The notes below the pieces were generated by a model, which was not told the origin of the DNA, searched no databases, and worked only from the letters and a program-made list of their open reading frames with translations. The translations under genes were made by a program, and so were the position numbers. A stretch of 64,000 bases of DNA from an uncultured bacterium (GTDB taxonomy: Bacteria; Vulcanimicrobiota; Xenobia; Xenobiales; Xenobiaceae), in NCBI GenBank assembly GCA_934636825.1, contig CAKUBG010000013.1, positions 1,234 through 65,233 on the forward strand, read 5' to 3'. Positions within the stretch are counted from its first letter, which is position 1. Every line of letters starts with the position of its first letter. Positions 1-64,000 of the stretch are shown in pieces.

Positions 1-107
1 TTTAGATTGCAGCATTTTTTTCAGTGTAAATACACTACAATACCTTTATATTTTCTTTATTTTTTATTCTTTTTGTTTCTCCTTAATCTTAGGTCTATTA
101 AAAAATA

Positions 108-1553
108 TCAAGGTTTGTTTTCAGGCAAATTGGAGGGGACGCTAGCAATTTCAAAGCAAGCTATCTGTCCTTGAGCTCCGCCAAGATAAAGATATTTATC
201 ATCAATAACGAGTGGACAAGATGGAACGAAGGGGAGATTATATTCCCGCTTTAAGTGACCAGATTCGGCATCCAAAACAAGAAGGCTTGAATTTTCTGTC
301 GCCGTCAAGATATTGCCGTTCCAGTATAAAGCCGGAGTTGATAGAGCTTGAGCACTTTGATAACGCCAAAGAAGCTGTCCGCTTAAAGAAGCTAAAGATA
401 TTATATTGCGATCATTGACAAAGAAGCAGCGAGGCTTTTGAAGATCGAAACTCAGTGTATTGATTAAAATGCCCTGAGAATTTGTTTGCTCACTGCCATG
501 TTGGGGCGGAGTGTAACGCCAGACAAATTTTGGTTTAAAGTATTGAGCGCCTTCAGAGTCGGCCCCTAAAGCGTAGCAAAAAATATGGCCATTGGAAGCG
601 GTGGCATAGAGAAAATTTTTGATTATACGTAGTGGTTGGCGAAATTCCAGAGAACCGGAACCTATTTGCTGATTTATCGAAGCACTTGGATTGTTTAAGT
701 CGACGCTCCATAATTGGCCATTTAAACTGATTGCATACAGATATTCTGAATTTCTATTATTGAAAGCTTGGATAGCCGGATCGCTGACAAACGCTTTGCT
801 GTTTATTCCGTTGCACGGCAAGAGATGCCAACTGGCATTTGTGCCGTCGGCGGCAAATTGAGTCACTATTCCATCTCCGGAAAGACAAACAATTTTCTCT
901 TCACTTCGGCAAGGAGAACTGTAAGACAGACGGGGCAAAGTACTAAATTTTAAATGTAACAATTTATTGCGAAATTGCCGTTCTTCTGCTTTTTCTCTGG
1001 CTTTAGCCATAGCTTGGGCAGCTGTCAGACGCTCTGAAGAATTTTTAGTCGATTCATAACGCTTTTTTTTGCTTTCTTGGATCAATTGATCGTATGGAAA
1101 AGGTAAAATCCAATATTTTGCTTCTCCGCTAATCAGATCCAGGCAACTTACCGAGCAATCTTTGGTGCTTGCTACCAACATGTTGTCCAGACACAACGGA
1201 GGAGAAACAATGGGGGCGCTGATAGATGTATTCCATATGGCAAGGCCGCTGACCGTATCGTAGGCAGCTATTTGTTTCGAAAACAGAGAGCCAACATTGA
1301 GCAAGCGATTGTTTACTGATAGCCAGGCGATCTGATTTTTAAAATTTGTTTCCCAAAGTGGCTGGGAATTAAGATAAAAGCGACCGTAAGGAACGTTTTG
1401 GCCCTGTTCTTCGGTAGCAGAAGCAGAAGGCGGCCCGGAGGGAAGCCTATTAGGTTCGGGAACATTTTCGGCACTGCTTGGCCAGGCTTGAAGACAACAG
1501 ACGGCCAGGACTGCAAGGGATGAGGCAATAGATGAAAAGTTAAGTCTGGACAT
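108..1553 (-). CDS. PQQ-like beta-propeller repeat protein with N-terminal signal peptide and a charged coiled-coil insert; BamB-like candidate
   Basis: 481-aa ORF. N-terminal hydrophobic signal (SSLAVLAVCCLQAWP). Repeated G-x-(V/I/L)-x-A-x-D...G-x-x-x-W beta-propeller blades. Lies divergent to bamA. Confidence 0.55.
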   Translation of the reverse strand: MSRLNFSSIASSLAVLAVCCLQAWPSSAENVPEPNRLPSGPPSASATEEQGQNVPYGRFYLNSQPLWETNFKNQIAWLSVNNRLLNVGSLFSKQIAAYDTVSGLAIWNTSISAPIVSPPLCLDNMLVASTKDCSVSCLDLISGEAKYWILPFPYDQLIQESKKKRYESTKNSSERLTAAQAMAKAREKAEERQFRNKLLHLKFSTLPRLSYSSPCRSEEKIVCLSGDGIVTQFAADGTNASWHLLPCNGINSKAFVSDPAIQAFNNRNSEYLYAISLNGQLWSVDLNNPSASINQQIGSGSLEFRQPLRIIKNFLYATASNGHIFCYALGADSEGAQYFKPKFVWRYTPPQHGSEQTNSQGILINTLSFDLQKPRCFFVNDRNIISLASLSGQLLWRYQSAQALSTPALYWNGNILTATENSSLLVLDAESGHLKREYNLPFVPSCPLVIDDKYLYLGGAQGQIACFEIASVPSNLPENKP

Positions 1554-2065
1554 GGTACTGTCGGTATTTTTCTGTTCGCGGTCAGTCTGTTCCTGGCGAA
1601 GCTGTTTTTTAGAGTAGCAAGCGAATTTAAGTCTATTTTTTTGTCGAGAAAAATCGGTTGTTTTTCTAAAGTTTCGCTTGTGAAGGATAGGTTTAGAGGG
1701 TAGCGAAAAAGGGCGGGATTTTACGGAAATTTTTGCTGCACTTTCGGTTGATAGCTAAGGCTTAAAAGCCCGCTTTTGTGGCTGTTTTCGTCTAAAAATG
1801 CCTGTTTCGTCTTTTGGGTGATATGTAAAGAAACAGTTTCCGCAAGATCGAAAAGTCCCAGCTTTGGGCGGGGGCGCATTTATAAATCGGTAAAGCCATT
1901 GGGAGCTCTTGGCAGTGTTGGCATTTGTGAGAGCATAACGCGGCGCCTAGAGCTATAAATTTTTTATAAAAAGAGAGCTGGCTGAGGAGGCTTTCGGTTA
2001 TTTTACCGTAAAATTCACGGCTTCGGCAGCAGTCGTATTTCGCTTTTTTTGTTTGGAGGAATTAG

Positions 2066-5000
2066 ATGAGGAACGCACTCGGACATGTCTTGTCAGCAGC
2101 AGTGCTTGTAGGCAGCTTCGGGACTTCTCTTCCCGCGTTTGCAGAAAGTTTGCCCGGCAGTACCACAGGAAGTCCTGCCGATCCCATACCGGCTGTGGTC
2201 AAAACAGGAGCCGAGCTTGGCTATGATTATTCTGTCGGCGAAAATTCCCGGGTTTTAGCTTCGCAAGGCCAATCTGAAAATTATGAGTATGTGCAGCCGC
2301 GTATTCTCAAGTTAGTCGCCTCCGATGGAGTTGCCGAGTCTGAAGCTGCTTCCGATGTTGTTTCTGTTTCTAAAACAGAAGACTCGCAAAAAACGGCAAC
2401 TGTGTCGACTGTTTCCGAAACTGTGAGCACTCCTGTGGAACATAAGGCTGCTTCTAAAAGCACCGGCAAATCCAATTTGGAAAAAGCTAAAGCTAAGTTG
2501 GCACAGAGTAGAGCGGCTAGAAAACTTTCTGCTTCCAATTCCAAAGTAAAAGCTAACGTCACCGACAAGTCGGCTAAGCAAATTTCCAAGGATGCTGCCT
2601 CCGAACCTAAGGCCGAAGCATCTGAACAAAAATCAGCTCCGGTTGAAAACGATGAAAAAGTTGCTGACGGTCAGGAAATCCAGTCCAAGGGACTTCCCGC
2701 TCAGGCTCTCGAGCAAAGTGAAAACAAAGATAAAGATACTCAAGCCGTTGATAATAAAACCGGTGCCGTCGAAAATGTTGAATCTGCTCCTGCGCAGACT
2801 GCCGACAGCTCTGCCGACGAGGCAAAAAAGGCTGAAGAAGACGTAAAAGTTACAGATAAAAATGATGCCGAAGCGCAAAAAACCGAAACGAAAGCTTCTG
2901 CACCAATTTCTCCTATTTTTAGCGGTACTGTCGAAGCTATTACCGACAACTCTTTGCGTATTGCGGGTGTGAGTGCCAGCGGTGAGCCTTTGAGTTTAGA
3001 CTTCATTGTTGATGGAAACAGTCAGATGGCCGAAGGTATCAAAATCGGCGACAGCCTATCTGTTTTTTACGAAGTTTCGGAAAATGGCGGTTTCAGAGTT
3101 ACTTCAGCTAGGTATTTCTCCGGTGAAGCTCCCAAGAATGTTTTTCCAGGAGACATCCCTTCAGAATTAACTAGCGATAAGAGCGCTGTACAAGACGACA
3201 ATAACACCGGATTGGAAGAAGCGGATATTCCCAAAGTTGTCAGCATTGAAGTTGAGGGCAACAAGACAGTTTCTTCTGAGGAAATTTTACAAATAATTTC
3301 CACTCGTATTGGCGATCCTTTGTTAGAACCGCGTATTCGTCGTGATATGCAAGCCATTTACGACAGTGGTTACTACACAGATGTTCGCTTGGACACACGC
3401 TATACATCTGATGGCGTTCGTGTAATCTTCCGCGTTTTGGAAAACCCTGTCGTCAATGAAATCGTCTTGGAAGGCAATAGCGTAGCTTCCAGTGATAAAT
3501 TGCGCTCTCTTATGCAATTGGAAACTGGTAAAGTTCTTAATACGCGCATTTTGCAAAACGACTTACAGTCCATCAATAAATACTATAACGAAGATTTGGG
3601 CTACACTATCAGTCCTTCTCACATTACCAAACTTGACTTTAATGGCGGTAAGCTGACCTTAACTTTAGCCGACGGCATTGTGGTCAAAGAAGTAAAAGTT
3701 GAAGGCGTAACGGTTTTTCCTCACGATCAAATAGCTTCCATGATCACCTTGAAGCCCGGCGATTTGTTCAACCGCAATACGTTGCGTGCCGACACTGAGA
3801 AGATTTCAGCTCTCTATGACGAGAAACAGTATATCTTAGATACGATAAAACCTTCGGTAGACGTTGAAACCGGCGTTGTTACCGTCAATGTGGTTGAAGC
3901 TGTACTCCAAGAGATCAAGCTTACTTGGACTGGAACCAGTGCCAGTAAGCATCGCACCAAAGATGATACTGTCTTACGCAATATTCGCACTAAGCCTGGC
4001 GAGGTAATGCGTCGCGATCGTATTCAAAAAGATTTGGAACGCCTGAATAATTTGGGCTTATTCAAAAAAGTTGAACCGGAAGTTGAGCCCGGCGCCGCTC
4101 CTGGACAAGCTATCTTGGTTCTCAATATTGAAGAGCAAAAGACTGGCTTGGCTACTGTCGGTGTAGGTTATGCCGGCGGTGGTTCTGGTGCTGTACGTCC
4201 TGGTATTACCGGCGCTATTTCTTACTCTGAGCGCAACTTATTTGGCGAAGGCAAGCAATTCTCCGTCAACTTGCAGCGTGGTGCTCAAATTGGCGCCTAC
4301 AGTATCTCTTACTACGATCCTGCCATCAACTCTGCCCAAGATTCTATCGGCGTATCTGCTTATTACAATAGCGTTGACGATTTGGAACAACAAGTTACCG
4401 GCGCCGATTACGGCACTTATGCTTACTACGATCAGGAAGTCTACGGTGCTACCGTAACTTACGGCCATCCCTTCTCTGATGATTTCCGTGGTTTTGTGAC
4501 TTTGCGTCACGAGACGATCAACTTAACTATGTCTGGCAAGTCTTTGTATGTACCTGTTGGCTTGGGCAAAGGTGATTTGAATGCTATCGGTTTGTCAACA
4601 CTTTATGATACCCGTGACGACGTATTCAGTCCTCATAAAGGAAGTTACGCTAATGTGGCTCTTACTTTTGCCGGTTTTGGTGGAGATTATAATTACAAGA
4701 AATTTGTTGTAGAAGGTCGCCACTATGTTCCTTTGACTAAGCGATCTACTTTGGCTTTGCGAGGTATGTACGGCACAGTCGGTAACGGAGCCCCTGCTTC
4801 TGAATACTTCTATGCCGGTGGTACCGATACTTTGCGTGGCTATCAGGACAACTCCATGTTCGGTAATAAAGTGGTCTTGCTCAACGCCGAATATCGTTTC
4901 CCTATTGGCAATATTAAGATGCTTAGCGGAGCTGTCTTTGTAGACGCGGGTAATGCTTGGATTTCTGGTTATAAATCCAGTGAACTTTACACTGATGCTG

Positions 5001-5113
5001 GTGTTGGCTTACGTATCGTCTTCCCCAACTTGGGCTTGGGTGTTATTCGTATAGACTACGCCTTTGGTAAAGATGGATCTCGCTCCAGTATTGGTATAGG
5101 CCAGTCCTTCTAA
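2066..5113 (+). CDS. bamA: Outer membrane protein assembly factor BamA/Omp85 with a ~300-aa low-complexity N-terminal extension
   Basis: ATG preceded by GGAGG. Signal peptide present. N-terminal K/A/E/S/T-rich low-complexity region. POTRA-like segments (VVSIEVEGNKTVSSEEIL..., VNEIVLEGN..., KEVKVEGVTVF...). C-terminal beta-barrel ending in the aromatic residue F (GIGQSF). Confidence 0.8.
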   Translation: MRNALGHVLSAAVLVGSFGTSLPAFAESLPGSTTGSPADPIPAVVKTGAELGYDYSVGENSRVLASQGQSENYEYVQPRILKLVASDGVAESEAASDVVSVSKTEDSQKTATVSTVSETVSTPVEHKAASKSTGKSNLEKAKAKLAQSRAARKLSASNSKVKANVTDKSAKQISKDAASEPKAEASEQKSAPVENDEKVADGQEIQSKGLPAQALEQSENKDKDTQAVDNKTGAVENVESAPAQTADSSADEAKKAEEDVKVTDKNDAEAQKTETKASAPISPIFSGTVEAITDNSLRIAGVSASGEPLSLDFIVDGNSQMAEGIKIGDSLSVFYEVSENGGFRVTSARYFSGEAPKNVFPGDIPSELTSDKSAVQDDNNTGLEEADIPKVVSIEVEGNKTVSSEEILQIISTRIGDPLLEPRIRRDMQAIYDSGYYTDVRLDTRYTSDGVRVIFRVLENPVVNEIVLEGNSVASSDKLRSLMQLETGKVLNTRILQNDLQSINKYYNEDLGYTISPSHITKLDFNGGKLTLTLADGIVVKEVKVEGVTVFPHDQIASMITLKPGDLFNRNTLRADTEKISALYDEKQYILDTIKPSVDVETGVVTVNVVEAVLQEIKLTWTGTSASKHRTKDDTVLRNIRTKPGEVMRRDRIQKDLERLNNLGLFKKVEPEVEPGAAPGQAILVLNIEEQKTGLATVGVGYAGGGSGAVRPGITGAISYSERNLFGEGKQFSVNLQRGAQIGAYSISYYDPAINSAQDSIGVSAYYNSVDDLEQQVTGADYGTYAYYDQEVYGATVTYGHPFSDDFRGFVTLRHETINLTMSGKSLYVPVGLGKGDLNAIGLSTLYDTRDDVFSPHKGSYANVALTFAGFGGDYNYKKFVVEGRHYVPLTKRSTLALRGMYGTVGNGAPASEYFYAGGTDTLRGYQDNSMFGNKVVLLNAEYRFPIGNIKMLSGAVFVDAGNAWISGYKSSELYTDAGVGLRIVFPNLGLGVIRIDYAFGKDGSRSSIGIGQSF

Positions 5114-5286
5114 GTTTAAGCGGTTGACGCTTCTTGTCTGATTGTGTCGCCGATGGCAGGAAAGCTGCTCCATTTCTTTTGTGCGCTCGGCGGCCGTAGC
5201 TATTTTTACAGCGTTTTGAGATATTGGGCTCGGTAAGTGAAACAGAGTAGGGGAGGAAAGCTCAAAGAGGTTGGATAGCTCGTTTT

Positions 5287-5311
5287 GGCAGAGCGCGTGC
5301 TGCCTTGTTTG
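5287..5311 (+). terminator. Possible weak Rho-independent terminator after bamA
   Basis: GGCAGAGCGCGTGCTGCC stem-loop followed by TTGTTTG. Confidence 0.3.
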
Positions 5312-5389
5312 TAAGATTAGTAATAACTCCCCATTGATCTTAAGTTGGGGGGTAGTTCCCAAGAACCCTTAAAGGAGGTTCAGGTTTAA

Positions 5390-6391
5390 ATGTCTGAGAT
5401 TGATTTGAATAAGACCGCTGCTGATGGTGCTACTACCGAAAAGAGCAGTGAGACTGCCGCTCCTTCAGGCGGCAATAAGAAGAAGACTATAGCGATAGTT
5501 GCTGCCATTGTGGCTGTGATTATTATCGGTATCGGTACTTGGATGTTTTTAAGTCCCAGTGGCATGATGTCTTCTCCGGCCAAAAAAGTTGGTTGTATCG
5601 ACGCTTCGGCTATTTATGCTCTCGATGAGTTTAAAAATGCAGAAAAGCAAATCGCCGATTTCGCCGAGAAAAAGAATAAAGAGTTCGAAAAAGCCGTTTC
5701 CGAAAAGAATGGCAAAGAGGGTGCCGAGACCGAGCTTCAGCTGCTTTACAGTAAGCTTCAGGGTGAAGTTGAAGTCAACCGCAACAAGATCATTTTGCCT
5801 TTGAACAATCGAGTCTCTGCAGCCATTGCTTCTGTGTCTGCCAGCAAAGGCTTAAATGTTGTACTGGACAAGCGCGTAGTTGTTTGTGGTGTCCCAGATA
5901 TTACTGAAGACGTGAAAAAGCTCTTCCAACAAAAAGGTGAACTTAAAGTGCCTGCCGAGGAGGATACCAGCGATTCTCCCGTAGCTTACTTCGATCAGGG
6001 TATCGTGCGTAAGTTGAAAGTATTTGGCGAAGTCGATATTAAATTGAGCCAAGCTCGTGCCGATATGATGCGCGAATATGAAAAGAAAGCTCCCAGCCTT
6101 TCTGCTTCCGAGCGTGAGGCTTTGCAGCGTGAGATGTCTGCTCGTTTCGAAGCTCTCAGCCAGCAGCAATATGCTCCTCTTTATCAGAAGGTAAACAATT
6201 CTGTTAATAAAGTTGCCAAAGATTTGGGCATTTCCTTAGTCCTCAATAAGCAGACTGTTATGTATGGCGGCCGCAACATTACTGACGAAGTGATTGATAC
6301 TTTCAACGCCAGCTTGAGTAATGATACTGCCGAGGCTGCTCCTGCTGCCGATAGTAAGGATGCTGCCAAGGACGCGAAAGCTTCTAAGTAA
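5390..6391 (+). CDS. Skp/OmpH-family periplasmic chaperone, long membrane-anchored form (paralog 1)
   Basis: RBS AAAGGAGG. N-terminal charged region followed by a TM helix (IAIVAAIVAVIIIGIGTWMF). OmpH-like coiled-coil body. Lys/Ala-rich tail. Confidence 0.65.
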   Translation: MSEIDLNKTAADGATTEKSSETAAPSGGNKKKTIAIVAAIVAVIIIGIGTWMFLSPSGMMSSPAKKVGCIDASAIYALDEFKNAEKQIADFAEKKNKEFEKAVSEKNGKEGAETELQLLYSKLQGEVEVNRNKIILPLNNRVSAAIASVSASKGLNVVLDKRVVVCGVPDITEDVKKLFQQKGELKVPAEEDTSDSPVAYFDQGIVRKLKVFGEVDIKLSQARADMMREYEKKAPSLSASEREALQREMSARFEALSQQQYAPLYQKVNNSVNKVAKDLGISLVLNKQTVMYGGRNITDEVIDTFNASLSNDTAEAAPAADSKDAAKDAKASK

Positions 6392-6404
6392 TTGAGGTGT
6401 TTTT

Positions 6405-7844
6405 ATGCAGTTTTTTTCTGTCCCTAATTTAAAACGTACAGGCGTTTGGTTAGGAGCGTGCGGCCTTGTAGTCGGCGCTATTCTAATTGCTCGTGTCGAT
6501 TTTGTCGGAATGGCCTGTGCCGAGGGGACTACCCCGAAAAAACCTGCTGCTTCCGGTGAAACTCAGGACCAGTTTTCCGAGCTGGCCGTAGTAGACTTTG
6601 AAAAGTTGCTTAAAGATCGTCCCGATTATGAGCGCATAACTCAGCTTGATGAACAAATTCGTTTGCTGCAACAAGAGTTGGAATTTTTGCCTTTGGCAGA
6701 CCGCAAGCGTAAAGTAGATTCCGGACGCAAGCGTATGGAGCGCGAAGTTGAGAAAGCTCGCAATGAATTGCAAGCTGAATCGGCCCGCATAGGCAATGAA
6801 TTGAAGAGCTTTCGTAACAATCTGACCAAGCAACTTGAGCAAGAAAGCAAAGCTCTTAACGAGCATTATCAGAATGTCTTGCGTCAGCGAGTGGCAGCTT
6901 TAGCTCCTAAAGCTCCTCCTCAAGTGCCTGAAGATGTGCGTAAACGTATGGATAGCTTTTTGAGCGATTTGGCTGGAGTACGTCAACAGCGCATTTCTGC
7001 CAAGCGCTTGGAGCTGGAACGCATTATGCAAAACAATTTGGAAAGTGCTCGCGCTTCTATGGATGAGCGTTTAGCTGAGTATGACAGCTCTTTAATGCAA
7101 GAAAATCAAGAACAGCGCGTCAACTTACAATTGCAATTGCAAACTGCGGCCAATGCCGAAGAAGAATCGGCTATTCAGGATAAATTGGCTGCCCTCGGAG
7201 ATGCTGAGACTGCCAAAAAATCGGCCAAACGTGATGAACTTACGGCTGAATATAAGCGCCTGGAAGCTGATGAGCGTGCAAATGTAGCTTCTAAAATTAA
7301 AGCTTTTGAGACATCGCTTGATGAGGAGACCAAAGCTAAGGCTGCGGCCGAGCGGGATCGCCTTTTGAAAAATGTACAGGCGCCTTCTCCTAAGGTAAAT
7401 CAAGCTGAAGTTGAAGCTCAGATTGCCAAAATAAAGTCTACTATCAATGCTGAAATGGAAGCCAAAAAGGCCGAAATGACAGCTGCCATGCAAAGCAAAG
7501 CTGAAGAAGCTCAACGCAACATGGAGCAAAAGCAAGCTGCTTTAGAAAAACGTTTGCGAGCGACGCAGAAGCAATTGGAAGCTATGGTAAGCAATTCGTC
7601 CAAAGATGTCAGTGACGAAACGCGCAAGAAAATGGACGACCTTAAAGCCAAGATAGAAGACTTGCAAAAACAACGCCAAGAACTTTATGACAGTATGGCT
7701 AACGATTTGCGTGAAGTAGTCGCCAAAATCGCAGCTGAGCAAGAGGGGCAGCCGTCTGTGATAGGCTCTTATGTTGTCAATATTGATTGCTTGGATCTTA
7801 CCGACAAAACAATGCTTGCTTTGGAAAAAGAGGACCAACACTAG
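6405..7844 (+). CDS. Skp/OmpH-family protein, very long coiled-coil form (paralog 2)
   Basis: RBS GAGGTG. N-terminal TM helix. OmpH-like start (VVDFEKLLKDRPDYERI). About 350 aa of heptad-like E/K/Q/A-rich coiled coil. OmpH-like C-terminus. Confidence 0.6.
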   Translation: MQFFSVPNLKRTGVWLGACGLVVGAILIARVDFVGMACAEGTTPKKPAASGETQDQFSELAVVDFEKLLKDRPDYERITQLDEQIRLLQQELEFLPLADRKRKVDSGRKRMEREVEKARNELQAESARIGNELKSFRNNLTKQLEQESKALNEHYQNVLRQRVAALAPKAPPQVPEDVRKRMDSFLSDLAGVRQQRISAKRLELERIMQNNLESARASMDERLAEYDSSLMQENQEQRVNLQLQLQTAANAEEESAIQDKLAALGDAETAKKSAKRDELTAEYKRLEADERANVASKIKAFETSLDEETKAKAAAERDRLLKNVQAPSPKVNQAEVEAQIAKIKSTINAEMEAKKAEMTAAMQSKAEEAQRNMEQKQAALEKRLRATQKQLEAMVSNSSKDVSDETRKKMDDLKAKIEDLQKQRQELYDSMANDLREVVAKIAAEQEGQPSVIGSYVVNIDCLDLTDKTMLALEKEDQH

Positions 7845-7853
7845 GAGGTCGCG

Positions 7854-8411
7854 GTGAATAGAATTTTATGGTGCGGAGTGGTTATGACTGCGCTCACGGT
7901 CGGCTGCCTCTGTACGGCAGGTTGTACACCCAAGGAGAAAGTTGTCATTCGTACCGGCACTATCAACAGTACGGTTGTACTTCAGGAAGATGACAAATAT
8001 CAGGAATTGTCCCGCCAGTACTTCGCCGAGCGCATCAAGGCTAGCCAAGAAGTACAGCGTATAGTTAAAGAAAATTCCAACGCTGATGGCGTCGTCAGTG
8101 ATAAATCTGTTTATGATAAGCTCATGAAGATTCAGAGTGACGTTGAATCAAAATGGCAAAAACGCACTGCCGATTATATCGATGCCAAAATGAAAAGTAT
8201 GGAGAAAGCTGCTTCAGAAGTAGCTTTGGATAAGGAACTCGATATTGTTTTAATCGACTCCAACGATGTTCCAACTGTAGAGTATGGCGGTCACGACATT
8301 ACCGCTAATGTTCTGGCGGCTATGCCGGGATTTGCCGGAAATGCATCTTCTGAAGGCGAACAAAACAAAGGTGCCAAGACTGCGGAAAGTGGCTCTCAAG
8401 GCAGCAAGTAG
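7854..8411 (+). CDS. Skp/OmpH-family chaperone, lipoprotein-like (paralog 3)
   Basis: GTG start after GGAGGT. Signal peptide ending in Cys (LTVGCLCTAGC). Canonical ~160-aa OmpH body. Confidence 0.65.
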   Translation: MNRILWCGVVMTALTVGCLCTAGCTPKEKVVIRTGTINSTVVLQEDDKYQELSRQYFAERIKASQEVQRIVKENSNADGVVSDKSVYDKLMKIQSDVESKWQKRTADYIDAKMKSMEKAASEVALDKELDIVLIDSNDVPTVEYGGHDITANVLAAMPGFAGNASSEGEQNKGAKTAESGSQGSK

Positions 8412-8433
8412 AAAGAGCGGAGGGATAAACAAT

Positions 8434-8907
8434 TTGCAATATTCGAAGTTTGTACACTGCTTAGTTCTGACGGCTGTAAGTGCTATTCTGCTTTTGGGCG
8501 GTAGCGGTTGCGCTGAGCGTACATTAAAGGTTGGTGTTGTCAATACCGAGAGAATTATTAGAGAGAATCCTAAGTATATGGAGCTCAATGTTATTCTCTC
8601 CGACGAGCGCAGCAAGATCTATTCGCAAATTCCTAGCAATGTCAGCAGTATGTCTGTGGCTCAGAAAAAGGCCTTGCAAGAAAAGCTGGCCAAAGATGCT
8701 GCAGAGAGATCCAGCAAGTTTGATAAGCTCTACAATGAGAGTATGAAAGGTTTGCGGGAAGATATTAAAGCTCAAGCTTCCGAAGTGGCTCAAGACAAAG
8801 ATATAGATTTAGTTGTAGTTAACACTGTAAATTATCCTGTTGTGCTTTATACCAGCGGAGATAATATTACTCTGGATATTTTGCTGAAAATGGATGGCTC
8901 TAAATAA
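8434..8907 (+). CDS. Skp/OmpH-family chaperone, lipoprotein-like (paralog 4); start revised to TTG 8434
   Basis: GGAGGG RBS precedes the in-frame TTG. Signal peptide ending GGSGC. OmpH-like body (VGVVNTERIIRENPKY...). The ORF-track start at 8284 overlaps the upstream gene. Confidence 0.6.
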   Translation: MQYSKFVHCLVLTAVSAILLLGGSGCAERTLKVGVVNTERIIRENPKYMELNVILSDERSKIYSQIPSNVSSMSVAQKKALQEKLAKDAAERSSKFDKLYNESMKGLREDIKAQASEVAQDKDIDLVVVNTVNYPVVLYTSGDNITLDILLKMDGSK

Positions 8908-9621
8908 ATGGAAGAACAGTTTGTACATCCGAGTGCTTGCATAGACAGTTCCGCTTCTTTAGGTAAAGAGTGCAAAGTCGGAGCCATGGTCGTAATTGAA
9001 AGTGGAGCTAGAGTAGGCGACAGGGCTGAGATAGGCCCTAAAGCTTATATCGGTCGCAATGTTCGTATAGGTTCCGGAGCGATTATCGGCTGTGGGGCTG
9101 TGCTTATGGATGATACCGTTATCGGTGACAAAGCTGTTATTGAAGCAGGAGCAGTTTTAGGCATGGATGGTTTCGGCTATGTCTTTGACGGCCGGAGTCA
9201 TCGCAAGATCCCTCAAGTTGGCAATGTCGTTATTGGCGAGGGAGCTAAGATCGGTGCTTGTTCTTGTGTGGATAGAGCTGCTACAGCTTCTACTTTAATC
9301 GGAGACTATACTGAATTGGGGCATATGGTTATGGTAGGCCACAACAGTAAGGTCGGCAATCATTGTCGTATCGGCGACCAGAGTGGTTTGACCGGATCGT
9401 CTGTAGTAGGCAATAATTGCACCATCGGCTCTCAGTGCGGTATCGGTGTGCGTGTAGAGTTGGGAGATGGCTGTGTGCTTATGGATCGTTCTACAGCCAT
9501 GCGCAAGTATGAAGCCGGACAAGTTTTGGCCGGTAATCCCGGTCGTCCTGTGGCTGAAGTGCGTCGTGCCGAAGCTGCTTTTAACTTGCTTCCTAAGCTT
9601 TTAAAAGAGCATATGAAGTAA
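8908..9621 (+). CDS. LpxD-like left-handed beta-helix N-acyltransferase lacking the N-terminal uridine-binding domain
   Basis: 237 aa. Hexapeptide repeats and the LpxD-type core (GFGYVFDGRSHRKIPQVGNVVIGEGAKIGACSCVDRA). Sits in the canonical bamA-skp-lpxD position. ATG abuts the upstream stop. Confidence 0.7.
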   Translation: MEEQFVHPSACIDSSASLGKECKVGAMVVIESGARVGDRAEIGPKAYIGRNVRIGSGAIIGCGAVLMDDTVIGDKAVIEAGAVLGMDGFGYVFDGRSHRKIPQVGNVVIGEGAKIGACSCVDRAATASTLIGDYTELGHMVMVGHNSKVGNHCRIGDQSGLTGSSVVGNNCTIGSQCGIGVRVELGDGCVLMDRSTAMRKYEAGQVLAGNPGRPVAEVRRAEAAFNLLPKLLKEHMK

Positions 9622-9674
9622 TAATATTAGGCCCGTCGGCGTTGTGTGTTTCCGGCGGGCGTAATAATTTTAAA

Positions 9675-9701
9675 TGGCCCTTGCCGAGGGCTGTTTTTTT
9701 T
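9675..9701 (+). terminator. Rho-independent terminator
   Basis: GGCCCTTGCCGAGGGCT hairpin followed by TGTTTTTTTT. Confidence 0.55.
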
Positions 9702-9831
9702 CGTTAAATTGCCGTGCCTATAATGGGGGAAAATTTAGATATAAAGTTGCGGCATCGGGGGAAATAACAAATTGGGTTTGCTGTCTGTACTTGAAAACAG
9801 AGACAGCAAGTCTTATGGAGCTGAGTTTTTT

Positions 9832-11661
9832 ATGAAAGGTCATAAGCTTTTAGCCCTAGTGCTGGCTTTTGCCGCTTTTTATTTTTGTGCCCTTCAGGCT
9901 GCTTGGGCTGCTGATGTTGTTTTAGGTGGACAAGTTGTCTTTCGTATCAGCGACGAAGAGCAAGCGGAAAGAATTTCTGAGAAGATCGAAGCTATGTTGC
10001 AAAGGGGCGCTTCCTCTTCTTCAATTAAGGTAGTTCGCAAAGAAATTGCCGGAACGACAGACAAAAAAACTACTGAGGCTAGCGATAAAAATAACAATAA
10101 AGCCAAAAAGTCTGTGTATAAGATCTATTGGGGCAGTGAATTAATTATTGAAGTTAATGATGAAATTGCCAAACAAAATGGCTCTTCACCGGAGGCTTTG
10201 GCCAATCTTTGGGCTTCTAATATGCGCAATATCGTTGATATTGGCCTCTTAAATGTTGATACAGCTCGTGCTATTTTAGCTGTCAATGCCGAAAAAACCA
10301 TCTCAGCTACCGGCTTAGCTAACGGGCCGTTAATCGTAGAAGAAGCTGCCGGGGTCGTGGATATTGATGTCGATCAAGACAACGGATTGATAAAATTAAC
10401 TGGTAGAAGAGTAGGTAAATCTTCTCTTATTATCAGCAAAGGCGTAGCCTCGGTTACGGTATTTGTGCAAGTAAAAGACTGGGCAGGCAAATTGCCTCAG
10501 TCGGTTACTGTAGAAGTCAGCGGTACTCCGGCCCAGGCTGACGCCGTCTCTCAAGCTGTTATGCTTTCTATTGCGGCCAATACTTTTGTGCAACCAGGAT
10601 GTAGTGTCTATGTAGACGATACCAATTTCCACCCTGTGCCTGTACCTAAAGGCGATAGCATGCGCTTGAGCGTACCTGTAGGTATAAACGCTTCTGATGA
10701 CTATTTCGCTGTAAGAGGCGATGTAAATGTATTGATCCAAAATATTGACATACCTTATGTCGAACAAAATTTGCTTTTAGTGAGTAATCGTCCTGAAAGA
10801 GTTGATACTGACGGTGTGCTTATGAAATACAATTTCAAAAAGCGCGAACCTAGTCGCTTGATGTTTTCTCACCTTAATGCTTCGGCTAAAAATCGTTATT
10901 TATGGATCAACTTGGCTAATTTGAATGATGAGCCGGTAAAAATAGTAATTAGCAGAACTTCAGCCGGACCTGAACGCAGTGAAATCTACGTTGGACAAAC
11001 TGCTGCTAAGCGCTTCTTGGAAAATTTGGCTTGCCATTCCGGATATGTAATTACTTTGCCGCCCAATTCCGCTTTAGAATTAGCTTCTTATGTCATGCGT
11101 CCTGAAGCTTTGGTGAGTGGTTTTATAAACTTTCAAATTTTGGAAGGGCCTAGCGCTACTGTGGAAGTGCGCAGTGCCTTGAATCCAAATTGTAACGATG
11201 GACGCACGCTTCCGGAAATTGGTGCTCCTTTTAATCCTTTTAAGATCCATCCTCATGGAGTATTTGCTCAGCCTTATTTTGAAAATGAAGGTGAGTTTGT
11301 GGTTGGTGGCAGTCCTTTAACCTTCCGCTACGGAGAAAGTCCTTGGCTGATCGACTTCGAGACTGGTTTGCCCAATACTGGAAATTTTGGTGTTCTTTAT
11401 AAATCTTTGGTTGAACTGAAGAACCCGACCAGGCGTACCAAAACGGTTGGCCTTTACTTTACGCCTCTGTCAGGGCCAGGTGGAGCCAATTTTTTGATCG
11501 GTGATTCTGTTTATCAAGCTATTTTCCGCAAAAAAGGCGATGAAGTGCTGGTAGCCAAAATTGAGTTGTCTCCGGAATCGAGTAGTACAATAGAAATAAT
11601 TACTTTGCCGGAAGCGACTTCTTGCTATCCTGCGCAATATGAATTGCGCGAAATAGACTGA
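9832..11661 (+). CDS. Secreted hypothetical protein (609 aa) embedded in the lipid A cluster; start revised to ATG 9832
   Basis: GGAG RBS precedes the ATG. Signal peptide KLLALVLAFAAFYFCALQAAWA. No recognisable catalytic motifs. Does not end in an aromatic residue, so it is not an obvious outer-membrane barrel. Confidence 0.55.
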   Translation: MKGHKLLALVLAFAAFYFCALQAAWAADVVLGGQVVFRISDEEQAERISEKIEAMLQRGASSSSIKVVRKEIAGTTDKKTTEASDKNNNKAKKSVYKIYWGSELIIEVNDEIAKQNGSSPEALANLWASNMRNIVDIGLLNVDTARAILAVNAEKTISATGLANGPLIVEEAAGVVDIDVDQDNGLIKLTGRRVGKSSLIISKGVASVTVFVQVKDWAGKLPQSVTVEVSGTPAQADAVSQAVMLSIAANTFVQPGCSVYVDDTNFHPVPVPKGDSMRLSVPVGINASDDYFAVRGDVNVLIQNIDIPYVEQNLLLVSNRPERVDTDGVLMKYNFKKREPSRLMFSHLNASAKNRYLWINLANLNDEPVKIVISRTSAGPERSEIYVGQTAAKRFLENLACHSGYVITLPPNSALELASYVMRPEALVSGFINFQILEGPSATVEVRSALNPNCNDGRTLPEIGAPFNPFKIHPHGVFAQPYFENEGEFVVGGSPLTFRYGESPWLIDFETGLPNTGNFGVLYKSLVELKNPTRRTKTVGLYFTPLSGPGGANFLIGDSVYQAIFRKKGDEVLVAKIELSPESSSTIEIITLPEATSCYPAQYELREID

Positions 11662-11852
11662 GTTTTATTCAGACTCACATTTGAGTAAGGTCTGTCTATA
11701 CCGATACGGTTGGGCAGACTTTATTTTTTGTCGTTTGATAAATGTGTGCTTAGGTTGCTTCGGGCCAAAAATGGAGGAATAGCCAATTTTATATAAAAAA
11801 GTTGGCGGAGTTTTTAATCAATTATATTACAGTCGTTGGGGAGAACATTTCC

Positions 11853-12686
11853 ATGTGCAGAGCGCAGCGTACTTTAGCTGAAGAGATCTCTTTTGAGGGA
11901 GTGGGTATCCATACCGGCAAGCTCGGTCACTTAACTATAAAACCTGCTTCTGTCGATCATGGAATCGTTTTTTTGAGTGGCGGGGAATATATTCCGGCTA
12001 CTTATGAGTATGTTGTCTCTACTAAACGTTCTACTTCTTTAGGAAAAGGCCAAGCTGTAGTCGGCACGGTAGAACACTTGATGGCTGCTTTAGGTGGCTT
12101 GTCCATAGATAATGCGTTAATAGAAATCGATGGGCCAGAAGTGCCTATTTTAGACGGCTCTGCTTTGCCTTTTTGCCAAGCTATAGAAAAGGCTGGTATT
12201 GTAAATCAGAAAAATAGCGAAGTAGAAGATTATTATATTGAAGAGCCCATTTTTGTTGCTGAAGGTGAAGGGTTGGTTTTAGCCATGCCTGACTCGCAGT
12301 ACAACTTGGAGGGAGCCGTTAGCTACGCCAGTCCGCAAGTTGGCAATCAGCGCTTCCGCTACTGCGGTTATGACAACTTTGTTACTCATGTCGCTCCCGC
12401 TCGCACTTTCGGTTTTTGGTCAGAAGTAAAAAGTTTGTTGGAAAATGGCCTGGGGCAGGGTGGCGATCTTTCCAACGCTTTGATTTATGATCGTCCCGGT
12501 TTTGATGTGGAAAGCGCTCAACGTTTCGTCAACGAGCCTGTGCGCCATAAAGTTTTGGATTTAGCTGGCGATCTTTGTTTGCTTGGTCGTCCTTTGCGGG
12601 CTTTTGTCTTAGCTGTTCGTGCCGGTCATAAATTGCATGTGGAATTCGTTCGTAAAGTCGCTGAGGAGATGCATAAAAATGCTTAA
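11853..12686 (+). CDS. lpxC: UDP-3-O-acyl-N-acetylglucosamine deacetylase LpxC; start revised
   Basis: RBS GGGGAGA. LpxC N-terminus (RAQRTLAEEISFEGVGIHTGK). Family-typical length. Confidence 0.8.
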   Translation: MCRAQRTLAEEISFEGVGIHTGKLGHLTIKPASVDHGIVFLSGGEYIPATYEYVVSTKRSTSLGKGQAVVGTVEHLMAALGGLSIDNALIEIDGPEVPILDGSALPFCQAIEKAGIVNQKNSEVEDYYIEEPIFVAEGEGLVLAMPDSQYNLEGAVSYASPQVGNQRFRYCGYDNFVTHVAPARTFGFWSEVKSLLENGLGQGGDLSNALIYDRPGFDVESAQRFVNEPVRHKVLDLAGDLCLLGRPLRAFVLAVRAGHKLHVEFVRKVAEEMHKNA

Positions 12687-13104
12687 TATCAAAGATATCT
12701 TACATAGGACTCCCTACAAGAGCCCCATGCTTTTTGTTGATGTTGTCACTGAACTCAACTTCCCGGAAATCTCAGGCTATAAAAATATAACTATGGCTGA
12801 GCCCCATTTCGAAGGCCATTTTCCCGGCAATCCCATTATGCCAGGTGTTTTGCAAATGGAAGCTTTAGCTCAGCTTTGTTGGTTGCTTTATGTCGGTAAT
12901 GACAATGCCCCCATAAAAGCTTCTACTTTAGATTTAGTTGGGGCTAAAAAATTCAAATTTAGAACTCAAGTAGTGCCGGGGGATCGCCTCGAACTTTATG
13001 CCAAAGAAATAGAACGTGATGACAAAAATGTTACTTTGTCTGTACGCGCTCGTGTAGGAGAAAATACCGCTTGCGAAGGTGTGCTTACTTTCGCTTGGCA
13101 TTAG
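12679..13104 (+). CDS. fabZ: 3-hydroxyacyl-ACP dehydratase FabZ; start revised
   Basis: RBS GAGGAG. Hot-dog-fold motif FEGHFPGNPIMPGVLQMEALAQ. Overlaps the lpxC stop by 8 nt. Not fused to lpxC. Confidence 0.8.
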   Translation: MLNIKDILHRTPYKSPMLFVDVVTELNFPEISGYKNITMAEPHFEGHFPGNPIMPGVLQMEALAQLCWLLYVGNDNAPIKASTLDLVGAKKFKFRTQVVPGDRLELYAKEIERDDKNVTLSVRARVGENTACEGVLTFAWH

Positions 13105-13218
13105 AAGCGGTCTTTGTCGCTCGTTTGTTGTAGGAAACTGCCTTTTAGCGGGCGAAATAAGCGCATTTTCACGTGTTAGCTTTTAACGGATACGGAATTG
13201 TTGGGAGGAAGCATAAGT

Positions 13219-14157
13219 ATGAAGCCAATTAGAGTTGGCGTAGTCGGTATCGGCAGTATGGGTAGGAACCATGCTCGAGTGTGTTCTGAGCTGCCTCAGA
13301 TCGAATTGGCAGGTATTGTAGATCTTGATGAAGTCAAGGTCGCTCCTTTAGCTGGGCAATACGGTACGAAATATTATAAAGATTATCAAAGCCTTTATGG
13401 AAAAATTGACGGCGTAGTTATCGTTTCTCCTACTCCGCTCCACTACCAAATAGCTCAAGATTTTTTAGAGCATGGCATACATGTTTTAGTTGAAAAACCC
13501 ATTACTGTGGAAGTGGAACAAGCCAAGCGTTTGGTGGCTTTGGCCAAAGAGAAGAACTTAATTCTGCAAGTCGGCCATTTGGAACGCTTCAATCCTGCTA
13601 TTCTTAAGCTTAAAGAAATGGTGGGCACTCCCGTTCTTATCGAATGTCATCGCCTGTCTGGCCCTACGACCCGCAACTTAGATGTTGGTATTATTTGGGA
13701 TTTAATGATCCACGATTTTGATATCCTTTTGAGTTTGTATAAGTCTCCGGCGGAAGAAATTCATGCCATGGGCGCTTCTATCTACTCTAAATTTGAGGAT
13801 GTGGCTCATGTACAAATCCGTTTTGAGTGTGGCGCTGTAGCTAGTTTGGTAGCCAGCCGCAACTCTGGTGAGCGTAAGCGTTGCTTAAAAATTACCGAGA
13901 ATACCGGGCGTGTATTCTCCTTGGATTTCATCAATCAAACTTTGACAATTTCGCGTCCAGGGCCGGACGGTCGCCCTCTGGAACCTGAATTTGTCAATAT
14001 CGAAAAAGAAGAACCTCTCCGTTTGGAACTTAGTAACTTTGCGGATTGTGTTGCCAACCATAAAGAGCCTGTCGTTTCTGGAGAAGACGGTGAGCGCGCT
14101 TTGGAGTTGGCTGTGCATGTATTGGAAAATATGCATAGGATTAAGATTGCCGAGTAG
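13219..14157 (+). CDS. Gfo/Idh/MocA-family NAD-dependent oxidoreductase; GnnA-like candidate
   Basis: RBS GGGAGG. Rossmann N-terminus (IRVGVVGIGSMGRNHARV). Located between fabZ and lpxA. Confidence 0.75.
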   Translation: MKPIRVGVVGIGSMGRNHARVCSELPQIELAGIVDLDEVKVAPLAGQYGTKYYKDYQSLYGKIDGVVIVSPTPLHYQIAQDFLEHGIHVLVEKPITVEVEQAKRLVALAKEKNLILQVGHLERFNPAILKLKEMVGTPVLIECHRLSGPTTRNLDVGIIWDLMIHDFDILLSLYKSPAEEIHAMGASIYSKFEDVAHVQIRFECGAVASLVASRNSGERKRCLKITENTGRVFSLDFINQTLTISRPGPDGRPLEPEFVNIEKEEPLRLELSNFADCVANHKEPVVSGEDGERALELAVHVLENMHRIKIAE

Positions 14158-14205
14158 TTTTTCTCCAATATTTAGTAATTTTTTGATCGAGAGGAGATTC
14201 TGAAA

Positions 14206-15015
14206 GTGATTCATCCCAGCGCTATAGTACACCCCAAGGCACGCATAGGCGAAGGTGTAGAAATCGGCCCCTTTTCCATTATCGGTGAGAATGTCGAAAT
14301 TGGTGACGGTACCAAAATTATGTCGTCTGTAGTGATTGATGGTTGGACGACTATAGGTAAAAACAATCGTATCTATCCTGGCGTGACTATTGGCTTAGCT
14401 CCTCAAGATTTTAGCTATAAAGGGCAGCGCTCTTTTGTAACTATTGGCGACAATAACGATTTTCGCGAATATGTAACTATACACAGAGCTGCCGATGAAG
14501 ATGGACTTACTTCGGTAGGCAGTGGCAATCTCTTAATGGCCAATGTTCATATCGCTCACAATTGTCGTATAGGAAATCAGGTGACTATGGCCAACTACGC
14601 CGGCTTAGCTGGTCATACTGTTGTTGACGATCAAGCTGTTTTGGGTGGTTTGGTTGGTATTCATCAGCATACTCGTATCGGTCGTCTTTGTATGGTAGGC
14701 GGTTGCTCTAAGATCAATAAAGATTTACCTCCTTTTAGTATTGTTGACGGCAATCCGTGCCGTTTATTTAGTATGAACTTTAGAGGTATGCGCCGTCGCG
14801 ACATATCTAAAGAAAGCCGCTTGGCTATACAAAAAGCTATTTTTATCCTTGGCTCCATGGGCTTAACTATTAGTGCCGCTATAGAACGCATTGATAGTGA
14901 ATTAGAGCACACTCCTGAGGTTGAGCAATTCTTAGACTTCTTGCGCGCCCCTTCGCGCATGGGAGTGCTCAATAAAGCCAGCAATGTGGGGGCCAGAACC
15001 CACAATAACGCCTAG
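14206..15015 (+). CDS. lpxA: UDP-N-acetylglucosamine O-acyltransferase LpxA
   Basis: GTG start after GAGAGGAG. Hexapeptide repeats (MIHPSAIVHPKARIGEGVEIGPFSIIGENVEIG). LpxA-like C-terminal helical domain. Confidence 0.8.
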   Translation: MIHPSAIVHPKARIGEGVEIGPFSIIGENVEIGDGTKIMSSVVIDGWTTIGKNNRIYPGVTIGLAPQDFSYKGQRSFVTIGDNNDFREYVTIHRAADEDGLTSVGSGNLLMANVHIAHNCRIGNQVTMANYAGLAGHTVVDDQAVLGGLVGIHQHTRIGRLCMVGGCSKINKDLPPFSIVDGNPCRLFSMNFRGMRRRDISKESRLAIQKAIFILGSMGLTISAAIERIDSELEHTPEVEQFLDFLRAPSRMGVLNKASNVGARTHNNA

Positions 15016-17479
15016 TTGGTGCATTTTGGCCAATAACCAGCATCAGCAATTATCCGCCTGCCCGCAGCTTACGGTTGCTATAATCGCTGTAGAGCCTTCC
15101 GGAGATCTTCACGGAGGAAATTTGGCTAAGGCTCTGCTGGCAATTAACCCCAACTTGAAGTTTGTCGGTGTAGGCGGTTCGCATATGGCCGCGTCGGGAG
15201 TGAAGCTGTGGTTAAAAACCACTGATATGGCTATCATCGGTCCCGGCGGGGCTCTTTTGTGTTTGCACAAGTATATATATCACTACTTATATGTGCGCTC
15301 TCATTTGCTTGAAGCTAAGCCCCATCTGACTATTTTGATAGATTGTCCGGCTGTAAATATGCGTTATGCTGGTCTTTTAACCAGATATGGCTACAATTCT
15401 GTCTATTATTTCCCACCTTCAGCCTGGACAACGAGCGAAGCTCGCTTGCGTCAAATTTTTAGTCGCACTGACAGAGTTATTTGCACTTTTTTAAGCAATG
15501 CCGAAAATTACCGTCGTTTCGGTATGGAAGTTGATTTTTTCGGCCATCCCTTGTTGGATATGCCCGAATTGTCTATATCTCCTGAAGAGGCCAAGCGTAT
15601 TCTTGGTCTATCCGGAGAAAATATTTTAGCTATTTTGCCTGGCAGTCGGACGCCGGAAATAAAGTATCTTTTACCTACTTTTTTGAATATCGCTGAAAAA
15701 TTGCATGCAGAAAAGCCTGATTTGCAAGTTTTGATTCCGTGCGCTACCGAAAACTTGCACAGCCAAATCACCGAGATAATGGGAGATAGGTTCCCTTATG
15801 TACGCCTTCTTGATGGTCAGTCTCGTTTGGCTCTTTTATCTAGTCGAGCCGCTCTCATGAGCTCCGGTACGGCCAGTTTAGAAGCTGCTATTTTGGGCAC
15901 TCCTATGGTTTTAGCCTATAAGTTGTGCCCATTCGATGCTGCTGTGGGACGTTTTTTGCTTTGGGCCCATATTTTAAAAATAGATCATATCGGCTTGCCA
16001 AGTTTGGTAGTAGGTAAACGCATTGTTCCTGAATTTATTCAAGATGAAGTTAATGCCGAAAATATACTTCCACATTTGCGCAATTTTATGTCTGATACTC
16101 CTGAACGCCGTCAAATAAAACAAGATCTTTTGGATATGAAAAATTCTATGGGATCTCCGGGAGTTGTTGATAAAATAGCGGCTTCACTTTACGAGCGCAT
16201 TAAAAATAATGCTGAGCGCCGTCAAAAAGAGCCGTTTGATATTGTCATTACTTCTAATTCTCCTGGTGAAGTTGCTGCTTGGGTACGTCGCACTGTGGCC
16301 CATTTGGAAATAGCCAATCAAGGATTGTTTAGAGTAATAGTTGCTCTAGTTCCTTGCCCTTATGCTTCTGGGGCTGAAGCGGAAGTAGCTGCCTCTTTAC
16401 CCGGTGTGTCTGTTGTTTTGAAGCCTAGTCAGACTTTGCGCTTAATGCTTGGTTTATTTAACGATTTTAAATTTCGGCAGCGCGGCGTAGTTGTTTTCTT
16501 AGGCGGTGACTTACTCCATGCCAAAATTTTAGCTTGGCGTTTACGATACAAATCGGTGGCTTATGCCGTTAGATATAATTACTTTTTGCCTTATTTTGAC
16601 AAAGTAGCTGCTTCGGATACTGCTTTAGCTAAGGAGTTGGAAGAGGCTGGAATAAAGGAAGTTGTCAGTATTGGCAATTTGAGCATTGATGGTGTTTTTT
16701 CCGAAGTAGATCGCGAGTCTGCTTTGCAAAATAAAGAAAAGCGTGGCTCCTGGAAGATCGGTATTTTTCCGGGATCGCGTTTCTTGCACACTAAGATAGC
16801 TTTGGGAGTCTTTTTACGGGTAGCTGCTCTCATAAAGACGCGTTATCCTCAAGTAGATTTCGTACTCTCAGTCTCTCCTTTTGTTTCTAAAGCCAGATTA
16901 GAATCTGCTCTTTACCATCCTATAAGTTTGGGATTGCCTATAGCTAAAGGAAAGTTGGTAAGATCTGATTGTATTTTGGTAGATTGTCCCCATGAAGCTG
17001 AAGGTACAGCTGGACGTAGTTTTGAGGTAGAAGTGCTTTGGGGCCATCCTTACCAGGCTATTGCTGAAATTGATATGGCTCTTACTATTCCCGGAACTAA
17101 TACCGGAGAATTGGGAAGTTGCGGAAAACCGATGGTAGTGGGGCTGTCAGCTGATGCCTCTTTACCAAGAGGCGGAATCGGTGGTCTCTTAGAAAATGCG
17201 CCTCTTCTTTCTAAGATAAAACGTTACTTGCGTTTGCGCTCCTATGCTCGCCATGGTTTTGCTGCTATACCAAATCGTATCGCTTCACGTTTAGTCGTTC
17301 CTGAAGTTTTGGTTAAAAAAGATACTTCTGTTTTGGCTAAGCCTATTTTTGAATGGATTGAAGATCCTAAAAAATATGCGCAAACGGTTGAAGATCTGAA
17401 AAAGACTATGGGAACTACCGAAGGGGCCGGCCAACGCATGGCCGAGCTTATTTTAACAGCGGTGGCTTTAGAACAATGA
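14984..17479 (+). CDS. lpxB: Lipid-A-disaccharide synthase LpxB fused to a second ~430-aa LpxB-related domain
   Basis: LpxB N-terminal signature (TVAIIAVEPSGDLHGGNLAKAL). 831 aa, versus ~380 aa for stand-alone LpxB. Exact start uncertain: ATG 14984 overlaps lpxA by 32 nt and a TTG at 15026 is an alternative. Confidence 0.7.
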   Translation: MWGPEPTITPSWCILANNQHQQLSACPQLTVAIIAVEPSGDLHGGNLAKALLAINPNLKFVGVGGSHMAASGVKLWLKTTDMAIIGPGGALLCLHKYIYHYLYVRSHLLEAKPHLTILIDCPAVNMRYAGLLTRYGYNSVYYFPPSAWTTSEARLRQIFSRTDRVICTFLSNAENYRRFGMEVDFFGHPLLDMPELSISPEEAKRILGLSGENILAILPGSRTPEIKYLLPTFLNIAEKLHAEKPDLQVLIPCATENLHSQITEIMGDRFPYVRLLDGQSRLALLSSRAALMSSGTASLEAAILGTPMVLAYKLCPFDAAVGRFLLWAHILKIDHIGLPSLVVGKRIVPEFIQDEVNAENILPHLRNFMSDTPERRQIKQDLLDMKNSMGSPGVVDKIAASLYERIKNNAERRQKEPFDIVITSNSPGEVAAWVRRTVAHLEIANQGLFRVIVALVPCPYASGAEAEVAASLPGVSVVLKPSQTLRLMLGLFNDFKFRQRGVVVFLGGDLLHAKILAWRLRYKSVAYAVRYNYFLPYFDKVAASDTALAKELEEAGIKEVVSIGNLSIDGVFSEVDRESALQNKEKRGSWKIGIFPGSRFLHTKIALGVFLRVAALIKTRYPQVDFVLSVSPFVSKARLESALYHPISLGLPIAKGKLVRSDCILVDCPHEAEGTAGRSFEVEVLWGHPYQAIAEIDMALTIPGTNTGELGSCGKPMVVGLSADASLPRGGIGGLLENAPLLSKIKRYLRLRSYARHGFAAIPNRIASRLVVPEVLVKKDTSVLAKPIFEWIEDPKKYAQTVEDLKKTMGTTEGAGQRMAELILTAVALEQ

Positions 17480-18141
17480 AAATTCCTGATAAAAACAAAA
17501 AGATGGCTCCGCCTTTTATTTTTAAATGGCGCGGTCTCATAATGGCTATGGTTACCGCAATTATTTTGATAGTAGCTCACCCAACTGTAGGGTCGTGTTG
17601 CTGGGGAATAGCGCTGGCTATTTGGGGCGAAATGTTACGCTCTTGGGCTTTAGGATGGACTGGAGAGCATACGCGCAGCCAAGAGCTGAAAGCTTCGTTT
17701 TTGGTAACTAGTGGCCCTTATAAATATATACGCAACCCGCTTTATTTGGGAAATATCCTAACCGGGTGCGGCGTTATGGTTGCCTCGTGTGGTGCCCTTT
17801 CGTGGGTGGCCAGCTTAGCTACATGGCTTTTGGGATCTTTCTCTTTGTATGTAGTTTATGCTTCTTGCATAATTTCTGAAGAGGCTTTTCTGGCTGTCCG
17901 TTTTGGCGATATTTTTTTTAACTACAAAGCATGCACACCGGCGATCCTACCCAGTTGGCATTCCATCCCCGAATTTGTAAGAAGCTTTTTTTGCCCTAAT
18001 TGTGGAGCAAATAGCGATAAAGTCTATGAAGGAGAATCCTTCTCCTGGAAGTCGCTTCGTTTCGAGTATAGCACTTGGGGATGGCTGGTTTTTGTATGGC
18101 TGTTTCTTTTTATGAAAGCTGTTGGTAAGCTTCCGCTATAA
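17476..18141 (+). CDS. ICMT/Ste14-family membrane methyltransferase; LmtA-like candidate
   Basis: Multi-TM protein carrying the ICMT motif (YKYIRNPLYLGNIL). ATG overlaps the lpxB stop (ATGA). Confidence 0.65.
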   Translation: MKIPDKNKKMAPPFIFKWRGLIMAMVTAIILIVAHPTVGSCCWGIALAIWGEMLRSWALGWTGEHTRSQELKASFLVTSGPYKYIRNPLYLGNILTGCGVMVASCGALSWVASLATWLLGSFSLYVVYASCIISEEAFLAVRFGDIFFNYKACTPAILPSWHSIPEFVRSFFCPNCGANSDKVYEGESFSWKSLRFEYSTWGWLVFVWLFLFMKAVGKLPL

Positions 18142-19285
18142 TTGCAGCCATTCGCTCAGAGCCTCCTGGAGGCCCGAGTCTCTTGCGTCCGACTTCTGCA
18201 CGCCTTTGTCTTTCAGCTTTGTCTTGGATAAGGTTACATAAAGTTTCGACTATATCTGCATCGCGATCTTCGCTGACAATAAGTGAATCTCCAAGTAAGC
18301 CCTTTTGACGTGCTCTGTACCATTTTAAGTGGCTCATACCTCCCGGCTCGTAAGCTACTACTGGAATGCCCCAACCGGCGGCTTGCTCGTGGGCTGTTCC
18401 GGCTAGCCCCAAAGCTACTTGACTATATTGCAACACATCAGCTAAGTGGCCTTTTATTAAAAAAAAGCGGGCTCGAGGAGTAGTAGCTTCGTCTTTATAA
18501 GTTAAAGTATGCCAGCCGGGATAAGGGCAATCGCCCAAAGTAAAGTCAGAGCAGGCTTGAGCTAATTTTTCGGTATCTATAGAGGGGGCTACAGCTATAA
18601 AAGCACATATGTCCTTACCCAAACGTTTGGCTAACATTTGGCTCAATTTGAGTAAACGAGGCAACACTTGGTAGGTAGCTTTTCTGCTACCGGGGAAAAG
18701 AGCTAAGCCTATTTCTTTAGCTTCATCTAATGAAAAGTCCAAATCTTGGGGGATTAAACCGTCCATCATGGCATTGCCTACCCAAGCTGCTTTTACACCT
18801 TTTTGGCGTAGGCTTTCGGCAGTGGGTTCATCTCTAACTATGGAATGTACCTGGAAAGTTCTGAGGATGAAAGCTTCCAAAGTAGAATAAGGATGATGAT
18901 AATCCGATTTTGCCGTGCCTATAAAAGTAATGGGGCGTATGCCGGAAAGTATAGCCAATATAACCGGCCATAAATCACCTACAGCTACAATTTGATCAAA
19001 TTTCGAACGTTGACGGCGTAACCAAGCAATTTGCTTAAGCGTTAAGGAAAATAAACCTCCGCTTATGTCTTTCCATAAATTACGCCAATCTTCCTGAATA
19101 AGCCCTCCGCTAGGCATAAGTTGTCTGGGGCCCACGACTGGAGCTAAGCCCTCATAAGCAGAACCTTCTCCAACCAGAGGCATAGCTTCTCGGGGGAGCG
19201 ATTCCGGCAAGTCGGCTATAATCTGGCTGGCAATAGAATCTTCGCCTGCTCCGTTGGATATAAATAAGACACGATGAGAAGCCAT
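18110..19285 (-). CDS. LpxB-related glycosyltransferase-like protein (lipid-A-disaccharide-synthase-related family)
   Basis: 391 aa. N-terminal motif VLFISNGAGEDSIAS parallels DIVITSNSPGEVAAW at the start of the second domain of the lpxB fusion. Last gene of the minus-strand lipid A operon. Confidence 0.55.
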   Translation of the reverse strand: MASHRVLFISNGAGEDSIASQIIADLPESLPREAMPLVGEGSAYEGLAPVVGPRQLMPSGGLIQEDWRNLWKDISGGLFSLTLKQIAWLRRQRSKFDQIVAVGDLWPVILAILSGIRPITFIGTAKSDYHHPYSTLEAFILRTFQVHSIVRDEPTAESLRQKGVKAAWVGNAMMDGLIPQDLDFSLDEAKEIGLALFPGSRKATYQVLPRLLKLSQMLAKRLGKDICAFIAVAPSIDTEKLAQACSDFTLGDCPYPGWHTLTYKDEATTPRARFFLIKGHLADVLQYSQVALGLAGTAHEQAAGWGIPVVAYEPGGMSHLKWYRARQKGLLGDSLIVSEDRDADIVETLCNLIQDKAERQRRAEVGRKRLGPPGGSERMAAIIAEAYQQLS

Positions 19286-19303
19286 AATTTCCCTCTTAGA
19301 AAG

Positions 19304-20149
19304 TTAGCGTAAATTTAGTAATTGATATTCGCTCAATTCTGGATGCTCGAAATTATAATCTAATTTGCCAATATAGTGAGCCCAAGAACCAGTTTGGACT
19401 ATAAAATTGTCGTTGATTTTTATCGGCTCGGCAAGCACGGTGTGACTGTGACCGCCCAGAATCCAGGTGCCTTTGGGCAATTGGGCTGCCAAAACTTTAT
19501 CTCTTTCCAGTCCCAAGTGGCTTAAAACGATTAGGCGCAATGGCTTATCTAACAACTTAGAACAACGTTCGGCTAAAAGTGGCAAAACCGTCTCAGCTTC
19601 AAAAAATCTGAAGCCGAAAATCTTTTCCCAAATGGCATTGTGAGGGTATTGGACAGGAACCGCAGCCAAGAGAAGCAGTGGGTAGTGTTTTGACCAGTTT
19701 TTGTTATACAGTGACAAAGCTGAAACCCAGCGTTTGGAAGATAAGTCTCGCCACAATTTCGCTTTACGCCAGCTACTGTCTTGGCAATTTACTTCCGGAA
19801 CTGAGTTCAGTTGTTTTATCAATTGTTCGTCAGTTAATTTTCCGTCTTGTCTAATGTCGACAAGATTGCTGCAAAGCAAAGGAAAAGAGCGCTGTGCAGC
19901 TCTTTTGTCCAAAATGCGACGCTGATAATTAAACTCTCTATTGCCCATAGCCATAGAGGCACAAAAAATTGAGCCCATTTTTTCTAAATTTGGCTCATAA
20001 TTTTTCCACACTGTATTGGAGCCAAGCAAAGCATCGCCACTGTCAAAATATAGAGCTTGACCTTGGGCTAATGATTGCTTGGCATTGGCTTTTAACCAAT
20101 CTAGGGCTTCTGCGTGCCCATGCATGTCATTTGTATGATAGATGAGCAC
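19304..20149 (-). CDS. Calcineurin-like metallophosphoesterase resembling the UshA/5'-nucleotidase N-terminal domain
   Basis: Metal-ligand motifs HTNDMHGH, FDSGDALLGSN and GGHSHT. 281 aa, with no C-terminal nucleotidase domain. Confidence 0.7.
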   Translation of the reverse strand: MLIYHTNDMHGHAEALDWLKANAKQSLAQGQALYFDSGDALLGSNTVWKNYEPNLEKMGSIFCASMAMGNREFNYQRRILDKRAAQRSFPLLCSNLVDIRQDGKLTDEQLIKQLNSVPEVNCQDSSWRKAKLWRDLSSKRWVSALSLYNKNWSKHYPLLLLAAVPVQYPHNAIWEKIFGFRFFEAETVLPLLAERCSKLLDKPLRLIVLSHLGLERDKVLAAQLPKGTWILGGHSHTVLAEPIKINDNFIVQTGSWAHYIGKLDYNFEHPELSEYQLLNLR

Positions 20150-20168
20150 TACTTTGCTCCACTTTAAG

Positions 20169-20729
20169 CTAGCTTTTTTGGGCAGATCGCTCTTTAGCTA
20201 CTTGATCGTATACTTGGCGATAACGTTCCAAACCGATAGCGTTCATAATTACGGCTCCGTAACCTATAAGCCATCCCACTCCTGCTAAAGCTGGGCCACC
20301 TATTGAAAGGCCTAACCAAAGCCCCAAACAGCCAAAAATTAGGCTGGCCAACATGGGCTTAGAGTCGAGGGATATGGAATAACCGAAAGATACCCCTATA
20401 AGAGCTCCTACCAAACCGTAGTAGGCTCCTTTAGATATATCGGCTGAAGTAGTGGCTACGGCTACACTAGCTTTGGCAGCTTGAATTAAAGGAGAGGCAG
20501 ATTGTCCTACGTCGATTATTGAGTTGGCTCCCCATAAGAAGCCCATTAACAATCCTATACCGGCGAAACCATAGCAATACCAACGTTTTTGATCTTTGGT
20601 AAGAAAAGCCGTAGGAGCTTCAGATGATTGTTGCTCTGAAGATACAGAAGACGTCTTGTTGTTATCGACTTGAGATTGCATATTCTTTTTGTCTTTTTTT
20701 TTGTTTTCTTTAGAAGAGGTTGAACTCAT
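20169..20729 (-). CDS. Small membrane protein with a Ser/Gln-rich N-terminus and Gly-zipper TM helices
   Basis: Three or four predicted TM helices with GxxxG-type motifs. No recognisable family. Confidence 0.5.
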   Translation of the reverse strand: MSSTSSKENKKKDKKNMQSQVDNNKTSSVSSEQQSSEAPTAFLTKDQKRWYCYGFAGIGLLMGFLWGANSIIDVGQSASPLIQAAKASVAVATTSADISKGAYYGLVGALIGVSFGYSISLDSKPMLASLIFGCLGLWLGLSIGGPALAGVGWLIGYGAVIMNAIGLERYRQVYDQVAKERSAQKS

Positions 20730-20737
20730 AATTTATG

Positions 20738-21703
20738 TCAGTCCTTCGGAGAAAGTTTAGCCAGCTGTTGAATCTGTTTCCAATGCTTGAGAGGAAGCTG
20801 GCGCATGGCTGTTTGGCGCATGGAAGTTTTGTGGGTATCAATGGGATCGCCAGACCAAATTGCTTGGCCTGCTGGTACATCCTTGTCGACGCGAGAACGG
20901 GCTGCTACTGTGGCAAAATCTCCGATCTGGCGGCCTTCTTCCACTAAGCATTGACCGGCTGTAATAGATAATTTACCTAAACTTACATTTTGTTGTAAGC
21001 AATTTTGAGAAATGACAATAGCTAGGGGAGCGATTTTTGCGCCTTTTTCAAAGCAAGCTAAATTATCTATACGGACCCCGTCTTGAATAAACGCGTGGTC
21101 GCCGATAAAGCAGCGAGCACCTATTTCTATATCGTTCCCCAAAACGGAATCGTCTTCAATAATGGTAAGTGGGCCTACCAAACTCTTTGTGCCCAATTTT
21201 ACGTTTGCACCCACAGAAACGCCTGGCATAAGACGCGTATTGGCTCCTATAGAGCTATTGCTGCCGATACTGGCATGGGCCATAATTTGGCAATTGTCAG
21301 CAACTATAGCATTGTCGCCGATAATAGCAAAAGGGCCAATATATGCTGTTGGTGCAATTTGAGCCGAGTCGCTGACTTGGGCATTAGGATGAATGCCTGG
21401 CTCGTGCAAATGCGTAGGGTAGAATAATCCCAAAAGTATAGCAAAGGCAATGCGGGCATTTTTTACCTTAATAGCAGGTATCTCCGTATCTAGCTCTTCA
21501 GGGATGATGACTGCGGAAAAACCGAGAGATTCAGCTTCTTTCAGGCCGTTCTCTTTTTCTGCAAAAGTTAAAGCCTGGCTAAGAACGTGCTGGGAAGCTG
21601 CATCTAATCCCGTAACAACATTAATAGTGTGGGAAGCGTATTCTGGATTGTTCAGGCTGCCTTGCAAAAGTTCAGCCAATTCTCCTAAAGTTTTTACCAC
21701 CAT
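20738..21703 (-). CDS. lpxD: UDP-3-O-acylglucosamine N-acyltransferase LpxD (full length)
   Basis: N-terminal uridine-binding-like domain followed by hexapeptide repeats (PTAYIGPFAIIGDNAIVADNCQIMAHASIGSNSSIG) and a C-terminal helical region. 10-nt overlap with the upstream TldD-like gene. Confidence 0.8.
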   Translation of the reverse strand: MVVKTLGELAELLQGSLNNPEYASHTINVVTGLDAASQHVLSQALTFAEKENGLKEAESLGFSAVIIPEELDTEIPAIKVKNARIAFAILLGLFYPTHLHEPGIHPNAQVSDSAQIAPTAYIGPFAIIGDNAIVADNCQIMAHASIGSNSSIGANTRLMPGVSVGANVKLGTKSLVGPLTIIEDDSVLGNDIEIGARCFIGDHAFIQDGVRIDNLACFEKGAKIAPLAIVISQNCLQQNVSLGKLSITAGQCLVEEGRQIGDFATVAARSRVDKDVPAGQAIWSGDPIDTHKTSMRQTAMRQLPLKHWKQIQQLAKLSPKD

Positions 21704-23013
21704 AATTCCGGATAATCACTCCAAGTTTCTGCTGGATCTATATCAGCTTCTTCTAAAGTTAAATTGCGTACAGCAATAGGCGGGCACATGGTACGTCCGT
21801 TTAGAACTGACTCATAGCCTAAACCTAGCAAATTAGCACCGAATAAATCGGTATAGTTGGCTCTGACTATAAATTGAGGCACTCTGCATATCGGCTTTCC
21901 GTGTTGCAAAAGAAAAGCTATTTCGCAGCGTCGGGCAAATTGTCCCGGCTTTTTTAAATGCGGAGGCAGAGGAGTTAGGCGATCCAAAAGAATACCAAAA
22001 TCTGCTTTGGCACATAATTCTCCCAAAGAAGCTGTGCCTCTTTCCAAGCATAAATTTGAGTAACCTGGCCTGGGTGGTTGGCCCCAAGGACGCACTGCCG
22101 AGCCTTGGGGATTTATTTTACACTCCCTAGCCGTTTTTAAGTCGTAGAGCCCTTTAACTAATTCACCTTGCTGAATCAGAGGCAGTCTTATTTTAGTAAT
22201 TCCTTCACCGTCGAAAGGAACTGTGCCAAAGCCACCTGGTAAAGTCCCGTCGTCGATAATGTTTATGCAAGGTGCCAGCCAAGGACGCTTCTGGGGCAAG
22301 GTGCCGAACAAAGGCGAGTCGGCATAAAGCATATCTTGAGTAAAATCTTCTAACAATTTTCCGCAAGCACTCGAAGTAAAAACTCCAGGTAGTAAATAAC
22401 TGTCCGGCCAGGCCATTTCACTGGAATGGACAGAACGCCACATTAGCTTGCACAGCAAATCGGAAGGGGAATGCTGGGCGGAGGTACTGTAAATAGCATC
22501 TCCTACAGGGATATTTTCATTGGAATTTAGGGTGAGCAAATGGAGAATACGGCTGGCACAACGCTCTCCGCTTCTGGTTGTCAGTTTAAAAGTATGTTGA
22601 AGCAATCTGGCACTTAACGAAAAGCGTCTGTGGGGCAGAAGAGAAGGAAGCATAAAATCCAAGCTTTGAATCAGTGTTTGGAACTTAGTAATCGAATCTT
22701 CTAATTGCTGTGAGGCTTCTGCTGCTCCTGTAGTCAGAGACGGCGCTATGAGCCCTTTTTGTGAAAAAGAACCGCGTCTTCCTGTAGCTGCATTCTGGAC
22801 TGCTTTTTGTAGCAAGTCGTTGATAGAAAATTCGCCCTCAGACCAGACATATCCGAGCCTGCCTTCTACGTTTAAGCGCAAACCTAAACCGGATCTAAAA
22901 TTGCGTTGCTCCGGCTGAGCCAAATTTACTTCCGTATATACTTCTTCGGCAACTTCAGCATCTCTGGCCATACCAAGAGCTTTTAAAAGCAATTGTTTTG
23001 CATAACTGGCCAT
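21694..23013 (-). CDS. TldD/PmbA-family metallopeptidase-like protein
   Basis: N-terminal TldD/PmbA pattern (AEVAEEVYTEVNLAQPEQRNFRSGLGLRLNVEGRLGYVW). C-terminal GFGTVPFDGEG motif. Confidence 0.7.
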   Translation of the reverse strand: MASYAKQLLLKALGMARDAEVAEEVYTEVNLAQPEQRNFRSGLGLRLNVEGRLGYVWSEGEFSINDLLQKAVQNAATGRRGSFSQKGLIAPSLTTGAAEASQQLEDSITKFQTLIQSLDFMLPSLLPHRRFSLSARLLQHTFKLTTRSGERCASRILHLLTLNSNENIPVGDAIYSTSAQHSPSDLLCKLMWRSVHSSEMAWPDSYLLPGVFTSSACGKLLEDFTQDMLYADSPLFGTLPQKRPWLAPCINIIDDGTLPGGFGTVPFDGEGITKIRLPLIQQGELVKGLYDLKTARECKINPQGSAVRPWGQPPRPGYSNLCLERGTASLGELCAKADFGILLDRLTPLPPHLKKPGQFARRCEIAFLLQHGKPICRVPQFIVRANYTDLFGANLLGLGYESVLNGRTMCPPIAVRNLTLEEADIDPAETWSDYPELWW

Positions 23014-23014
23014 A

Positions 23015-23707
23015 CTATCTGTCGCTCCCTAAAAGTAATACTCTGTAGGGAAGTACTTCTTGCTTAGACAACTTGTCTAGTTCTTCTTCTGAAGAATGTT
23101 CAAACTGAAGTCGCCATAATTCTTCTTTCTCAGATAGACAACTTAGCTTGGCGCCGTTTATGGCCGCCCATTGACGCACTACGCGTCTGCTGTTCTGATC
23201 GTCTAGATAAAGCTGGCAAAACTTGAGGTTCTGACGTGTTACCATATTTACAAAAACTTCCAAACAAGAGGCTGCTTCTTTGGCAGAGGCACCGCGCATA
23301 TCCAGGCAAGGTACTCCTTTAAAGGCCAAAGCGGGAATGTGGGAGGTTCCCTTAAGCAAATCTTGTTTTAATTGCTCTGAACTATGAGAAACCGTTTCAG
23401 AGGTTTCGGGAAGAACTTTATAATGTTCCAAGATGACCTCTGTTTGTTGATCCCAATAACGGCGAAAAGTTCCTTGCAAACCTTTGACCAGAAAAGCTGT
23501 CGGCAAACCGGGAGCAAAACGCTCCAGATTGATGTACACTCGTTTGGAAGGTTCATCTAAATGAAAACTCACCAAGCGTATTCCCTCGTGGCCAAAAGTT
23601 TTCTCTAATTTTTCAAAAATTTCTTCAGGAGTGTACTGATTCATAGTTGTGCCGGTTCTTTGCTTCGAAAAAAATCGATGTAAAAGATAGAAAAGAATCT
23701 CTCCCAT
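23015..23707 (-). CDS. Hypothetical protein, first gene of the minus-strand lipid A operon; start uncertain
   Basis: ORF of 230 aa or ~209 aa ending 1 nt before the TldD-like gene. No clear RBS at either candidate start. No recognisable family. Confidence 0.4.
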   Translation of the reverse strand: MGEILFYLLHRFFSKQRTGTTMNQYTPEEIFEKLEKTFGHEGIRLVSFHLDEPSKRVYINLERFAPGLPTAFLVKGLQGTFRRYWDQQTEVILEHYKVLPETSETVSHSSEQLKQDLLKGTSHIPALAFKGVPCLDMRGASAKEAASCLEVFVNMVTRQNLKFCQLYLDDQNSRRVVRQWAAINGAKLSCLSEKEELWRLQFEHSSEEELDKLSKQEVLPYRVLLLGSDR

Positions 23708-23829
23708 CCAATGGGAGCACGTGTAACCAACTTCGCCCTCTTAAGCGGTGCCTGTAACAGTAAAGCGGCTAAAACAGTGGTTGCTTCATACCCTTTGTTT
23801 TTAGCCGCTTCACAAAATGGCAAGTACTG

Positions 23830-25479
23830 CTAGAAAACAGCTGTGCCGGGATCTTTCTTCGCCATTTGATAGAACTCTTGCCAAAGCTTTTTCTCTTTGT
23901 TCATGCGTTCTACACTGACATTTTTCTCTTTAATCTTGGCCACAATTTCTTCTCGGCTACTGTTCACTTCCTTAAAGCGTCCGGGTTTCCAAGAGTATTG
24001 ATCTAAGTTGTAAATATCACGATTGCGGAACTCACCCAGCTTGTAAAGCACAGCGTAGTTCTTTTCTTGATAATATAAAGTCTCAAAGGAAAATGGGTTG
24101 GTCCTATAGGCTTTCTCAAAATATTTATTGGCATTGTAGAAATAGTTTTCTACCGGACCATTCTTATCTTGAGTTTTGTCTCCCACGCGCATACGCTCAT
24201 AACGATAGATGCCTATTCTGAGTTGACTTTGTCCGGCACTAAATTGGAACGAGGAATAAGTCCAGCAACCCACAATCATAATGATAATGAGAGGTATGAC
24301 CACCAAAGAAATTACGCTGGCCGCTTTGTAAGCTGCAGTCGAATCGCCTTTGTCTTTGGGAGCGTTGCCTGAAACGATGCGCTCTCTGGCTGCATAAAAA
24401 TCTTGTTCGATAGTTTCTTTAGTTTTGGAAGCTAAAGCTCTTATTTTGGGAGCAAAACGATCCGAACCTAAAATTTTTGTGCATATATCAACAGCCGCAT
24501 CGAGGAAACCAGAGTGCCCGAGCTCTTCAGCCATAAGCAACCAATCTTCAGGATCGCTGGTTGGAATTTCCTGAATCATTTCACCCGGCCTAATAGAATC
24601 ATCTAAGCCTAGAGCTTTGCTTAAATGTACGGCCGCTCTTTCCGGTTCGCCCACTGCCATAGAACAAAGACCTAATCCGTAGTGGGCGTCGATGTTATTA
24701 GGGAAGCGTTTTAAACTGTTTTGAATGTCAAAATGCAGCTCAGAGAACTTCTCTTTGTCGAAAAGCTCTAGCTGTTCTTCGGTAAAAATATTAGCAATTT
24801 TGCGCGGACCTAGCGGAACTAATGGCGGTACTTGAGGAACACGAGGAGCTTCCTGCGTACCTAATGCAGCTTGTCCCGAAGGTTGAGTAGGGGCGGCTGC
24901 TTCCTGAACTGGGGAAACCACCGGCCGTTCTGTTTGTATAGGCCTAGGCTGTGGCGGTCTACCGGGTTGAGCTGCTCCTTGCTGTTGAGGCGGATATCCC
25001 GGTTGCATGGGCCTAGGCTGTGGCGGTCTACCGGGTTGAGCTGCTCCTTGCTGCTGAGGTGGATATCCCGGTTGCATGGGCCTAGGTTGAGGCGCCCTAC
25101 CGGGTTGAGCTGCCCCTTGCTGCTGAGGAGGATACCCCGGTTGCATGGGTCTAGGTTGAGGCGGTCTGCTTGGTTGAGCTATTCCTTGCTGCTGAGGAGG
25201 GTATCCCGGACGCATAGGTCTAGGTTGAGGCGCCCTACCGGGTTGAGCTATACCTTGCTGCTGCGGTGGGTATCCCGGTTGCATAGGTCTGGGCTGGGAA
25301 GGAAAGCCCTGAGGTGAATGTATTTCCGGACGAGGCATGGCGCGGTGTGGAAAAGCCGCTCCAGATTGAGATCCATTAGCGTTGGGCCCTTGAAGATGAA
25401 GCGCATTCGCAGAACGCGGTTGTTCATCCTGAGTATTCTGCGTATTCAAATTATGGCGAGGCGGCAGTTGCAAGCTCAC
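23830..25479 (-). CDS. Pro/Gln-rich tandem-repeat protein with TPR-like region and a single TM helix
   Basis: GTG start with AAGGATG RBS. Six-plus copies of the 23-aa unit RPMQPGYPPQQQGAAQPGRPPQP. TPR-like helices. TM helix ISLVVIPLIIIMIVGCW. ~150-aa C-terminal domain. Confidence 0.6.
   Translation of the reverse strand: MSLQLPPRHNLNTQNTQDEQPRSANALHLQGPNANGSQSGAAFPHRAMPRPEIHSPQGFPSQPRPMQPGYPPQQQGIAQPGRAPQPRPMRPGYPPQQQGIAQPSRPPQPRPMQPGYPPQQQGAAQPGRAPQPRPMQPGYPPQQQGAAQPGRPPQPRPMQPGYPPQQQGAAQPGRPPQPRPIQTERPVVSPVQEAAAPTQPSGQAALGTQEAPRVPQVPPLVPLGPRKIANIFTEEQLELFDKEKFSELHFDIQNSLKRFPNNIDAHYGLGLCSMAVGEPERAAVHLSKALGLDDSIRPGEMIQEIPTSDPEDWLLMAEELGHSGFLDAAVDICTKILGSDRFAPKIRALASKTKETIEQDFYAARERIVSGNAPKDKGDSTAAYKAASVISLVVIPLIIIMIVGCWTYSSFQFSAGQSQLRIGIYRYERMRVGDKTQDKNGPVENYFYNANKYFEKAYRTNPFSFETLYYQEKNYAVLYKLGEFRNRDIYNLDQYSWKPGRFKEVNSSREEIVAKIKEKNVSVERMNKEKKLWQEFYQMAKKDPGTAVF
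24946..25302. repeat. About 5.5 imperfect tandem copies of a 69-nt in-frame coding repeat (23-aa Pro/Gln-rich unit)
   Basis: Unit GGCCTAGGCTGTGGCGGTCTACCGGGTTGAGCTGCTCCTTGCTG(T/C)TGAGG(C/T)GGATATCCCGGTTGCATG recurs head-to-tail with point substitutions. Confidence 0.8.
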
Positions 25480-25876
25480 TTGACTACATCCTTTTTTTTA
25501 CCTATCCGGAGGCAATTTTCTGATTTTCTGAACTTTGCTAAAAAGCGCAAAAGAAATCGGTTCTGTCGACTAGAATTCCGCTGCTGGCAAAGCGCATGTG
25601 TGAGCGGAAAAACTAATTCCGAAATCGAAAAGCATAAGGGTGTGCATATTAGACAAAAAGCGACTATCACCTTTTGCCTAGGTCGATTTCGACATATTGA
25701 AAGATTGAATTTAGGCAGCCTAGTTGATGGACTGGCCGCAACATATATTGATAGAAGTTCAATCCTCTGAATGGCAAGGAAAAAAAATGTTGTTTTTTGT
25801 ATATGATAAAGTGTGGGGGCGAAGAAAAAGGTTTCGCTATAGGGCGTTGGCTCGGAGAGATGCTGGAGGAAAATAT

Positions 25877-26563
25877 ATGGTTAGATTCAGAGGACAACTT
25901 TGGATATGGCTGGCAATGTTGTTTACGATGTGTGGTTGTGGCGGAGGCGAAACTACTACAAACAATGCAGAGCAATATGCCAAAACTCCTGCAGCAGCCC
26001 TTTCCGAACAGTCTGAAAGCCAACAGATTGGAAACGTTCAAAAGCAAAGCCAGGCTTCGGGTGAAACAGGCAAGCAAGCTGAAATCGTAAAAGATAAAGA
26101 AGGGACTTCTGCTACTTCCATGTCCAACGATCAGGGAGTCGATTCTATATCTATTGCGGCTAAAGGCGAATCGCCTTGGAGTTTAAAAGCCAGCCGAATC
26201 GACTACGATGATGTAAGTAAAAAAGCTCGAGCTTCTTCTATTACTTGGAATTTACTTGATAAAGAGGGACATTCTCTTCTTCAGCTTCAGGGCGATGCTG
26301 CTGTAGTTAATACAGAAACTCAGGGCTTGGCTTTTGAAGGGCCTGTTCATGCTGTCGGTCCCAAGGGTGAAAAGATTGTTTGTAACAAATTGATTTGGGA
26401 CAGCAAGTCCAGAAAGTTGCGCGGCTCGCATGGAGTAAAGGTAGTTCGTGAAGGATCTACTATGACTGGGAAAAATATGGTGGCTTCTCCGGACCTCAAG
26501 CATGTTGAAGTTGAAGGCGATGTGCGTGTTTATTTCAATTCCGGTTTAGAATCGAACCAATAA
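25877..26563 (+). CDS. LptC/LptA-family (OstA-like beta-jellyroll) LPS transport protein; start revised
   Basis: Strong RBS GGAGGAAAATAT precedes the ATG. N-terminal hydrophobic anchor. Immediately upstream of lptB. C-terminal region of alternating hydrophobic beta strands. Confidence 0.55.
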   Translation: MVRFRGQLWIWLAMLFTMCGCGGGETTTNNAEQYAKTPAAALSEQSESQQIGNVQKQSQASGETGKQAEIVKDKEGTSATSMSNDQGVDSISIAAKGESPWSLKASRIDYDDVSKKARASSITWNLLDKEGHSLLQLQGDAAVVNTETQGLAFEGPVHAVGPKGEKIVCNKLIWDSKSRKLRGSHGVKVVREGSTMTGKNMVASPDLKHVEVEGDVRVYFNSGLESNQ

Positions 26564-26581
26564 AAGTATGGGGAATAACAC

Positions 26582-27415
26582 ATGGCTATCAAGGCTGAAG
26601 GATTAGTAAAAATATATAAAGATCGGCGAGTGGTTGATGGTGTAAATTTTGAGGTTAATCCTGGAGAGGTCGTGGGGCTTTTGGGAGCTAATGGAGCCGG
26701 CAAAACGACCACGTTCTATATGGTAGTGGGATTGATTAGGCCCAATGGAGGCAGAATTTTTCTTAACGGTCAAGATGTTACCCATTTGCCTATGCATGTA
26801 CGCGCACGCTTGGGAATAGGATATTTGCCTCAGGAGGCTTCCGCTTTTCGCAAACTTAGCGTAGAAGATAATCTTCGTCTGTTATGGCAGATCAATGGAG
26901 TATCTAAAAAAGAACAGGCCGAGCGCCTGGAAAGGCTGTTGGATGAATATCAATTGCACAAAGTTCGTCGCAGCAAAGCAGTAGAATTGTCCGGAGGCGA
27001 GAGACGCCGTTTGGAAATTGCCAGATCGCTGGCTATAAAGCCACAATTCCTTCTGCTTGACGAGCCGTTCTCTGGTGTAGACCCCATAGCCGTGGCTTCT
27101 ATTCAGAAAATTATTCGTAGTGTTAAAGCTCAAGGCTTGGGAGTGCTTATTACAGACCATAATGTGCGCGAGACTTTAGCTATCACAGATAGAGCTTATA
27201 TTATTCGTGAGGGCCGGATTCTTGTTTCCGGAACGGCAGTAGAATTAGCTAACAACCCAGATGCTCGTAAATACTATTTGGGAGAAGCTTACCGAACCGG
27301 GTTTGAAAATGAACAAACCGCCGCAGAAGTAGCTAAAGCTAAAATTGAGGAAGAGGCTGATAGCTTGAAAATGGCCGAAGAAGAAAAACTGCACCAAGCT
27401 GAAAAGGCAGACTAA
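26582..27415 (+). CDS. lptB: LPS export ABC transporter ATP-binding protein LptB
   Basis: Walker A GANGAGKTT. Signature LSGGERRR. Walker B LLLDEP. LptB-type C-terminal extension. Confidence 0.85.
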   Translation: MAIKAEGLVKIYKDRRVVDGVNFEVNPGEVVGLLGANGAGKTTTFYMVVGLIRPNGGRIFLNGQDVTHLPMHVRARLGIGYLPQEASAFRKLSVEDNLRLLWQINGVSKKEQAERLERLLDEYQLHKVRRSKAVELSGGERRRLEIARSLAIKPQFLLLDEPFSGVDPIAVASIQKIIRSVKAQGLGVLITDHNVRETLAITDRAYIIREGRILVSGTAVELANNPDARKYYLGEAYRTGFENEQTAAEVAKAKIEEEADSLKMAEEEKLHQAEKAD

Positions 27416-27424
27416 AAATACGTT

Positions 27425-28555
27425 ATGAAAATTTTGGATCGTTACATAATGGCAGAAATGGCAGGTCCGTTTCTATTCGGAGTTTGTGCCTTTACGCTAT
27501 TGTTCTTCTCAGCAGAAACTCTAATGGGTGTAGCTAAGATGATTTTGGAATCACAAGCCGGTATTGGCATGGTGATCAAATATCTCTTCAACCGCCTTCC
27601 TTACGTGCTGATTATGACTTTCCCCATGTCAACTTTGTTGGCCGCGTTAATGGCTTACGGTCGATTGTCCGGGGATAGTGAGATTATCGCCTTGAAAGCT
27701 GGCGGAGTTGGATTCTTCCGTATCTTTTTGCCCGGTTTCTTTTTCTGCTTTTTCATTTCGATGATTTCTTTAGCTGTCAACCAATACTGGGTCCCTCCGG
27801 CAACTAAGCAAGCCTACAATATGGTTCTCAAGTTGCAAGCTCCGGATCAAATCGAAAGAGCTTTGATTACTTCTCCACGCTTGCTTTCCAATGGCGATGA
27901 GCAAATGATTTACGCCCACGTGCTCAATGTTAATGAGCAAACAATGAAAGGCGTATATATGCATTTTTTCCGAAACAATAACCGTTTACGCGAATTATAT
28001 GCTAAAGAGGCTCGCTGGAATGATAAATTAAAAGTTTGGGAAGTTCTGGATATTGAAGCCAGAGATTTTGATCCTATTACCGGTGACGAGCGCTACAGTG
28101 CTAAAGGACGCAAAGGTTGGACGGCTATGAGCAAAGGTGAATCGCCTGCCAGCCCTGAGCAATTAGCTCAGCGCAAGCTTCGCCCTGAAGAAATGACCGC
28201 TCAAGAGCTGTCATCTTATTTAAATTCTTTGCCTCCAATAGAAAAAACTAACCCTGAGGAGTATCGCAAACGCAACAAGTATAAGGTAATGTATCACCAA
28301 AAGATCTCTTTACCTATGAGTTGTCTGGTGTTTGGAGCTTTTGCTATTCCTTTGGGGCTGAGGCCGCAAAGAACCAGCACTTCCATTGGCTTCGGACTTT
28401 CGTTATTCTTTATTTTGTTATATTACGTGTTCATGACTATAGGCATGATGTTGGGAGAAAATGGTGCTGCTGCTCCGTGGCTGGCTGCTTGGTTGCCCAA
28501 TATCGTTTTTGCCATAGTGGGAGTATGTTTTGTAGCTGATGCTTCCAGAAAATAG
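27425..28555 (+). CDS. LptF/LptG (YjgP/YjgQ) family LPS export permease
   Basis: N-terminus MKILDRYIMAEMAGPFLFGVCAFTLLFF. Six TM helices with a periplasmic beta-jellyroll insert. Only one F/G-type gene in the window. Confidence 0.75.
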   Translation: MKILDRYIMAEMAGPFLFGVCAFTLLFFSAETLMGVAKMILESQAGIGMVIKYLFNRLPYVLIMTFPMSTLLAALMAYGRLSGDSEIIALKAGGVGFFRIFLPGFFFCFFISMISLAVNQYWVPPATKQAYNMVLKLQAPDQIERALITSPRLLSNGDEQMIYAHVLNVNEQTMKGVYMHFFRNNNRLRELYAKEARWNDKLKVWEVLDIEARDFDPITGDERYSAKGRKGWTAMSKGESPASPEQLAQRKLRPEEMTAQELSSYLNSLPPIEKTNPEEYRKRNKYKVMYHQKISLPMSCLVFGAFAIPLGLRPQRTSTSIGFGLSLFFILLYYVFMTIGMMLGENGAAAPWLAAWLPNIVFAIVGVCFVADASRK

Positions 28556-28632
28556 GTGGGGACAATATAGTGAGTTTGAGAAATTTACTTGAACCTCTCA
28601 GGCAAACTTGAGAAAGTGGAGCTATATAGAAG

Positions 28633-29631
28633 GTGGACTTTTTATCTTGGCATACCGTAATGAGGGTGGCTTGTGTCTATGCTTTGGTTGCTGCTGTGGC
28701 TGCCGGCATAGCTTATTTAGCCAACCAATTGGGACGCCAAATAGGTAAGCGTAAAATGAGCGTTCTTCATTTGCGCCCACGCCACACTTCTATACTTATA
28801 ACTACCGTAACTGGAGTTGCCATTGCGATTATTACCCTTACAGTTTTTGCCTGCCTTTCGGAACCCGTACGCAATTTATTAGTAGGTTTAGAAAAACTGC
28901 GTGCCGAGGAAACGCAATTGCGTCAGAATATAGATGCTTTGCAACAAGCCCTGGCCGAGGGAACTTTCGTTTGGCGCATTGACGAACCGATAGTACATAT
29001 GACTATCCCTGGTGGTTTGTCATATGAACGAACTCGCGCAGCTGTGACCAGTCTATTGGCCGAAGCCAATGTCCGCACCATAATGCGCAGCAACTCGATC
29101 GCTGCTGAAAAAGGGTATAAACCCACTTCGGTAAGTGATGTTCTTATCGACTACGATCCCGAACAAGTTGAAGAACTAATCACGTCTATCTCCGGAGAAC
29201 AGGGGTTTATCGGTTTAAGAGTGCTGGCAGCTCAAAATTGTCTTTATTCACATCGAGCGCCATTGCGCTTGGAGTCTTGGAAAGTGCGTAAAGTCTTTTC
29301 TGAGGGTGAAGTTGTTTCCAAAAGAGCAATGGATAAACAGCGCTCAGCTTTAGAATTTTTAAAATTCATTGAAGATACGCGTAGAAAAGCTATCGCTAAA
29401 GGTATGCGCCCTATAGACGGTGAGTTGGGAGGCGAACTCAATAGTGCCGATATAGAGCGTTTGCAAGAGGAGATGGACAAAGAAAATGGTAAATTCGAAG
29501 TTGTAGCGGTGGCTAATCGCGATCTTTACGAAACTAGCAGCCTCGATATAAGAGTTGAAGTACATAGCTTAGAACCTTCGGCAACTCCTGAAACCGAATA
29601 TTACAACTATGGGGAGGGGGCCTACTATTGA
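28633..29631 (+). CDS. Membrane-anchored coiled-coil protein (DUF3084-like)
   Basis: Two TM helices flank a basic loop. Coiled-coil segment (LEKLRAEETQLRQNIDALQQALAE). Confidence 0.5.
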   Translation: MDFLSWHTVMRVACVYALVAAVAAGIAYLANQLGRQIGKRKMSVLHLRPRHTSILITTVTGVAIAIITLTVFACLSEPVRNLLVGLEKLRAEETQLRQNIDALQQALAEGTFVWRIDEPIVHMTIPGGLSYERTRAAVTSLLAEANVRTIMRSNSIAAEKGYKPTSVSDVLIDYDPEQVEELITSISGEQGFIGLRVLAAQNCLYSHRAPLRLESWKVRKVFSEGEVVSKRAMDKQRSALEFLKFIEDTRRKAIAKGMRPIDGELGGELNSADIERLQEEMDKENGKFEVVAVANRDLYETSSLDIRVEVHSLEPSATPETEYYNYGEGAYY

Positions 29632-30026
29632 TAGTTCTGTCGATAGATCCTGGCAGTAAGAAATGTGGAGTGGCAGTGGTCTCTGCATGTAAAGGAGTTC
29701 TGGAACACAGAGTATTGGCGGTGGCTTCGCTGGGAAAATTATGTGTAGAACTTAGTCATCTTTATGATTTCGGCCAGGTTATTGTGGGTGGAAGTACCGG
29801 ATCTGCGCAAGTTGTGCGTATTGTACAGGCCGCTTTAGAGTGTGAAGTTAAGGTTGTTGACGAAACTCATTCTACTGAGAGAGCTAGGCTGCGTTACTTT
29901 AAAGATCACCCCCCTACCGGATTGAAGCGTTTTTTACCTTTAAGTTTGCTCTTCCCGCCTGAACTTTATGATGATTATGCAGCCATAGTTTTGGCAGAGG
30001 ATTTTCTTACTTCTCAGATTGATTAG
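29628..30026 (+). CDS. Small RNase H-fold, RuvC/YqgF-like nuclease-family protein
   Basis: N-terminus MIVLSIDPGSKKCGVAVV matches the RuvC-type start (M-x-I-L-G-I-D-P-G-S...G). 132 aa. 4-nt overlap with the upstream gene. Confidence 0.5.
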   Translation: MIVLSIDPGSKKCGVAVVSACKGVLEHRVLAVASLGKLCVELSHLYDFGQVIVGGSTGSAQVVRIVQAALECEVKVVDETHSTERARLRYFKDHPPTGLKRFLPLSLLFPPELYDDYAAIVLAEDFLTSQID

Positions 30027-30074
30027 CTGATTACAAAGAAAGCCGAATGTACGCTCGCTTACGGGCGAAGCTAT

Positions 30075-32147
30075 TTGAAGCTACAGAGGTGCAAGGTGCA
30101 TTTAGAACAAGAAAATACAATATGCAAATTCCCCTTTGAGTACAAACTCAGTAGGGGAACGTTCACTTTTTGTTTGATCCTTGCTTTGGCAGGGATCGCA
30201 CAAGCGCAGCCTGCCAAAGAGCTGCCCGCTGCGGAAATGTTTGAACCGGCAGCTTCTTATTGCTTGTCTGAAAGCAACTTGCCGAACTTGCTTTCTGCTA
30301 AAAACGAGCCGGAAATTCAGCTTAGTACAAATAAAAAAAATTCTGCTCCTGCTGCCGGAACTCCGGAATATAATTATCAATTAGCACAAAAATACTACAG
30401 TGAAAAGGTTTTCCCTAAGGCTATTAAGTTTTTTACTCAAGCCGCCGAAGATGGACACGTAGGAGCACAGAGCTTCTTGGGACGCTGCTATTATAAAGGC
30501 GAAGGCGTTGAGCTCGACTATGCCAAAGCCGCTGAGTGGCTGACGAGAGCTAGTGAGCAAGACGACCACTTAGCTCAATACTATCTCGGGCTTTGCTATG
30601 AAAATGGTCGCGGTGTGGAACAAAATTTTGCTACTGCTGCCAGCTATTATGAAAGCGCTGCTTTCGGCGGAGTTCCTGAAGCTCAAAATAATTTAGGTCG
30701 TTACTACTATTTTGGTCGCGGCGTGGAACGTGATTATCAGCAAGCTGCTGCTTGGTTTTTGCGAGCTGCCAACCAGAAATTACCCAATGCTATGTATAAC
30801 TTAGGCGTTTGCTATGATTTGGGCCAAGGAGTGGAGAAAGATCAGCAAAAAGCCATAGATCTCTATTTTAGGGCAGCTAATGCCGGAGAAGCGAGTGCTC
30901 AATGCAATTTGGGCATGTGCTATAGCGCTGGCTCCGGAGTCGAAAAAGATTTAAATAAAGCCTTCTCTTGGTATCAGAGGGCTGCTATTGGTGGCAATGC
31001 CAAAGCTCAAAACAATTTAGGTGTTTGTTACAAAAACGGTGAGGGTGTTCAGCGCAATCCGCGTGAGGCTGCGCGTTTATTTGTGGCTGCGGCCGATCAG
31101 GGGCTGGCCGGAGCTCAATATAATGCTGGTTGGTCTTATTTAAATGCTTTCGGTGTTGGCCGCGACTACCGCAAAGCTTTCGAATATTTCTCTAAAGCAG
31201 CCGCTCAAAATTATCCTAAAGCACAATTGCAATTGGCTTCACTATACCAGCAAGGCAAAGGTACAGAGCAAAATTATGAAGAGGCGGCTCGCTGGTATGG
31301 CGTGGCTGCCGAACATGGCATTCCGGTGGCTAAATATTGCTTGGGACGTTGTTATGCTTCAGGCCAAGGAGTTGAGCAAGACATGGGGCGTGCTGTCGAG
31401 CTTTATACGGAAGCTGCCGATCAAGGAGACGGTGAAGCTCAGTATGAGCTGGCTATGTGCTATAGAAATGGTGTGATCGTTTCCCAAGATTACGCAAAGT
31501 CTGCTCAACTTTTACGCAAGGCGTCCGATCAGGATATAACTGAAGCTCAAGCCTATCTTGGGGCAGCTTATCTTTTGGGAGAAGGTGTGAAAGCGGATCC
31601 TAAAGTAGCTTTTAAACTCTTTAATAGAGCCGCCGATAAGGGCAGCATCTTAGCCGATTACGCTTTGGGATGTATGTATTATGAGGGCGTAGGTACACAT
31701 AAAAATTTCAGCAAGTGCATTACTCATTGGAATAATGTGGCTCGCAGCGGCTATGCTATTGCCCAAAACAATTTGGGATATTGCTACTATTATGGTCGCG
31801 CCAATGAACAAAATAATCAAAAGGCTTTAAAGTGGTGGCGTCGCGCTGCCGGTCAAGGTTATGGCAATGCTGAAAATGCTCTTGGTGTAGCCTATTTCAC
31901 CGGTTTAGTTGTCAATAAAAATTATGAAGTTGCTGGAGAATGGTTTAAGAAAGCCGCTGAACACGGAGACGTAGAGGGCAAGGATAATGTCTCTTTGCTT
32001 GAAGGTGTAGACTCTGAACAATTGCCAGGTCTGACTGATCGTTTGGCGTTTGGCTTTAATTACTTGTCGCTTAAAGAACTTGAAGAATTTATTAAAGTTT
32101 ATGAGTCTCAAGAAAACACAAACGCTATTACTGACGAGGAAGAGTAG
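30075..32147 (+). CDS. Sel1-repeat (TPR-like) protein, ~16 repeats, with signal peptide
   Basis: Recurring 36-aa units of the form AQ-NLG-CY--G-GV--D---A--W---AA. Confidence 0.75.
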   Translation: MKLQRCKVHLEQENTICKFPFEYKLSRGTFTFCLILALAGIAQAQPAKELPAAEMFEPAASYCLSESNLPNLLSAKNEPEIQLSTNKKNSAPAAGTPEYNYQLAQKYYSEKVFPKAIKFFTQAAEDGHVGAQSFLGRCYYKGEGVELDYAKAAEWLTRASEQDDHLAQYYLGLCYENGRGVEQNFATAASYYESAAFGGVPEAQNNLGRYYYFGRGVERDYQQAAAWFLRAANQKLPNAMYNLGVCYDLGQGVEKDQQKAIDLYFRAANAGEASAQCNLGMCYSAGSGVEKDLNKAFSWYQRAAIGGNAKAQNNLGVCYKNGEGVQRNPREAARLFVAAADQGLAGAQYNAGWSYLNAFGVGRDYRKAFEYFSKAAAQNYPKAQLQLASLYQQGKGTEQNYEEAARWYGVAAEHGIPVAKYCLGRCYASGQGVEQDMGRAVELYTEAADQGDGEAQYELAMCYRNGVIVSQDYAKSAQLLRKASDQDITEAQAYLGAAYLLGEGVKADPKVAFKLFNRAADKGSILADYALGCMYYEGVGTHKNFSKCITHWNNVARSGYAIAQNNLGYCYYYGRANEQNNQKALKWWRRAAGQGYGNAENALGVAYFTGLVVNKNYEVAGEWFKKAAEHGDVEGKDNVSLLEGVDSEQLPGLTDRLAFGFNYLSLKELEEFIKVYESQENTNAITDEEE

Positions 32148-32150
32148 ACT

Positions 32151-32729
32151 ATGGTAGATAGTGCCGCTAAGGAGCTGACCGAATTTGCCAAAATGCGTTC
32201 CGGTTTGCTGTATAATCCAACCGATGAGAAATTGTTGCAAAAACGCCGCCGAGCTCTGAATTTAGCGGAAAAATTCAATGCCTGCATTCCCTCTGACAGT
32301 CAAAAAGCGGCTGAAATTGCCCGAGAGTTGTTTGGCTTTATCGGAGAGAATACGGCTATAATGGCGCGTTTTTCTTGTGATTATGGGGAAAATATCAGCA
32401 TAGGAAGCAATTGCTATATCAATTACAATTGCGTGATACTCGATTGTGCCAATGTGACTATAGGTGACAATGTGTTAATTGGGCCTAATTGTGGAATTTA
32501 TACGGCAATTCACCCTTTGGAAAGTGAAGTTAGGTTGCTGGGATTAGAAACAGCTAAGCCTGTTACCATAAAGAATGGGGTCTGGCTAGGAGGAAATGTT
32601 ACTATCCTTCCTGGGGTAACTATTGGTGAAAAATCCGTAATTGGTGCCGGAAGCGTAGTCACTAAAGATGTTCCCGATCATGTTTTAGCCTATGGAAATC
32701 CTTGCAAAGTTGTTAAGTCCTTGTCGTAG
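32151..32729 (+). CDS. Maltose/galactoside O-acetyltransferase-like hexapeptide acyltransferase
   Basis: Maa/LacA-like N-terminus (LLYNPTDEKLLQKRRRALNL). Hexapeptide repeats ending GNPCKVV. Confidence 0.75.
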   Translation: MVDSAAKELTEFAKMRSGLLYNPTDEKLLQKRRRALNLAEKFNACIPSDSQKAAEIARELFGFIGENTAIMARFSCDYGENISIGSNCYINYNCVILDCANVTIGDNVLIGPNCGIYTAIHPLESEVRLLGLETAKPVTIKNGVWLGGNVTILPGVTIGEKSVIGAGSVVTKDVPDHVLAYGNPCKVVKSLS

Positions 32730-32760
32730 TTGACTGTTAAAGAAAAATAACTATTATGTG

Positions 32761-32800
32761 CAAGCTGCAGTTTTTAGCTGCAGCTTGATTTCATTTATAT
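32761..32800 (+). terminator. Hairpin terminator candidate (perfect 10-bp palindrome)
   Basis: CAAGCTGCAG-TTTTTA-GCTGCAGCTTG followed by ATTTCATTT. Confidence 0.4.
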
Positions 32801-32818
32801 AGAAAGTACAAATATTAT

Positions 32819-33532
32819 ATGTTGATAGGCTCTATTACCAATGCTGCCTCTGTGATTGTAGGCTCTGCTTTGGGACTGTTATTTAAAAAGGGTATCCCTC
32901 GCCATTTTAACAAAACGGTTATGGGAGGCTTAGCTCTGTGCCTTTTATTTATAGGCGTAAGCGGTTTGAATACCAGTAAGCAGCCCTTAGTGGTTATTAT
33001 GTCTATGGTATTTGGAGCCTTTGTCGGTGAAGCTCTCCACTTAAATACGCGCTTGGAGCGTTTTGGAACCGTGATCGGTCGAAAATTCGCTGGCAATGCT
33101 TCTGGTGAGGGTCATTCGTTTGCTCAGGGGTTTGCCTATGCTTCGATTTTTTATTGCATAGGTTCAATGGCTGTAATGGGCGCTTTGCAAGACGGATTGC
33201 GCGGCGATCACACAATTCTGTTCGCCAAATCAGCTATTGACGTAACATCTTCTATATTTTTTGCTTCCACAATGGGGCCTGGTGTGGCTCTGTCGGCTGT
33301 GCCTATCTTTTTGGTAGAAGGTGGTATCGCAGCCAGCGCTGGTTTTATGGCTCCGTTTTTGACAGAAGCTTCCATAGGAGAACTTAATTGCGTTGGCTCT
33401 GTTATTGTTATGGGCATTGGTCTCAATATGCTGGATGTTACCAAATTGAAATTAGCCAACTACATTCCTGCTATGTTTTTCCCCTTTATTTTGTGCCCTT
33501 TATTCGATTTTATCGCTAAATTGTTAAATTAA
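32819..33532 (+). CDS. DUF554-like polytopic membrane protein
   Basis: Glycine-rich TM helices. N-terminus MLIGSITNAASVIVGSALGLLFKKGIP. Confidence 0.6.
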   Translation: MLIGSITNAASVIVGSALGLLFKKGIPRHFNKTVMGGLALCLLFIGVSGLNTSKQPLVVIMSMVFGAFVGEALHLNTRLERFGTVIGRKFAGNASGEGHSFAQGFAYASIFYCIGSMAVMGALQDGLRGDHTILFAKSAIDVTSSIFFASTMGPGVALSAVPIFLVEGGIAASAGFMAPFLTEASIGELNCVGSVIVMGIGLNMLDVTKLKLANYIPAMFFPFILCPLFDFIAKLLN

Positions 33533-33590
33533 AACTGAAAGAGGGAAGGACTTAAAATCCTTTTTTTTGTAAAGTTTTTCCTGCTTTCTG

Positions 33591-33619
33591 TTGACTTCTT
33601 ATCTCTTTGTGGTGATAAT
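33591..33619 (+). promoter_or_regulatory. Sigma70-type promoter (-35 TTGACT, 17-nt spacer, -10 GATAAT)
   Basis: TTGACT-tcttatctctttgtggt-GATAAT. The -10 element overlaps the ORF-track TTG start at 33619, which argues for a downstream start codon. Confidence 0.5.
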
Positions 33620-33756
33620 TGAGCCAAGGAATTAGAGGAGTCGGCAAATCCCAGAAAGTGGGATCTATACCAGACTCAGAGGTGCTTGGCGTCGTCCCGG
33701 AGATCGATTTTATAGGGGGCGGGGCTCGCTTAAAACTTCAGATTGTTGAGGGTCAG

Positions 33757-34953
33757 ATGATTTCACAGCAAGTTAATAACAGTGTCAACATCCAGTCTGT
33801 ACAAAGTGCGCAAATCTCCGGAGGAGCAAATGTAAGCGCAACCAAGGCTTTATCAGGTGTTACCAAAGGGCTTATCGGTTCAGTATCCGCTTCTTCCGTG
33901 TCCGGCTCCGGCGCCGGTGTAGAGGCTACAAGCAGTGTTTCTAACTTGTTGGGCTCTTCTTCTACTTCTCAAAGCGAAGGTACTTTCGCTACTCCAGCTC
34001 AAATGCAGCAGCAGCTTCAAGAACGCAATGAGACTGCCTTTAGTTTGAAAGATCCTCAGGGAGCAGCCAACTACTCTATAGAGCTTAAAGGTGACAATTA
34101 CGAGTCCATTAGCGATTATGCTTCTGCTTGGACTAAAAAAGCTGCCAATGCTGCTTTGGCCGGTACTTCTGTCACAGCCAATGGTCAGGATCCCACGGCT
34201 GTGCGTAGCATGACCGACTTTGTCATGACCCCTGAAGCCGCCACCCAATATTACAAAGACGTAATTGGCATCAAGACTTATGGCTCTACTCCCAGCCAAA
34301 ACGTACAGACTTGTGCTCCGAGTTGCTTCCAAGACGGCTCTCTCTTAGCCAGCATGGATAAATGGAATGCTCAAATTCGTACCAATTTAGCTTCCAAAAA
34401 TACTTTGCCTTCCAGTTTAACTGGTAGCAAAGATTCTGCCAGTGGTCTCACCTCTTACTTCCAGAATACCACTCCTTCTGTAAGCGATCATAAGAATGCT
34501 TTCAACGATTATAGCTATTCTTCTATGCTGTCTTCTTTGAATTCTAAAGACAATTTCTCCGTATTTACCGACAATTCAATCGCTTATGAGGGCTTAACTT
34601 CTCTTTATCAAAACGGTACTATTTCTGATGGAACCAAGCTCAGTGACAATTCTGCTGTCGTTCCCGAGTTTGACTATTCCGAGTATATGCAACAAGTCCA
34701 AGATATGTATGGTCAGGGATACGATTCCATGATTTCCGATTACATGTCCGCTTGTGGTTTGAATGACACCCCCAGCATTAGTCCTGACGTGATGTCTGTG
34801 CAGAATTTGCAATCTACTGCTATGTCTACCAACGAGTTGGTAGTAAAGTACAACTCTGAAATGACTGATGGTATTCTCTCTCTCTCCGAGTTGAAAGCTA
34901 TGTATGAGAAAGCTTTATCTGCCAATGGTATCAGCGCTGCCCTTTTAGCCTAA
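33757..34953 (+). CDS. Ser/Thr/Gln-rich low-complexity protein with no signal peptide or TM segment; start revised
   Basis: The ATG at 33757 is preceded by GAGGGTCAG and lies downstream of the promoter above. Composition is strongly S/T/N/Q-biased. No known motifs. Confidence 0.45.
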   Translation: MISQQVNNSVNIQSVQSAQISGGANVSATKALSGVTKGLIGSVSASSVSGSGAGVEATSSVSNLLGSSSTSQSEGTFATPAQMQQQLQERNETAFSLKDPQGAANYSIELKGDNYESISDYASAWTKKAANAALAGTSVTANGQDPTAVRSMTDFVMTPEAATQYYKDVIGIKTYGSTPSQNVQTCAPSCFQDGSLLASMDKWNAQIRTNLASKNTLPSSLTGSKDSASGLTSYFQNTTPSVSDHKNAFNDYSYSSMLSSLNSKDNFSVFTDNSIAYEGLTSLYQNGTISDGTKLSDNSAVVPEFDYSEYMQQVQDMYGQGYDSMISDYMSACGLNDTPSISPDVMSVQNLQSTAMSTNELVVKYNSEMTDGILSLSELKAMYEKALSANGISAALLA

Positions 34954-34988
34954 GTAAGCGCCTAGCCCAGTTAAAAATATTAGCCAGT

Positions 34989-35043
34989 AACCGGCCTCGC
35001 TTTCTTCTAATAATTAGAGGAGCGAGGCCGGTTCTTTTTATTT
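34989..35043. terminator. Bidirectional Rho-independent terminator between convergent genes
   Basis: Perfect 11-bp stem ACCGGCCTCGC...GCGAGGCCGGT followed by TCTTTTTATTTG. Confidence 0.7.
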
Positions 35044-35047
35044 GTTG

Positions 35048-35731
35048 TCAATTGTTTGTTGTTTGGTTGGGCTCAAATTTAAGGCAACACATCAGTCGTC
35101 CACAAGCACCTGACACTTTGCCTGGATTGAGAGGCATCTTTTGATTTTTGGCCATTTTTATAGATACTGAAGAAAAATCACGCAGCCACGCAGAACAGCA
35201 TAAGTTGCGTCCGCAAACGCCTCGCCCTCCCATTAAAATAGCTCTGTCGCGTGGTCCTATCTGGCGCAATTCTATGCGCATTTTAAATTTTGAAGCCAAA
35301 TCGTGAACCAAAGCTCTGAAGTCAACTCTTTGCTCAGCATAAAACTCTATAACAATTCTGCTGCCATCTAAAGTTATGGAAGCTGAGAGCACTTGCATGG
35401 ACAGTTTGTGAAATTCTACACGTTCTTTAACTACTTTTAGAGCTTGATTTCCTTGTAGTTCTCGCTCTTTGGCCAAAATGATATCTTCTTTGGAAGCTTG
35501 GCCAACTATTATGCTGGGCATGCTTGGATTGGCAGCGGAGACCAGAGCGGCTGTGCAATTAGGTGAAGCGCTACTCAGCACTGGAGGAGAGTCGGTAATT
35601 ATGCCCAGTTCTCTTCCTCTCGCTCCTTCGACGATTACTTTTTGGCCAGGACTATATTCAGCTCCGTTGATAGCTTCGAAAAAAATTGGGGCTTTAGCAG
35701 CCGACACGCTGACTTCATAATATTTTTTCAT
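35048..35731 (-). CDS. PSP1-domain protein (RicT/YaaT family)
   Basis: PSP1 C-terminal conserved region with paired Cys motifs (GRGVCGRNLCCSAWL, GACGRLMCCLKFE). Confidence 0.7.
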   Translation of the reverse strand: MKKYYEVSVSAAKAPIFFEAINGAEYSPGQKVIVEGARGRELGIITDSPPVLSSASPNCTAALVSAANPSMPSIIVGQASKEDIILAKERELQGNQALKVVKERVEFHKLSMQVLSASITLDGSRIVIEFYAEQRVDFRALVHDLASKFKMRIELRQIGPRDRAILMGGRGVCGRNLCCSAWLRDFSSVSIKMAKNQKMPLNPGKVSGACGRLMCCLKFEPNQTTNN

Positions 35732-35894
35732 AGATAAAATCCTTTTTGCTCGCTCGGCTTCGCCGTATGCAAATTAACTCCCCGTATTTTTTTGCGAGTA
35801 GCATTGACTCCACATTCCAAATAGTGAAGCAAGGGGCTTTGCGTCGGTGTGTGGTAAAATATGGCCGCTATAATATTTCAAGGAGGCTTGTCCT

Positions 35895-37868
35895 GTGAAT
35901 AAATATGCAGCTTATGCCGCCATTGCCCTTGTTTTGGCTCTAGGCGCTCCCTCATTTGCCGCTCCCAATTCTCCCCAAAAATCTCCCAAAGCCGGGGTGG
36001 TAAGCGTGAATACTTTCGTTCCCGATTCCAATATGTCTAGGAGCAACATTCCTGATCGCTATAAGTGGAATTTGTCTGCTCTTTTTAAAACTGAAGCCGA
36101 TTTTGAGAATGCTTTGGCTCAAACCAAAATAGGTATTGATTCTATCGTGGCTTACAAAGGCAAACTGAGTGACAGTGAAGCTCTGTTCAATTGTATGCAA
36201 GCTTATTTCAATACACGTCGCTTGGCCAACAGTGTAACTTTGTATAGTAATTTGCGTCTCACTACAGATTTGCGCGATGCCAAGCTTCAAGATATGGACG
36301 CCAGAGCTCAGGCCGCCATGCGCAGCTTTATGGCCAATACCGCTTTCATTCGTGACGAATTGTTAAAGATCGATTCTTCAGTTATTGATAAAGCTGTGGC
36401 TGCTCATCCTGTAATGAAAGAATATCTGCCTTGGATTGAGGGAGCTCGTCGCCGTAAAGCACATATCTTATCTCCTGAAGAAGAGCGCATCCTCTCTTTG
36501 GCTGGCGACAACCAGTTGGCTGAAATCGACTTAAACGAACTGCCTTCCGATTTCGAAAAGACTTTCCAGTCCCTTTATTCTGATATTAAGTTGCCCGTCA
36601 TTAAGGATGAAAATGGCAAAGATGTACAACTGACTTTTTCTAATTATGCCAAATACAGAGCCAGTAAAGATCGTCGGGTACGTAAAGATACGGTAGAAAA
36701 ATTCTTTGGAGCTTTGAACGATTATCGTAATACCTTCGCTTCTATTATGGCCGGCCAAGTGCATTTTTCTTCATTCTTGGCTCAGTCTCGTGGTTACGAT
36801 TCCGCTTTGCAAGCTTATTTAGATAAAGACAATATCCCTGAACAAGTTTATCGCAACGTGGTCAATACTGTAAAATCAAACACTGCTCCTTTGCACCGCT
36901 ATATCAGCTTGCGCAAGAAGTTGATGGGACTTAACGATATCCATCTTTACGATCTCTATACTCCTTTGGTTCCAGCAGTCAGTCGTGATATCTCTTACGA
37001 AGAAGCTTGCAAGATTGTACCCAAAGCTTTAGCTCCTTTGGGCGACAAGTATGTAAAATCTTTGACTTACGGCTTAGATTTGAAAAATGGTTGGGTCGAT
37101 GTCTATCCTCATGCCGACAAAGACAGCGGGGCCAGTTGCGCTAGCATTTATGGCTGCCATCCTTTTGTTAAATTAAATTACATGAATTCTTTCGACGACA
37201 TGTCGACTGTAGCTCATGAATTCGGACACGCCATGCATAGCACCTTAAACTATGCCAACCAAACCTATAGCACTTCTGGATACGTACCTTTCGTAGCTGA
37301 AGTAGCCTCTACTTGCAACGAAAAATTCTTATCCGATTATTTAATCGCCAATGCCAAAGACGATGCTGAAAAGCTCTATCTTATAAACGAAATGCTTGAT
37401 GGCATTCGCTCTACTATTTATCGTCAGGCTTTGTTTGCCGATTTTGAGTTGCGTATCCATGAAGCCAGTGAAAAAGGACAGACGCTTACGGCTGATTTCC
37501 TTAATAAAACTTACGCTGATTTAGTACGTGATTACTATGGCCCTGAGTTTACTATCGATGCCAATGACGGCATTGAGTGGGCCTATATACCTCACTTGTA
37601 CTATAAATTCTATGTTTTCTCTTATGCTGCTGGTATGTCCAGTGGTATAGCTATTGCTGAAAAAGTACACAACGAAGGTGCTCCGGCTCGCGACGCCTAT
37701 TTGAAGATGCTTTCCAGCAGCGTTTCGACACCTCCAGTGGACATTTTGAAAATTGCCGGTGTAGATTTAACTAAGCCTGATGCCATTAAAGCCGCTACTG
37801 ATCTTATGGATCAGCTTTTAGACGAAATGGAAGCTATTTTAGTAAAACAAAATAAGTTGAAAAAGTAA
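35895..37868 (+). CDS. pepF: M3B oligoendopeptidase F-like metallopeptidase with signal peptide
   Basis: GTG start after AAGGAGG, with a TATAAT element ~20 nt upstream. Zinc motif HEFGHAMH. Family-typical length. Confidence 0.8.
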   Translation: MNKYAAYAAIALVLALGAPSFAAPNSPQKSPKAGVVSVNTFVPDSNMSRSNIPDRYKWNLSALFKTEADFENALAQTKIGIDSIVAYKGKLSDSEALFNCMQAYFNTRRLANSVTLYSNLRLTTDLRDAKLQDMDARAQAAMRSFMANTAFIRDELLKIDSSVIDKAVAAHPVMKEYLPWIEGARRRKAHILSPEEERILSLAGDNQLAEIDLNELPSDFEKTFQSLYSDIKLPVIKDENGKDVQLTFSNYAKYRASKDRRVRKDTVEKFFGALNDYRNTFASIMAGQVHFSSFLAQSRGYDSALQAYLDKDNIPEQVYRNVVNTVKSNTAPLHRYISLRKKLMGLNDIHLYDLYTPLVPAVSRDISYEEACKIVPKALAPLGDKYVKSLTYGLDLKNGWVDVYPHADKDSGASCASIYGCHPFVKLNYMNSFDDMSTVAHEFGHAMHSTLNYANQTYSTSGYVPFVAEVASTCNEKFLSDYLIANAKDDAEKLYLINEMLDGIRSTIYRQALFADFELRIHEASEKGQTLTADFLNKTYADLVRDYYGPEFTIDANDGIEWAYIPHLYYKFYVFSYAAGMSSGIAIAEKVHNEGAPARDAYLKMLSSSVSTPPVDILKIAGVDLTKPDAIKAATDLMDQLLDEMEAILVKQNKLKK

Positions 37869-37909
37869 CTTTTATTCGTTCTGCTCAATAGGGGCTATAT
37901 AAAATAACA

Positions 37910-37955
37910 AGGCAGACTCTCTACCAAAAGTGAGTCTGCCTTATTTATTTTTTTA
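37910..37955. terminator. Bidirectional Rho-independent terminator
   Basis: AGGCAGACTC-loop-GAGTCTGCCT followed by TATTTATTTTTTTAT. Confidence 0.7.
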
Positions 37956-37967
37956 TGTGTTGAAAAA

Positions 37968-39440
37968 CTACTTTTGGGTAGCGCCCACTTTATATTGGTA
38001 CAACTGAGAATCCAACTCAAAGCTTTGGCTTTGCGGATTATAAAGTTCGCGTCCTATTTCGCCAAAATTGGGAGCGTAGTAAGTACGGAAAGAGCCCTCT
38101 TTAAGCTTATCTTTTTCTGTACCGTAGTAAGTTACGCGTAAACAATTTTGGTAATCTCCCACTGCAGTATTGACATTATAGAGATCCGATTCAACTTTAT
38201 ACCATCTATTATCAAATAAATAGGGTTTGTCCGGATAAGCCAGAGGAGGAATAAGCAATACTAAACTGTTGCCTTCTGTAGTTTTATAAAGGCGCATGCA
38301 AGCTTGGCTTTCGGCATCGATAAAATCTAGGCCTTGAAGTCCGTCCTTATTTGGGGAAAGCAACTCTGTGGGATTCTTGAGATCGGAAGCAGCGTCGTAA
38401 CGCAACCAATTCACCTTTATGTAATCAAAAGGCTGCTGGTGCTCGTAATTATAGAATCTAAAGCAATTAGTAATATTTTCTTTTTTCAACCCTTCCGGTA
38501 CAGGAACAGAGAAAGATTTGGAAGTTAAGTTGGGAGCTGGCAAATAAACTCCTATTTGAGGTTCCAGAGGAGTTGCGTCTAAGGAAGGGCGGTTAGTCGT
38601 TTCATAAGCAGCTAAAATGTTGCGCGGGTAAAAATCTTTTGTCTCGGGATTGTAGCTAAAAGCTAAAACTTCGCCGAGCTTGGGAGCATAGAAACTGACG
38701 CTTGAACCTTGGGCCAGCTCTTTGGTCTTTCCATATACGCATACCATTTGGCAATTTCTGAAAATACCGGCCGGAGTTGTTACAGTATAAAGATTGTGGG
38801 CTGTTCGGTAAAAGAGTCCTTTGAATTCGAAAATCTTCCCTGCTTGGGCACTGGGAGGCACTTCGCAACAGACGATATTGTCGCCATCGACGAAATGATC
38901 GTCTGTAAATACGCAACCGGTCTCTTTCTCAAAACGAGTAAAACCTTCGCCGCTGATTATGGGAACTTCGTAAGGGTAAGATACTGAATCTGTTTTTGTG
39001 TGACGGAAAAACTCGTAATGGCGATAGCAACGCACGTCTTGTTTCTCTTGATCCAGGCGATTTGTGAAGATGTAACGTCGGAAAGCCAATATACTGTTCT
39101 GCGGATCTTTACTATTATAAGTGCTTTGTCCTGGAAAAAGAAAAGTTTTGCTTACAAGGCTGCTGTCTTCCATATAGGCGGCTGTATTACACACCGAAGC
39201 TGGAGAGTCTGTTTGCTCTTGCACTGCGTGATCGGCTTCTGTAGAAGATGGATATTTACGGAAGCTTTCCGTTTGGGGAACGGCGTCGGCAGCTGCCGCT
39301 TGAACTTGGGAAATGGAATTTCCCGGCCCTGAAACGGCCCAAACTGGAGTCGTCAGTGGCCAGCTTAGACAAGCGGAAGTTCCTATGACAGCTACTGTTA
39401 TAAATATGCTGTTCTTTATCGTCGAGTATTTTCTGTGCAT
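37968..39440 (-). CDS. Secreted hypothetical protein with an internal two-domain duplication
   Basis: Signal peptide present. Two ~150-aa segments are alignable, for example NCQMVCVYGKTKELAQGSSVSFYAPKLGEV with NCLRVTYYGTEKDKLKEGSFRTYYAPNFGEI. Confidence 0.55.
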   Translation of the reverse strand: MHRKYSTIKNSIFITVAVIGTSACLSWPLTTPVWAVSGPGNSISQVQAAAADAVPQTESFRKYPSSTEADHAVQEQTDSPASVCNTAAYMEDSSLVSKTFLFPGQSTYNSKDPQNSILAFRRYIFTNRLDQEKQDVRCYRHYEFFRHTKTDSVSYPYEVPIISGEGFTRFEKETGCVFTDDHFVDGDNIVCCEVPPSAQAGKIFEFKGLFYRTAHNLYTVTTPAGIFRNCQMVCVYGKTKELAQGSSVSFYAPKLGEVLAFSYNPETKDFYPRNILAAYETTNRPSLDATPLEPQIGVYLPAPNLTSKSFSVPVPEGLKKENITNCFRFYNYEHQQPFDYIKVNWLRYDAASDLKNPTELLSPNKDGLQGLDFIDAESQACMRLYKTTEGNSLVLLIPPLAYPDKPYLFDNRWYKVESDLYNVNTAVGDYQNCLRVTYYGTEKDKLKEGSFRTYYAPNFGEIGRELYNPQSQSFELDSQLYQYKVGATQK

Positions 39441-39771
39441 ATGCTTTTTATGGTGCCTCTTTCTTCGCCGACCGTCGGCATACTGTAAGTGTTAAATTCT
39501 TTGAGTGTTGGCAAATTGCTATAAGTCGATCCAAAAATCTTCTTTTATTTTATTTTTTTAGGTAAAGCTGATAAACAATGGCTTTCAAGTTAATTTTCTA
39601 CTCATAAAGGAAACTAACTCAGAAAACGTGAACGCACCACACGGTTTGGGACTGCGGCTGGCTTGTTGTGCTCTGTCAAGTCTTTGTTGCCTGACTTGCG
39701 GGGGGTCTTCAACCAGTTAGTTAATAGCGGTTCTCAATGTTTTCCGTTCTCGAAAGGAGCCTCATTACGCA

Positions 39772-42700
39772 ATGGGTAATGTGAATGTCGCTAAGGCGAT
39801 TATGGACGCCAATGAAGCTACCGCCGATGTAGCTTTTAGACTTAGTGAAGTTTGCGCAATCTATCCTATTACTCCCTCTTCTCCTATGGGCGAATTCGCC
39901 GATCAGTGGAGCGCTGAGGGCCGTAAGAATTTATGGGGAGCTATTCCTCACATCCAGGAAATGGAATCTGAAGGCGGCGCTGCCGGTGCTGTGCATGGTG
40001 CTTTGCAAAGCGGTGCTTTGACTACCACCTTTACAGCTAGCCAAGGCTTGCTGCTCATGATCCCCAACATGTACAAAATCGCCGGCGAGCTTACCAGCGC
40101 TGTTTTCCACATCGCTGCTCGTTCTCTGGCTGCTCAGGGCTTGTCCATCTTCGGCGACCACGCTGACGTAATGGCTTGCCGCGCTACCGGCTTTGCTATG
40201 CTCTTCTCCAATTCGGTACAAGAAGCTACTGACATGGCCGCTATCGCTCACGCTGCTACTTTAGAGAGCCGCGTGCCTTTCATTCACGCCTTTGACGGTT
40301 TCCGTACTTCCCACGAAGTAAACACCATCGAGCGCATTTCTGACGATGTACTCCGTGAGCTCATTCCCGATTCTTTGGTTCACGCTCACCGCGCTCGCGC
40401 TCTCAATCCCAACAAGCCTTTCATTCGCGGTACTGCCCAAAACGCAGATATCTACTTCCAGGGCCGCGAAGCTGCCAACCCCTACTATTTGAAGACCCCC
40501 GGCATTGTTGCCAAATTGATGAAACGCTTTGGCGAACTCACCGGCCGTCACTACAACCTCTTTGAGTACCATGGTCACCCCGAAGCTGAAGAAGTCGTCG
40601 TCCTTATGGGCTCCGGCGTTTCTGTTGTTCGCGGCACCTTGGACAAATTATTAGCTGAAGGCAAGAAAGTTGGCGTCGTAACCGCCCGCTTGTATCGTCC
40701 TTTCGATGCTAAGTCCTTCATTGAAGCCGTTCCCGCCACCGTAAAGACCATCGGCGTTTTGGATCGTACCAAAGAGCCCGGCAGCGCTGGCGAGCCTCTT
40801 TATCAAGATGTTGTTACCGCCGTTATGGAAAATATGGAAGGCGGCAAGGGCAAGTTCGCTGTATTGCCTCGCGTTATTGGCGGTCGTTATGGTCTTTCTT
40901 CTAAAGACTTCACTCCCGCTATGGTTTGCGGCGTATACAACGAGTTGGCTAAAGCTGAGCCTAAGCGCAGCTTTACTGTCGGTATTCACGACGATGTTAC
41001 CAACTTGAGCATTGATTATGATGCCAACTGGATCAGCGAACCCGAAGGCACTGTAAGAGCTATGTTCTACGGTTTGGGCTCCGATGGTACCGTAGGTGCT
41101 AACAAAAACTCCATTAAGATTATCGGTCACGACACCGACAACTATGCTCAGGGCTACTTCGTCTACGACTCCAAGAAGTCCGGCGGTTTGACCGTTTCTC
41201 ACTTGCGCTTCGGTCCTAAGCCCATTGACGCTCCCTTCCTCATTCAGCGCGCCAGCTTCATTGGCGTACACCTCTTCGAGTTCTTGGAGAGCTACGATGT
41301 TTTGAAGCAAGCTGAAGAAGGTGGCGTATTCCTCCTCAACAGTCCTTTCTCCAAGGACGAAGTTTGGGATCAGCTTCCTGCCGAAGTTCAGGAGACTATC
41401 TTAGCCAAACACCTTAAATTCTACGTTATCGACGCTTTGACTGTGGCTCACAATGCCGGTATGGGCAACCGCATCAATACCGTCATGCAGACCGCCTTCT
41501 TTGCTATCAGTGGCGTGTTGCCTCGCGAAGAAGCTATCGAGCACATTAAAGCCAGCATTAAGAAGGCTTACAGCAAGAAAGGCCAAGAAGTTGTAGCTAA
41601 GAACTGGGCTGCCGTAGACAACAGCTTAGCCGCTTTGCATCAGGTAGAGACCGAAGGCCGCAAGGTTACCGGTCACCATCGCAAGCCTTTGGTATCCGAC
41701 GAAGCTCCTGAGTTCGTCAAGAAAGTTACTGCCGTAATGATGGCTCAGCGTGGCGACGAACTTCCCGTCAGCGCTATTCCTGATGACGGCACTTGGCCCA
41801 GCGGCACCACTCGTTGGGAAAAACGCAATATCGCTTCCGAAGTTCCCAGCTGGGATCCCGCTAAGTGCATTCAGTGCGGTAAGTGCGTTATGGTTTGCCC
41901 TCATGGCGTCATTCGCTCTCGCCTCATCACCAACGAAGACGCTGCCAAAGCTCCCGAGAGCTTCAAGCTCGCCGAAGCTAAAGGTTTTGTTGGTTACAAA
42001 GACTACAAGTTCAGCATGCAGATTTCCGTTGAAGACTGCACCGGCTGCACTCTGTGCGTAGGCGTTTGCCCCGCCAAAGAAAAAGCTCTCACCATGGTTC
42101 CTCAGCGTCCTCTCCGCGAAGAAGGTCGCAAAAACTGGAAGTTCTTCCTCGATTTACCTGACTTGGGTGGCGACTTGAAGCGCACTATGGTTAAGAACGT
42201 ACAGTTGCTTCCTCCTATGTTCGAGTTCTCCGGCGCCTGCGCTGGTTGCGGTGAGACTCCTTACGTGAAGATGGTCAGCCAGCTCTTCGGCGATAGAGCC
42301 ATGATTGCCAACGCTACTGGTTGCTCTTCCATCTATGGCGGCAACTTGCCCACCACTCCTTGGTGCACCAACAAAGACGGACGCGGCCCTGCTTGGTCCA
42401 ACTCCCTCTTCGAAGATAACGCCGAGTTCGGTTTGGGTATGCGTGTAGCCGTAGACCAGAAGGCCGAATATGCCCGTCAGCTCCTTACCGAAGCTAAGGA
42501 CAAGATCGATCCCGAAGTTTACGAAGGATTGATGGCTGTTGAGCCCGCTACTCCCGAGAATATCGCTAAGAAACGCGCTTTACTCGATAAGCTGGCTGAA
42601 AAAGTAAAAGGCTGCGATTGCGCTTGCGCCAGAGAGCTCGAGTCCGTTATGGACGCTTTGATTCCTCGTTCAGTGTGGATCATCGGTGGTGACGGTTGGG

Positions 42701-43320
42701 CTTATGACATCGGTTACGGCGGGTTGGATCACGTTTTGGCCCAGGGCAAGAACGTCAACGTCCTCGTACTCGACACCGAAGTTTACTCCAACACCGGTGG
42801 TCAGGCTTCCAAGGCCACTCCTCTTGGTGCTGTAGCTCGCTTCGCTGCTGCTGGTAAGAGCTTGCCTAAGAAGGATCTGGGCATGATTGCTATGTCTTAT
42901 GGCAACATCTACGTGGCTCAAATTTCTGTCGGCGCCAATGACGCTCAGGCTTTGAAAGCTATCGAAGAAGCTGAATCTTACGATGGTCCTTCTTTGATCA
43001 TTGCTTACTCTCACTGTATCAACCACGGTATTAACATGGCCGACGGTTTGAAGCATCAGAAGAACGCTGTAGAGTGCGGCCAGTGGCCTCTCTACCGCTT
43101 CGATCCTCGCTTAAAAGCTCAAGGTAAGCCTTGCTTACAAGTCGACTACAAAGGCCCGAAGACCCCCGTTGCCGACTACTTGGCCAGTGAGAACCGCTTC
43201 CGTCAGCTTCAGAAGATCAACCCCGAAGCTGCCGCCAAGTTCGCCGAAGAGTCCGAAGCTATCGCTAAAGAACGCTATGAGCGCTACTTGCACTTGGCTT
43301 CCGCTCCTGAAGCTAAGTAA
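39772..43320 (+). CDS. nifJ: Pyruvate:ferredoxin (flavodoxin) oxidoreductase, single-chain PFOR
   Basis: 1182 aa. Two 4Fe-4S ferredoxin motifs (CIQCGKCVMVCP, CTGCTLCVGVCP). TPP-binding region GGDGWAYDIGYGG. Confidence 0.9.
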   Translation: MGNVNVAKAIMDANEATADVAFRLSEVCAIYPITPSSPMGEFADQWSAEGRKNLWGAIPHIQEMESEGGAAGAVHGALQSGALTTTFTASQGLLLMIPNMYKIAGELTSAVFHIAARSLAAQGLSIFGDHADVMACRATGFAMLFSNSVQEATDMAAIAHAATLESRVPFIHAFDGFRTSHEVNTIERISDDVLRELIPDSLVHAHRARALNPNKPFIRGTAQNADIYFQGREAANPYYLKTPGIVAKLMKRFGELTGRHYNLFEYHGHPEAEEVVVLMGSGVSVVRGTLDKLLAEGKKVGVVTARLYRPFDAKSFIEAVPATVKTIGVLDRTKEPGSAGEPLYQDVVTAVMENMEGGKGKFAVLPRVIGGRYGLSSKDFTPAMVCGVYNELAKAEPKRSFTVGIHDDVTNLSIDYDANWISEPEGTVRAMFYGLGSDGTVGANKNSIKIIGHDTDNYAQGYFVYDSKKSGGLTVSHLRFGPKPIDAPFLIQRASFIGVHLFEFLESYDVLKQAEEGGVFLLNSPFSKDEVWDQLPAEVQETILAKHLKFYVIDALTVAHNAGMGNRINTVMQTAFFAISGVLPREEAIEHIKASIKKAYSKKGQEVVAKNWAAVDNSLAALHQVETEGRKVTGHHRKPLVSDEAPEFVKKVTAVMMAQRGDELPVSAIPDDGTWPSGTTRWEKRNIASEVPSWDPAKCIQCGKCVMVCPHGVIRSRLITNEDAAKAPESFKLAEAKGFVGYKDYKFSMQISVEDCTGCTLCVGVCPAKEKALTMVPQRPLREEGRKNWKFFLDLPDLGGDLKRTMVKNVQLLPPMFEFSGACAGCGETPYVKMVSQLFGDRAMIANATGCSSIYGGNLPTTPWCTNKDGRGPAWSNSLFEDNAEFGLGMRVAVDQKAEYARQLLTEAKDKIDPEVYEGLMAVEPATPENIAKKRALLDKLAEKVKGCDCACARELESVMDALIPRSVWIIGGDGWAYDIGYGGLDHVLAQGKNVNVLVLDTEVYSNTGGQASKATPLGAVARFAAAGKSLPKKDLGMIAMSYGNIYVAQISVGANDAQALKAIEEAESYDGPSLIIAYSHCINHGINMADGLKHQKNAVECGQWPLYRFDPRLKAQGKPCLQVDYKGPKTPVADYLASENRFRQLQKINPEAAAKFAEESEAIAKERYERYLHLASAPEAK

Positions 43321-43522
43321 TGAACAATTGACATTTAAGACTTTCGTCTCCGCTTCGAATAAGTTGTGACGAAAGTCGACTATCTGTCGATTCTATGTAA
43401 GATAGGCGTTTTGTTTTAGATGTTTTCTAGGCAAAGCGCCTATTTTTATATAGCTTCGGCTTGTACCGTCTCTTTTTTAGATAAACGTAAAATCTTTGAA
43501 ATTTGAGTGAAACAAACTGGAC

Positions 43523-44140
43523 GTGACTGGATTTAAACCACCAGACAAACCCGAGGAAGAAACTGCCGATGCTGCTTTGTTAGCTCGTTTTCAGGCTGGC
43601 GACGACTCTGCGTTTGATGAATTGATGACTATTTATTATCGTCCTGTACTGAATTTAATTTATAAATTCAAGGGCGGTTCAGCTAAGGAAGCTGAAGACA
43701 CTGCTCAGGAGGTTTTCCTTCAATTATATAAGGCTTTGCCCAGATTCGAACTCAGAGCTCGTCTCTTCACCTATATATATAAAGTGACTATGAATCAGTG
43801 CTTTAAGGAAAGAAAGAAGCGAGCTAAAGATGTTCCTCTTCAGATCAGTCTAGATGAACCTGTGGATAACGGCGGAGATCGTCCCATACAACGCGATTTT
43901 GCCGATCCCGGAGATTCTCCGTTAGAGTCTGTGGAATACGGGGAAGTCAGTCGTGAATTGCGTCGAGCACTTTTGAAAATTGACGAAGAAATGAGAGCTC
44001 CGCTGATAATGAACCGTTTTTACGATCTCACTTATGAAGAAATCGCAGAAACGTTGGGCATTACAGTCGCTGCGGTCAGATCTAGAATCCATCGGGCGCG
44101 TCAGACTTTACAAAAGTATTTGGGCAAGATATTTAGTTAG
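43523..44140 (+). CDS. ECF-subfamily RNA polymerase sigma factor
   Basis: Region 2 (FDELMTIYYRPVLNLIYK...AEDTAQEVFLQLYKAL) and a region 4 helix-turn-helix (LTYEEIAETLGITVAAVRSRIHRAR). GTG start at 43523 is uncertain. Confidence 0.7.
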   Translation: MTGFKPPDKPEEETADAALLARFQAGDDSAFDELMTIYYRPVLNLIYKFKGGSAKEAEDTAQEVFLQLYKALPRFELRARLFTYIYKVTMNQCFKERKKRAKDVPLQISLDEPVDNGGDRPIQRDFADPGDSPLESVEYGEVSRELRRALLKIDEEMRAPLIMNRFYDLTYEEIAETLGITVAAVRSRIHRARQTLQKYLGKIFS

Positions 44141-44157
44141 AAAGGAGTGCTCTCTTT

Positions 44158-44850
44158 ATGAAAGGTAACGAAAGCTCAGAAGCTGCTTTTTCGGACAATA
44201 TAGAATGTCAAGAGTGTATAGATAAATTATTGGAATATGAAGACGGGCTTCTTAGTGAACCTGATACTTCAAAACTTAAAAAACATTTAGAAGAGTGCTC
44301 CAAATGCCAACAGTATCAACATTCTTTAGGTGAGGTGTGGAAAAACTTAGATAAGGCCTTTCCACAAGAACTTGAGCCTTCTCCGGATTTTAAAGTACGA
44401 TTTTGGAAGAAGGTTGGGCAAGAATCAGACAAAGATAAAATTATCGATTTAGAAGCCAGGTTAAAAGCTAAAAATAAGTATTTGCGTTACTGGAAAGTTT
44501 TTACAGCTGCTGCATCTTTAACTGTGGTTGGCGGTGCTGTGCTTTGGAGTGCTTTCGCTAATAACGTCGCTACGTCATCTAATTCTGTAAGCTTGATGGT
44601 TAGTACCAATACTGCTGCAGGGGTCAATTCCACATTACAAAGAGGTTCCGAACAATCGATTGAGTCTGGAACTGAGTTTAGCGGTGATGAACCGTACTAC
44701 ACAGATTATGTTTTGGCTGATGAATTTAACAATAATGCCAACGAAGATCTGAGCAATAGCGTTATTTATGCTGATTACGAGCCGGATTATATAATGTCTC
44801 AAGAGCTTTTGGACATGGCTTTCGATGAAGCTGCCGACAGTGCACACTAA
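44158..44850 (+). CDS. Zinc-finger (ZAS-type) anti-sigma factor, single-pass membrane protein
   Basis: RBS AAAGGAG. HxxxCxxC motif (HLEECSKCQ) plus an upstream CQEC. TM helix VFTAAASLTVVGGAVLW. Confidence 0.65.
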   Translation: MKGNESSEAAFSDNIECQECIDKLLEYEDGLLSEPDTSKLKKHLEECSKCQQYQHSLGEVWKNLDKAFPQELEPSPDFKVRFWKKVGQESDKDKIIDLEARLKAKNKYLRYWKVFTAAASLTVVGGAVLWSAFANNVATSSNSVSLMVSTNTAAGVNSTLQRGSEQSIESGTEFSGDEPYYTDYVLADEFNNNANEDLSNSVIYADYEPDYIMSQELLDMAFDEAADSAH

Positions 44851-44876
44851 AAAAGATAGAGAGGTTTTACAATTCT

Positions 44877-45380
44877 GTGTTTAGGAAGATTGTGCTATTT
44901 ATTGCTATGGTGGGCACTTTGTCTCCTGCTTCCGGAGTGGCTTTGGCAGAAGAAGAAAGTGACTTTACCGAAAATGGAAGCGTACAAAAAACTGCTGTCA
45001 ATATTAGTGAGTGCAGTTTAGTTAAATGTCTGCCTGAAAACAATGCTACTGTTGTGGACAATTTGCCCAAGGGTAAATTTATAAGTCGCAAAGATAAGGA
45101 AGACAAGTTTCCCGAGGCCAAACAAGTAAGAGAAAAGTATCGTCCTCAAATGCTGCAACTCAGAGCGTCTATCAAAGAACTTCGAGGCAGAGTTGCCAGA
45201 GAGCTCACTTCTGATAACCCCAGCAAAGCGGTGGTGAAAAATTATCTCAATCAACTTGTTGAATTGCGTCGCAAACAGCAAATGCTTTTAGTAGATCAAA
45301 TGTTTGAAACTTTAGAACAGCTTCCTAAAGAAAAACGTGCTGATTATATCCAGCCTATTGTGGAGCATTGTTTGCGCTAA
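44877..45380 (+). CDS. Periplasmic helical protein, possibly Spy/CpxP (LTXXQ)-like
   Basis: GTG start after GAGAGG. Signal peptide present. Helical C-terminal half with LNQLVELRRKQQ-type motifs. Operon position directly after the sigma/anti-sigma pair. Confidence 0.4.
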   Translation: MFRKIVLFIAMVGTLSPASGVALAEEESDFTENGSVQKTAVNISECSLVKCLPENNATVVDNLPKGKFISRKDKEDKFPEAKQVREKYRPQMLQLRASIKELRGRVARELTSDNPSKAVVKNYLNQLVELRRKQQMLLVDQMFETLEQLPKEKRADYIQPIVEHCLR

Positions 45381-45404
45381 GTTGTAAAACTGAAAAATGC
45401 AATA

Positions 45405-45455
45405 AATAAGCTGCCGCCATCCTTAAATTGGAGGATAGCGGCAGCTTATTTGTTT
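45405..45455. terminator. Bidirectional terminator hairpin
   Basis: AAGCTGCCGCC-loop-GCGGCAGCTT followed by ATTTGTTT. Confidence 0.55.
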
Positions 45456-45529
45456 ACTTCTTCTCAGAATTTAATAAAGGAAAGTCGCTTGGACTGTCGC
45501 TGCAAAACCAGCATCAAGTACTTTGGCGC

Positions 45530-46282
45530 CTAAGCGCCGATAATGAAAGCGCTGTCGGCAATGCTAGGAGTGTCAATTATTGGCGAACTAGAAGCTTTCA
45601 GCACCGTATCGATGGTGTGAACGCTGGTAAGCACCAAATCAGGAGCTTTGACTACAGTTTTTGATTCGAGGTGGGAGCTGACCATTTGTCCAGCTCTATA
45701 AGCAAAAGCTGTTCTGGCTCTCACTTGTACAGATTGACTGATACCATCTTTTATATCAGCACTCATGGGGCCGGCAGACGTTTCGATAATGGCTACGTCG
45801 TAATTTTGCTCTGTATCCAAGCCGATCAGTTTATGCTCAAATTTTAAATCGAGAGTAATCGATTGACCTTTATCTCCTAAAGGAATTTCCAAAGGTTTAA
45901 TCTCTGTCCAAGAAGAGCCTACTTGTTGCAAACCGCTGGGAAATACGGGCTGGTTTATGTTGGCATTGACGGTAGAGCGAGTTATGCGCCCGGTCTTCTC
46001 TACAGTCATACCAATAGTCTGACCGACAGCAGGCAAGGGAAGCCTTTGATTATTGCGCTCAATGAAGCCATCGGTAACATTGACGTCTACATCGAAGGTA
46101 GTTCCGGAAACTTTAGTCACCTTCTGGTCGGTATACATCTCCATAACGACGTCAGTATTGCTGATCTCTTCGTTATTTTCTTCTGTTTTTTGTTTTGAGT
46201 GCATTATCGTTTGGTAAGAAAGCACTTCTCCGGTGGCGGCTTTATATTCTAAAAATACGCCTTCAGTATTGAGCATTTGCAA
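45530..46282 (-). CDS. Hypothetical protein (250 aa), predicted all-beta and soluble
   Basis: ORF with coding-like composition. No signal peptide. No recognisable motifs. Confidence 0.45.
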   Translation of the reverse strand: MQMLNTEGVFLEYKAATGEVLSYQTIMHSKQKTEENNEEISNTDVVMEMYTDQKVTKVSGTTFDVDVNVTDGFIERNNQRLPLPAVGQTIGMTVEKTGRITRSTVNANINQPVFPSGLQQVGSSWTEIKPLEIPLGDKGQSITLDLKFEHKLIGLDTEQNYDVAIIETSAGPMSADIKDGISQSVQVRARTAFAYRAGQMVSSHLESKTVVKAPDLVLTSVHTIDTVLKASSSPIIDTPSIADSAFIIGA

Positions 46283-46339
46283 ATTTCCTCTCGCCTAGCA
46301 TGTAGAAAGCTCACGCCGCCATTTTTTAGGCACAAGGCC

Positions 46340-48166
46340 CTAAAATCCTTTACCGGCATGTAAAATATCCCAGTTTAGTTTGTTGTAACTGCGGCAAAGC
46401 TCATCGATATTTTGTTTATCTTTAAGATATTGCAAGGAACTGTGACGTAAAGTCAAAGCATAGTCCTTGTCTCCTTGTTTTTGAGCAAATTCAGCCTCTT
46501 TTTGTAAAGGTTCTATGTCTTGACAAACCTTCTTTATTTCCTGAATCCTTTGGCCAGAAGTTGGATGAGTACTAAACCAAGGAATATGAAGTTTGGCTTG
46601 TCCGGATTCTTGCTGGTATAATTCGAGTTTTTCTAAGGTAGCGCAAAATTCTTGAGGATTGTAACCAGCGGCAAAAGAAAGTTGCACAGCGCTGCGATCA
46701 GCCTCATATTCTTGCTCACGCGAAAAGCCCTTATTTATTAAGTCTGTCGCTTTTTGCGAGCCTAAATATCCCCAATAGCTGCGGGTTGTATAGCGCATAA
46801 CTGTACCCAAAATATTGGATATATTGCCACGCATTTTGCTAGCATTGCCATGTTTGTGCAATATATGAGCAAACTCGTGGGCCAAAACAGCAGCCAGTTC
46901 GTCATCGCTTTCCAAGATCTTTAATAATCCAGAGGTAACAAAAACTGGCCCACCAGGGACGGAGAGAGCTTGCGCCTCTGGGGAATTAAGCACGACAAAG
47001 TCGCACAAATCTGGAGAGAAACCGTTGCCTTCTAAGAGCTGCCGACCGATTTTTTGGACTCGACTTATTGCTTCTTGATCTTGGCTTAAACTGTAACGAC
47101 TCTGAACTTGAGAAGCTCCCTCTTTAGAAAGTTCTCGGTCTTGTCTACTCATACTTAAATATGGATCGTCTTTGGGAAAGCAAACTGCGCATGGTTCGTA
47201 TCCCTTGCGTTTAGCAAGCTTCTCGTCTTTAAAGGCATAAAGACGACTATTTGTAGAAAGGTGATTCGCTCCGGGCTTATGGTATTGCTTGCTTTCCATA
47301 TTTACCACAACCCCATGAAGCTCGCCCCACTCTTGAAGCGCTTGATCGCATAAATTTTGCCACCCTTTGCCTTTGGCTAAAGGGGCTCGCACTTCGCGCT
47401 CGTCCAAAAGTTCCAGATCATACAAATGGCCTAACAAGTTTTTGCCTTCTTGGCGAACGACGAGAACTTTACGTGGTAAAATGACTCTAGAAGCGTAATC
47501 AGATTGCATAAAGAGAGCGAGATTCTTTACTAGAGCAGCTTTTTCGCTATCACTCAAATTGTTTGTGGCTTTGGCATTAAAAAGTACTTCCGGGTCGCAA
47601 ACTATTTGTTGGTTTTGCTCTAAAGGAAGGGGAGGCGAGGTTCTTTTTAGTAGGCCATGATTGTCGAAAGAGACTAGAGCTAATTCAGGGCGCTGGACAT
47701 CTAAATCTTCGTCTTCAGGAAAGGCATTAGAATTTGGGAAAATTTCTTCTTTATCTTCTGGAGAATCGATCTTGGCTGCCGGAATAGATTGCCAAGTTGG
47801 TGATTGGTTATCTGAGGGGCTACTTGTAACGACCGGACGATCATGATTTAGAGCAGGGAGAGTAACTGCACGATTTTGATTGGGTGAAGTCGGCGTAGTG
47901 TTGGGAGCGCTGGCTCCGGGAAGAGAGTATTCCGGTGATTTACCGTTTGGAGTTGATTTCGGAAGTAAAATCGGAGGCTCTTGAGTTAAAGAAGGCTCGT
48001 CCTCACTTATATCAAGGTCACCGGGCAGTTCAAAGTTCTGAGCCAGCCAGGGCTCCGAATGCTTAGGAGCAGGGGCTGGCAAGTTGGCTGAAGATATTGA
48101 GCAGCAAACGTTAAAAGAGACGACAAGGCCCATAAGGCCGCCTAATAGCTTAGAATTGTGATTCAA
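46340..48166 (-). CDS. M48-family zinc metalloprotease with a long Pro/Ser-rich N-terminal region and a Cys motif reminiscent of Ada-type metal binding
   Basis: Signal peptide present. HExxH zinc motif (AHEFAHILHKHG). Downstream Glu (EYEADR). Central Cys motif GYEPCAVCFP. Confidence 0.7.
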   Translation of the reverse strand: MNHNSKLLGGLMGLVVSFNVCCSISSANLPAPAPKHSEPWLAQNFELPGDLDISEDEPSLTQEPPILLPKSTPNGKSPEYSLPGASAPNTTPTSPNQNRAVTLPALNHDRPVVTSSPSDNQSPTWQSIPAAKIDSPEDKEEIFPNSNAFPEDEDLDVQRPELALVSFDNHGLLKRTSPPLPLEQNQQIVCDPEVLFNAKATNNLSDSEKAALVKNLALFMQSDYASRVILPRKVLVVRQEGKNLLGHLYDLELLDEREVRAPLAKGKGWQNLCDQALQEWGELHGVVVNMESKQYHKPGANHLSTNSRLYAFKDEKLAKRKGYEPCAVCFPKDDPYLSMSRQDRELSKEGASQVQSRYSLSQDQEAISRVQKIGRQLLEGNGFSPDLCDFVVLNSPEAQALSVPGGPVFVTSGLLKILESDDELAAVLAHEFAHILHKHGNASKMRGNISNILGTVMRYTTRSYWGYLGSQKATDLINKGFSREQEYEADRSAVQLSFAAGYNPQEFCATLEKLELYQQESGQAKLHIPWFSTHPTSGQRIQEIKKVCQDIEPLQKEAEFAQKQGDKDYALTLRHSSLQYLKDKQNIDELCRSYNKLNWDILHAGKGF

Positions 48167-48387
48167 GGCTTGTTCGGTTCCTTTGCGAAGAAGAGCACCG
48201 GCTGTGGTAGCGAGTAAAAACTATAGAACTTTTTTCATCGCCAAAAAAACAGTAAGTACCGGGAAAAATTGTACAATATTTGTGGGTGTGTTTCAAATTT
48301 TTTATTCGAAGCCGTTTTGTGAGAAATAAGGAACAGAGACGGTAAGTGTCGAAGTTGTAGAGGAATGTTTTCTTCAGGAATGATGCT

Positions 48388-49587
48388 ATGAGCGATATCG
48401 ATTATTTAGAGCGATTGCCTAAAATTAACAGTGCAGCTTCTACAGACAACAGCTTTGCCTTATCAGAAGACGAGCGCCAAACGCTCGATGAAGAATCTAA
48501 GACGAAATTGATCGAGTTGCTGAAGCGTGAGGAGTCTGGAACTACTTCTGAAATAGTCAGCCGTTTTAAGAGCGGAGACAAAGAAGCTGCCGAGATTCTG
48601 GTGCGTACTTTCTATCCCTATGTTGAAAGTCTCTTGGTGGCTTTGGAAAAACGCGATTTGCAAGAGAGAGCTAGTGAGCGGGGAGGCATAGCACCGGCTT
48701 TAATTAGCAGCGGTGGTCGTCGCAAAGAGTTTCTTAATAGCTTTTTTACTGATTTCGTCAATAAAGCTGCTGATATAGATTTAAGTAAAGGTATTCGTCT
48801 TTATCTTTACAGCCATTGTGCCGAGCCTTTTATTAAACGTCTTCAGGACACTTTGGAGCAGCCGAAGGATAATACCGAAAGTTTAAAAGACAGTAGCCGA
48901 GAACGCAGTCTTTTCTTAGATGACGAACCCGGGCACAAGGCTTTAGCCTCAACCAATTACAGAAGCCAGGACTATAGCAACCCAGCCAAAGACAGTCTTT
49001 TTTTTGAAGATATTCCCAAACCCAAGATGAGGATATCTGGTATACCGGCGACCAGAAGCTTAAGTGGCAAAGAAGATGTTGTAAACCGTGAACGCAATTC
49101 TGTTGCAAAAACAGGAGGCGTTAAGGGGCCTGTATATATGCGTCAAAGTGACAGCTTGGCAGGTGCTGCAAGTAGTGGAAGCATTGAAGTGCGGCGTGTC
49201 GGTACTTTGGGAAATGCTTCTAATCAAGCCCAATTGTTGCGCACTGATTCTGGCACTAAAACTGCTATTTCGTCGCGTATACCTAGGAATAATGTCCATT
49301 TAGCTCCGGCTTTGAGCCCTTCTGAGGATATTCCGGAAAAAGAACCGGTTTCTGCCGCTCCTACAGCTCCGGCCCAACTGTCGCGTAAAGCTCAGGCAAT
49401 AGCCGGTGGCTTAAAAAAATTGGCAGTCACCGATTTAGAAGCCTATCGGACTGTAGTTATGCGTTATTTTGCTAATTGCTCATTTGCTGAGTTGTGCCAG
49501 AAATTGGAAGTTACTTCCGCAGGAGAGATTGGCTTACGCCTTTTGCGAGGTTTATTGAGCCTGGGTGGCGAGCAACGCCCTAGTTAA
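48388..49587 (+). CDS. Divergent sigma-70/ECF-like protein with a ~200-aa Ser-rich insertion between region-2-like and region-4-like segments
   Basis: SRFKSGDKEAAEILVRTFYPYVESLL parallels ARFQAGDDSAFDELMTIYYRPVLNLI of the neighbouring ECF sigma. C-terminal helix-turn-helix-like segment FAELCQKLEVTSAGEIGLRLLRG. Confidence 0.5.
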   Translation: MSDIDYLERLPKINSAASTDNSFALSEDERQTLDEESKTKLIELLKREESGTTSEIVSRFKSGDKEAAEILVRTFYPYVESLLVALEKRDLQERASERGGIAPALISSGGRRKEFLNSFFTDFVNKAADIDLSKGIRLYLYSHCAEPFIKRLQDTLEQPKDNTESLKDSSRERSLFLDDEPGHKALASTNYRSQDYSNPAKDSLFFEDIPKPKMRISGIPATRSLSGKEDVVNRERNSVAKTGGVKGPVYMRQSDSLAGAASSGSIEVRRVGTLGNASNQAQLLRTDSGTKTAISSRIPRNNVHLAPALSPSEDIPEKEPVSAAPTAPAQLSRKAQAIAGGLKKLAVTDLEAYRTVVMRYFANCSFAELCQKLEVTSAGEIGLRLLRGLLSLGGEQRPS

Positions 49588-49720
49588 GAGTTCTCCGCTT
49601 TTTATTTTCTGTAAAAAAAGTGTATTTTTTAGACAGATTCGACGATAGCTGGATGGTAGAAATATTGTGAGACCAAAGAAAAATGGCGCAGAGATTTGCC
49701 AAAACGAATATATAAAGGCT

Positions 49721-51232
49721 ATGTTGGTACCTTACGCGGAGCGTTCCTTGGCTAAAGCGAATCGCGCTGAAGTAGAGGCTCATTTAGCTGAATGCCAGTT
49801 TTGCCGTGAAGAAGTTAGACGCTTACACGACCTTATGCGTCCTTTGAGCGAATTGGCTAAAAGCGGGTTTAAACCTGTTTATGATGCTCATCCAACTCAT
49901 GAGCAATTGTTCCGCTACTCTGTCGGTGATAGGAGACAGAGTAGAGAAGAACAGCGCAATATTCGTTTGCATATATTTATGTGCAGCGATTGTAGTAAAG
50001 AAATTCAGCTTATCAAACAAGTAGAGCACGACTTTGAGGGACTTTCCGCCGAAGACAGCAGCCGTTGGACTATGCCTCCGGTATTACGCAATCTCTTCGC
50101 TTCTCCCAGTCGCACTTCCGTTATAGTAGAAAACGCTTTAGAAGAGCGCATCCCCAACATAGAACGCGTGCGAGCTATAATGCAAAAAGTTAATTTGCAT
50201 TTGGTCGGTGTCGTGGCGGCTATTATTTTGTTGATGTTCATTTGTTTATCGTTTATTACTTGTGGCAGCGGAGATGATGAACAACAAGCTAAAGTCAGTC
50301 CTTCACCTTCAAGCTCAGTTGTAGCGGCACAGACTGCAGTTAAAGAGGAATGGGTTGTTTTGCCTTTGGGTGACTTCAGCCCTGTAGAGGCTTGCACGGT
50401 ACTAAGTTCTCAAGATATTGCCTATCGCAGCACTAGAGGACGCTTAGAAGTAAAAGAAATTGATTTGGAAAGGGCCCAAGCTGCAGTAAATAAATATCGG
50501 GAAGGGTACAACTTACCTGAAAGTGCTCTAGCTTTGGAGGATAGCTCCACTCAGGATAGCTATGCTGAGGAGCAACCTTCTATTTCTGAAGATAATTATG
50601 ACTCTGCATCTACAGAGACGTCTAGCGATCCTGTCGACTATAATTCTGCTGTCGGAGAAGAAGAAAAATCTGGGGCCAATTATGACACTACAGTGGCGGA
50701 TAACAGATCGGTGGAAGAACCAACTGTCTCTGTGGCTGTTGCTCCTAAGTCTGTACAAGCTACAGCATCTCATAGCAGCAAAACTTTCTCTCAGCCGCGT
50801 GTAGCCGTACCTGCACATCGTGCTGTTGTTCGTCCTGTTTATAGTGCTCAGCCTAAAGTTAAAGCTAAGGTTGCCTCTCGACCTACACGCGCTTACGATA
50901 CAGCAGCCTATCAGCCTGCACCGTCTCCTATTTCTAAAACTTCAAAAAAGGTCTCTCCTGGAGACGGCCCCACACCTATTTCTGCTTCCTATGTTGCAGG
51001 CAGCAACCACCCCGAATCTTCACCCCGTTCAGCTGTCGCCCCTTCGCCGGCTATTATTCGTCCCGGCTCTGATGTAACCGTTTCTTCTATGCGCCGTCAC
51101 ACTTCTAAAACTGAATATGCGGCCGAAAGTACTGTTGCTGCTGAAGAACATACTTCTAAAAATGAAAACATGGTGGGTGGCAACACCTATGACGATGCAG
51201 ACAGCGTTACAAATCGCGATACTATAGAGTAG
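49721..51232 (+). CDS. Anti-sigma-factor-like single-pass membrane protein with a long Ser/Pro/Ala-rich extracytoplasmic tail (alternative GTG start at 49667)
   Basis: ATG preceded by AAAGG. Two H/C-x3-C-x2-C motifs (HLAECQFC, FMCSDCSK). TM helix LVGVVAAIILLMFICLSFI. ~300-aa low-complexity periplasmic region. Confidence 0.55.
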   Translation: MLVPYAERSLAKANRAEVEAHLAECQFCREEVRRLHDLMRPLSELAKSGFKPVYDAHPTHEQLFRYSVGDRRQSREEQRNIRLHIFMCSDCSKEIQLIKQVEHDFEGLSAEDSSRWTMPPVLRNLFASPSRTSVIVENALEERIPNIERVRAIMQKVNLHLVGVVAAIILLMFICLSFITCGSGDDEQQAKVSPSPSSSVVAAQTAVKEEWVVLPLGDFSPVEACTVLSSQDIAYRSTRGRLEVKEIDLERAQAAVNKYREGYNLPESALALEDSSTQDSYAEEQPSISEDNYDSASTETSSDPVDYNSAVGEEEKSGANYDTTVADNRSVEEPTVSVAVAPKSVQATASHSSKTFSQPRVAVPAHRAVVRPVYSAQPKVKAKVASRPTRAYDTAAYQPAPSPISKTSKKVSPGDGPTPISASYVAGSNHPESSPRSAVAPSPAIIRPGSDVTVSSMRRHTSKTEYAAESTVAAEEHTSKNENMVGGNTYDDADSVTNRDTIE

Positions 51233-51235
51233 CGT

Positions 51236-52150
51236 ATGGGTATTCCTGTTCTGGAAGTTACCAATTTAGCCTATTGGGGGGACAATGTCGCTTTAAAGGT
51301 TCCTATGTCCTTCGTTTTGGAAGCTGGAGACATAGGAGTAGTTATCAGTCAAAATCTGAGCAGCTCGGCCAATTTGTTGCATGCTGTAGCTGGAATGCCA
51401 ACTTCACGCCGCAACAAGATAAGTATCGGCGCTCATGCAAACACTTCTACTGCTGCCAAGTATTTGTTTGGATTTGTTCCTGCAAAGTCGGAATTTTATG
51501 AAGAACTTACCGTTTGGGAACAACTGGCTATTGGCGCTGAATTATACAATGTAGACAAACACTATCGTCCTTATGCTATATATGAAGCTCTGGAAATTAC
51601 CCAAATAACTCAATATAAAGATGTACAACTTGTCCAAATTGCTGATCTAAATTTGCGCAAACGCATAAGTATAGCCGGAGCTTTGGTACACAGTCCGCGT
51701 TTAGTTATAATAGAAGATCTATTCAGAGGTAGTGACTTTCGCAATTGGCAAAAAATGACCGATATACTTGACCAAATTCGTAATACCGGTAAAGCCATTC
51801 TTTTGTCTGCTGAAAGTTTACTCAACCTAGAATCACTGTACAGTCAATTATTTGTTGTCGGTGAAAATGAAGTTTTTGTGCACGGCTTGTATCCTCAAAT
51901 AGCGCAAAAAATCGGACAATACAATTTAGTGCAATTACAAGTTTGGGATACAGGAATAGATAGTGCCATACATTGTTTAAATGAGTCAGTCGATGTATTC
52001 GACATATTGCAAAAGGACGACGATCCTGGAGTATTGCGTTTCTTTTTTAAGGGTGACGGTACAAAATTGCATAATCTTGTCTCAATTTTAAAAAATAACA
52101 ATATACCCATTGTATCTTGTTTGGCTGTAGACAATTTTTTTGGACGCTGA
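51236..52150 (+). CDS. ABC-ATPase-fold protein with degenerate catalytic motifs (pseudo-ATPase)
   Basis: The expected Walker A position reads SQNLSSSANLL, with no Lys. The Q-loop Gln is replaced (VPAKSE). The signature reads LNLRKR. Walker B reads VIIEDL. The H-loop His is absent. Starts 4 nt after the upstream stop. Confidence 0.6.
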   Translation: MGIPVLEVTNLAYWGDNVALKVPMSFVLEAGDIGVVISQNLSSSANLLHAVAGMPTSRRNKISIGAHANTSTAAKYLFGFVPAKSEFYEELTVWEQLAIGAELYNVDKHYRPYAIYEALEITQITQYKDVQLVQIADLNLRKRISIAGALVHSPRLVIIEDLFRGSDFRNWQKMTDILDQIRNTGKAILLSAESLLNLESLYSQLFVVGENEVFVHGLYPQIAQKIGQYNLVQLQVWDTGIDSAIHCLNESVDVFDILQKDDDPGVLRFFFKGDGTKLHNLVSILKNNNIPIVSCLAVDNFFGR

Positions 52151-52355
52151 AACACTTTTTTAGCGGAAGGAGAACAATTGGGGCTGTAGAACCGATCACG
52201 AAAGTTCATTTCACAACTGAACTGCTTAGGGCGGGCTGTCCTTCACGAAACGTAAGGAATTGTGTTCGGCAGTTTCGTTTTTGGGGCTGTCAAAAATGGT
52301 CCCGTCAACATTGAGATGGCCCTTGAGGGCCGAGAAAGCGAGTGGAGTAGGCTAA

Positions 52356-52889
52356 ATGCGTAAATTCACAGCCACACTCTTCCTGCTGGCCACTTTGTCG
52401 CTGGGCTGCCTAGCGGTAGGTGCTGCGCCGGCTATGGCGGATGAGAGCATGAAGACCGTGAACTTAGTAACTGAGTTCGGTCCTTACACTTATAGTATTT
52501 ATGAGTATCCTTCTTACAATACCAGTTTCTTCTTCTATGAGAATAGCTACGTCGAATTTGACGTAGTAAATGGTACTTCTTGGAGAATCGAAGCCCCTAA
52601 GGCTATGATTCACAAGGAGCCCGCTGTCCCCGGTGAGACTTTGCTGGGCACCGGCCGCACCTACAATTCCATCGAGAATTTTGACGTATACTTCTACGCT
52701 CCCGACGGCACTCTCTTAGCTACCCGCAAGAACGCTAGATTGAGCGACAATTATAGCTTCCCCCGTGAGCGTCAGCATGACAAGGTGCGTGTGCGCATCG
52801 AGTCTAGAGGCGTGCAGAACTTAGATGCTAAGTTCATCGTTTGGGATCCGGTCAACCCTGTGGTTGCCAAACCCATTGTAGAGAAGTAG
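52356..52889 (+). CDS. Small secreted protein (177 aa), unknown function
   Basis: Signal peptide with AxA site (AAPAMA-DE). RBS GGAGTAGG. Aromatic-rich predicted beta protein. Confidence 0.5.
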   Translation: MRKFTATLFLLATLSLGCLAVGAAPAMADESMKTVNLVTEFGPYTYSIYEYPSYNTSFFFYENSYVEFDVVNGTSWRIEAPKAMIHKEPAVPGETLLGTGRTYNSIENFDVYFYAPDGTLLATRKNARLSDNYSFPRERQHDKVRVRIESRGVQNLDAKFIVWDPVNPVVAKPIVEK

Positions 52890-52979
52890 TTTTTGCTCGT
52901 AGCGATGCGCTCTCATATCATTGTTTTCATGTAAATAGAGCAAAAGAGATATCGATTGGGCGCATTGAGCACTTCAAGT

Positions 52980-53020
52980 AGACATTTCCGGCAATATAGT
53001 CGGAAACGTCTATTTTTTTT
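52980..53020 (+). terminator. Rho-independent terminator candidate
   Basis: AGACATTTCCG-loop-CGGAAACGTCT followed by ATTTTTTTT. Confidence 0.5.
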
Positions 53021-53165
53021 GCCTTTTTAGGAAAACGAAAAAATATAAGCTAATCAAGATAAATTCTAACGTTAATAAAATAAAGAATGGCTATAATAAC
53101 AGGCGGTGGATTCTATCCTGGTTGTGGGGTGGGGATACTGAATTTTATTCTATGGAGTTTTAGTT

Positions 53166-55097
53166 ATGGCTGCGCAAACATATGAATTTCAGGCTCAGGC
53201 TCGCCAACTCTTAAATTTAGTTATCAATTCTATTTATTCTAATAAAGAAATATTTTTACGTGAGTTGCTCTCCAATGCCTCTGACGCTTTAGATAAATTA
53301 CGTTTAGAAGCTTTGAAAAATTCCGAGTTGGAAGCTGACCTTTCCCATTTGCATATCACCATTGAACGCGATACCGAAAAGCGCACTTTGAAAGTGATAG
53401 ATAATGGTATCGGTATGAATGCCGAAGATCTTAAAGGTTTGATTGGTACAATCGCTCGCTCTGGAACTGCTGAGTTTTTGCAAAAAGCTACCGAAAACAA
53501 ATCAGAAGCTGCTGAATTGATTGGTCAGTTTGGTGTTGGCTTCTATTCTGTGTTTATGGTTGCCAAGAAAGCCGTTATCGAAACTCGCAAGCTCGGAGAT
53601 AAGGAAGGTTATCGTTGGGAATCTGCTGGAGACGGCTCTTATACTATTGAAGAAGCTGGGCCGCTCCCTCAAGGTACCGCTATTACTTTATATTTGAAAG
53701 ATGCCGATGAAGAAAACGAGTTAGCCGATTATACTCAAGAATGGGTTATACGCGATTTAGTAAAGCGTTATTCAGATTTTATCTCTTATCCCATTGAGAT
53801 GATGGTTACTAAACGGGAGACAATTCCTGCCGATAAAGAAGGCGGGGAGCCTAAGACTGTTGAGAAGCAAGAGTTAGAGACTCTCAATTCTATGAAAGCT
53901 CTTTGGGCTCGTCCTGAAAGCGAAGTCGAGCCTAAGGAATATAATGACTTCTACCGTCGCATAGCTCACGATTGGCAAGATCCTTTAAAAGTTATTACCA
54001 TGAAGGGCGAAGGTACGTTCGAATTCCAAGCCTTGCTTTTCATTCCGGCTAAAGCTCCCTTCGATTTATATATGCCTGAAAGCAAGAGAGGCATACAGCT
54101 CTATGTAAAGCGCGTCTTTATCATGGATGATTGCGAAGAACTCTTGCCTCCTTATCTTCGCTTCTTGCGCGGTGTAGTCGATTCCAGCGATCTTTCTCTC
54201 AATGTTTCCAGAGAGATTTTACAAAAAGATCGTCAGATTAAGGCTATTAACAAGAGTATTGTCCGCAAGGTTTTGAGCGTACTCAAAAATATGTTGGAAG
54301 AAAAACCTGAAGAATATCGCAAATTCTGGCAAGAATTTGGTAAAGTGCTTAAAGAAGGGCTTTATAATGATGCTTCCAACCGTGAGAGAATTTTGGATGT
54401 CATGTTGGCAGATTCTACTCATTCTGCCGAGTTGACTACTCTCAAAGATTATGTCTCTCGTATGAAAGAGGGACAAGAGAACATCTATTATATTACCGGA
54501 GAAAATCGCGAGCGCTTAGCTAAAGCTCCGCAAATGGAGGTTTTTAAAGCTAAAGGTATTGAAGTGCTCATTTTGAGTGATCCTATCGACTCTGTTTGGG
54601 TAGAGATGGTTAGCGAATACCAAGGCAAGAAGTTCAAATCTGTATTGCGTGGTGCTCTTGAATTGGGTGATGAAGCTGAAAAGAAGGCTGCTGAAGAAAA
54701 ATTGGAAACGCAGCGCAAAGACTTGGCTTCTATGACCGCTTGGATGGGTAGCGATTTGGAGAGTAAAGTAAAAGAAGTTCGCGTCTCTAACCGACTCACC
54801 GATTCGCCAGCTTGTTTGGTCTCCGATGAAAACGACCCTACACCTTCCATGGAAAAGATTATGAAAGCTATGGGACAAAATTTCCCTGCAGTAAAGCGTG
54901 TTTTGGAGATTAACCCTGAGCATGCCATAATCAAGCGTTTGCATGAACTTTACAGTCAAGATGGAGATAGTGAAGATCTTAAGTCTGTTGTAGATTTGAT
55001 TTACGATCAGGCTGTCTTGGCTGAAGGTGGCGAACTTGCCGATCCGGCCGGTTTCTCTGCTGCTTTAAGTAAAGTAATTAGCAAAGCTTTGCACTAG
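53166..55097 (+). CDS. htpG: Molecular chaperone HtpG (Hsp90)
   Basis: GHKL ATPase N-terminus (YEFQAQARQLLNLVINSIYSNKEIFLRELLSNASDALDKLR). Family-typical middle and C-terminal domains. 643 aa. Confidence 0.9.
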   Translation: MAAQTYEFQAQARQLLNLVINSIYSNKEIFLRELLSNASDALDKLRLEALKNSELEADLSHLHITIERDTEKRTLKVIDNGIGMNAEDLKGLIGTIARSGTAEFLQKATENKSEAAELIGQFGVGFYSVFMVAKKAVIETRKLGDKEGYRWESAGDGSYTIEEAGPLPQGTAITLYLKDADEENELADYTQEWVIRDLVKRYSDFISYPIEMMVTKRETIPADKEGGEPKTVEKQELETLNSMKALWARPESEVEPKEYNDFYRRIAHDWQDPLKVITMKGEGTFEFQALLFIPAKAPFDLYMPESKRGIQLYVKRVFIMDDCEELLPPYLRFLRGVVDSSDLSLNVSREILQKDRQIKAINKSIVRKVLSVLKNMLEEKPEEYRKFWQEFGKVLKEGLYNDASNRERILDVMLADSTHSAELTTLKDYVSRMKEGQENIYYITGENRERLAKAPQMEVFKAKGIEVLILSDPIDSVWVEMVSEYQGKKFKSVLRGALELGDEAEKKAAEEKLETQRKDLASMTAWMGSDLESKVKEVRVSNRLTDSPACLVSDENDPTPSMEKIMKAMGQNFPAVKRVLEINPEHAIIKRLHELYSQDGDSEDLKSVVDLIYDQAVLAEGGELADPAGFSAALSKVISKALH

Positions 55098-55138
55098 AGA
55101 TTTAAGGGGGCGTTATTCTTCAGCTCACCCCCTGTAAA

Positions 55139-55188
55139 AGAAGCGGCGTTCAGCTATTTTATAGCTATGTACCGCTTCTTTTTTTTTA
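55139..55188 (+). terminator. Rho-independent terminator after htpG
   Basis: GAAGCGGCG...CGCCGCTTC-like stem with a large loop, followed by a 9-T run. Confidence 0.5.
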
Positions 55189-55362
55189 GCATTTTTTACT
55201 TATGGTTTGAAAGGAATTATGCTCAAATTGGGGTAGTAAAGGCAGCTTTTGCTTTTATATAATTTTTTTCAGCTGCGCAGCAAAATTATTGGGCGTAAGA
55301 CCAAGCTGGTTTTAGCCTTATAGTTTTGCTTTTTTTTTGTGAATTTGAGGTTTTTTTCTTAC

Positions 55363-56556
55363 ATGAAAGAGAATTCCAGAGCTTTTTTGCTATTATTTAT
55401 GGGCGTATTAACTGCCTTTGGGCCGTTTGTAACAGATATGTATTTGCCCACTTTACCTTCCATGACCGAGTATTTCTCAACCGGTATGTCTCAAGTTCAG
55501 CTGGGACTCACTTTCTCTATGCTGGGGTTGGCTCTTGGGCAACTTGGCTTTGGCCCTTTAAGCGATAAAATAGGTCGACGTCATCCTTTGCTCATTTCTA
55601 TGGTCGTATTTGTTGTCTCGACTTTGGCTTGTATCTTCGCTCCTAATATTGAATTCTTTCTGGGAATGCGCTTTTTGCAAGGTATAGCTGGAGCGGGTGG
55701 TATTGTTATAGCTCGTTCTATTGCTGCCGATAAATTTTCCGGTCGTGATTTGGCCAAAGCTTTGGCTATTGTTGGAGCCATTAACGGCGTTGCTCCTGTT
55801 GCGGCTCCCATTATAGGTGGAGTTTGCTGCGATTTTATCGGTTGGCGCGGTATTTTCGCCATTTTATTAGTTTTGGGCTTAATTATAGGCCTTATGTGCT
55901 TTTTTTATAAAGAAACTCTTGAAGAAGACAGACGCTCTAAGGAAAAATGGTCGTCTGTTTTAAAAATGTTCAGCACAGTCATAAAGAAAAAACGCTTCAT
56001 CAGTTATGTTTTGCAAATGGCTGCGGCACAGGGAATCCTTTTTGGCAATATTGCTTCCTCGCCGTTTTTAATTCAAAATTTGCACCACAAAAGCGCTTTG
56101 GTCTTTAGTTTGTATTTCGCTGTTAATTCCATTGCTATTGCTATGGGTGCTGCCATGTCTGCCAAATTTGAAAAACAAGAAAAATGTATTTTTTATAGTT
56201 GTGTAGGCATGTTGCTGGGCGCTGTGGCTTGCGCTTTGGCTTTAAATTTAGGTGCTTCCTTAATCATTTATGAAATTATAGTTACAGCTCTTTGCTTTGC
56301 CATGGGCATGACTTTTACAGCAGCTACCGCTTTAGCTATGAATGAAGTACGTGACAATGCTGGTGCTGGATCGGCAATTTTTGGAGCCTTAGGTTTTATA
56401 GTTGGAGGCTTAGTTTCTCCTTTAGTAGGTTTAGGCGAGATTACTCATTCAGTATCAATTGTCTTTATAGTAGCTGCACTTACTTCCACTTTGTTTGCTT
56501 GGTTAGCTAGGCGTACTACAGACAACGTTTTAGCAAAAGTGAATGCTGCTGCCTAA
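55363..56556 (+). CDS. MFS transporter, Bcr/CflA drug-efflux-like; start revised to ATG 55363
   Basis: 12 predicted TM helices. MFS motif GPLSDKIGRRHPL. RBS GAGG. Confidence 0.75.
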   Translation: MKENSRAFLLLFMGVLTAFGPFVTDMYLPTLPSMTEYFSTGMSQVQLGLTFSMLGLALGQLGFGPLSDKIGRRHPLLISMVVFVVSTLACIFAPNIEFFLGMRFLQGIAGAGGIVIARSIAADKFSGRDLAKALAIVGAINGVAPVAAPIIGGVCCDFIGWRGIFAILLVLGLIIGLMCFFYKETLEEDRRSKEKWSSVLKMFSTVIKKKRFISYVLQMAAAQGILFGNIASSPFLIQNLHHKSALVFSLYFAVNSIAIAMGAAMSAKFEKQEKCIFYSCVGMLLGAVACALALNLGASLIIYEIIVTALCFAMGMTFTAATALAMNEVRDNAGAGSAIFGALGFIVGGLVSPLVGLGEITHSVSIVFIVAALTSTLFAWLARRTTDNVLAKVNAAA

Positions 56557-56569
56557 TTGAGCTAATAAA

Positions 56570-56605
56570 AAGACGGACTTTCTTTAGAGAAAATCCGTCT
56601 TTTTA
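56570..56605. terminator. Bidirectional terminator between convergent transporter genes
   Basis: AGACGGA-loop-TCCGTCT followed by TTTTAC. On the opposite strand the same hairpin is followed by a T-rich run. Confidence 0.55.
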
Positions 56606-56633
56606 CTTTATAATAGTAAATTAGAGCTTAGCT

Positions 56634-58238
56634 CTAAACTTTGCCATGCATCCATTTCTTAAGCAGAGGAGTCAGCATCAGCACCAAGATACCGGAGCCG
56701 ATAGAAGAGCAAATGAGGAAGAACCACATGTTAATTTGGTAGGCATGTAAGGTCGCTTCCAAAATGCCGGCAAAGTAGTTGGCTGCTGCTGAGGAGAGGA
56801 ACCAGAAGCCCATCATAATGGACATCAAGCGATGAGGTGAAAGCTTCGATACCATAGATAAGCCTACAGGAGAGAGGCAGAGTTCACCCATGGTGTGCAA
56901 GAAGTAAACGCTGACCAGCCACATTGGGCTTACCTTAGTACCATCTGCGGCTAAGCTGCTGCCCATAAACATTACGATAAAGCCTAAGCCCAAAATAATC
57001 ATGCCCAGACCGATTTTGGCCGGTATGGAAATTGCATATTTAGAATTATCCCACTTATACCACATCATTGAGAAGAGCGGAGCAAAAGTGCAAATAATGA
57101 AGGGGTTGATAGACTGGAACCAAGAGGCGGGGATAGTAAATACTTTGCCTAAGCAATTTACTACGCGTTGAGTTTGTTCTTCAGCAAACAAGGTGAGCGT
57201 ACCGCCGGCTTGCTCGAATCCTAACCAGAAGAAAGCTACAAACATAGTGATAATAACGATTACGCACAATCTGTGTATCTCTTCGATAGTGAGTTTGGAA
57301 GCGTTCTCTTCTTTTTGTTCTTTGGAATCATCGGTATGCTGATGAGTAAACAAGTAACTGATACCTACAGTTACTAAGATGCCAATACCGACAGCTACAG
57401 GTAAAGGAGAAGAAGTGAGGCTAAAAGATTCTGTCTTAGTGAAAGACCAAAGAGCGCAAGCTGCGGCAGTAATACCGATAATACCTAAAATCCAATACAC
57501 TACTTCGAAATAGTCTTTGGTATGAAGGTGAGCATCTTCAATGGGCCCTTTAAATTCAGGAGGCATGCCGGCGCCGTTGAAGCGACTTTGGCCTAAGTTG
57601 AAAATAATTTGGCCGATAATCATACCTATACCGGCAGCGATGAAGCCCCAAGACCAACCGAACGTTTGGCCTAAGCTTCCACAAATGAGCGGTGAGAAGA
57701 AGGCACCTAAATTGATGCCCATATAGAATATGGTAAAACCGCCATCACGACGAGGGTCGTTCTCTTCGTAGAGACCGCCGACAATATTGGAAATGTTGGG
57801 TTTAAAAAAGCCGTTACCTAAAATTAAAAGTGTGAGAGCTGGGTAAAGAAAAGTGGGGTGAGAGAGTAACAACTCACCTATAGCCATGGTGCATCCGCCG
57901 ATAATTACGGCTTTACGAGCTCCCAAGAAGCGGTCAGAAAGATAGCCGCCGATAAGTGGAGTTAGATAAACTAAACCTGTGTAGATACCATAAAGGGCGA
58001 GTGCGTCTTTGCGGTCGTATTGCAACTGACTGACCAAATACAATACCAAAATGGCGCGCATGCCATAGTAGCTGAAACGTTCCCAAGCTTCGGCACCGAA
58101 GAGCCAATATAAACCTTTGGGCTGTTGAGAATTTTTTACTTCGGTTTTTGCTGCATTTTCCGTTTCCGCTGACGTTTTAGCCAAGTCGGCGGAGGAAGCA
58201 GTCGCCTTTGTTGATTTTTCTTCGGACAATAGATCCAC
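56634..58238 (-). CDS. POT/PTR2-family proton-dependent oligopeptide transporter
   Basis: Motifs GGYLSDRFLGARKAV and FSYYGMRAILVLYL. 14 TM-type architecture. Confidence 0.8.
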   Translation of the reverse strand: MDLLSEEKSTKATASSADLAKTSAETENAAKTEVKNSQQPKGLYWLFGAEAWERFSYYGMRAILVLYLVSQLQYDRKDALALYGIYTGLVYLTPLIGGYLSDRFLGARKAVIIGGCTMAIGELLLSHPTFLYPALTLLILGNGFFKPNISNIVGGLYEENDPRRDGGFTIFYMGINLGAFFSPLICGSLGQTFGWSWGFIAAGIGMIIGQIIFNLGQSRFNGAGMPPEFKGPIEDAHLHTKDYFEVVYWILGIIGITAAACALWSFTKTESFSLTSSPLPVAVGIGILVTVGISYLFTHQHTDDSKEQKEENASKLTIEEIHRLCVIVIITMFVAFFWLGFEQAGGTLTLFAEEQTQRVVNCLGKVFTIPASWFQSINPFIICTFAPLFSMMWYKWDNSKYAISIPAKIGLGMIILGLGFIVMFMGSSLAADGTKVSPMWLVSVYFLHTMGELCLSPVGLSMVSKLSPHRLMSIMMGFWFLSSAAANYFAGILEATLHAYQINMWFFLICSSIGSGILVLMLTPLLKKWMHGKV

Positions 58239-58448
58239 CTCTCTGCGTTTTATGATCGATTTTGCAGAGTCCTATCCAATAGTTTTTTTGCGAGCTAACC
58301 TATTTTGCAACACTCCGCGTGAAGGACAGCAAAATTCGCACTTGTCAAGCTGCAAACCTGCCCGACAAGGTTGCCTCGAAGTAGGCTGGCTTTATTGAAA
58401 GTATGCGAAATAGAGGATACACCATAATTTAACAATTAGTGAAGGCAG

Positions 58449-59288
58449 TTAATCCTGGTCGCGTAAAGCTAATGAGTAAAGATCGGTACGTCGGTGTTTT
58501 AATAATGGAAGTTGCTGGCGAACTTGCTCAATTTGCTTTAAATCTAAATCGACTATTTGTATAGCCTCTTTTTCGTCTAATTCAGCTAAAACTCGTCCCC
58601 AAGGATCTACGGCAATAGTGTGTCCCCAGGAATGATAGGAGGCTGAAAGATCGCGAGCTGGGGCGGTACCTAAAGTAAAAAATTGATTAAATACAGCTTG
58701 ACTTCTAAAAGTGAGCTCCCAATGCAAAGGGCCTGTAGTTAAATTGAAAGCGGCTGGTACTAATACTATTTGCGCTCCTTGTAAAGCCATAAGGCGCCCC
58801 AACTCTGGAAAGCGGAAATCATAACAAATACATAAGCCTATTGGACAAAATTCTGTCACAAATACGGTGATATTTTGACCAGGACTTAAAGTGTCTGATT
58901 CTTTGAAAGATTGGCCATTTTTTATTTCTATATCAAAAAGGTGAACTTTTCTGTGTTTGGCAATAAGCTCGCCTTGAGGATTAAAAACATAGGCCGTATT
59001 GTAAATATTGCCCTTAGCGTCCTTTTCGGCCATGGAGCCTGCAGCTAGATACAGTTTGTAAGTTTTGGCTAAAGTAGCGCAAGCTGAAAAAATTTGTCCT
59101 CCTTCAGGTTCGGCATAAAGAGGAAAACTTTTACTTTCATAAGGGCAGCAAAACATTTCCGGCAAAGATACAAGATTGACTTGCTGTTTGCTAGCTAGAC
59201 AACAAATTTCTTTAATTTTGGAGAGGGCTTTGTCCACTAAAGGGGTGGTTACCATTTGGGCCTGCAAAATGCGAATTTTATTGTACAT
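58449..59288 (-). CDS. Carbon-nitrogen hydrolase (nitrilase-superfamily) amidohydrolase; start revised to an internal Met
   Basis: Catalytic triad context E (LPEMFCCPYE), K (HRKVHLFD) and C (ICYDFRFPE). Upstream in-frame starts would overlap the preceding gene. Confidence 0.65.
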   Translation of the reverse strand: MYNKIRILQAQMVTTPLVDKALSKIKEICCLASKQQVNLVSLPEMFCCPYESKSFPLYAEPEGGQIFSACATLAKTYKLYLAAGSMAEKDAKGNIYNTAYVFNPQGELIAKHRKVHLFDIEIKNGQSFKESDTLSPGQNITVFVTEFCPIGLCICYDFRFPELGRLMALQGAQIVLVPAAFNLTTGPLHWELTFRSQAVFNQFFTLGTAPARDLSASYHSWGHTIAVDPWGRVLAELDEKEAIQIVDLDLKQIEQVRQQLPLLKHRRTDLYSLALRDQD

Positions 59289-59376
59289 ATTGTTATTGAA
59301 GCAAATTTTCACCTCAAAAGTAAAGGCCGACATTTCTTCAAGAAACGCGGCCTTTATGTATAGACAATAAAAATGT

Positions 59377-61749
59377 TTAATAGTTGGCAAACATTTTTAC
59401 TTTAACTTTACGCTGAGCAGCCATCTCCAAAAGCTTACTAATGTAGTTGGGATCGAAAGTCATTTCTACACTTTTAGCTTTGTAATAAATGTTGCCCTTA
59501 CCATCCGATTTGGTAGCTTCACCATCTTTTTGTGGATCTTTACCGTAAGCTACCATGGAACCGGTCAAATTTAAGCGACTGTCTTTACCTATATTGACGT
59601 TGATATTGCCACAAGCATAAATAACGCCGGCAATTTCCTGGTCAGAGTAGTTTATGCCTTTGTAACGTCCTATCAATTCGGTAAGTTGTTCTTTTTTGTA
59701 ATTTTCGTAATTGGTAGTTTGCTTATCGGAAGCAACTAACTTTTCGCTAAGATCAGGATCTTTAACTGTAGCCATGTTGTTGTCTTCATCAGTTGAGTTT
59801 TTCTTATCTTTAGCGTCTTTTTGAGCTTGCTTATAGATTCTCTTTACATCTCTGTAATATTCACAGCTATCTTTGTGCTCTTGGGGATGAGGTATGATTT
59901 CTCTGCCGTCATGAAATAAACAAGCACACCAAGTAACACTGGTGTCCAAATGTTTGTATTGTTTTAAGGCGTCTCCATTGTTGTCAGTATCGTTAAAGCC
60001 GTTGATATAGACGTTGCGCAAATATTCATTAGCTTTGGTCGTATTGACAAAGCCCCATTCGTTTTCATCAGGGCCGTTGCAACAATAAATCATGTTATTT
60101 GTTCGGCAATAATCACAAGGTTCACGGAGTTTGACGCTGGTGCCACTTACGGCGTTAGAAGTCGCTTCTGCCAAGGTACCTTCGGTGGGAACTTGAGTAA
60201 TGGTTTCTTTGTCTTCCGCTAAGCCAGTGCTGGGATCGACAGTTACGTTGTCGTAAGGTTTTTTTGTGTCTTTATTTTCGGTTGGCAATACTTCTTCCAT
60301 ATGGGCGGTGGTATTGTAAATAGTCTCTAAATTGACGTCGCCTTTGGCATAGATAGACACGCCTACGCCGGGATCAGATTCCAAAATGCTGGGGCCTTGC
60401 ATGCTGATATTGCCAGCTGCAGTGATGGCGCCATTTCCGATAGTAGCGCCGGAAATCATAACGTTGCCGGTACTGGTTAAAATAGTGGTCTTATTGTCGC
60501 CTTTCTTTTCGTTGGCAAAACCTACAATAGGGCGTGTACCATATTCATTGATATCAGAGCGTATAAGTATGTCGCCATCTACGTAGGAGTTTTTGTCAAA
60601 CATAATAGTTAGGTTTTCATTATCAACAGAAAATTTGCTGTTGCTTTTGTTTATTACTTCGTAACCGGAGTTGGGAAGTGTCGTGCCATAATAGTAGATT
60701 TTGTTAGCGTAATGGCGCAATTCATTCTGACTGCCGTTACGAACCCAAACATAAGTGCCGGGAGTAATAGGATTGTCATTTTCAGAGGCTTTGGGGACGT
60801 CGTTCCAAGTGATAGCTGTAAAGTTTTTGCCGGAATCGCTTTGCTGGGATTTTATTTGATCGTTATTAGCGCCATCTACATTGAAATGATCACCGTAATA
60901 AACGGTAGTGTCGCTGCTTATACCTAATCCCTGACTTATATTTAAGTCTACGTTGCCCAAAGAACGCATATTGGGGGCACCGCTGCCATCAGAGGCGCGT
61001 AAGGCAAATTGAGCTACGTCGGCCGTGATATTACCAGCAGCACTGACTACGGCGTCAGAATTTAAAGAGCTGGGATCGATAGCGATATAAAGCTCTACTA
61101 CTTGGCTAGCATAGCTGGATTTGGAGTTGAGAGGTTTATCTAAAGTTGCTTCTCGCACGGCCGGGCCGCTAAAACCTTCTACAATTAAGTTGCAAGTGGC
61201 TTTGGGAATAGTGATAGCTGTTACGCCGGTATCCGGCTTGAATACTGTTTTATTTCCTTCGCTGAAACTTTTGCCTCTAACTACGCCATTTTCGTCGGCC
61301 GGATAAGCAAAACAAGGGACGCTGCTGCCTAGATTGTTGGTAGAAATATAAGGAGACTCGATCTTTTGAGTGCTGTTTTTCATGCCGTCAAGACCGCCGT
61401 CTCCATCTTCGCAATTAAATTTAATGCGGAAAACAGACTTCTTGCCGTTAGTGCTGGTCAAAATGCCCCAAACGTTACCGTCTTCTTCTTTTATTTCTAA
61501 ATTATCTGTCTTAAGCGTATAGGCTGTTGTGGGATCGGCTTTCCAAAGTATATTGCTTTGTAGGCGAGTGATGGCATACTGAGCACCAGACTGAGCGGCC
61601 ATAAGGGCTGTTTCTTTGTCATAGAAATTGGTAGTAAGTCTTAAACTGCCAAGGTTGGAATATACGACCGAACTTAAGAGCATAATAACCAACACGACTG
61701 TGAGCATTGTCGTTATCAGCACTATGCCTTTTCTTTGCTTGATAAGCAT
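59377..61749 (-). CDS. Giant PilX-N-like (minor-pilin-like anchor) beta-helix-repeat protein with a Cys-rich insert, paralog A
   Basis: RBS GGAGATGG. N-terminus MLIKQRKGIVLITTMLTVVLVIMLLSSVVYSNLGSLRLTTNFYDKETALMAAQSGAQYAITRL. Repeats such as NVMISGATIGNGAITAAGNISMQG. Eight Cys clustered in ~80 aa. Confidence 0.6.
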   Translation of the reverse strand: MLIKQRKGIVLITTMLTVVLVIMLLSSVVYSNLGSLRLTTNFYDKETALMAAQSGAQYAITRLQSNILWKADPTTAYTLKTDNLEIKEEDGNVWGILTSTNGKKSVFRIKFNCEDGDGGLDGMKNSTQKIESPYISTNNLGSSVPCFAYPADENGVVRGKSFSEGNKTVFKPDTGVTAITIPKATCNLIVEGFSGPAVREATLDKPLNSKSSYASQVVELYIAIDPSSLNSDAVVSAAGNITADVAQFALRASDGSGAPNMRSLGNVDLNISQGLGISSDTTVYYGDHFNVDGANNDQIKSQQSDSGKNFTAITWNDVPKASENDNPITPGTYVWVRNGSQNELRHYANKIYYYGTTLPNSGYEVINKSNSKFSVDNENLTIMFDKNSYVDGDILIRSDINEYGTRPIVGFANEKKGDNKTTILTSTGNVMISGATIGNGAITAAGNISMQGPSILESDPGVGVSIYAKGDVNLETIYNTTAHMEEVLPTENKDTKKPYDNVTVDPSTGLAEDKETITQVPTEGTLAEATSNAVSGTSVKLREPCDYCRTNNMIYCCNGPDENEWGFVNTTKANEYLRNVYINGFNDTDNNGDALKQYKHLDTSVTWCACLFHDGREIIPHPQEHKDSCEYYRDVKRIYKQAQKDAKDKKNSTDEDNNMATVKDPDLSEKLVASDKQTTNYENYKKEQLTELIGRYKGINYSDQEIAGVIYACGNINVNIGKDSRLNLTGSMVAYGKDPQKDGEATKSDGKGNIYYKAKSVEMTFDPNYISKLLEMAAQRKVKVKMFANY

Positions 61750-61884
61750 GAGCCATCTCCAAAAGTAAAACTTTATATAAAATAAAAAATAACCAAATCC
61801 CTAAAAATCGGAAAAATTCCTAATCAGCCCTTTTTAGTTGCAGCTAAAAGTTCCTACACAGAATCGCTAAAAAAATAATAAAAA

Positions 61885-61921
61885 AAGCCGCCGTAATGGT
61901 GTTTTACGGCGGCCTCCTTTA
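61885..61921 (-). terminator. Rho-independent terminator downstream of paralog B
   Basis: Minus-strand reading GAGGCCGCCGTAAAACACCATTACGGCGGC followed by TTTTTTTATTATTTTTTT. Confidence 0.6.
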
Positions 61922-61929
61922 TTTGCTTT

Positions 61930-64000
61930 CTAGTAGTTGGCAAACATTTTTATTTGCAACTTGCGTTTAGCTGAAGCGTTGAGCAACTTATTTAAGTAGT
62001 TAGGGTCGAATGCCAGATCGACGCTTTTGGCATTGTAGTTGATATTTCCGGTATCGGTAGTTTTTGTCGCATCTTGCTCTTTATTGGGTTCGCGTCCGTA
62101 AGCAACCATAGCTCCGGTTACGCTTAAACGGCTATCGGAGCCAATATTGACATTGATATTTTTCCAAGCATAAATAACGCCGGCAATCTCTTGATCGGAG
62201 TATTTGATGCTGTCGTAGCGCTTAATTAAAGTATCTAATTGTTCACGCTTGTAGTTCTCATAATTGGTCGTTTGCTTAGAGCTATCTACCAATTTATCAC
62301 TAAGCGTGGGATCGTCAATTGAAGCCATTTGATCGCTTTTGGTTGGGCTATCGTTTTTATGATCATCGTCATCATCGTCATCGCGACTGTCAGACCAATC
62401 TTCCCAATCATCTTCGGCGTCTTCATAAACATCTTTTACTGCTTTCATAAAATTGCAGTCGTTTTTGTGACTACCATTATGAAATCCGCAATTACACTCA
62501 ACGTTTAAATTGATGAATTGTGTCCTTCCTTTTTTCAGGAAACCGGCTTGATACACTTGAATGAGAAGATCCGGATGATTTGGATTAAATATTCCTTTAG
62601 TTTTGCAAAAAGATGTGGGGTGTTCAGCACAGTGGTCGCATACTTTATGATTACTGTTCTTTTTGTATTTAGTAGCATATTCAGAAGATTTTCTTTCTGC
62701 AGCTTTTTCCCGATTTGTATCAGTGGTGTTGTCACTGTCGCTATTATTATCGTCGCCTACACTTGGGGTAGAAGATATAGTGTCTTTTTCGCTAGCTGCA
62801 CCAGTAGTGGGATCGATTTTTACATTATCGTAAGGGCCACTGCCTTCGGGACGATCGGTAGGTAATTTATCTTCCATACTGGCGCTAGTATTATAGATAG
62901 GCTCTATTGTAACATCGCCTTTAGAATAGATAGAGACACCTACGCCTGGATCTGATTCTAAAAGGCTGGGGCCTTGTATAGTGATATTGCCCTCGGAGGT
63001 TATGGCACCACTACCCATAGTAGCTCCGGAAATAGTAATATTACCCTTGCTTGTTAAAATGGTGGTGCCGCTATCGCCTTTATTTTTGTTGACAAAGCCA
63101 ACAATTGGCCTCGTTCCATACTCATTGATGTTGGAGCGAATGAGCAAATCTCCAGGCACATATACATTTTGATCGAACATGACCGTTAAATTTTTGCTAT
63201 CGACGGTCATGCCGTTGAATTTACCTGTGCTTACAGTTTGGTAGCCGCTATCTGGAAGTGGCTTTCCGTCATAAAAAATAATAGTTGGATAGTGGCGCAA
63301 CTCTATAGCTTTGGTTGTTGGGTTTTTTTCCCATACATAAGTTCCGGCTGGCAAATTTGTGTCACTTTTAGTTGCTTTGGGGACATCTGCCCAAGTAATT
63401 TTGGCAAAATTCTCTCCTGAATTGCTCTTTTCGTGTTTTATATTTGTTTCTGTCGCTCCGTTTACCGTAAAGCCGTCATTAAAGAAAACGGTACCACTTC
63501 CGGCGTTCACCTGGCCGGTTAAGGCAACGTGGCCCAAAGAGCGTATATTGGGAGCTTGAGTGCCTTCTGCGCTATTCAATCTGAAAGCACCAGTTTTGGC
63601 ATTGATATTACCTGAAGCGCTGATTGCCGAATCCACATTTAAAGAGCTTGGATCGATAGAAGCATAAATTTCTACGATCTGATGGGCGTAGGAAGATTTT
63701 GTGTCGATAGGCTTAGATAAACTGGCGTCGCGTACGGCTGGGCCGCTAAAGCCTTCGACTATCAGATTGCAAGTGCCCTTGGGAATGGTTACTTGTTTGG
63801 CGTCGGAATGAGGCTTAAAAACTTCTTTGCCATTTTCGGTGACTGTTTTGCCTTGGATAATGCCATTTTTATCGGCCGAATAAGCTATGGAAGGAACGCT
63901 GCTAAAAAGGTTGTTGGTAGAAATGTAAGGAGACTCGATCTTGTGGGCACTGTCATCCATATTATCGAAACCGCCAGGGCCGTCTTCACAATTGAATTTT
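61930..64000 (-). CDS. Giant PilX-N-like beta-helix-repeat protein, paralog B; 5' end truncated by the window edge
   Basis: Collinear with paralog A from KFNCEDG...ESPYISTNNL onward. The reading frame stays open to the window end, and upstream residues match paralog A, so the true start lies beyond position 64000. Carries its own Cys-rich insert and a poly-Asp linker. Confidence 0.6.
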   Translation of the reverse strand, partial: KFNCEDGPGGFDNMDDSAHKIESPYISTNNLFSSVPSIAYSADKNGIIQGKTVTENGKEVFKPHSDAKQVTIPKGTCNLIVEGFSGPAVRDASLSKPIDTKSSYAHQIVEIYASIDPSSLNVDSAISASGNINAKTGAFRLNSAEGTQAPNIRSLGHVALTGQVNAGSGTVFFNDGFTVNGATETNIKHEKSNSGENFAKITWADVPKATKSDTNLPAGTYVWEKNPTTKAIELRHYPTIIFYDGKPLPDSGYQTVSTGKFNGMTVDSKNLTVMFDQNVYVPGDLLIRSNINEYGTRPIVGFVNKNKGDSGTTILTSKGNITISGATMGSGAITSEGNITIQGPSLLESDPGVGVSIYSKGDVTIEPIYNTSASMEDKLPTDRPEGSGPYDNVKIDPTTGAASEKDTISSTPSVGDDNNSDSDNTTDTNREKAAERKSSEYATKYKKNSNHKVCDHCAEHPTSFCKTKGIFNPNHPDLLIQVYQAGFLKKGRTQFINLNVECNCGFHNGSHKNDCNFMKAVKDVYEDAEDDWEDWSDSRDDDDDDDHKNDSPTKSDQMASIDDPTLSDKLVDSSKQTTNYENYKREQLDTLIKRYDSIKYSDQEIAGVIYAWKNINVNIGSDSRLSVTGAMVAYGREPNKEQDATKTTDTGNINYNAKSVDLAFDPNYLNKLLNASAKRKLQIKMFANY

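What the first reader, a model, noticed from the sequence alone, without database searches (positions are those of the whole stretch)
48388..52150. Divergent sigma-like protein, anti-sigma-like membrane protein and pseudo-ABC-ATPase form a second, non-canonical sigma module
The 48388 ORF keeps a recognisable ECF region-2.1-like block (SRFKSGDKEAAEILVRTFYPYVESLL, beside the neighbouring sigma's ARFQAGDDSAFDELMTIYYRPVLNLI) and a region-4-like helix-turn-helix at the C-terminus. The two blocks are separated by ~200 Ser-rich residues, and the region 2.2-2.4 equivalents are poorly recognisable. The next gene has two zinc-finger anti-sigma-like motifs, a TM helix and a ~300-aa S/P/A-rich outer tail. 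The third gene starts 4 nt after it and encodes an ABC-ATPase fold with every catalytic motif degenerate. This is not a described sigma/anti-sigma architecture. It could be a sigma mimic or partner-switching decoy, or a new ECF group with a regulatory insertion.
Basis: partly seen in the sequence, partly recalled or inferred. Interest (0 to 1): 0.7.

Follow-up and report, generated by a model that had tools for sequence, protein, structure and literature searches.

The report
Divergent sigma, double anti-sigma, dead ABC-ATPase
A little-known group of gut bacteria (class Xenobia) carries a conserved gene set for a very divergent ECF-type sigma factor split by a floppy spacer, a membrane anti-sigma protein with two zinc-binding modules and an ABC-transporter ATPase that has lost its catalytic motifs; it looks like a new variant of the usual sigma/anti-sigma stress switch.

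Summary
The three ORFs are at the stated coordinates with the stated features.

- **A (399 aa):** a real but very divergent ECF-type sigma homologue. A family profile matches an ECF profile colinearly over sigma2 and sigma4 (hhalign 92.6 %, E 4.7e-7; controls 0.1-0.3 %). Its best structural neighbours are sigma2 domains of ECF sigma factors, though not at significant E-values. Curated Pfam and NCBIfam models miss it.
- **Spacer:** the 171-aa spacer is disordered. Its length ranges from 23 to 319 aa across the family, so it is not a defining feature.
- **B:** a single-pass ZAS anti-sigma with two complete, invariant zinc-ligand sets.
- **C:** an ABC2/ABCA-type nucleotide-binding domain with Walker A, signature, Walker B and H-loop all degenerate. 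No permease gene is nearby.
- **Conservation:** A-B-C is syntenic in every related locus with enough flank. So are a secreted protein D, a divergent M48 protease operon and, in the main subgroup, a canonical ECF/anti-sigma/Spy-like trio. The loci include 10 GTDB species genomes and a subgroup only about 20-25 % identical. All named relatives are Xenobia (Vulcanimicrobiota).

Most likely this is an envelope-signalling sigma/anti-sigma module with a non-catalytic ABC domain as a third subunit. RNA polymerase binding is untested, so a sigma decoy remains possible. I rate it a new variant of a known kind, of moderate to high interest.

The parts
48326..48353 (+). ECF-type promoter-like motif ATAAGGAAC-N13-GTCGAA. 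It ends 35 nt upstream of the ATG of gene A.
   Evidence: The flanking blocks are conserved while the 13-nt spacer varies in L001 and L009-L015, two genera. It is the only match in the 64-kb window. Which sigma reads it is unknown.
48388..49587 (+). Gene A: a divergent ECF-type sigma homologue of 399 aa, built as sigma2-like domain, disordered linker and sigma4-like domain.
   Evidence: hhalign of the family profile against an ECF profile gives 92.6 %, E 4.7e-7, colinear over both domains. Pfam Sigma70_ECF is hit by 8 of 18 family members (best E 3.4e-7) and Sigma70_r4_2 by 3 of 18. Foldseek top hits are ECF sigma2 domains. The window protein itself is below the curated cut-offs.
48487..48858 (+). 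Sigma2-like domain of A (residues 34-157). A 17-aa loop (SERGGIAPALISSGGRR) is inserted where the acidic sigma2.2 'DAED' motif lies in canonical ECFs.
   Evidence: AF2 pLDDT is 76-89 except in the inserted loop. Foldseek against sigmaE, SigC and SigW sigma2 gives TM 0.6-0.7 and probability 0.72-0.98. The hhalign alignment places the insertion.
48859..49371 (+). Disordered linker of A (residues 158-328) carrying short conserved motifs: SLFLDDEP, LFFEDxPKPKxxISGIPAxRS and HLAPALSPSE.
   Evidence: pLDDT is below 50. Identity to genus-level relatives is 12-20 %, against 46-69 % in the two domains. Length ranges from 23 to 319 aa in the family. The motifs are visible.
49372..49572 (+). Sigma4-like helix-turn-helix domain of A (residues 329-395).
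   Evidence: Pfam Sigma70_ECF and NCBIfam TIGR02984 give sub-threshold hits here, and other family members pass. hhalign aligns it to ECF region 4. Two of the four basic residues of the recognition helix are kept (R384, R387).
49667..51232 (+). Gene B: a single-pass membrane anti-sigma protein of 521 aa. It has two tandem ZAS modules (about residues 8-65 and 72-125), a conserved juxtamembrane helix (164-176), a TM helix (177-200), a small outer alpha/beta domain (227-282) and a disordered S/P/A-rich tail ending in the conserved GGNTYxDxDSVTNRxTIE.
   Evidence: Pfam zf-HC2 scores 32.2 bits (cut-off 22.2) with two stretches. NCBIfam anti-sigma models hit at E 3e-8. Both ligand sets are invariant. 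In the AF2 model the outer domain has pLDDT 74-89 and the cytoplasmic part is poor. The Foldseek top hit is the anti-sigma ChrR, which is not significant.
51236..52150 (+). Gene C: a non-catalytic ABC2/ABCA-type nucleotide-binding domain with a C-terminal domain, 304 aa. It is in the same reading frame as B and starts 3 nt after B's stop codon.
   Evidence: TIGR01188 E 5e-17. PDB ABCA3 E 6.6e-12 and LptB E 1.8e-9. Motif degeneration is conserved in the 11 subgroup-1 sequences aligned (window protein, 9 of its 13 database relatives, one locus copy) and is partial in the distant subgroup. No permease gene lies in the cluster.
52151..52355 (+). C-D intergenic region, the 5' leader of gene D. It is a highly conserved non-coding block that may form a hairpin sequestering the Shine-Dalgarno sequence.
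   Evidence: A block of about 50 nt is nearly invariant in all loci, including the distant subgroup. Synonymous sites of the first ~20 codons of D are also nearly frozen. The RNAalifold structure has few covariations. There is no Rfam match.
52356..52889 (+). Gene D: a secreted 177-aa protein of unknown family. It always follows C.
   Evidence: It has a signal peptide (read from the sequence) and no Pfam or NCBIfam hit. It is 87-98 % identical in the main subgroup's closer genera and 42-51 % in the distant subgroup, and is syntenic everywhere.
45530..48166 (-). Divergently transcribed operon: an exported M48 metalloprotease (46340..48166) and a conserved 250-aa protein (45530..46282). A conserved sigma70-like promoter lies at 48296..48268.
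   Evidence: Peptidase_M48 E 2.2e-27. BepA and LoiP-like models give sub-cut-off hits. Synteny holds in all loci with enough flank. Promoter scan; conservation.
43523..45380 (+). Neighbouring canonical module: an ECF sigma (43523..44140), a ZAS anti-sigma (44158..44850) and a Spy/CpxP-like Metal_resist protein (44877..45380).
   Evidence: TIGR02937 E 1.8e-29; zf-HC2 E 3.1e-7; Metal_resist E 1.2e-6, 29.1 bits against a 29.2-bit cut-off. It is syntenic with the A-B-C-D block in the main subgroup.

Best explanation
A-B-C, with D, is a lineage-specific signalling module of the ECF sigma/anti-sigma kind. It is found in the gut-associated class Xenobia of Vulcanimicrobiota (Eremiobacterota).

Shown here:
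- A is a very divergent homologue of ECF sigma factors. It has sigma2 and sigma4 domains and no region 3, joined by a disordered linker of variable length.
- B is a single-pass membrane protein whose cytoplasmic part carries two complete zinc-binding anti-sigma (ZAS) modules.
- C is an ABC nucleotide-binding domain whose catalytic motifs have decayed, and no permease gene accompanies it.
- The genes are packed tightly behind an ECF-type promoter-like motif. They are co-conserved with an exported M48 protease, a secreted protein D and, in the main subgroup, a canonical ECF/anti-sigma/Spy-like trio.

Inferred mechanism:
1. At rest, the two ZAS modules of B hold the sigma2 and sigma4 domains of A at the membrane.
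2. C no longer works as a motor. It acts as a structural third subunit. It may dock on the invariant amphipathic helix of B just before the TM segment, as an ABC2-type domain docks on the connecting helix of its permease. It may also pair two B chains through its C-terminal domain, or bind the short conserved motifs in A's linker.
3. An envelope signal is read outside the membrane by B's small folded domain and its long disordered tail with a conserved C-terminal motif, possibly together with D.
4. B is then cleaved, with the neighbouring M48 protease as the candidate first protease, or undergoes a zinc/thiol change.
5. A is freed, binds core RNA polymerase and transcribes its own operon and other targets.
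For: Homology of A:
- hhalign of an 18-member family profile against an ECF profile gives 92.6 %, E 4.7e-7, colinear across sigma2 and sigma4. Against the single neighbouring ECF it gives 90.4 %. Negative controls give 0.3 % and 0.1 %.
- Pfam Sigma70_ECF is hit by 8 of 18 members (best E 3.4e-7) and Sigma70_r4_2 by 3 of 18.
- The AF2 N-domain is confident. The top 10 Foldseek PDB hits are all sigma region-2 domains or whole sigma factors aligned over region 2 (nine ECF-type, one RpoS); the top four are E. coli sigmaE sigma2.
- Family members with 23-51-aa linkers have ordinary ECF proportions.

B:
- zf-HC2 scores above the Pfam cut-off, with two stretches.
- Both ligand sets are invariant down to 24 % identity.

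C:
- Homology to nucleotide-binding domains is significant.
- The degenerate motifs are conserved under evident purifying selection. C is 64 % identical between genera, against 45 % for A.
- Motif loss is mosaic in the distant subgroup.

Linkage:
- The order M48 | A-B-C-D is kept in every locus with enough flank. These include 10 GTDB species genomes and subgroup-2 loci.
- Outer flanks differ between loci.
- Gaps between genes are small: 3 nt between B and C in the window, and 2 nt between A and B in L019.

Promoter:
- GGAAC-N13-GTCGAA has conserved blocks and a variable spacer in two genera, and it is unique in the window.
Against: - The window protein fails every curated sigma model: Pfam Sigma70_ECF 15.6 bits against 21.1, and NCBIfam hits far below cut-off.
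- A family profile finds no sigma factor in the PDB by hmmsearch.
- Foldseek E-values are 0.2-0.8, which is not significant on their own.
- The acidic sigma2.2 motif that contacts the beta-prime clamp helices is interrupted by a 17-aa insertion and followed by RRKE. The motif's role is described in PMC8999054.
- Only 2 of the 4 basic residues of the sigma4 recognition helix are kept.
- The promoter-like motif is not recognisable upstream of A in the more distant loci, and it could be read by another sigma.
- Nothing computed here shows that A binds B, C or RNA polymerase.
- The AF2 model of B's cytoplasmic part is poor.
Confidence: 0.6

Rival explanations
1. A is a sigma mimic or decoy. It is sigma-derived but no longer binds RNA polymerase or DNA. 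It competes for an anti-sigma domain, for example by titrating B or the neighbouring canonical anti-sigma. This would tune the activity of the canonical ECF sigma encoded 4 kb upstream, in the manner of the sigma-like domain of PhyR in the PhyR-NepR-EcfG partner switch.
For: - The acidic sigma2.2 motif is disrupted and the sigma4 recognition helix has lost two basic residues.
- No curated sigma model accepts the protein.
- A canonical ECF/anti-sigma pair is always next door in the main subgroup.
- B has two anti-sigma modules, which could in principle hold two different sigma-like partners.
Against: - There is no receiver domain or other switchable domain on A.
- A has its own dedicated anti-sigma gene immediately downstream, as working ECF sigmas do.
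- The loop and helix corresponding to regions 2.3-2.4 (D131, G135, Y139) and two arginines of the recognition helix are invariant or nearly so.
- An ECF-type promoter-like motif sits upstream of A itself.
- Subgroup-2 members keep an acidic E-x-x-E at the sigma2.2 position.
Confidence: 0.2
2. C is unrelated to sigma signalling. It is a remnant or accessory subunit of an ABC2-type transporter whose permease is encoded elsewhere, and it merely shares an operon with an ordinary sigma/anti-sigma pair, much as the Bacillus subtilis sigY operon carries the ABC genes yxlF and yxlG (recalled from memory, not checked here).
For: - ABC transporters are common neighbours of ECF sigma genes, for example in groups ECF258, ECF234 and ECF257.
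- One subgroup-2 copy keeps an intact Walker A and Walker B (L007).
Against: - No permease gene lies in any of the conserved loci.
- All four catalytic motifs are lost in the main subgroup, yet the protein is well conserved.
- The 3-nt B-C junction and strict co-occurrence with B over deep divergence point to a stoichiometric partner of B.
Confidence: 0.1
3. The sigma resemblance of A is chance similarity of a helical, low-complexity protein, and A is an unrelated regulator or scaffold.
For: - The window protein gives only sub-threshold hits to curated models.
- hmmsearch against the PDB finds only alpha-repeat artefacts.
Against: - The profile-profile match is colinear over two separate domains, with E 4.7e-7 against controls of 0.19-0.59.
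- Independent family members pass Pfam-level E-values.
- The predicted fold independently retrieves ECF sigma2 domains as its best neighbours.
- A ZAS anti-sigma gene is adjacent.
Confidence: 0.05

Closest known systems
ECF sigma factors paired with ZAS (class I) anti-sigma factors, such as sigmaR-RsrA, sigmaE-ChrR and sigmaW-RsiW
   Same: - A sigma2 + sigma4 protein without region 3.
- An anti-sigma gene with the H-x3-C-x2-C zinc motif immediately downstream, encoding a single-pass membrane protein.
- An ECF-type GGAAC promoter-like motif upstream.
   Different: - The sigma is too divergent for the curated models.
- Its sigma2.2 acidic motif is interrupted by a 17-aa insertion.
- The linker is disordered and reaches 319 aa in some members.
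- The anti-sigma has two complete ZAS modules in tandem.
- A non-catalytic ABC domain and a secreted protein are fixed members of the operon.
ECF43-type sigma factors (EcfP of Vibrio parahaemolyticus, EcfK of Xanthomonas citri), which are activated by Ser/Thr phosphorylation (PMC8999054)
   Same: The canonical acidic DAED motif of sigma2.2 is missing. Ser/Thr residues lie at that position (APALISSGG in A).
   Different: - No Ser/Thr kinase gene lies in the cluster or nearby.
- A dedicated anti-sigma is present, which ECF43 lacks.
- Phosphorylation of A is pure speculation.
PhyR-NepR-EcfG partner switch (sigma mimicry)
   Same: A sigma-derived protein with degenerate RNA polymerase and DNA determinants, encoded near a canonical ECF/anti-sigma pair.
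   Different: - A has no receiver domain.
- B is a membrane ZAS protein, not a small soluble NepR.
- A has its own anti-sigma and promoter-like motif.
SigI-RsgI systems of Firmicutes (recalled from memory; only the Pfam and NCBIfam scans were run here)
   Same: - A membrane anti-sigma whose outer part includes a long disordered region thought to sense the cell envelope.
- A's N-terminus gives a weak hit to a SigI model (E 0.0036).
   Different: - B's cytoplasmic domain is zf-HC2; no RsgI_N domain was found.
- The SigI hit is 16.7 bits against a 287-bit cut-off.
- A's C-terminal domain is sigma4-like.
ABC nucleotide-binding domains with regulatory side roles or degenerate sites, such as MalK sequestering MalT and the degenerate sites of heterodimeric exporters (recalled from memory)
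   Same: An ABC nucleotide-binding fold with a C-terminal regulatory-type domain, proposed to hold a transcription regulator at the membrane.
   Different: - MalK is a working ATPase of a real transporter.
- C has lost Walker A, signature, Walker B and H-loop together.
- C has no permease partner in the locus. Its only membrane neighbour is the single-pass anti-sigma B.

Membership tests
ECF (group 4) sigma-70 family | Sigma2 and sigma4 domains homologous to the family, in that order | tested here: met
   hhalign 92.6 %, E 4.7e-7, colinear. Controls give 0.1-0.3 %. Foldseek top hits are ECF sigma2 domains. 8 of 18 family members hit Pfam Sigma70_ECF.
ECF (group 4) sigma-70 family | Passes the curated family models (Pfam PF07638, PF04542, PF08281; NCBIfam TIGR02937) | tested here: not met
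   The best Pfam hit is Sigma70_ECF at 15.6 bits against 21.1. There is no TIGR02937 hit. The other NCBIfam hits are about 17 bits against cut-offs of 184-287.
ECF (group 4) sigma-70 family | No region 3 or region 1.1; a short variable linker between the two domains | tested here: inconclusive
   No region 3 or 1.1 was detected. The window protein's linker is 171 aa, far longer than the roughly 45-aa linker of the neighbouring canonical ECF in the alignment. Other family members have 23-51 aa.
ECF (group 4) sigma-70 family | Acidic DAED-type motif in sigma2.2 for contact with the beta-prime clamp helices | tested here: not met
   The alignment puts a 17-aa insertion inside the motif (ERA[SERGGIAPALISSGGRR]KE). 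Subgroup 2 keeps E-x-x-E. The role of the motif is described in PMC8999054.
ECF (group 4) sigma-70 family | Binds core RNA polymerase and directs promoter-specific initiation | not testable with these tools
   This needs biochemistry or a reporter assay.
ECF (group 4) sigma-70 family | Cognate anti-sigma encoded next to it; autoregulated ECF-type promoter | tested here: inconclusive
   The anti-sigma neighbour criterion is met. The GGAAC-N13-GTCGAA motif is conserved in two genera only, and its reader is unknown.
ZAS / class I anti-sigma factors (zf-HC2) | H-x3-C-x2-C motif with an upstream fourth ligand; passes Pfam PF13490 | tested here: met
   32.2 bits against a cut-off of 22.2, with two stretches. 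Two complete ligand sets are invariant in all homologues.
ZAS / class I anti-sigma factors (zf-HC2) | Binds zinc and its cognate sigma | not testable with these tools
   The AF2 model of the cytoplasmic part is poor (mean pLDDT of the 290-residue model 47.2; cytoplasmic part mostly below 50). No complex prediction tool was available.
ABC transporter ATP-binding subunit | Nucleotide-binding-domain fold homology | tested here: met
   TIGR01188 E 5e-17. PDB ABCA3 E 6.6e-12 and LptB E 1.8e-9.
ABC transporter ATP-binding subunit | Walker A GxxGxGK[ST], signature LSGGQ, Walker B hhhhDE and H-loop His | tested here: not met
   The motifs read SQNLSSSA, DLNLRKR, VIIED and SAES. This is conserved across the main subgroup and partly retained in subgroup 2. 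The protein also falls below the Pfam ABC_tran cut-off (13.6 bits against 25).
ABC transporter ATP-binding subunit | Partner permease gene | tested here: not met
   No permease lies in any conserved locus.
PhyR-type sigma mimic | Sigma-like domain fused to a receiver domain; NepR-type soluble anti-sigma | tested here: not met
   Pfam and NCBIfam find no receiver domain on A. B is a membrane ZAS protein.
SigI / RsgI | Passes the SigI family model; RsgI_N domain on the anti-sigma | tested here: not met
   The SigI model scores 16.7 bits against a 287-bit cut-off. B shows no RsgI_N hit.
Known anti-phage defence systems (PADLOC) | Any component matching a PADLOC model | tested here: not met
   No hits at E <= 0.01 for A, B, C, D, M48 or the 250-aa protein.

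The most novel reading that the evidence does not exclude
An ABC nucleotide-binding domain has been taken over, after losing catalysis, as an obligatory third subunit of a sigma/anti-sigma switch. It docks on the juxtamembrane helix of a single-pass, double-ZAS anti-sigma, or on short motifs in the sigma's disordered linker. It controls the release of a sigma factor whose two domains are tethered by up to about 300 disordered residues. That would be a new signalling architecture: a sigma with an intrinsically disordered linker, a tandem anti-sigma and a pseudo-ATPase. It would also be a rare bacterial case of a pseudoenzyme derived from an ABC transporter.
Probability: 0.3. Interest if true: 0.8.

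Novelty: new variant of a known kind. Interest (0 to 1): 0.6.

Why it matters
ECF sigma/anti-sigma pairs are described as the third major mode of bacterial signal transduction, and their classification rests on profile models (PMC7826278). This family scores below the curated Pfam and NCBIfam sigma cut-offs, and the only source name attached to a member is 'hypothetical protein'. It therefore marks a blind spot in current annotation.

If A works as a sigma, three points follow:
- Sigma2 and sigma4 can work across a disordered tether of 23 to more than 300 residues.
- The sigma2.2 contact motif can be rebuilt around an insertion.
- A decayed ABC ATPase can be a fixed component of the switch.

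The tandem ZAS anti-sigma raises a testable question: does each zinc module hold one sigma domain?

The organisms are uncultured members of human, primate and ruminant gut communities. The module sits beside envelope-quality-control genes (an M48 protease, a Spy-like protein and HtpG). It is therefore a candidate core stress circuit of a poorly known phylum.

Tried and rejected
- **hmmsearch of family profiles against PDB sequences.** The full-length profile found nothing. The linker-deleted profile found only designed alpha-repeat proteins, through a HEAT-like N-terminal motif. Neither result helps with sigma homology.
- **Looking for the GGAAC-N13-GTCGAA motif elsewhere.** It is unique in the window and occurs only upstream of A in related loci. 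No regulon could be defined.
- **Promoter of the canonical ECF sigma.** No comparable ECF-type motif was found upstream of it. I could not decide whether A or the canonical sigma reads the promoter of A.
- **AF2 of B.** The permitted shallow alignment gave a poor cytoplasmic model. Its Foldseek hits are not significant, although ChrR ranks first.
- **afdb50 fold search.** The library was unavailable.
- **The search for related loci with the two-subgroup alignment.** It failed because no block was conserved enough. It was rerun with subgroup 1 only.
- **Rfam.** No match in 48000-53300 except a spurious lncRNA hit.
- **PADLOC.** No defence-system match.
- **Phosphorylation control.** I considered this because of the lost DAED motif. 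I set it aside as unsupported because no kinase gene is nearby.
- **Homologue search with B.** It returned only four close relatives.

Full report
**1. Observation**

- A: 48388..49587 (399 aa).
- B: 49667..51232 (521 aa).
- C: 51236..52150 (304 aa).

B and C are in the same reading frame, with 3 nt between stop and start.

The upstream neighbours are:
- a canonical ECF sigma (43523..44140; TIGR02937 E 1.8e-29);
- a ZAS anti-sigma (44158..44850);
- a Spy/CpxP-like Metal_resist protein (44877..45380);
- on the other strand, a 250-aa protein and an exported M48 metalloprotease (45530..48166).

Downstream lie a secreted 177-aa protein D (52356..52889) and HtpG.

The outer flanks are ordinary chromosomal genes: pyruvate:ferredoxin oxidoreductase, oligopeptidase F and an MFS transporter. 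No kinase gene and no ABC permease gene is present.

**2. Organism and family size**

A has only 15 cluster-level relatives among 5.8 billion proteins. An exhaustive profile search of 1.84 billion representatives found 17 matches at E <= 0.001, one of which (P0043) is a coiled-coil repeat protein rather than a relative.

Named relatives are Candidatus Bruticola (Vulcanimicrobiota, class Xenobia), UBP9_UBA4705, and MAGs from human gut, Hadza gut and rumen. The only source name attached to a member is 'hypothetical protein' (Ca. Bruticola); the others carry no name.

The family has two subgroups:
- Subgroup 1 carries the motif LVRTFYPY and includes the window protein.
- Subgroup 2 carries the motif ELVCQAYYPFVEAL and is about 20-25 % identical (P0035-P0044).

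**3. Is A sigma-like?**

Curated models do not accept the window protein. Pfam Sigma70_ECF gives 15.6 bits against a cut-off of 21.1. NCBIfam gives only weak hits: to SigI at the N-terminus and to a planctomycete ECF model at the C-terminus.

I removed the linker and aligned 18 family members (alignment A4). On that alignment:
- 8 of 18 members hit Pfam Sigma70_ECF (best E 3.4e-7) and 3 of 18 hit Sigma70_r4_2.
- hhalign against the neighbouring ECF sigma gives 90.4 % probability.
- hhalign against a six-sequence ECF profile gives 92.6 %, E 4.7e-7, over 149 colinear columns spanning both domains. That profile was built from the three Xenobia ECFs plus AlgU, SigW and RpoE sequences recovered.
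- The same query against two unrelated profiles from this locus gives 0.3 % and 0.1 %.

AlphaFold2 models the protein as follows:
- residues 31-157 are a helical domain (pLDDT 76-89);
- residues 330-395 are a small helical domain (pLDDT 58-74);
- residues 158-328 are disordered.

The best Foldseek PDB neighbours are all sigma2 domains of ECF sigmas: sigmaE, SigC, SigW, AlgU and CnrH. Probabilities reach 0.98 and target-normalised TM-scores are 0.6-0.7, but E-values are only 0.2-0.8.

Together these results show that A descends from an ECF-type sigma factor.

**4. How A differs from canonical ECFs**

- **Sigma2.2 motif.** The alignment places a 17-residue insertion (SERGGIAPALISSGGRR, with A102, P103, L105 and R112 invariant in subgroup 1) inside the position of the acidic motif. 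In canonical ECFs that motif contacts the beta-prime clamp helices. Its absence makes ECF43 sigmas depend on phosphorylation (PMC8999054). Subgroup 2 lacks the insertion and keeps E-x-x-E.
- **Sigma4 recognition helix.** Two of the four basic residues are kept (R384 invariant, R387 nearly so).
- **Linker.** It is 171 aa in the window protein but ranges from 23 to 319 aa across the family. The member with 23 aa (P0038) sits in the same gene context. The long spacer is therefore a variable disordered linker, not a defining insertion. It evolves fast: 12-20 % identity at genus level, against 46-69 % for the two domains. It still carries short conserved motifs (SLFLDDEP; LFFEDxPKPKxxISGIPAxRS with G218 and P220 invariant; HLAPALSPSE), which suggests docking sites for partners.

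**5. B**

Pfam zf-HC2 is passed (32.2 bits against 22.2) with two stretches, and NCBIfam anti-sigma models hit both.

Two complete ligand sets are invariant in every homologue, including those at 24-26 % identity: C11/H39/C43/C46, and H75 or H78/H102/C106/C109.

After the second module come, in order:
- a conserved W134-x-x-PP-x-LRNLF segment;
- an invariant amphipathic stretch (R167, Q173, K174, N176, L177);
- one TM helix (about 177-200);
- a small outer alpha/beta domain (227-282; pLDDT 74-89);
- a disordered S/P/A-rich tail of about 240 aa with short conserved motifs and a conserved C-terminus, GGNTYxDxDSVTNRxTIE.

I found no description of a tandem-ZAS anti-sigma in the ECF or anti-sigma classification papers I searched.

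Public gene calls start B at M19, which cuts off the first zinc ligand. The conserved upstream residues support the GTG start at 49667.

**6. C**

C is significantly related to ABC2/ABCA-type nucleotide-binding domains: TIGR01188 E 5e-17, ABCA3 NBD2 E 6.6e-12 and LptB E 1.8e-9.

Aligned with two working ATPases, the motifs change as follows, and identically across the 11 subgroup-1 sequences aligned:

| Motif | Working ATPase | C |
|---|---|---|
| Walker A | GPNGAGKT | SQNLSSSA |
| Signature | LSxGxxQ | DLNLRKR |
| Walker B | LLDEP | IIEDL |
| H-loop | SSH | SAE |

Subgroup-2 copies show mosaic decay. L007 keeps GxxxxGKS and LIDE but has lost the signature and the H-loop. L008 keeps the H-loop His but has lost the Walker A Lys and the catalytic Glu.

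C is better conserved than A or B (64 % against 45 % and 51 % at genus level), so it is under selection for something other than catalysis. No permease gene accompanies it in any locus.

**7. Co-conservation**

In all loci with enough flank the gene order is [ECF - anti-sigma - Spy-like] > < [250-aa protein - M48] | [A - B - C - D] > (HtpG). The outer flanks differ.

Subgroup-2 loci keep M48 | A - B - C - D, with HtpG adjacent.

**8. Regulatory signals**

- Ending 35 nt upstream of A (its GGAAC lies 58 nt before the ATG) lies ATAAGGAAC-N13-GTCGAA (48326-48353). The two blocks are conserved and the spacer varies freely in two genera. This is the footprint of an ECF-type promoter. It is unique in the window and specific to this position in related loci. 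More distant loci do not show it clearly.
- The M48 operon has a conserved sigma70-like promoter (TTGAAA-17-TACAAT, 48296..48268).
- A strong bidirectional terminator (45404-45451) separates the canonical trio from the M48 operon.

**9. Mechanism**

The statements above on homology, architecture and linkage are shown. The following steps are inferred:
1. B tethers A at the membrane through its two ZAS modules, plausibly one for each sigma domain.
2. C serves as a non-catalytic subunit bound to B's juxtamembrane helix, or to A's linker motifs, and perhaps dimerises the complex.
3. B's outer domain and disordered tail read the envelope signal, with D and the M48 protease as candidate partners.
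4. Release of A switches on its own operon and other genes.

I put 0.6 on this overall picture. The main rival is a PhyR-like decoy role for A (0.2). It rests on the damaged sigma2.2 motif and the presence of a canonical pair next door.

**10. Comparison and novelty**

The module works like an ECF/ZAS pair. A fails several membership tests: the curated models, the acidic sigma2.2 motif and linker length. C fails every catalytic test for an ABC ATPase.

Published ECF groups linked to ABC transporters (ECF234, ECF257, ECF258) are not described with a tandem-ZAS anti-sigma or a degenerate ATPase lacking a permease. A text search for such a combination found nothing relevant.

I classify the module as a new variant of a known kind. 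It is restricted to one uncultured lineage.

**11. Limits**

No interaction, DNA-binding or RNA polymerase-binding evidence can be obtained with these tools. Structure prediction of complexes was not possible. The alignment available for B was too shallow for a good model.

Noticed in passing
window 52151-52440 (C-D intergenic region and the first ~28 codons of gene D): The 5' leader of gene D is more conserved than any protein in the cluster. A ~50-nt block (GGCCCTTGAGGGCCGAGAAAGCGAGTGGAGTAGGCTAAATG) is nearly invariant in all loci, including the distant subgroup. Synonymous sites of the first ~20 codons (the signal peptide) are also almost frozen. RNAalifold predicts a hairpin pairing the Shine-Dalgarno sequence (GGAGU AGGCU) with codons 5-9, plus two upstream hairpins. 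Few pairs covary. There is no Rfam match. It is a candidate translational control element or unknown cis-regulatory RNA.
   Followed up: partly
window 52232-52290: CGAAAC-N20-GTTTCG followed by TTTTT lies just after gene C and is conserved in the main subgroup. It could be an attenuator or terminator between C and D.
   Followed up: no
window 48268-48296 (minus strand): A sigma70-like promoter for the M48 protease operon (TTGAAA-17-TACAAT) is conserved across the window's genus. It lies back to back with the ECF-type motif upstream of A.
   Followed up: partly
window 49667-49723 (first 19 codons of B): Public gene calls for B homologues (P0045-P0048, 502-503 aa) start at Met19. That removes Cys11, the first ligand of the first zinc site. 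Residues 11-18 are conserved in all loci, so the longer GTG-started ORF is probably correct.
   Followed up: yes
L007:5584-6531 and L008:2960-3895 (subgroup-2 copies of C): Decay of the ABC motifs is mosaic. L007 keeps Walker A (GCEQDGKS) and Walker B (LIDE) but has lost the signature and the H-loop. L008 keeps the H-loop His but has lost the Walker A Lys and the catalytic Glu. This looks like stepwise loss of catalysis within one family.
   Followed up: partly
window 48487-48540 (A residues 34-50): The extra N-terminal helix of A (DEESKTKLIELLKREES) resembles a HEAT or alpha-repeat unit and pulls designed alphaRep proteins out of the PDB. This is probably a short-motif artefact, but L45, K46 and E48 are conserved family-wide.
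   Followed up: no
window 46340-48166 (M48 protease, minus strand): The protease has a signal sequence, a Ser/Pro-rich N-terminal region of about 150 aa and a Cys-containing segment (…YHKPGANH…YEPCAVCFP) ahead of the M48 domain. Like B, it therefore carries a long low-complexity exported region.
   Followed up: no
window 43490-43530 and equivalent positions in L002, L010-L018: A conserved block (GAGTGAAACAAACTGGAC) lies directly in front of the GTG start of the canonical ECF sigma gene, with no obvious Shine-Dalgarno sequence. It may be an unusual translation-initiation region or a mis-called start.
   Followed up: no
L009 (CAAGRW010000096.1): The closest genome record (93 % identity over A) is titled 'Candidatus Riflebacteria bacterium'. 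All other named relatives are Xenobia, UBP9 or Eremiobacterota, so this is probably a taxonomic mislabel in the public record.
   Followed up: no
window 45404-45451: A 20-bp perfect-stem bidirectional terminator lies between the Spy-like gene and the convergent 250-aa gene.
   Followed up: no

Follow-up and report, generated by a model that had tools for sequence, protein, structure and literature searches.

The rpoE-rseA-rseB-rseC operon encodes a sigma factor and a single-pass anti-sigma factor followed by accessory proteins, one of which is periplasmic, and in Bacillus subtilis the ECF sigma operon sigY-yxlCDEFG includes ABC transporter genes. We know of no Rse operon that contains a protein with the fold of an ABC nucleotide-binding domain (NBD), and stand-alone ABC domains that lack both halves of the ATP site and are nonetheless under selection are, to our knowledge, rare. 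The locus described here follows the operon logic of rpoE-rseA-rseB-rseC with unrelated accessory proteins: an NBD homologue without ATP motifs (the pseudo-ABC) and a 177-aa protein, p177, which has no RseB/LolA-like match.

The sigY-yxlCDEFG operon and the ECF258 and ECF234 groups (PMC7826278) likewise combine an ECF sigma factor, one or more negative regulators and an ABC-2-type NBD gene in a conserved neighbourhood, but there the NBD is canonical and accompanied by a permease (YxlF2G2 is a type V exporter; PMC11466899), whereas here the NBD appears dead and the permease is missing. Type V NBDs (ABC-2/DrrA/NatA/ABCA-like, for example 4yer (Thermotoga TM_1403), 7o0y, 8ee6 and 7lkp, the closest matches in fold, with the YxlF type of B. 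subtilis as a further example) have the same fold of NBD and regulatory domain as the pseudo-ABC, which differs from them in lacking ATP motifs and an adjacent permease and in scoring far below the curated cutoffs.

Each ATP site of an ABC protein is assembled across two NBDs, one supplying Walker A and B and the second the signature (PMC7756269). In heterodimeric exporters (TM287/288, PatAB, TAP1, CFTR NBD1 and others; reviewed in PMC7756269) catalytic residues such as the catalytic Glu, H-loop and signature are substituted and the protein is functional; just one of the two composite sites is degenerate, and the NBD concerned retains an intact Walker A with which it binds ATP, while contributing a good signature or Walker A/B to the active site. 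The pseudo-ABC, in contrast, has neither half-site and is a stand-alone soluble NBD with no transmembrane domain.

B. subtilis offers a functional link between an ABC-2-type ATPase and the fate of anti-sigma factors: EcsAB is described as regulating the site-2 protease RasP, the degrader of RsiW and RsgI (PMC7478892). RsgI has a long extracytoplasmic disordered region (PMC9732909), and in this resembles the anti-sigma-like protein of the present locus. EcsA, however, belongs to the canonical ATPases and is paired with a membrane protein of its own, EcsB; it is encoded away from sigma and anti-sigma genes and has no C-terminal regulatory domain. The EcsA model 9a6w_B ranked 16th among the Foldseek matches of the pseudo-ABC at 19% identity, a likeness generic to NBDs, and no EcsB- or S2P-like gene was found in the sigma/anti-sigma/pseudo-ABC module. 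A literature search returned no such degenerate NBD in a sigma/anti-sigma operon, only the canonical ABC transporters of ECF groups and, at a distance, EcsAB.

Organization of the locus

The window is the whole stretch of DNA analysed, 64 000 nucleotides in length, and the features around the pseudo-ABC gene are as follows.

45530..46282, reverse strand: p250, conserved, 250 aa, unknown family, divergent, co-occurring with the module
46340..48166, reverse strand: M48 metallopeptidase with signal/anchor sequence (Pfam Peptidase_M48, 2.2e-27), divergent from the sigma-like gene
48330..48353, forward strand: ECF-type promoter-like element, GGAAC-N14-TCGAA, ∼35 nt 5′ of the sigma-like gene
48388..49587, forward strand: 399-aa protein, probably an ECF sigma factor of divergent sequence, with a sigma2-like N-terminus, a low-complexity insert of ∼220 aa and a C-terminal sigma4 helix-turn-helix
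49667..51232, forward strand: zf-HC2 (ZAS-type) single-pass anti-sigma-like protein, 521 aa from GTG 49667 (Pfam/NCBIfam, TM prediction)
51236..52150, forward strand: pseudo-ABC gene, 304 aa, ATG start (open reading frame)
52151..52355, forward strand: ultra-conserved intergenic leader between pseudo-ABC and p177; the hairpin GGCCC-TTGA-GGGCC lies within it, as does a GGAG Shine-Dalgarno sequence
52356..52889, forward strand: p177, secreted or membrane-anchored beta-sandwich protein (predicted), 177 aa, downstream of the pseudo-ABC
52985..53006, forward strand: terminator-like hairpin 3′ of p177 (terminator scan)
53166..55097, forward strand: HtpG (HSP90), conserved 3′ neighbour at most loci, listed as context

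The 399-aa protein is probably a divergent ECF sigma factor, judging from its sequence and position. Matches of the window protein to the Sigma70_ECF, SigI and plancto1 models were weak, and one ortholog matched Sigma70_ECF at 3.7e-6. A canonical 180-aa ECF sigma factor occupies the same position in locus L010; hhalign aligned the two over sigma4 only (E=2.3e-4), and the assignment of sigma2 rests on the weak SigI-model match and a MAFFT alignment. An ECF-type sigma gene was located upstream wherever flanks were recovered. The window contains three matches to the promoter-like element, where 0.4 would be expected; it was kept in the window, L015 and L003 and was degenerate in L001.

ZAS-type anti-sigma factors are recognized by an N-terminal C/H-x(23-28)-H-x3-C-x2-C followed by a TM helix and by a location beside an ECF sigma gene. 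The product of 49667..51232 appears to belong to class I of this type, since a zinc motif, a TM helix and an upstream sigma-type gene were all found. Two stretches of it were matched by Pfam zf-HC2 (1.1e-7) and likewise by the anti-sigma models of NCBIfam; in its cytoplasmic N-terminus, C11/H39/C43/C46 are followed by a second set, H75/H102/C106/C109. The C11-x27-H39-x3-C43-x2-C46 arrangement was invariant in 11 loci. The start had been placed at ATG 49721 in the first-pass annotation; GTG 49667 is more likely, because the Cys that lies 28 residues before HxxxCxxC and is invariant in those 11 loci is encoded 5′ of that ATG. A single TM helix was predicted (residues 179-197, 50201-50257), and the tail beyond it is long, Ser/Pro/Ala-rich and extracytoplasmic. 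H75, H102, C106, C109, P137, L140, R141, N176 and L177 were invariant or nearly so; these conserved cytoplasmic residues outside the first zinc motif are candidate docking determinants. Conserved segments of the cytoplasmic part read W-T-x-P-P-x-L-R-N-L and, next to the membrane, K-(I/V)-N-L. BLASTP between the two halves gave no match in support of a tandem duplication of the zinc-binding domain, and the second set is described here simply as another conserved HxxxCxxC motif.

Translation of the anti-sigma gene ends at TAG (51230-51232), 3 nt ahead of the pseudo-ABC ATG at 51236. Thirteen family loci were examined, and in 12 of them, wherever upstream sequence was recovered, the pseudo-ABC gene was found −4 to +12 nt 3′ of a single-pass zf-HC2 anti-sigma gene (loci listed for this junction: L001-L010, L012-L017 and the window). 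The homology of the partner genes was verified, and the linkage persisted at protein identities of 32%, 29%, 28% and 24%. The coupling of the two genes proposed in the first-pass annotation is therefore no local accident, the junction being kept in 12 sigma-linked loci down to 24% identity.

Homologues of p177 were present in every locus with downstream sequence and the signal peptide was nearly invariant; in L017 a 714-aa gene is located between the ABC-like gene and p177. The AlphaFold2 (AF2) model of p177 (pLDDT 72) predicts a generic beta-sandwich and had no Foldseek match in the PDB at E<=1e-3. An RseB/LolA/lipocalin-like identity for p177 found no support, the only PDB profile match being a lipocalin at a non-significant E=0.32. 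RNAalifold gave three hairpins for the leader 52151..52355, with covariation of ∼0 owing to a sequence that hardly varies; the Rfam search of the leader matched no family and the terminator scan detected no terminator within it. The hairpin at 52985..53006 is the probable 3′ end of the sigma/anti-sigma/pseudo-ABC/p177 transcription unit. Homologues of p250 were found in L017 (5e-53) and L010 (2e-33), and in the same position in L001, L003, L004 and L006. The M48 gene was a neighbour in most loci by synteny and was not beside the module in L010. PADLOC returned no match when five proteins of the module were searched, and a defence-system identity for the module was rejected.

Motif state, fold and family of the pseudo-ABC

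Motif positions were read by alignment to the canonical relative P0035 and to LptB of the same genome (window 26582..27415).

51347..51370, forward strand: Walker A-equivalent, S38-Q-N-L-S-S-S-A45 against GPNGAGKT, without a Gly-rich loop (alignments, motif table)
51482..51484, forward strand: Q-loop position, Gln replaced by Ala83, varying between orthologs
51638..51655, forward strand: signature-equivalent, LSGGQ replaced by I135-A-D-L-N-L140, variable even inside the close clade
51701..51736, forward strand: Walker B-equivalent and D-loop-like segment, L156-VII-E160-D161, then retained R164-G-S-D167
51812..51814, forward strand: H-loop position, His replaced by Glu193

The pseudo-ABC is an ABC NBD homologue in which every nucleotide-handling motif is non-canonical. 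Walker A had been read in the first-pass annotation as replaced by SQNLSSSANLL, and the Q-loop, signature, Walker B and H-loop as non-canonical throughout; the alignments bear this out (S38-QNLSSS-A45, A83, IADLNL, LVIIE160-D161 and E193). The Walker A Lys is replaced by S44 and the Ser/Thr by A45. In Walker B the Asp is replaced by E160 and the catalytic Glu by D161, with E-N in other clade members, and the D-loop SGLD is RGSD, in which Asp167 is retained. Several residues in or near these motifs were invariant across the close clade, namely Q39-N40-L41, E160, G165, S166, D167, F168 and W171. Restoration of the motifs by another frame or start, which the first-pass annotation had named as the refuting sign of a frameshift or sequencing error, did not occur: the six frames of 51100..52300 contain no GxxxxGK[ST], no LSGGQ-like motif and no hhhhDE, and the interval has zero N bases. 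The protein is best explained as catalytically dead and unable to form any ATP site. With both half-sites missing (P-loop, Walker B, H-loop and Q-loop; signature), it would not complete even the degenerate site of a heterodimer.

Pfam PF00005 (ABC_tran) scored 13.6 bits, below its gathering cutoff of 25; the best of 86 NCBIfam matches was drrA (TIGR01188; 62.1 bits, 5e-17, against a cutoff of 312.45), and every one of the 86 was far under its own cutoff. ABCA3 NBD2 plus regulatory domain (RD) was among the best sequence matches (6.6e-12). The first-pass annotation had also called for a check of the ABC-like fold, and the fold was recovered in an AF2 model (pLDDT 91.9, pTM 0.89) whose best Foldseek matches were TM_1403, MetN, NosF, the NBD+RD of ABCA3/4/7 and LptB, with E down to 3e-18. 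Target-normalized TM-scores against LptB and TM0544 were 0.78-0.82 over ∼225-230 residues, and the Foldseek probability was 1.00 for many NBDs. The model predicts an NBD fold over residues 1-227, with RecA-like and helical subdomains, and a C-terminal regulatory domain over residues 228-304 (51917-52147) of beta-alpha-beta-beta-alpha-beta topology. The latter agrees with the regulatory domain of type V exporters, which consists of two helices and a four-stranded sheet (PMC11466899); the alignment to drrA reached residue 294 and that to the ABCA3 RD residue 274. At the former P-loop the modelled helix begins three residues early and the loop is collapsed. The stretch after the Q-loop in the helical subdomain (EFYEELTVWEQL) was highly conserved.

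Full-length orthologs were found from 89% down to 24% identity, and the family comprised 13 close clusters and >35 distant clusters; a single-protein genome scan identified four close genomes. The 13 close orthologs were all 301-308 aa and colinear. Members were defined by a length of ∼300-325 aa, an HYRPY-type motif that follows the helical subdomain, an RNxGK preceding the H-loop position, a C-terminal (I/V)VSC..FFG, no LSGGQ, no H-loop His and a gene directly 3′ of that of a zf-HC2 single-pass protein. The window protein carries H109-Y-R-P-Y113, R182-N-T-G-K186 and I292-V-S-C295...F301-F-G-R304. On the family profile, members scored >=280 bits (425 bits for the window protein) and canonical ABC ATPases <=139 bits, so the family is sharply delimited. 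The dN/dS ratio was 0.09-0.14 for the pseudo-ABC gene, 0.08-0.11 for the sigma-like gene and 0.08-0.10 for the anti-sigma gene. The pseudo-ABC gene is therefore kept by purifying selection and is not in decay.

Motif loss was graded across the family, and GxxxxGK[ST] was kept in many members that lack the hydrolytic motifs. The tree with motif states places the loss of the signature, H-loop and Q-loop at the base of the family and that of the P-loop at a later point, in the clade containing the window protein. In the outermost relative, P0028 (locus L011), a degenerate Walker A is followed by an ABC-2 permease gene; hence motif loss alone is no proof of a lost transporter role.

Proposed function and alternatives

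We consider it somewhat probable that a dead NBD has been reused here as a nucleotide-independent cytoplasmic accessory subunit of the sigma/anti-sigma module and is not part of a transporter. The module consists of the ECF-type sigma factor, the single-pass ZAS anti-sigma factor, the pseudo-ABC, maintained by selection as third gene, and the secreted 177-aa protein, and belongs to the Xenobia (Vulcanimicrobiota/Eremiobacterota) and relatives. Conserved gene order and tight coupling suggest that the pseudo-ABC may bind or modulate the anti-sigma factor. Translational coupling would set a fixed proportion of the two proteins. The pseudo-ABC may bind the ∼175-residue cytoplasmic part of the anti-sigma factor, where conserved linear motifs are also found outside the zinc domain that binds sigma, and as a scaffold or co-regulator independent of nucleotide it could tune the grip on the sigma factor or the degradation of the anti-sigma factor.

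A role as the non-catalytic subunit of an ABC-2 (type V) transporter, with the permease and perhaps a catalytic NBD encoded elsewhere and the operon link reflecting co-regulation, appears unlikely. The nearest relatives in sequence and in fold are ABC-2/DrrA/ABCA-type NBDs, the strongly conserved Q-loop-proximal helix lies in the region that contacts the coupling helix of the permease in real transporters, P0028 combines a degenerate P-loop with an adjacent ABC-2 permease, and the ECF258 and ECF234 groups are a precedent for association with ABC transporters (PMC7826278). Nevertheless, the absence of an adjacent permease gene, already remarked in the first-pass annotation, extends from the window to every sigma-linked locus (12 contigs, flanks up to 10 kb); within this genome the search covered the 64-kb window, and an orphan ABC-2 permease could be encoded elsewhere. 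An ABC-2 permease was adjacent only in the outgroup locus L011. The only multi-pass proteins of the window are an LptF/G-type protein (27425..28555), the MFS transporter at 55339..56556 and a few more far off, and the sole canonical NBD, LptB, is next to LptF/G and belongs to a complete LptB-LptFG set. Moreover, a protein without Walker A/B and signature would contribute to no composite ATP site, even a heterodimeric one, and its partner at the gene junction is the anti-sigma gene and no transporter gene.

Equally doubtful is a function as ligand sensor, in which the remodelled ATP pocket would sense a nucleotide or small ligand and relay metabolic state to the sigma/anti-sigma switch. Q39-N40-L41, E160, G165-S166-D167-F168 and W171 do not vary in the close clade, in contrast to the signature position, which is free to change; this suggests that the former active-site face is still functional, and the members that keep GxxxxGK[ST] without hydrolytic motifs show the pattern of binders rather than hydrolases. 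Against this, the window protein offers no Gly-rich loop, Lys or Ser/Thr for phosphates, and the early helix of the model collapses the loop.

The pseudo-ABC could also form, with the TM segment of the anti-sigma factor and p177, a remnant mechanotransmission-type complex that is FtsEX/MacB-like but works without ATP, or it could act in the export or assembly of p177. This we regard as improbable, despite the co-conservation of p177 in every locus with sequence, its almost invariant signal/anchor, the ultra-conserved leader and the lack of a terminator between the two genes; p177 is as co-conserved as the anti-sigma factor, so that the true partner could be p177 biogenesis. Between them, however, the anti-sigma factor and p177 supply only one TM segment each, and neither a multi-pass domain nor any known type of coupling helix; the fold of p177 has no informative match, and the 714-aa insertion in L017 makes the p177 link looser than the anti-sigma link. 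Finally, the wholly non-canonical motifs and the sub-threshold Pfam score might be taken as signs of pseudogene decay, or of an ordinary ABC ATPase gene altered by a frameshift or an assembly artefact, but this was rejected as virtually inconceivable given an intact open reading frame of the same length in >13 independent assemblies, a dN/dS of 0.09-0.14, a confident fold model, the lack of the motifs in any other frame and the conservation of the odd residues themselves.

Evolution and significance of the module

Under the preferred reading, that of an accessory subunit of the sigma/anti-sigma module, the ancestor of the pseudo-ABC was a transporter ATPase of the ABC-2/DrrA type. The first losses were those of the permease, the signature, the H-loop and the Q-loop; members that keep the P-loop may still bind nucleotide, and the clade with the window protein then lost the P-loop too. 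More tentatively, and as a possibility that we would not yet expect to hold, the locus may represent an undescribed three-component form of ECF control, in which an anti-sigma factor took over the ATPase domain of an ABC transporter as an obligatory cytoplasmic co-regulator and the stages of this process, P-loop forms that may bind but not hydrolyse nucleotide and fully nucleotide-blind forms such as the window protein, are still living.

Functional knowledge of the Xenobia, an uncultured animal-gut branch of the Vulcanimicrobiota/Eremiobacterota, is almost nil. The module (sigma factor, anti-sigma factor, pseudo-ABC, p177 and p250, often with the M48 protease and HtpG) marks this group as a conserved and lineage-defining feature, and the automatic labels 'ATP-binding cassette domain-containing protein' and 'ABC-2 type transport system ATP-binding protein' carried by some members of the family are misleading. 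If the pseudo-ABC does partner the anti-sigma factor, it would be a new accessory component for ECF signalling, and the family would provide a clean evolutionary series from an energy-transducing enzyme to a pseudoenzyme or pure signalling scaffold.

Motif loss, fold and selection in the pseudo-ABC protein

The pseudo-ABC gene is an intact open reading frame (51236..52150, + strand, 304 aa). Its kinship to ABC ATPases was clear, yet all curated thresholds were missed: Pfam ABC_tran gave 13.6 bits (cutoff 25) and the top NCBIfam model, drrA TIGR01188, 62 bits against a cutoff of 312. The top PDB sequence matches were ABCA3 NBD2 plus R-domain (6.6e-12) and LptB (1.8e-9). Motif positions were read from an alignment to a canonical homologue, P0035, and to LptB of the same genome (window 26582..27415, canonical, 277 aa, ABC_tran 5.9e-35), which bore out the first-pass annotation of an ABC-ATPase homologue with all nucleotide-handling motifs mutated.

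Nucleotide-handling motifs, canonical form and pseudo-ABC
Walker A: GPNGAGKT; S38-QNLSSS-A45
Q-loop: Gln; A83
Signature: LSGGQ; I135-ADLNL-140
Walker B and catalytic Glu: hhhhD-E; LVII-E160-D161
D-loop: SGLD; RGSD
H-loop: His; E193

No P-loop, signature or hhhhDE was found in any of the six reading frames of the pseudo-ABC DNA; therefore neither a frameshift nor an alternative start restores the canonical motifs. Pseudo-ABC is a real, well-supported feature.

The AlphaFold2 model, built from an input alignment of 18 sequences, was confident (pLDDT 91.9, pTM 0.89), and Foldseek against the PDB returned ABC nucleotide-binding domains (NBDs) exclusively. The top ranks carry a C-terminal regulatory domain (TM_1403 (4yer), MetN, NosF, ABCA7, ABCA4 and ABCA3), and LptB and similar proteins matched the NBD core with a TM of ~0.8. 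The ABC-like fold is confirmed despite motif loss. The last 77 residues are modelled as beta-alpha-beta-beta-alpha-beta, the topology of the type V exporter regulatory domain, with two helices and four strands (PMC11466899).

All 13 close orthologues (52-100% identity) were 301-308 aa and colinear, with Q39-N40-L41, E160, G165-S166-D167-F168, R182-N-T-G-K-A187 and R268-F-F-F-K-G273 invariant. Against four genomes (76-89% protein identity) dN/dS was 0.09-0.14, compared with 0.08-0.11 for the adjoining sigma-like gene and 0.08-0.10 for the anti-sigma gene. Pseudo-ABC is not a dying gene and its odd residues are themselves conserved; that it is a pseudogene or artefact can be set aside as exceedingly improbable.

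The wider family and the order of motif loss

An exhaustive phmmer search recovered full-length relatives at 24-37% identity. Against the family profile members reached at least 280 bits and no canonical ABC ATPase exceeded 139 bits, which places pseudo-ABC in a broader family with a sharp sequence boundary. Three hallmarks are common to its members: a HYRPY-type motif, RNxGK and a C-terminal (I/V)VSC..FFG. When motif states were mapped on a tree, the signature, H-loop His and Q-loop Gln were absent from every member and the catalytic Glu from nearly all. P0016, P0018, P0022-P0025 and a large clade of P0032-like sequences kept GxxxxGK[ST]; the monophyletic clade with the window protein has no P-loop, and P0026 and P0027 lost it independently. 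Loss therefore began with the hydrolytic apparatus and reached the phosphate-binding loop later; the window protein is the end state.

P0021 (804 aa), among the better phmmer matches, has an unusual architecture of three tandem ABC NBDs in one polypeptide, with all Walker A motifs canonical. The outermost relative, P0028 (L011 8001-9895), has an unrelated genomic context and is followed by an ABC-2 permease. It and P0063 are ABC-2-type NBDs whose Walker A is degenerate (VDVERHSAS) and which have neither signature nor H-loop; an ABC-2 permease is still encoded beside such dead NBDs, in Clostridia-like surroundings that include a SCIFF peptide gene. Permease-attached motif-dead NBDs may be commoner than assumed.

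The named relatives were all metagenome-assembled genomes (MAGs): Candidatus Bruticola (Xenobia, Vulcanimicrobiota), UBP9_UBA4705, a Hadza gut MAG and a further MAG that bears the label 'Riflebacteria'. In the last, a human-gut MAG (CAAGRW010000096.1, 'Candidatus Riflebacteria bacterium'), the module is 89-99% protein-identical to the window; the other relatives are Xenobia/UBP9, and the label is probably a misclassification. An LptF/LptG-family permease gene (1e-79) directly follows LptB in the window (pair, 26582-28555). The presence of these Lpt genes makes the organism diderm and points to an outer membrane with LPS in the lineage.

The sigma/anti-sigma locus

Features of the window locus
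45530..46282, −: p250, divergent gene for a 250-aa protein
48330-48353: conserved ECF-type promoter-like element GGAAC-N14-TCGAA, just upstream of the sigma-like gene
48388..49587, +: sigma-like gene, 399 aa
49667..51232, +: zf-HC2 anti-sigma-like gene, start most likely GTG 49667, not ATG 49721
51236..52150, +: pseudo-ABC gene
52151-52355: leader of p177
52356..52889, +: p177, gene for a 177-aa secreted protein
52985-53006: terminator-like hairpin after p177, the first in the module

Thirteen family loci were examined, and linkage was scored wherever upstream sequence was recovered. A large single-pass zf-HC2 gene preceded the ABC-like gene in 12/13 (gap −4 to +12 nt), at 24-89% identity to the window protein. 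Wherever the flanks were recovered, a sigma-type gene lay upstream of the zf-HC2 gene and a p177 homologue followed the ABC-like gene; homology of the partner genes was verified. The 250-aa protein was usually divergently encoded, and an M48 peptidase and HtpG were frequent neighbours. The terminator scan found none between module genes. No permease adjoined the ABC-like gene in any sigma-linked locus, and the description of an orphan held there as at the window locus; of the family loci examined, only that of P0028 had one downstream. Genomic context is the strongest clue, and the pseudo-ABC gene is locked to the sigma/anti-sigma operon.

The L010 locus encodes a textbook ECF sigma (180 aa), with which the window sigma-like protein aligns over sigma4 (hhalign E=2.3e-4); its sigma2/SigI-type matches were weak. 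The protein is ~2x normal ECF sigma length because of a ~220-residue low-complexity insert between the sigma2-like and sigma4 regions; the insert ranges from ~100 to 370 residues across orthologues (proteins of 283-550 aa). GGAAC-N13-16-TCGAA occurs three times in the window (0.4 expected), and the two further exact matches (657-681 and 13980-14004) possibly mark regulon members.

A second ECF trio (43523-45380) lies just upstream, after a PFOR gene (39772-43320): a canonical ECF sigma (205 aa), a zf-HC2 anti-sigma (230 aa) and a Metal_resist protein (CpxP/Spy-like, 167 aa), an arrangement repeated in L001, L003 and L006. The promoter at 48330 could be read by either sigma. A sub-threshold Rfam match to Plastid-psbJ-3 (45342-45455; 36.5 bits, gathering 61.7, E=0.006) begins inside the 3' end of the Metal_resist gene, which stops at 45380, and extends into the gap before p250; it is probably a mere terminator-like hairpin shared by convergent genes.

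Two conserved residue sets occur in the zf-HC2 protein, one a complete ZAS-type site formed by C11, H39, C43 and C46 and the other made up of H75, H102, C106 and C109; none of the eight varies across 11 loci. Both H-x3-C-x2-C motifs have a C/H ligand 27-28 residues upstream; BLASTP found no repeat between the two halves. More conserved cytoplasmic residues (P137, L140, R141, N176, L177) are candidate docking sites. One TM helix is predicted (179-197), followed by a long, disordered, low-complexity extracytoplasmic tail (~300 residues) whose extreme C-terminal motif, GGNxYDxxDSVxxR(D/E)TIE, is conserved.

Conservation of the p177 leader is far above that of synonymous sites. Some 45 nt (AGATGGCCCTTGAGGGCCGAGAAAGCGAGTGGAGTAGGCTAAATG) hardly vary, even in loci whose ABC-like proteins share no more than 28-32% identity; in closer genomes, with coding dS of at least 1, ~150 nt are nearly the same. 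In p177 itself dS is unusually low (0.13-0.48 vs 1.0-1.6 in adjoining genes), and its signal peptide barely changes. No Rfam family matched the leader interval, and its sequence is too uniform to show covariation. The leader may act as a regulatory 5' UTR, or p177 may be very strongly expressed.

Putative role and precedents

An ABC ATP site comprises Walker A/B from one NBD and the signature from the other. Pseudo-ABC is a folded, selected NBD unable to form either half-site; it therefore cannot power transport, nor complete a degenerate heterodimeric site as outlined for TM287/288-type NBDs (PMC7756269). By descent it is a type V exporter NBD with regulatory domain, but it lacks every functional property of membership.

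By function, the closest precedents are EcsAB and ECF operons with ABC transporters. One such operon is sigY-yxlCDEFG. Others are ECF258 and ECF234 (PMC7826278), and EcsAB is an ABC system described as a regulator of RasP-dependent anti-sigma proteolysis (PMC7478892). All use canonical ATPases with permeases, whereas pseudo-ABC is dead and without an adjacent permease. No description of a dead NBD within a sigma/anti-sigma operon was found in the open-access literature.

That pseudo-ABC is a non-catalytic subunit of a transporter whose genes lie elsewhere is unlikely, and equally so that it is a ligand sensor with a remodelled pocket. A role centred on p177 or on a membrane complex is more improbable still. 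We infer with moderate confidence that the ratio of pseudo-ABC to anti-sigma factor would be fixed at synthesis, and that pseudo-ABC would bind the cytoplasmic part of that factor as a scaffold or co-regulator independent of nucleotide. The link to the anti-sigma factor proposed in the first-pass annotation becomes considerably more plausible, binding and modulation themselves being putative. An earlier stage, at which nucleotide was bound, may survive in the relatives with a P-loop.

Follow-up and report, generated by a model that had tools for sequence, protein, structure and literature searches.

What do the two tandem, homologous open reading frames at the end of a stretch of DNA from an uncultured bacterium of the human gut, belonging to the phylum Vulcanimicrobiota, encode, and what could their host do with several diverged copies of such a gene? 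The original prediction, made from this stretch as a whole (64 kb, hereafter 'the window'), saw PilX-type minor pilins or tip proteins with a beta-helical body. This core reading holds on four independent lines of evidence: two AlphaFold models of family members match ComZ, a tip pilin of Thermus thermophilus, relatives encode the protein in the GspK/PilX slot of prepilin cassettes, and a borderline PilX_N match and the prepilin-type signal layout agree with it. Both genes, termed A and B, belong to a set of four ancient tandem paralogues that probably encode 'cap' minor pilins of the GspK/PilX class, with a ComZ-like build and a place in a type IV filament.

A tandem array of four genes

Both genes lie on the minus strand. 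Gene A (59377..61749) is complete, encodes 790 amino acids and yielded 99 homologues in the homologue search; it is the final gene of an array in the order D-C-B-A and probably encodes a PilX/ComZ-like cap minor pilin. Gene B (61930..64000) runs off the window end as predicted: it opens in the window at residue 110 (KFNCEDG...), with 689 of its 798 codons (residues 110-798) inside. A public contig (L001), which agrees with the window over 14,624 bp without a single mismatch, carries full-length B (798 aa at 7424-9820) and four tandem paralogues D-C-B-A of 799, 781, 798 and 790 aa, of which A and B are the last two. The predicted 'two tandem diverged paralogues' were thus correctly recognised as tandem and homologous (B and A are 55-59% identical), while their number has to be raised to four and the attribute 'giant' is overstated for proteins of about 800 aa. 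The terminator said to separate both frames was found 3' of B on the minus strand (61877..61923; a 20-bp stem with seven G-C pairs followed by a T-run), and the same element occurs at 9827-9873 of L001. The ribosome-binding site of A, GGAG (61757..61760, minus strand), is located 7 nt 5' of the ATG; every array copy is full length with an RBS of its own and some also have their own terminator.

A GC content below that of the surroundings had also been claimed. The array genes have 0.418 compared with a window mean of 0.441, which lies within the range of 0.40-0.52 spanned by 2-kb blocks, and the tetranucleotide correlation between the array locus and the remaining window is 0.95. The base composition of the locus is hence not anomalous. 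The open reading frames A and B are real and under purifying selection.

A pilin-like N-terminus and a predicted solenoid body

Both frames were said to begin with a basic stretch and a hydrophobic helix, which we could confirm for A in the window and for B on L001, its N-terminus being located outside the window. Protein A starts with MLIKQRKG followed by IVLITTMLTVVLVIMLLSSVVYSN, a class III (prepilin-type) layout in which the short basic leader MLIKQRK and Gly(-1) (61726..61749, minus strand) precede a hydrophobic segment (MLIKQRKG, then IVLITTMLTVVLVIMLLSSVV). Prepilin peptidase is predicted to cut after G8, a residue conserved in at least 90% of the family. Of 232 family sequences, 189 share this leader layout, the leader having a median length of 7 residues, and none of these 189 has the Glu at position +5 that is standard in pilins; in A, the residue is Thr. 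Lack of Glu5 is a known exception that marks cap subunits of the GspK/PilX type (bioRxiv 10.64898/2026.02.12.705559) and thus speaks for the cap subclass rather than against pilin membership. The PilX_N model (PF14341) matches residues 7-55 of A with E=1.9e-5 and 25.0 bits against a gathering cut-off of 25.5, reaches E<=0.01 in 47 of 61 aligned relatives (best 6.7e-8), and a precomputed PF14341 match is carried by many homologues. The GspK model (NCBIfam NF037980) is matched by residues 7-66 alone, at 19.2 bits compared with a cut-off of 130, and this search of A found the N-terminal part but not the GspK alpha-helical insertion domain.

The PilX_N match (61585-61731) falls within the alpha1 helix of the predicted pilin fold, assigned by DSSP to residues 3-65 (61555..61743, minus strand). 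This helix is 72-89% identical between paralogues, and a 25-residue segment of it is near-identical between copies that share 32-59% identity elsewhere. Synonymous sites between copies are saturated (pS 0.5-1.0), the conserved 5' end included, which means that the sequence of the helix is itself under strong selection, as would be expected for packing in a filament core.

In the AlphaFold2 model of A (pLDDT 84.1, pTM 0.72), the helix of 63 residues is followed by four strands at residues 77-110 and a beta-rich body. The predicted pilin sheet and the body (residues 120-480) together occupy 60310..61554 (minus strand), with solenoid rung motifs at residues 420-475 (60325-60492, minus strand). 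A conserved beta region (residues 691-790; 59380..59679, minus strand), 42-65% identical between paralogues and with D703, G708, Y711 and G730 invariant, forms the C-terminus; its last strand (residues 782-789), to judge from the model, presumably returns to the pilin sheet, as would fit a solenoid placed after the penultimate and before the last sheet strand. Long beta-helix repeats had been predicted, and a beta-rich solenoid-type body with enriched rung motifs is indeed seen in the model, but the repeat motifs named are rare: A has a single G-x-V-x-I-x-G and B none, B has two N-x-T-I-x-G and A none, and the relaxed motif G[ND][IV]x[IVLM] is found six times in A compared with a shuffle mean of 0.26. 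These counts point to a short solenoid signature and not to long repeats. Weak matches to the FapA/MinC_C beta-solenoids were obtained for B. A Pfam search at E<=1 returned no family besides PilX_N for A, and so no C-terminal beta-propeller of the PilY1/PilC tip adhesins.

Employing Foldseek, ComZ (PDB 6QVI) was the top and only PDB match of the A model with E<=0.001 (E=2.9e-4), ice-binding-protein solenoids ranking next below the threshold. The homologue P0094, modelled independently and 28% identical to A, again had ComZ as its sole PDB match with E<=0.001 (E=1.9e-5, probability 1.00). Hence, both predicted models combine a pilin fold with a large beta-solenoid domain. The TM-scores are low (0.13-0.30), so that the likeness to ComZ is architectural and not close, and a profile search of all PDB sequences gave no sequence match to ComZ even at E<=10.

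The body is interrupted by a variable module (residues 481-690 of A; 59680..60309, minus strand) with 8-33% identity between paralogues. A cluster of eight Cys had been ascribed to each protein; the inserts contain seven in A and six in B, six of which are invariant in 25 of 25 A/B-type sequences (C-x2-C-x7-C ... C-x-C ... H-x4-C). This six-Cys(+His) module lies at 59863-60117 in A, where residues 531-610 are modelled with a pLDDT of 82-85, and at 62455..62640 in B (CDHC...C...CNC...H...C; both on the minus strand). Paralogues C and D have an acidic helical module in its place. The poly-Asp run noted in B was recovered as D7 in its variable module (62362..62382, minus strand), and D carries a D8 run.

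Related tip pilins and gene neighbourhoods

In the tip pilin ComZ, a GspK-like pilin fold harbours an inserted solenoid, and ice-binding-protein solenoids were also reported as a likeness of ComZ (Salleh et al. 2019, PMC6561018). As predicted for A, a pilin-like N-terminal helix and a small sheet bear a very large beta-solenoid, and the ComZ gene lies in a group of minor pilin genes, its product having been argued to occupy the tip of the pilus. The array proteins exceed it by about 250 residues and have an additional variable module; ComZ is a single-copy protein that binds DNA, whereas the family described here occurs in three to seven tandem copies, which in gut genomes have no linkage to partner pilin genes. 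A similar architecture is described for the cyanobacterial PilX1-3 (HpsA-type), PilX-class cap pilins without Glu5 whose pilin fold contains an inserted, bulky solenoid resembling that of ice-binding proteins; each genome has several paralogues, which have been suggested to prime distinct types of filament (bioRxiv 10.64898/2026.02.12.705559). We draw this parallel from the published description and not from sequences or structures; in cyanobacteria, the genes are accompanied by PilV partners of their own and do not form tandem arrays of three to seven copies. With GspK of type II secretion systems and PilX of Pseudomonas type IVa pili, the array proteins share the leader, the Gly, the Glu5-less hydrophobic helix and the PilX_N motif, but they are without the GspK alpha-domain, and while the proteobacterial PilX of about 200 aa relies on a separate PilY1 adhesin, their bulky domain and the pilin form a single protein. 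Modular type IV pilins such as Streptococcus sanguinis PilB, in which a vWA module grafted onto a pilin scaffold gives the filament a binding activity, are comparable in principle (PMC8179133); their modules are vWA or lectin domains instead of a solenoid with a six-Cys or acidic helical module, and the S. sanguinis pilins are monoderm and single-copy.

In high-GC Vulcanimicrobiota, single-copy homologues lie directly beside genes for GspI/PilV-like (~150 aa) and GspJ/PilW-like (~255 aa) prepilins and occupy the GspK/PilX slot of these cassettes, which we found at six loci of environmental relatives (L005, L030, L033, L034, L035 and L036). Type IV machinery accompanies the family in further genomes: PilB and PilT were found in other family-carrying Xenobia, among them UBA6111, which combines a family member with a GspG-like pilin, PilB and PilT-like ATPases, and in the rumen metagenome-assembled genome RUG807, PilB lies 8 kb from a family member. 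The cultured Vulcanimicrobium alpinus produces type IV pili (PMC9758169). At one locus (L126), a DprA gene lies near a Xenobia-type PilB.

Competing explanations and a proposed function

Could the copies serve antigenic variation, as had been proposed from their duplication with divergence? Cassettes of the pilE/pilS style that exchange sequence by gene conversion would fit the tandem copies, the conserved 5' end combined with a hypervariable internal module, and a copy number that varies between species from three to seven. Promoterless, truncated silent copies as in pilE/pilS were ruled out, since all copies are full length with an RBS and the order D-C-B-A is kept. Moreover, for each of the types D, C, B and A other species possess a 1:1 orthologue, with the gene order conserved, and dN/dS of A against its orthologues is 0.01-0.19, below 0.2 in every region. 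The synonymous saturation even at the conserved 5' end indicates that no recent gene conversion took place, and the paralogues are, judged by their sequences, ancient. Antigenic variation is thus unsupported, and we regard conversion cassettes as largely refuted and extremely improbable.

The proteins might instead be derived from pilins but no longer be filament subunits, holding a large periplasmic or envelope domain on the inner membrane by an uncleaved signal anchor, with the type IV machinery lost or unused. In gut and rumen genomes, the arrays are indeed uncoupled from all other pilin genes: neither pilin, PilB/C/D nor secretin genes occur in the window or within ±10 kb of any gut-type array, no type IV pilus gene was found in about 100 kb of gut-lineage sequence examined, neither a prepilin peptidase gene was located for this lineage nor PilB traced to it, all PilB matches of a metagenome scan having at most 50% identity and one PilB candidate (L040) matching the lineage in GC but with a tetranucleotide correlation of just 0.61. 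A plain anchor, however, requires hydrophobicity alone, yet the 25-residue segment stayed near-identical despite saturated synonymous sites, leader and Gly are retained, and PilB is encoded on the same contig in other host-associated multi-copy Xenobia; we therefore consider this rather unlikely. By analogy with the pullulanase secreton, A and its paralogues might also be analogues of GspK that form the tip of the pseudopilus in a type II secretion system and may take part in exporting the neighbouring amylase, as a giant alpha-amylase gene (~1160 aa), transcribed divergently, invariably precedes the array in Bruticola-type genomes. The weak GspK match of the N-terminus, the partner genes of relatives scoring best with GspI, GspJ and GspG models, and the pilin domain of ComZ being closest to GspK (PMC6561018) point in the same direction. 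But the GspK match stays far below its cut-off and covers the N-terminus only, type II systems have a single GspK and not three to seven diverged copies, the amylase linkage is limited to one genus and PilT-like retraction ATPases occur alongside PilB in UBA6111, which makes a secretion tip quite unlikely. That the proteins serve, like ComZ, as DNA receptors on the tip of competence pili, as suggested by ComZ as the sole significant structural match, by a cyanobacterial PilX subfamily serving competence pili (bioRxiv 10.64898/2026.02.12.705559) and by the DprA gene of L126, appears very unlikely to us: the match is distant and without sequence similarity, the lysines with which ComZ binds DNA cannot be mapped, the surroundings contain no competence genes, and four to seven diverged copies with acidic poly-Asp modules are ill-suited to such a role.

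We thus favour a role as cap minor pilins in a type IV filament. Proteins of this kind are known, but their arrangement in multiple copies is unusual, and they are candidates for a binding function. The proposed architecture comprises a short leader with Gly, a Glu5-less hydrophobic alpha1, a small pilin sheet and a bulky beta-solenoid-type body grafted on this sheet. Following cleavage after G8 by prepilin peptidase, the protein would join GspI/PilV-like and GspJ/PilW-like minor pilins in the inner membrane and prime filament assembly. A location at the distal tip is proposed because the protein lacks Glu5 and its body is as wide as the fibre. The module of about 200 residues, the most variable surface, would be the likely ligand-binding part, and as this module differs across copies, the array may supply alternative tips with differing specificities. 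The processing of the proteins and their place at the tip are inferred, as are the binding of ligands and the use of the paralogues as alternatives. Tentatively, and as a possibility that we hold with some doubt, a single cap subunit might have been turned in gut and rumen Xenobia, with more than one origin, into a birth-and-death array of three to seven copies that provides interchangeable tips. If so, each copy's solenoid would bear a different module, and one machine could be equipped with tips for different ligands, candidates being host glycans, starch or dietary particles and other cells, while the cap genes would be regulated apart from the rest of the priming complex.

Anatomy and predicted fold of the four paralogues

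Paralogue A is a complete 790-codon gene on the minus strand (59377-61749) with a ribosome-binding site, GGAG, 7 nt 5' of its ATG. Its tandem neighbour B, likewise on the minus strand, ends at 61930 and leaves the window with 689 codons inside it, the first window residues (KFNCEDG) aligning to residue 109 of A. The basic leader and helix that the original prediction ascribed to B lie outside the window and are unreadable there, but they are present on L001, a Logan contig (ERR7738162) that agrees with the window at every base of a 14,624-bp overlap and adds 7.7 kb. On this contig, full-length B has 798 aa and starts with MLERKKKG-IVLVTTML, and the further paralogues C (781 aa) and D (799 aa) are located upstream of it. 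The poly-Asp run in B and the terminator between A and B are both present as first described; strong intrinsic terminators lie 3' of D and B, and none was found 3' of C or A.

The N-terminus consists of a basic leader of seven residues, a Gly and ~22 hydrophobic residues. PilX_N (PF14341) matches A at residues 7-55 (E=1.9e-5, 25.0 bits, half a bit below the Pfam cut-off) and was found in 47 of 61 aligned relatives, and the GspK model matches weakly over the same stretch. Glu at position +5, the absence of which distinguishes the cap subunits GspK and PilX (bioRxiv 10.64898/2026.02.12.705559), occurs in none of 189 members of the family, i.e. homologues of A-D.

The AlphaFold model of A (pLDDT 84, pTM 0.72; alignment of 61 sequences, L001-derived rows excluded) predicts a 63-residue helix, four strands (77-110) and a beta-rich body to ~480, followed by a mixed helical module (~480-700) and a C-terminal beta region whose last element is a terminal strand. 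When this model was compared with the PDB using Foldseek, the sole significant match was ComZ of Thermus thermophilus (6qvi, E=2.9e-4), with ice-binding-protein solenoids ranking just under the significance threshold. A second model (pLDDT 77), of the 28%-identical homologue P0094, which is devoid of the big module, matches ComZ alone, with three chains (best E 1.9e-5, probability 1.00). Since TM-scores of the ComZ matches are low (0.13-0.30) and a search of PDB sequences with the family profile had no match at E<=1 and, at E<=10, none beyond helical-bundle noise, the relation to ComZ is architectural and distant. In ComZ, a solenoid of ~380 residues interrupts a GspK-like pilin fold ahead of its last strand; this solenoid is nearest to ice-binding proteins, and a position at the pilus tip was argued on steric grounds (PMC6561018). 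According to a 2026 preprint, all cyanobacterial PilX proteins share the ComZ architecture, and their paralogues are proposed to prime different filaments (bioRxiv 10.64898/2026.02.12.705559). The paralogues analysed here are predicted to resemble ComZ in carrying a large solenoid-type body on a pilin fold, with sequence similarity undetected, and are comparable to cyanobacterial PilX, as the preprint describes it, as probable solenoid-bearing cap pilins.

A relaxed rung motif occurs six times in A versus 0.26 expected; the long rung repeats reported initially dwindled to one to three occurrences of each quoted motif. The insert contains seven Cys in A and six in B instead of a cluster of eight in each. 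Six of the Cys do not vary among the 25 sequences of A or B type, and neither does a His located five residues ahead of the last Cys. Identity among the four paralogues amounts to 72-89% in the helix, 32-59% in the body, 8-33% in the module and 42-65% at the C-terminus. Synonymous sites of paralogue pairs are saturated throughout, also at the 5' end, and the near-identity of the helix thus reflects selection and not gene conversion. In comparison to orthologues of other species, for which dS is saturated, dN/dS is 0.01-0.19 in all regions and dN of the module is 3-7 times that of other regions; due to this saturation, positive selection at individual sites could still occur despite dN/dS below 0.2. 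The supposedly lower GC content turned out to be unremarkable (0.418 vs 0.441, inside the range of window blocks; tetranucleotide r=0.95), and horizontal transfer was rejected on these values.

Family spread, prepilin cassettes and tandem arrays

A scan of species-representative genomes confined the family to Vulcanimicrobiota-type MAGs. Profile search of the full library yielded 1,021 cluster representatives, mostly of 600-900 aa, most of which align over ~500 positions at the N-terminus and ~90 at the C-terminus with the module unmatched; ten distant representatives are without any Pfam match. High-GC environmental members have a single copy of the gene, directly adjoining prepilin genes, and such cassettes were seen in six records (L005, L030, L033, L034, L035 and L036). 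The neighbouring prepilins bear the canonical G-F-(S/T)-L-x-E and are GspI/PilV-like (~150 aa) or GspJ/PilW-like (~255 aa). This location of the single-copy homologue corresponds to that of GspK/PilX in a tip-complex cassette. In UBA6111, a GspG-like pilin is found 4 kb from the family gene, and PilB and PilT-like ATPases are encoded on another contig.

Some of these clusters carry additional genes. In L005 (7471-10004), and likewise in L030 and L035, two membrane-protein genes are located between the GspI/J-like prepilins and the family member, one of 683 aa with a faint cytochrome-c (RoxA-like) match and one of 163 aa that is Ferric_reduct-like, which are unusual passengers for a minor-pilin operon. 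In L033 (6367-8118, 583 aa) and L036 (13661-14929, minus strand, 422 aa), the minor-pilin cluster with the family member includes a second PilX-like gene, which is shorter and encodes Arg-Gly followed by a hydrophobic helix, with a weak GspK N-terminal match; clusters of some environmental relatives may hence contain two cap candidates that differ from each other.

Genomes of gut and rumen members carry several copies of the gene in tandem arrays. The order is D-C-B-A in L001 and L007, D-C-B-A'-A in L009, C-A-A in L010, a truncated D followed by C-B-A in L041, and D-D-D-D, a split C and then A in L004; more distant rumen and other lineages possess independently formed arrays, with four copies in L016 and six in L021. 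An old array has evolved here by birth and death of its genes instead of by cassette switching. The D-type copy of the sister species in L041 (2991-4782) comprises a 530-aa ORF followed by the C-terminal 76 residues out of frame, has lost the variable module and is probably a decaying copy; the C-type copy in L004 and L013 is split into 208 + 590 aa. L019 and L026 were rejected as extra genomic copies, as each is the first gene of an array whose contig is fragmented.

One flank of the D-C-B-A array is a divergently transcribed alpha-amylase gene (~1,165 aa), and the opposite flank holds a carbon-nitrogen hydrolase, a POT transporter and HtpG. An alpha-amylase of ~1,160 aa divergently adjoins the first array gene in every Bruticola-type genome (L001 1-2062, minus strand; L004 3530-7000; L019 6244-9747; L026 6229-9723; L041 1-2719). 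This linkage could be functional, i.e. starch binding or secretion, or else coincidental. A predicted secreted protein of 177 aa that lacks a Pfam match (52356-52889, plus strand) is encoded between HtpG and an ABC-like gene, and its synteny is conserved in L001 and L041-L044.

Host lineage and search for filament machinery

Records with homologues are named 'bacterium UBP9' or 'Candidatus Bruticola sp.', and the phylum is Vulcanimicrobiota (formerly Eremiobacterota/WPS-2), class Xenobia. The nearest genome record is a 96% identical human-gut MAG mislabelled Riflebacteria. Five family-bearing records (L006, L012 and L019, all three from CAAGRW01, plus L024 and L025) are titled 'Candidatus Riflebacteria' or 'Burkholderiales'; these titles are probably wrong, and the CAAGRW01 contigs group with the window lineage by 96% identity and tetranucleotide usage. 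The organism is diderm, since the window carries genes for BamA, Skp, LpxA/B/C/D and LptB/C/FG, in agreement with the envelope of the cultured Vulcanimicrobium alpinus, which makes type IV pili (PMC9758169). Their outer-membrane biogenesis block (2066-29631; BamA at 2066-5113, then Skp/OmpH, LpxC/A/B/D, LptC, LptB and LptF/G) marks this Xenobia lineage as an LPS-bearing diderm. The LpxB ORF (14984-17479, plus strand) encodes 831 aa, of which just residues 31-380 form the LpxB domain and the ~450 C-terminal residues lack a Pfam match; it may be a fusion. Also on the plus strand are a 690-aa protein with 13 Sel1 repeats (30075-32147) and a pyruvate:ferredoxin oxidoreductase of 1182 aa (39772-43320) in the sole GC-rich block of the window (0.49-0.52 vs 0.44). 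Rfam gave 0 matches on the whole window.

No type IV pilus genes were detected by Pfam among the 35 window ORFs, and filament machinery genes are absent from the window and every array flank examined. Searches for PilB homologues retrieved Xenobia/Eremiobacterota proteins, none traced to Bruticola-type genomes, and all matches of a metagenome scan for a PilB of the lineage were at <=50% identity. The PilB locus L040 has a GC content of 0.417, yet it correlates with the window at just 0.61 in tetranucleotide usage and its closest relative resides on a 7.6-Mb contig, and it was not accepted as a gut-lineage copy; L045 and L126 belong to other lineages. In one Xenobia MAG from the rumen, which carries several copies of the family, PilB is encoded 8 kb away from a family copy. 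Xenobia-like PilB loci (L037-L040, L045, L126) share the gene order LexA-like, FecR, CHASE2-adenylate/guanylate cyclase, (cNMP-binding HD-GYP), PilB (MshEN + T2SSE) and GAF-HD, which suggests a filament ATPase under cyclic-nucleotide control.

Probable cap minor pilins as candidate alternative tips

We consider it fairly likely that A-D are cap minor pilins of the ComZ/PilX class and that the array represents alternative tips. The architectural assignment is firmer than this overall reading, of which 'alternative adhesive tips' is the weaker part. Cleavage would occur after Gly8, GspI/J-like partners would join the processed protein in filament nucleation, the protein would remain at the tip with its variable module exposed, and the array would supply alternative tips.

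The main weakness is that filament machinery was not found for the gut lineage in the sequence searched. This gap would also suit a pilin-derived inner-membrane anchor no longer built into filaments, which we regard as unlikely, though not negligible. The tip of a type II secretion pseudopilus, with which the weak GspK match is consistent and which might be linked to the adjacent amylase, is a distinctly unlikely role. A ComZ-like DNA receptor would fit the Foldseek matches, whose low TM-scores point to a distant likeness of architecture, and is very unlikely. Antigenic variation, with which the original prediction found the diverged duplication consistent, is scarcely credible in the form of gene conversion, being largely refuted by saturated synonymous sites, conserved orthologous order and dN/dS below 0.2.

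Cap minor pilins are a kind of protein already known; new are their occurrence in Vulcanimicrobiota, the size of the unannotated family, the swapped modules inside the proteins, and the tandem arrays of host-associated lineages, which are located away from partner pilins. Solenoid-bearing cap pilins have so far come from Thermus ComZ and, very recently, cyanobacterial PilX, and the architecture is here extended to a third, almost uncultured phylum, in a large family of which Pfam models cover just the first ~55 residues. In human-gut and rumen members, the cap gene is multiplied in arrays with swapped modules. Should the lineage prove to be devoid of filament machinery, it would exemplify the re-use of pilins as proteins of the envelope. 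If they serve as alternative tips, the copies would provide a simple genetic route to diversify pilus binding and a handle on niche attachment of an uncultured gut lineage.
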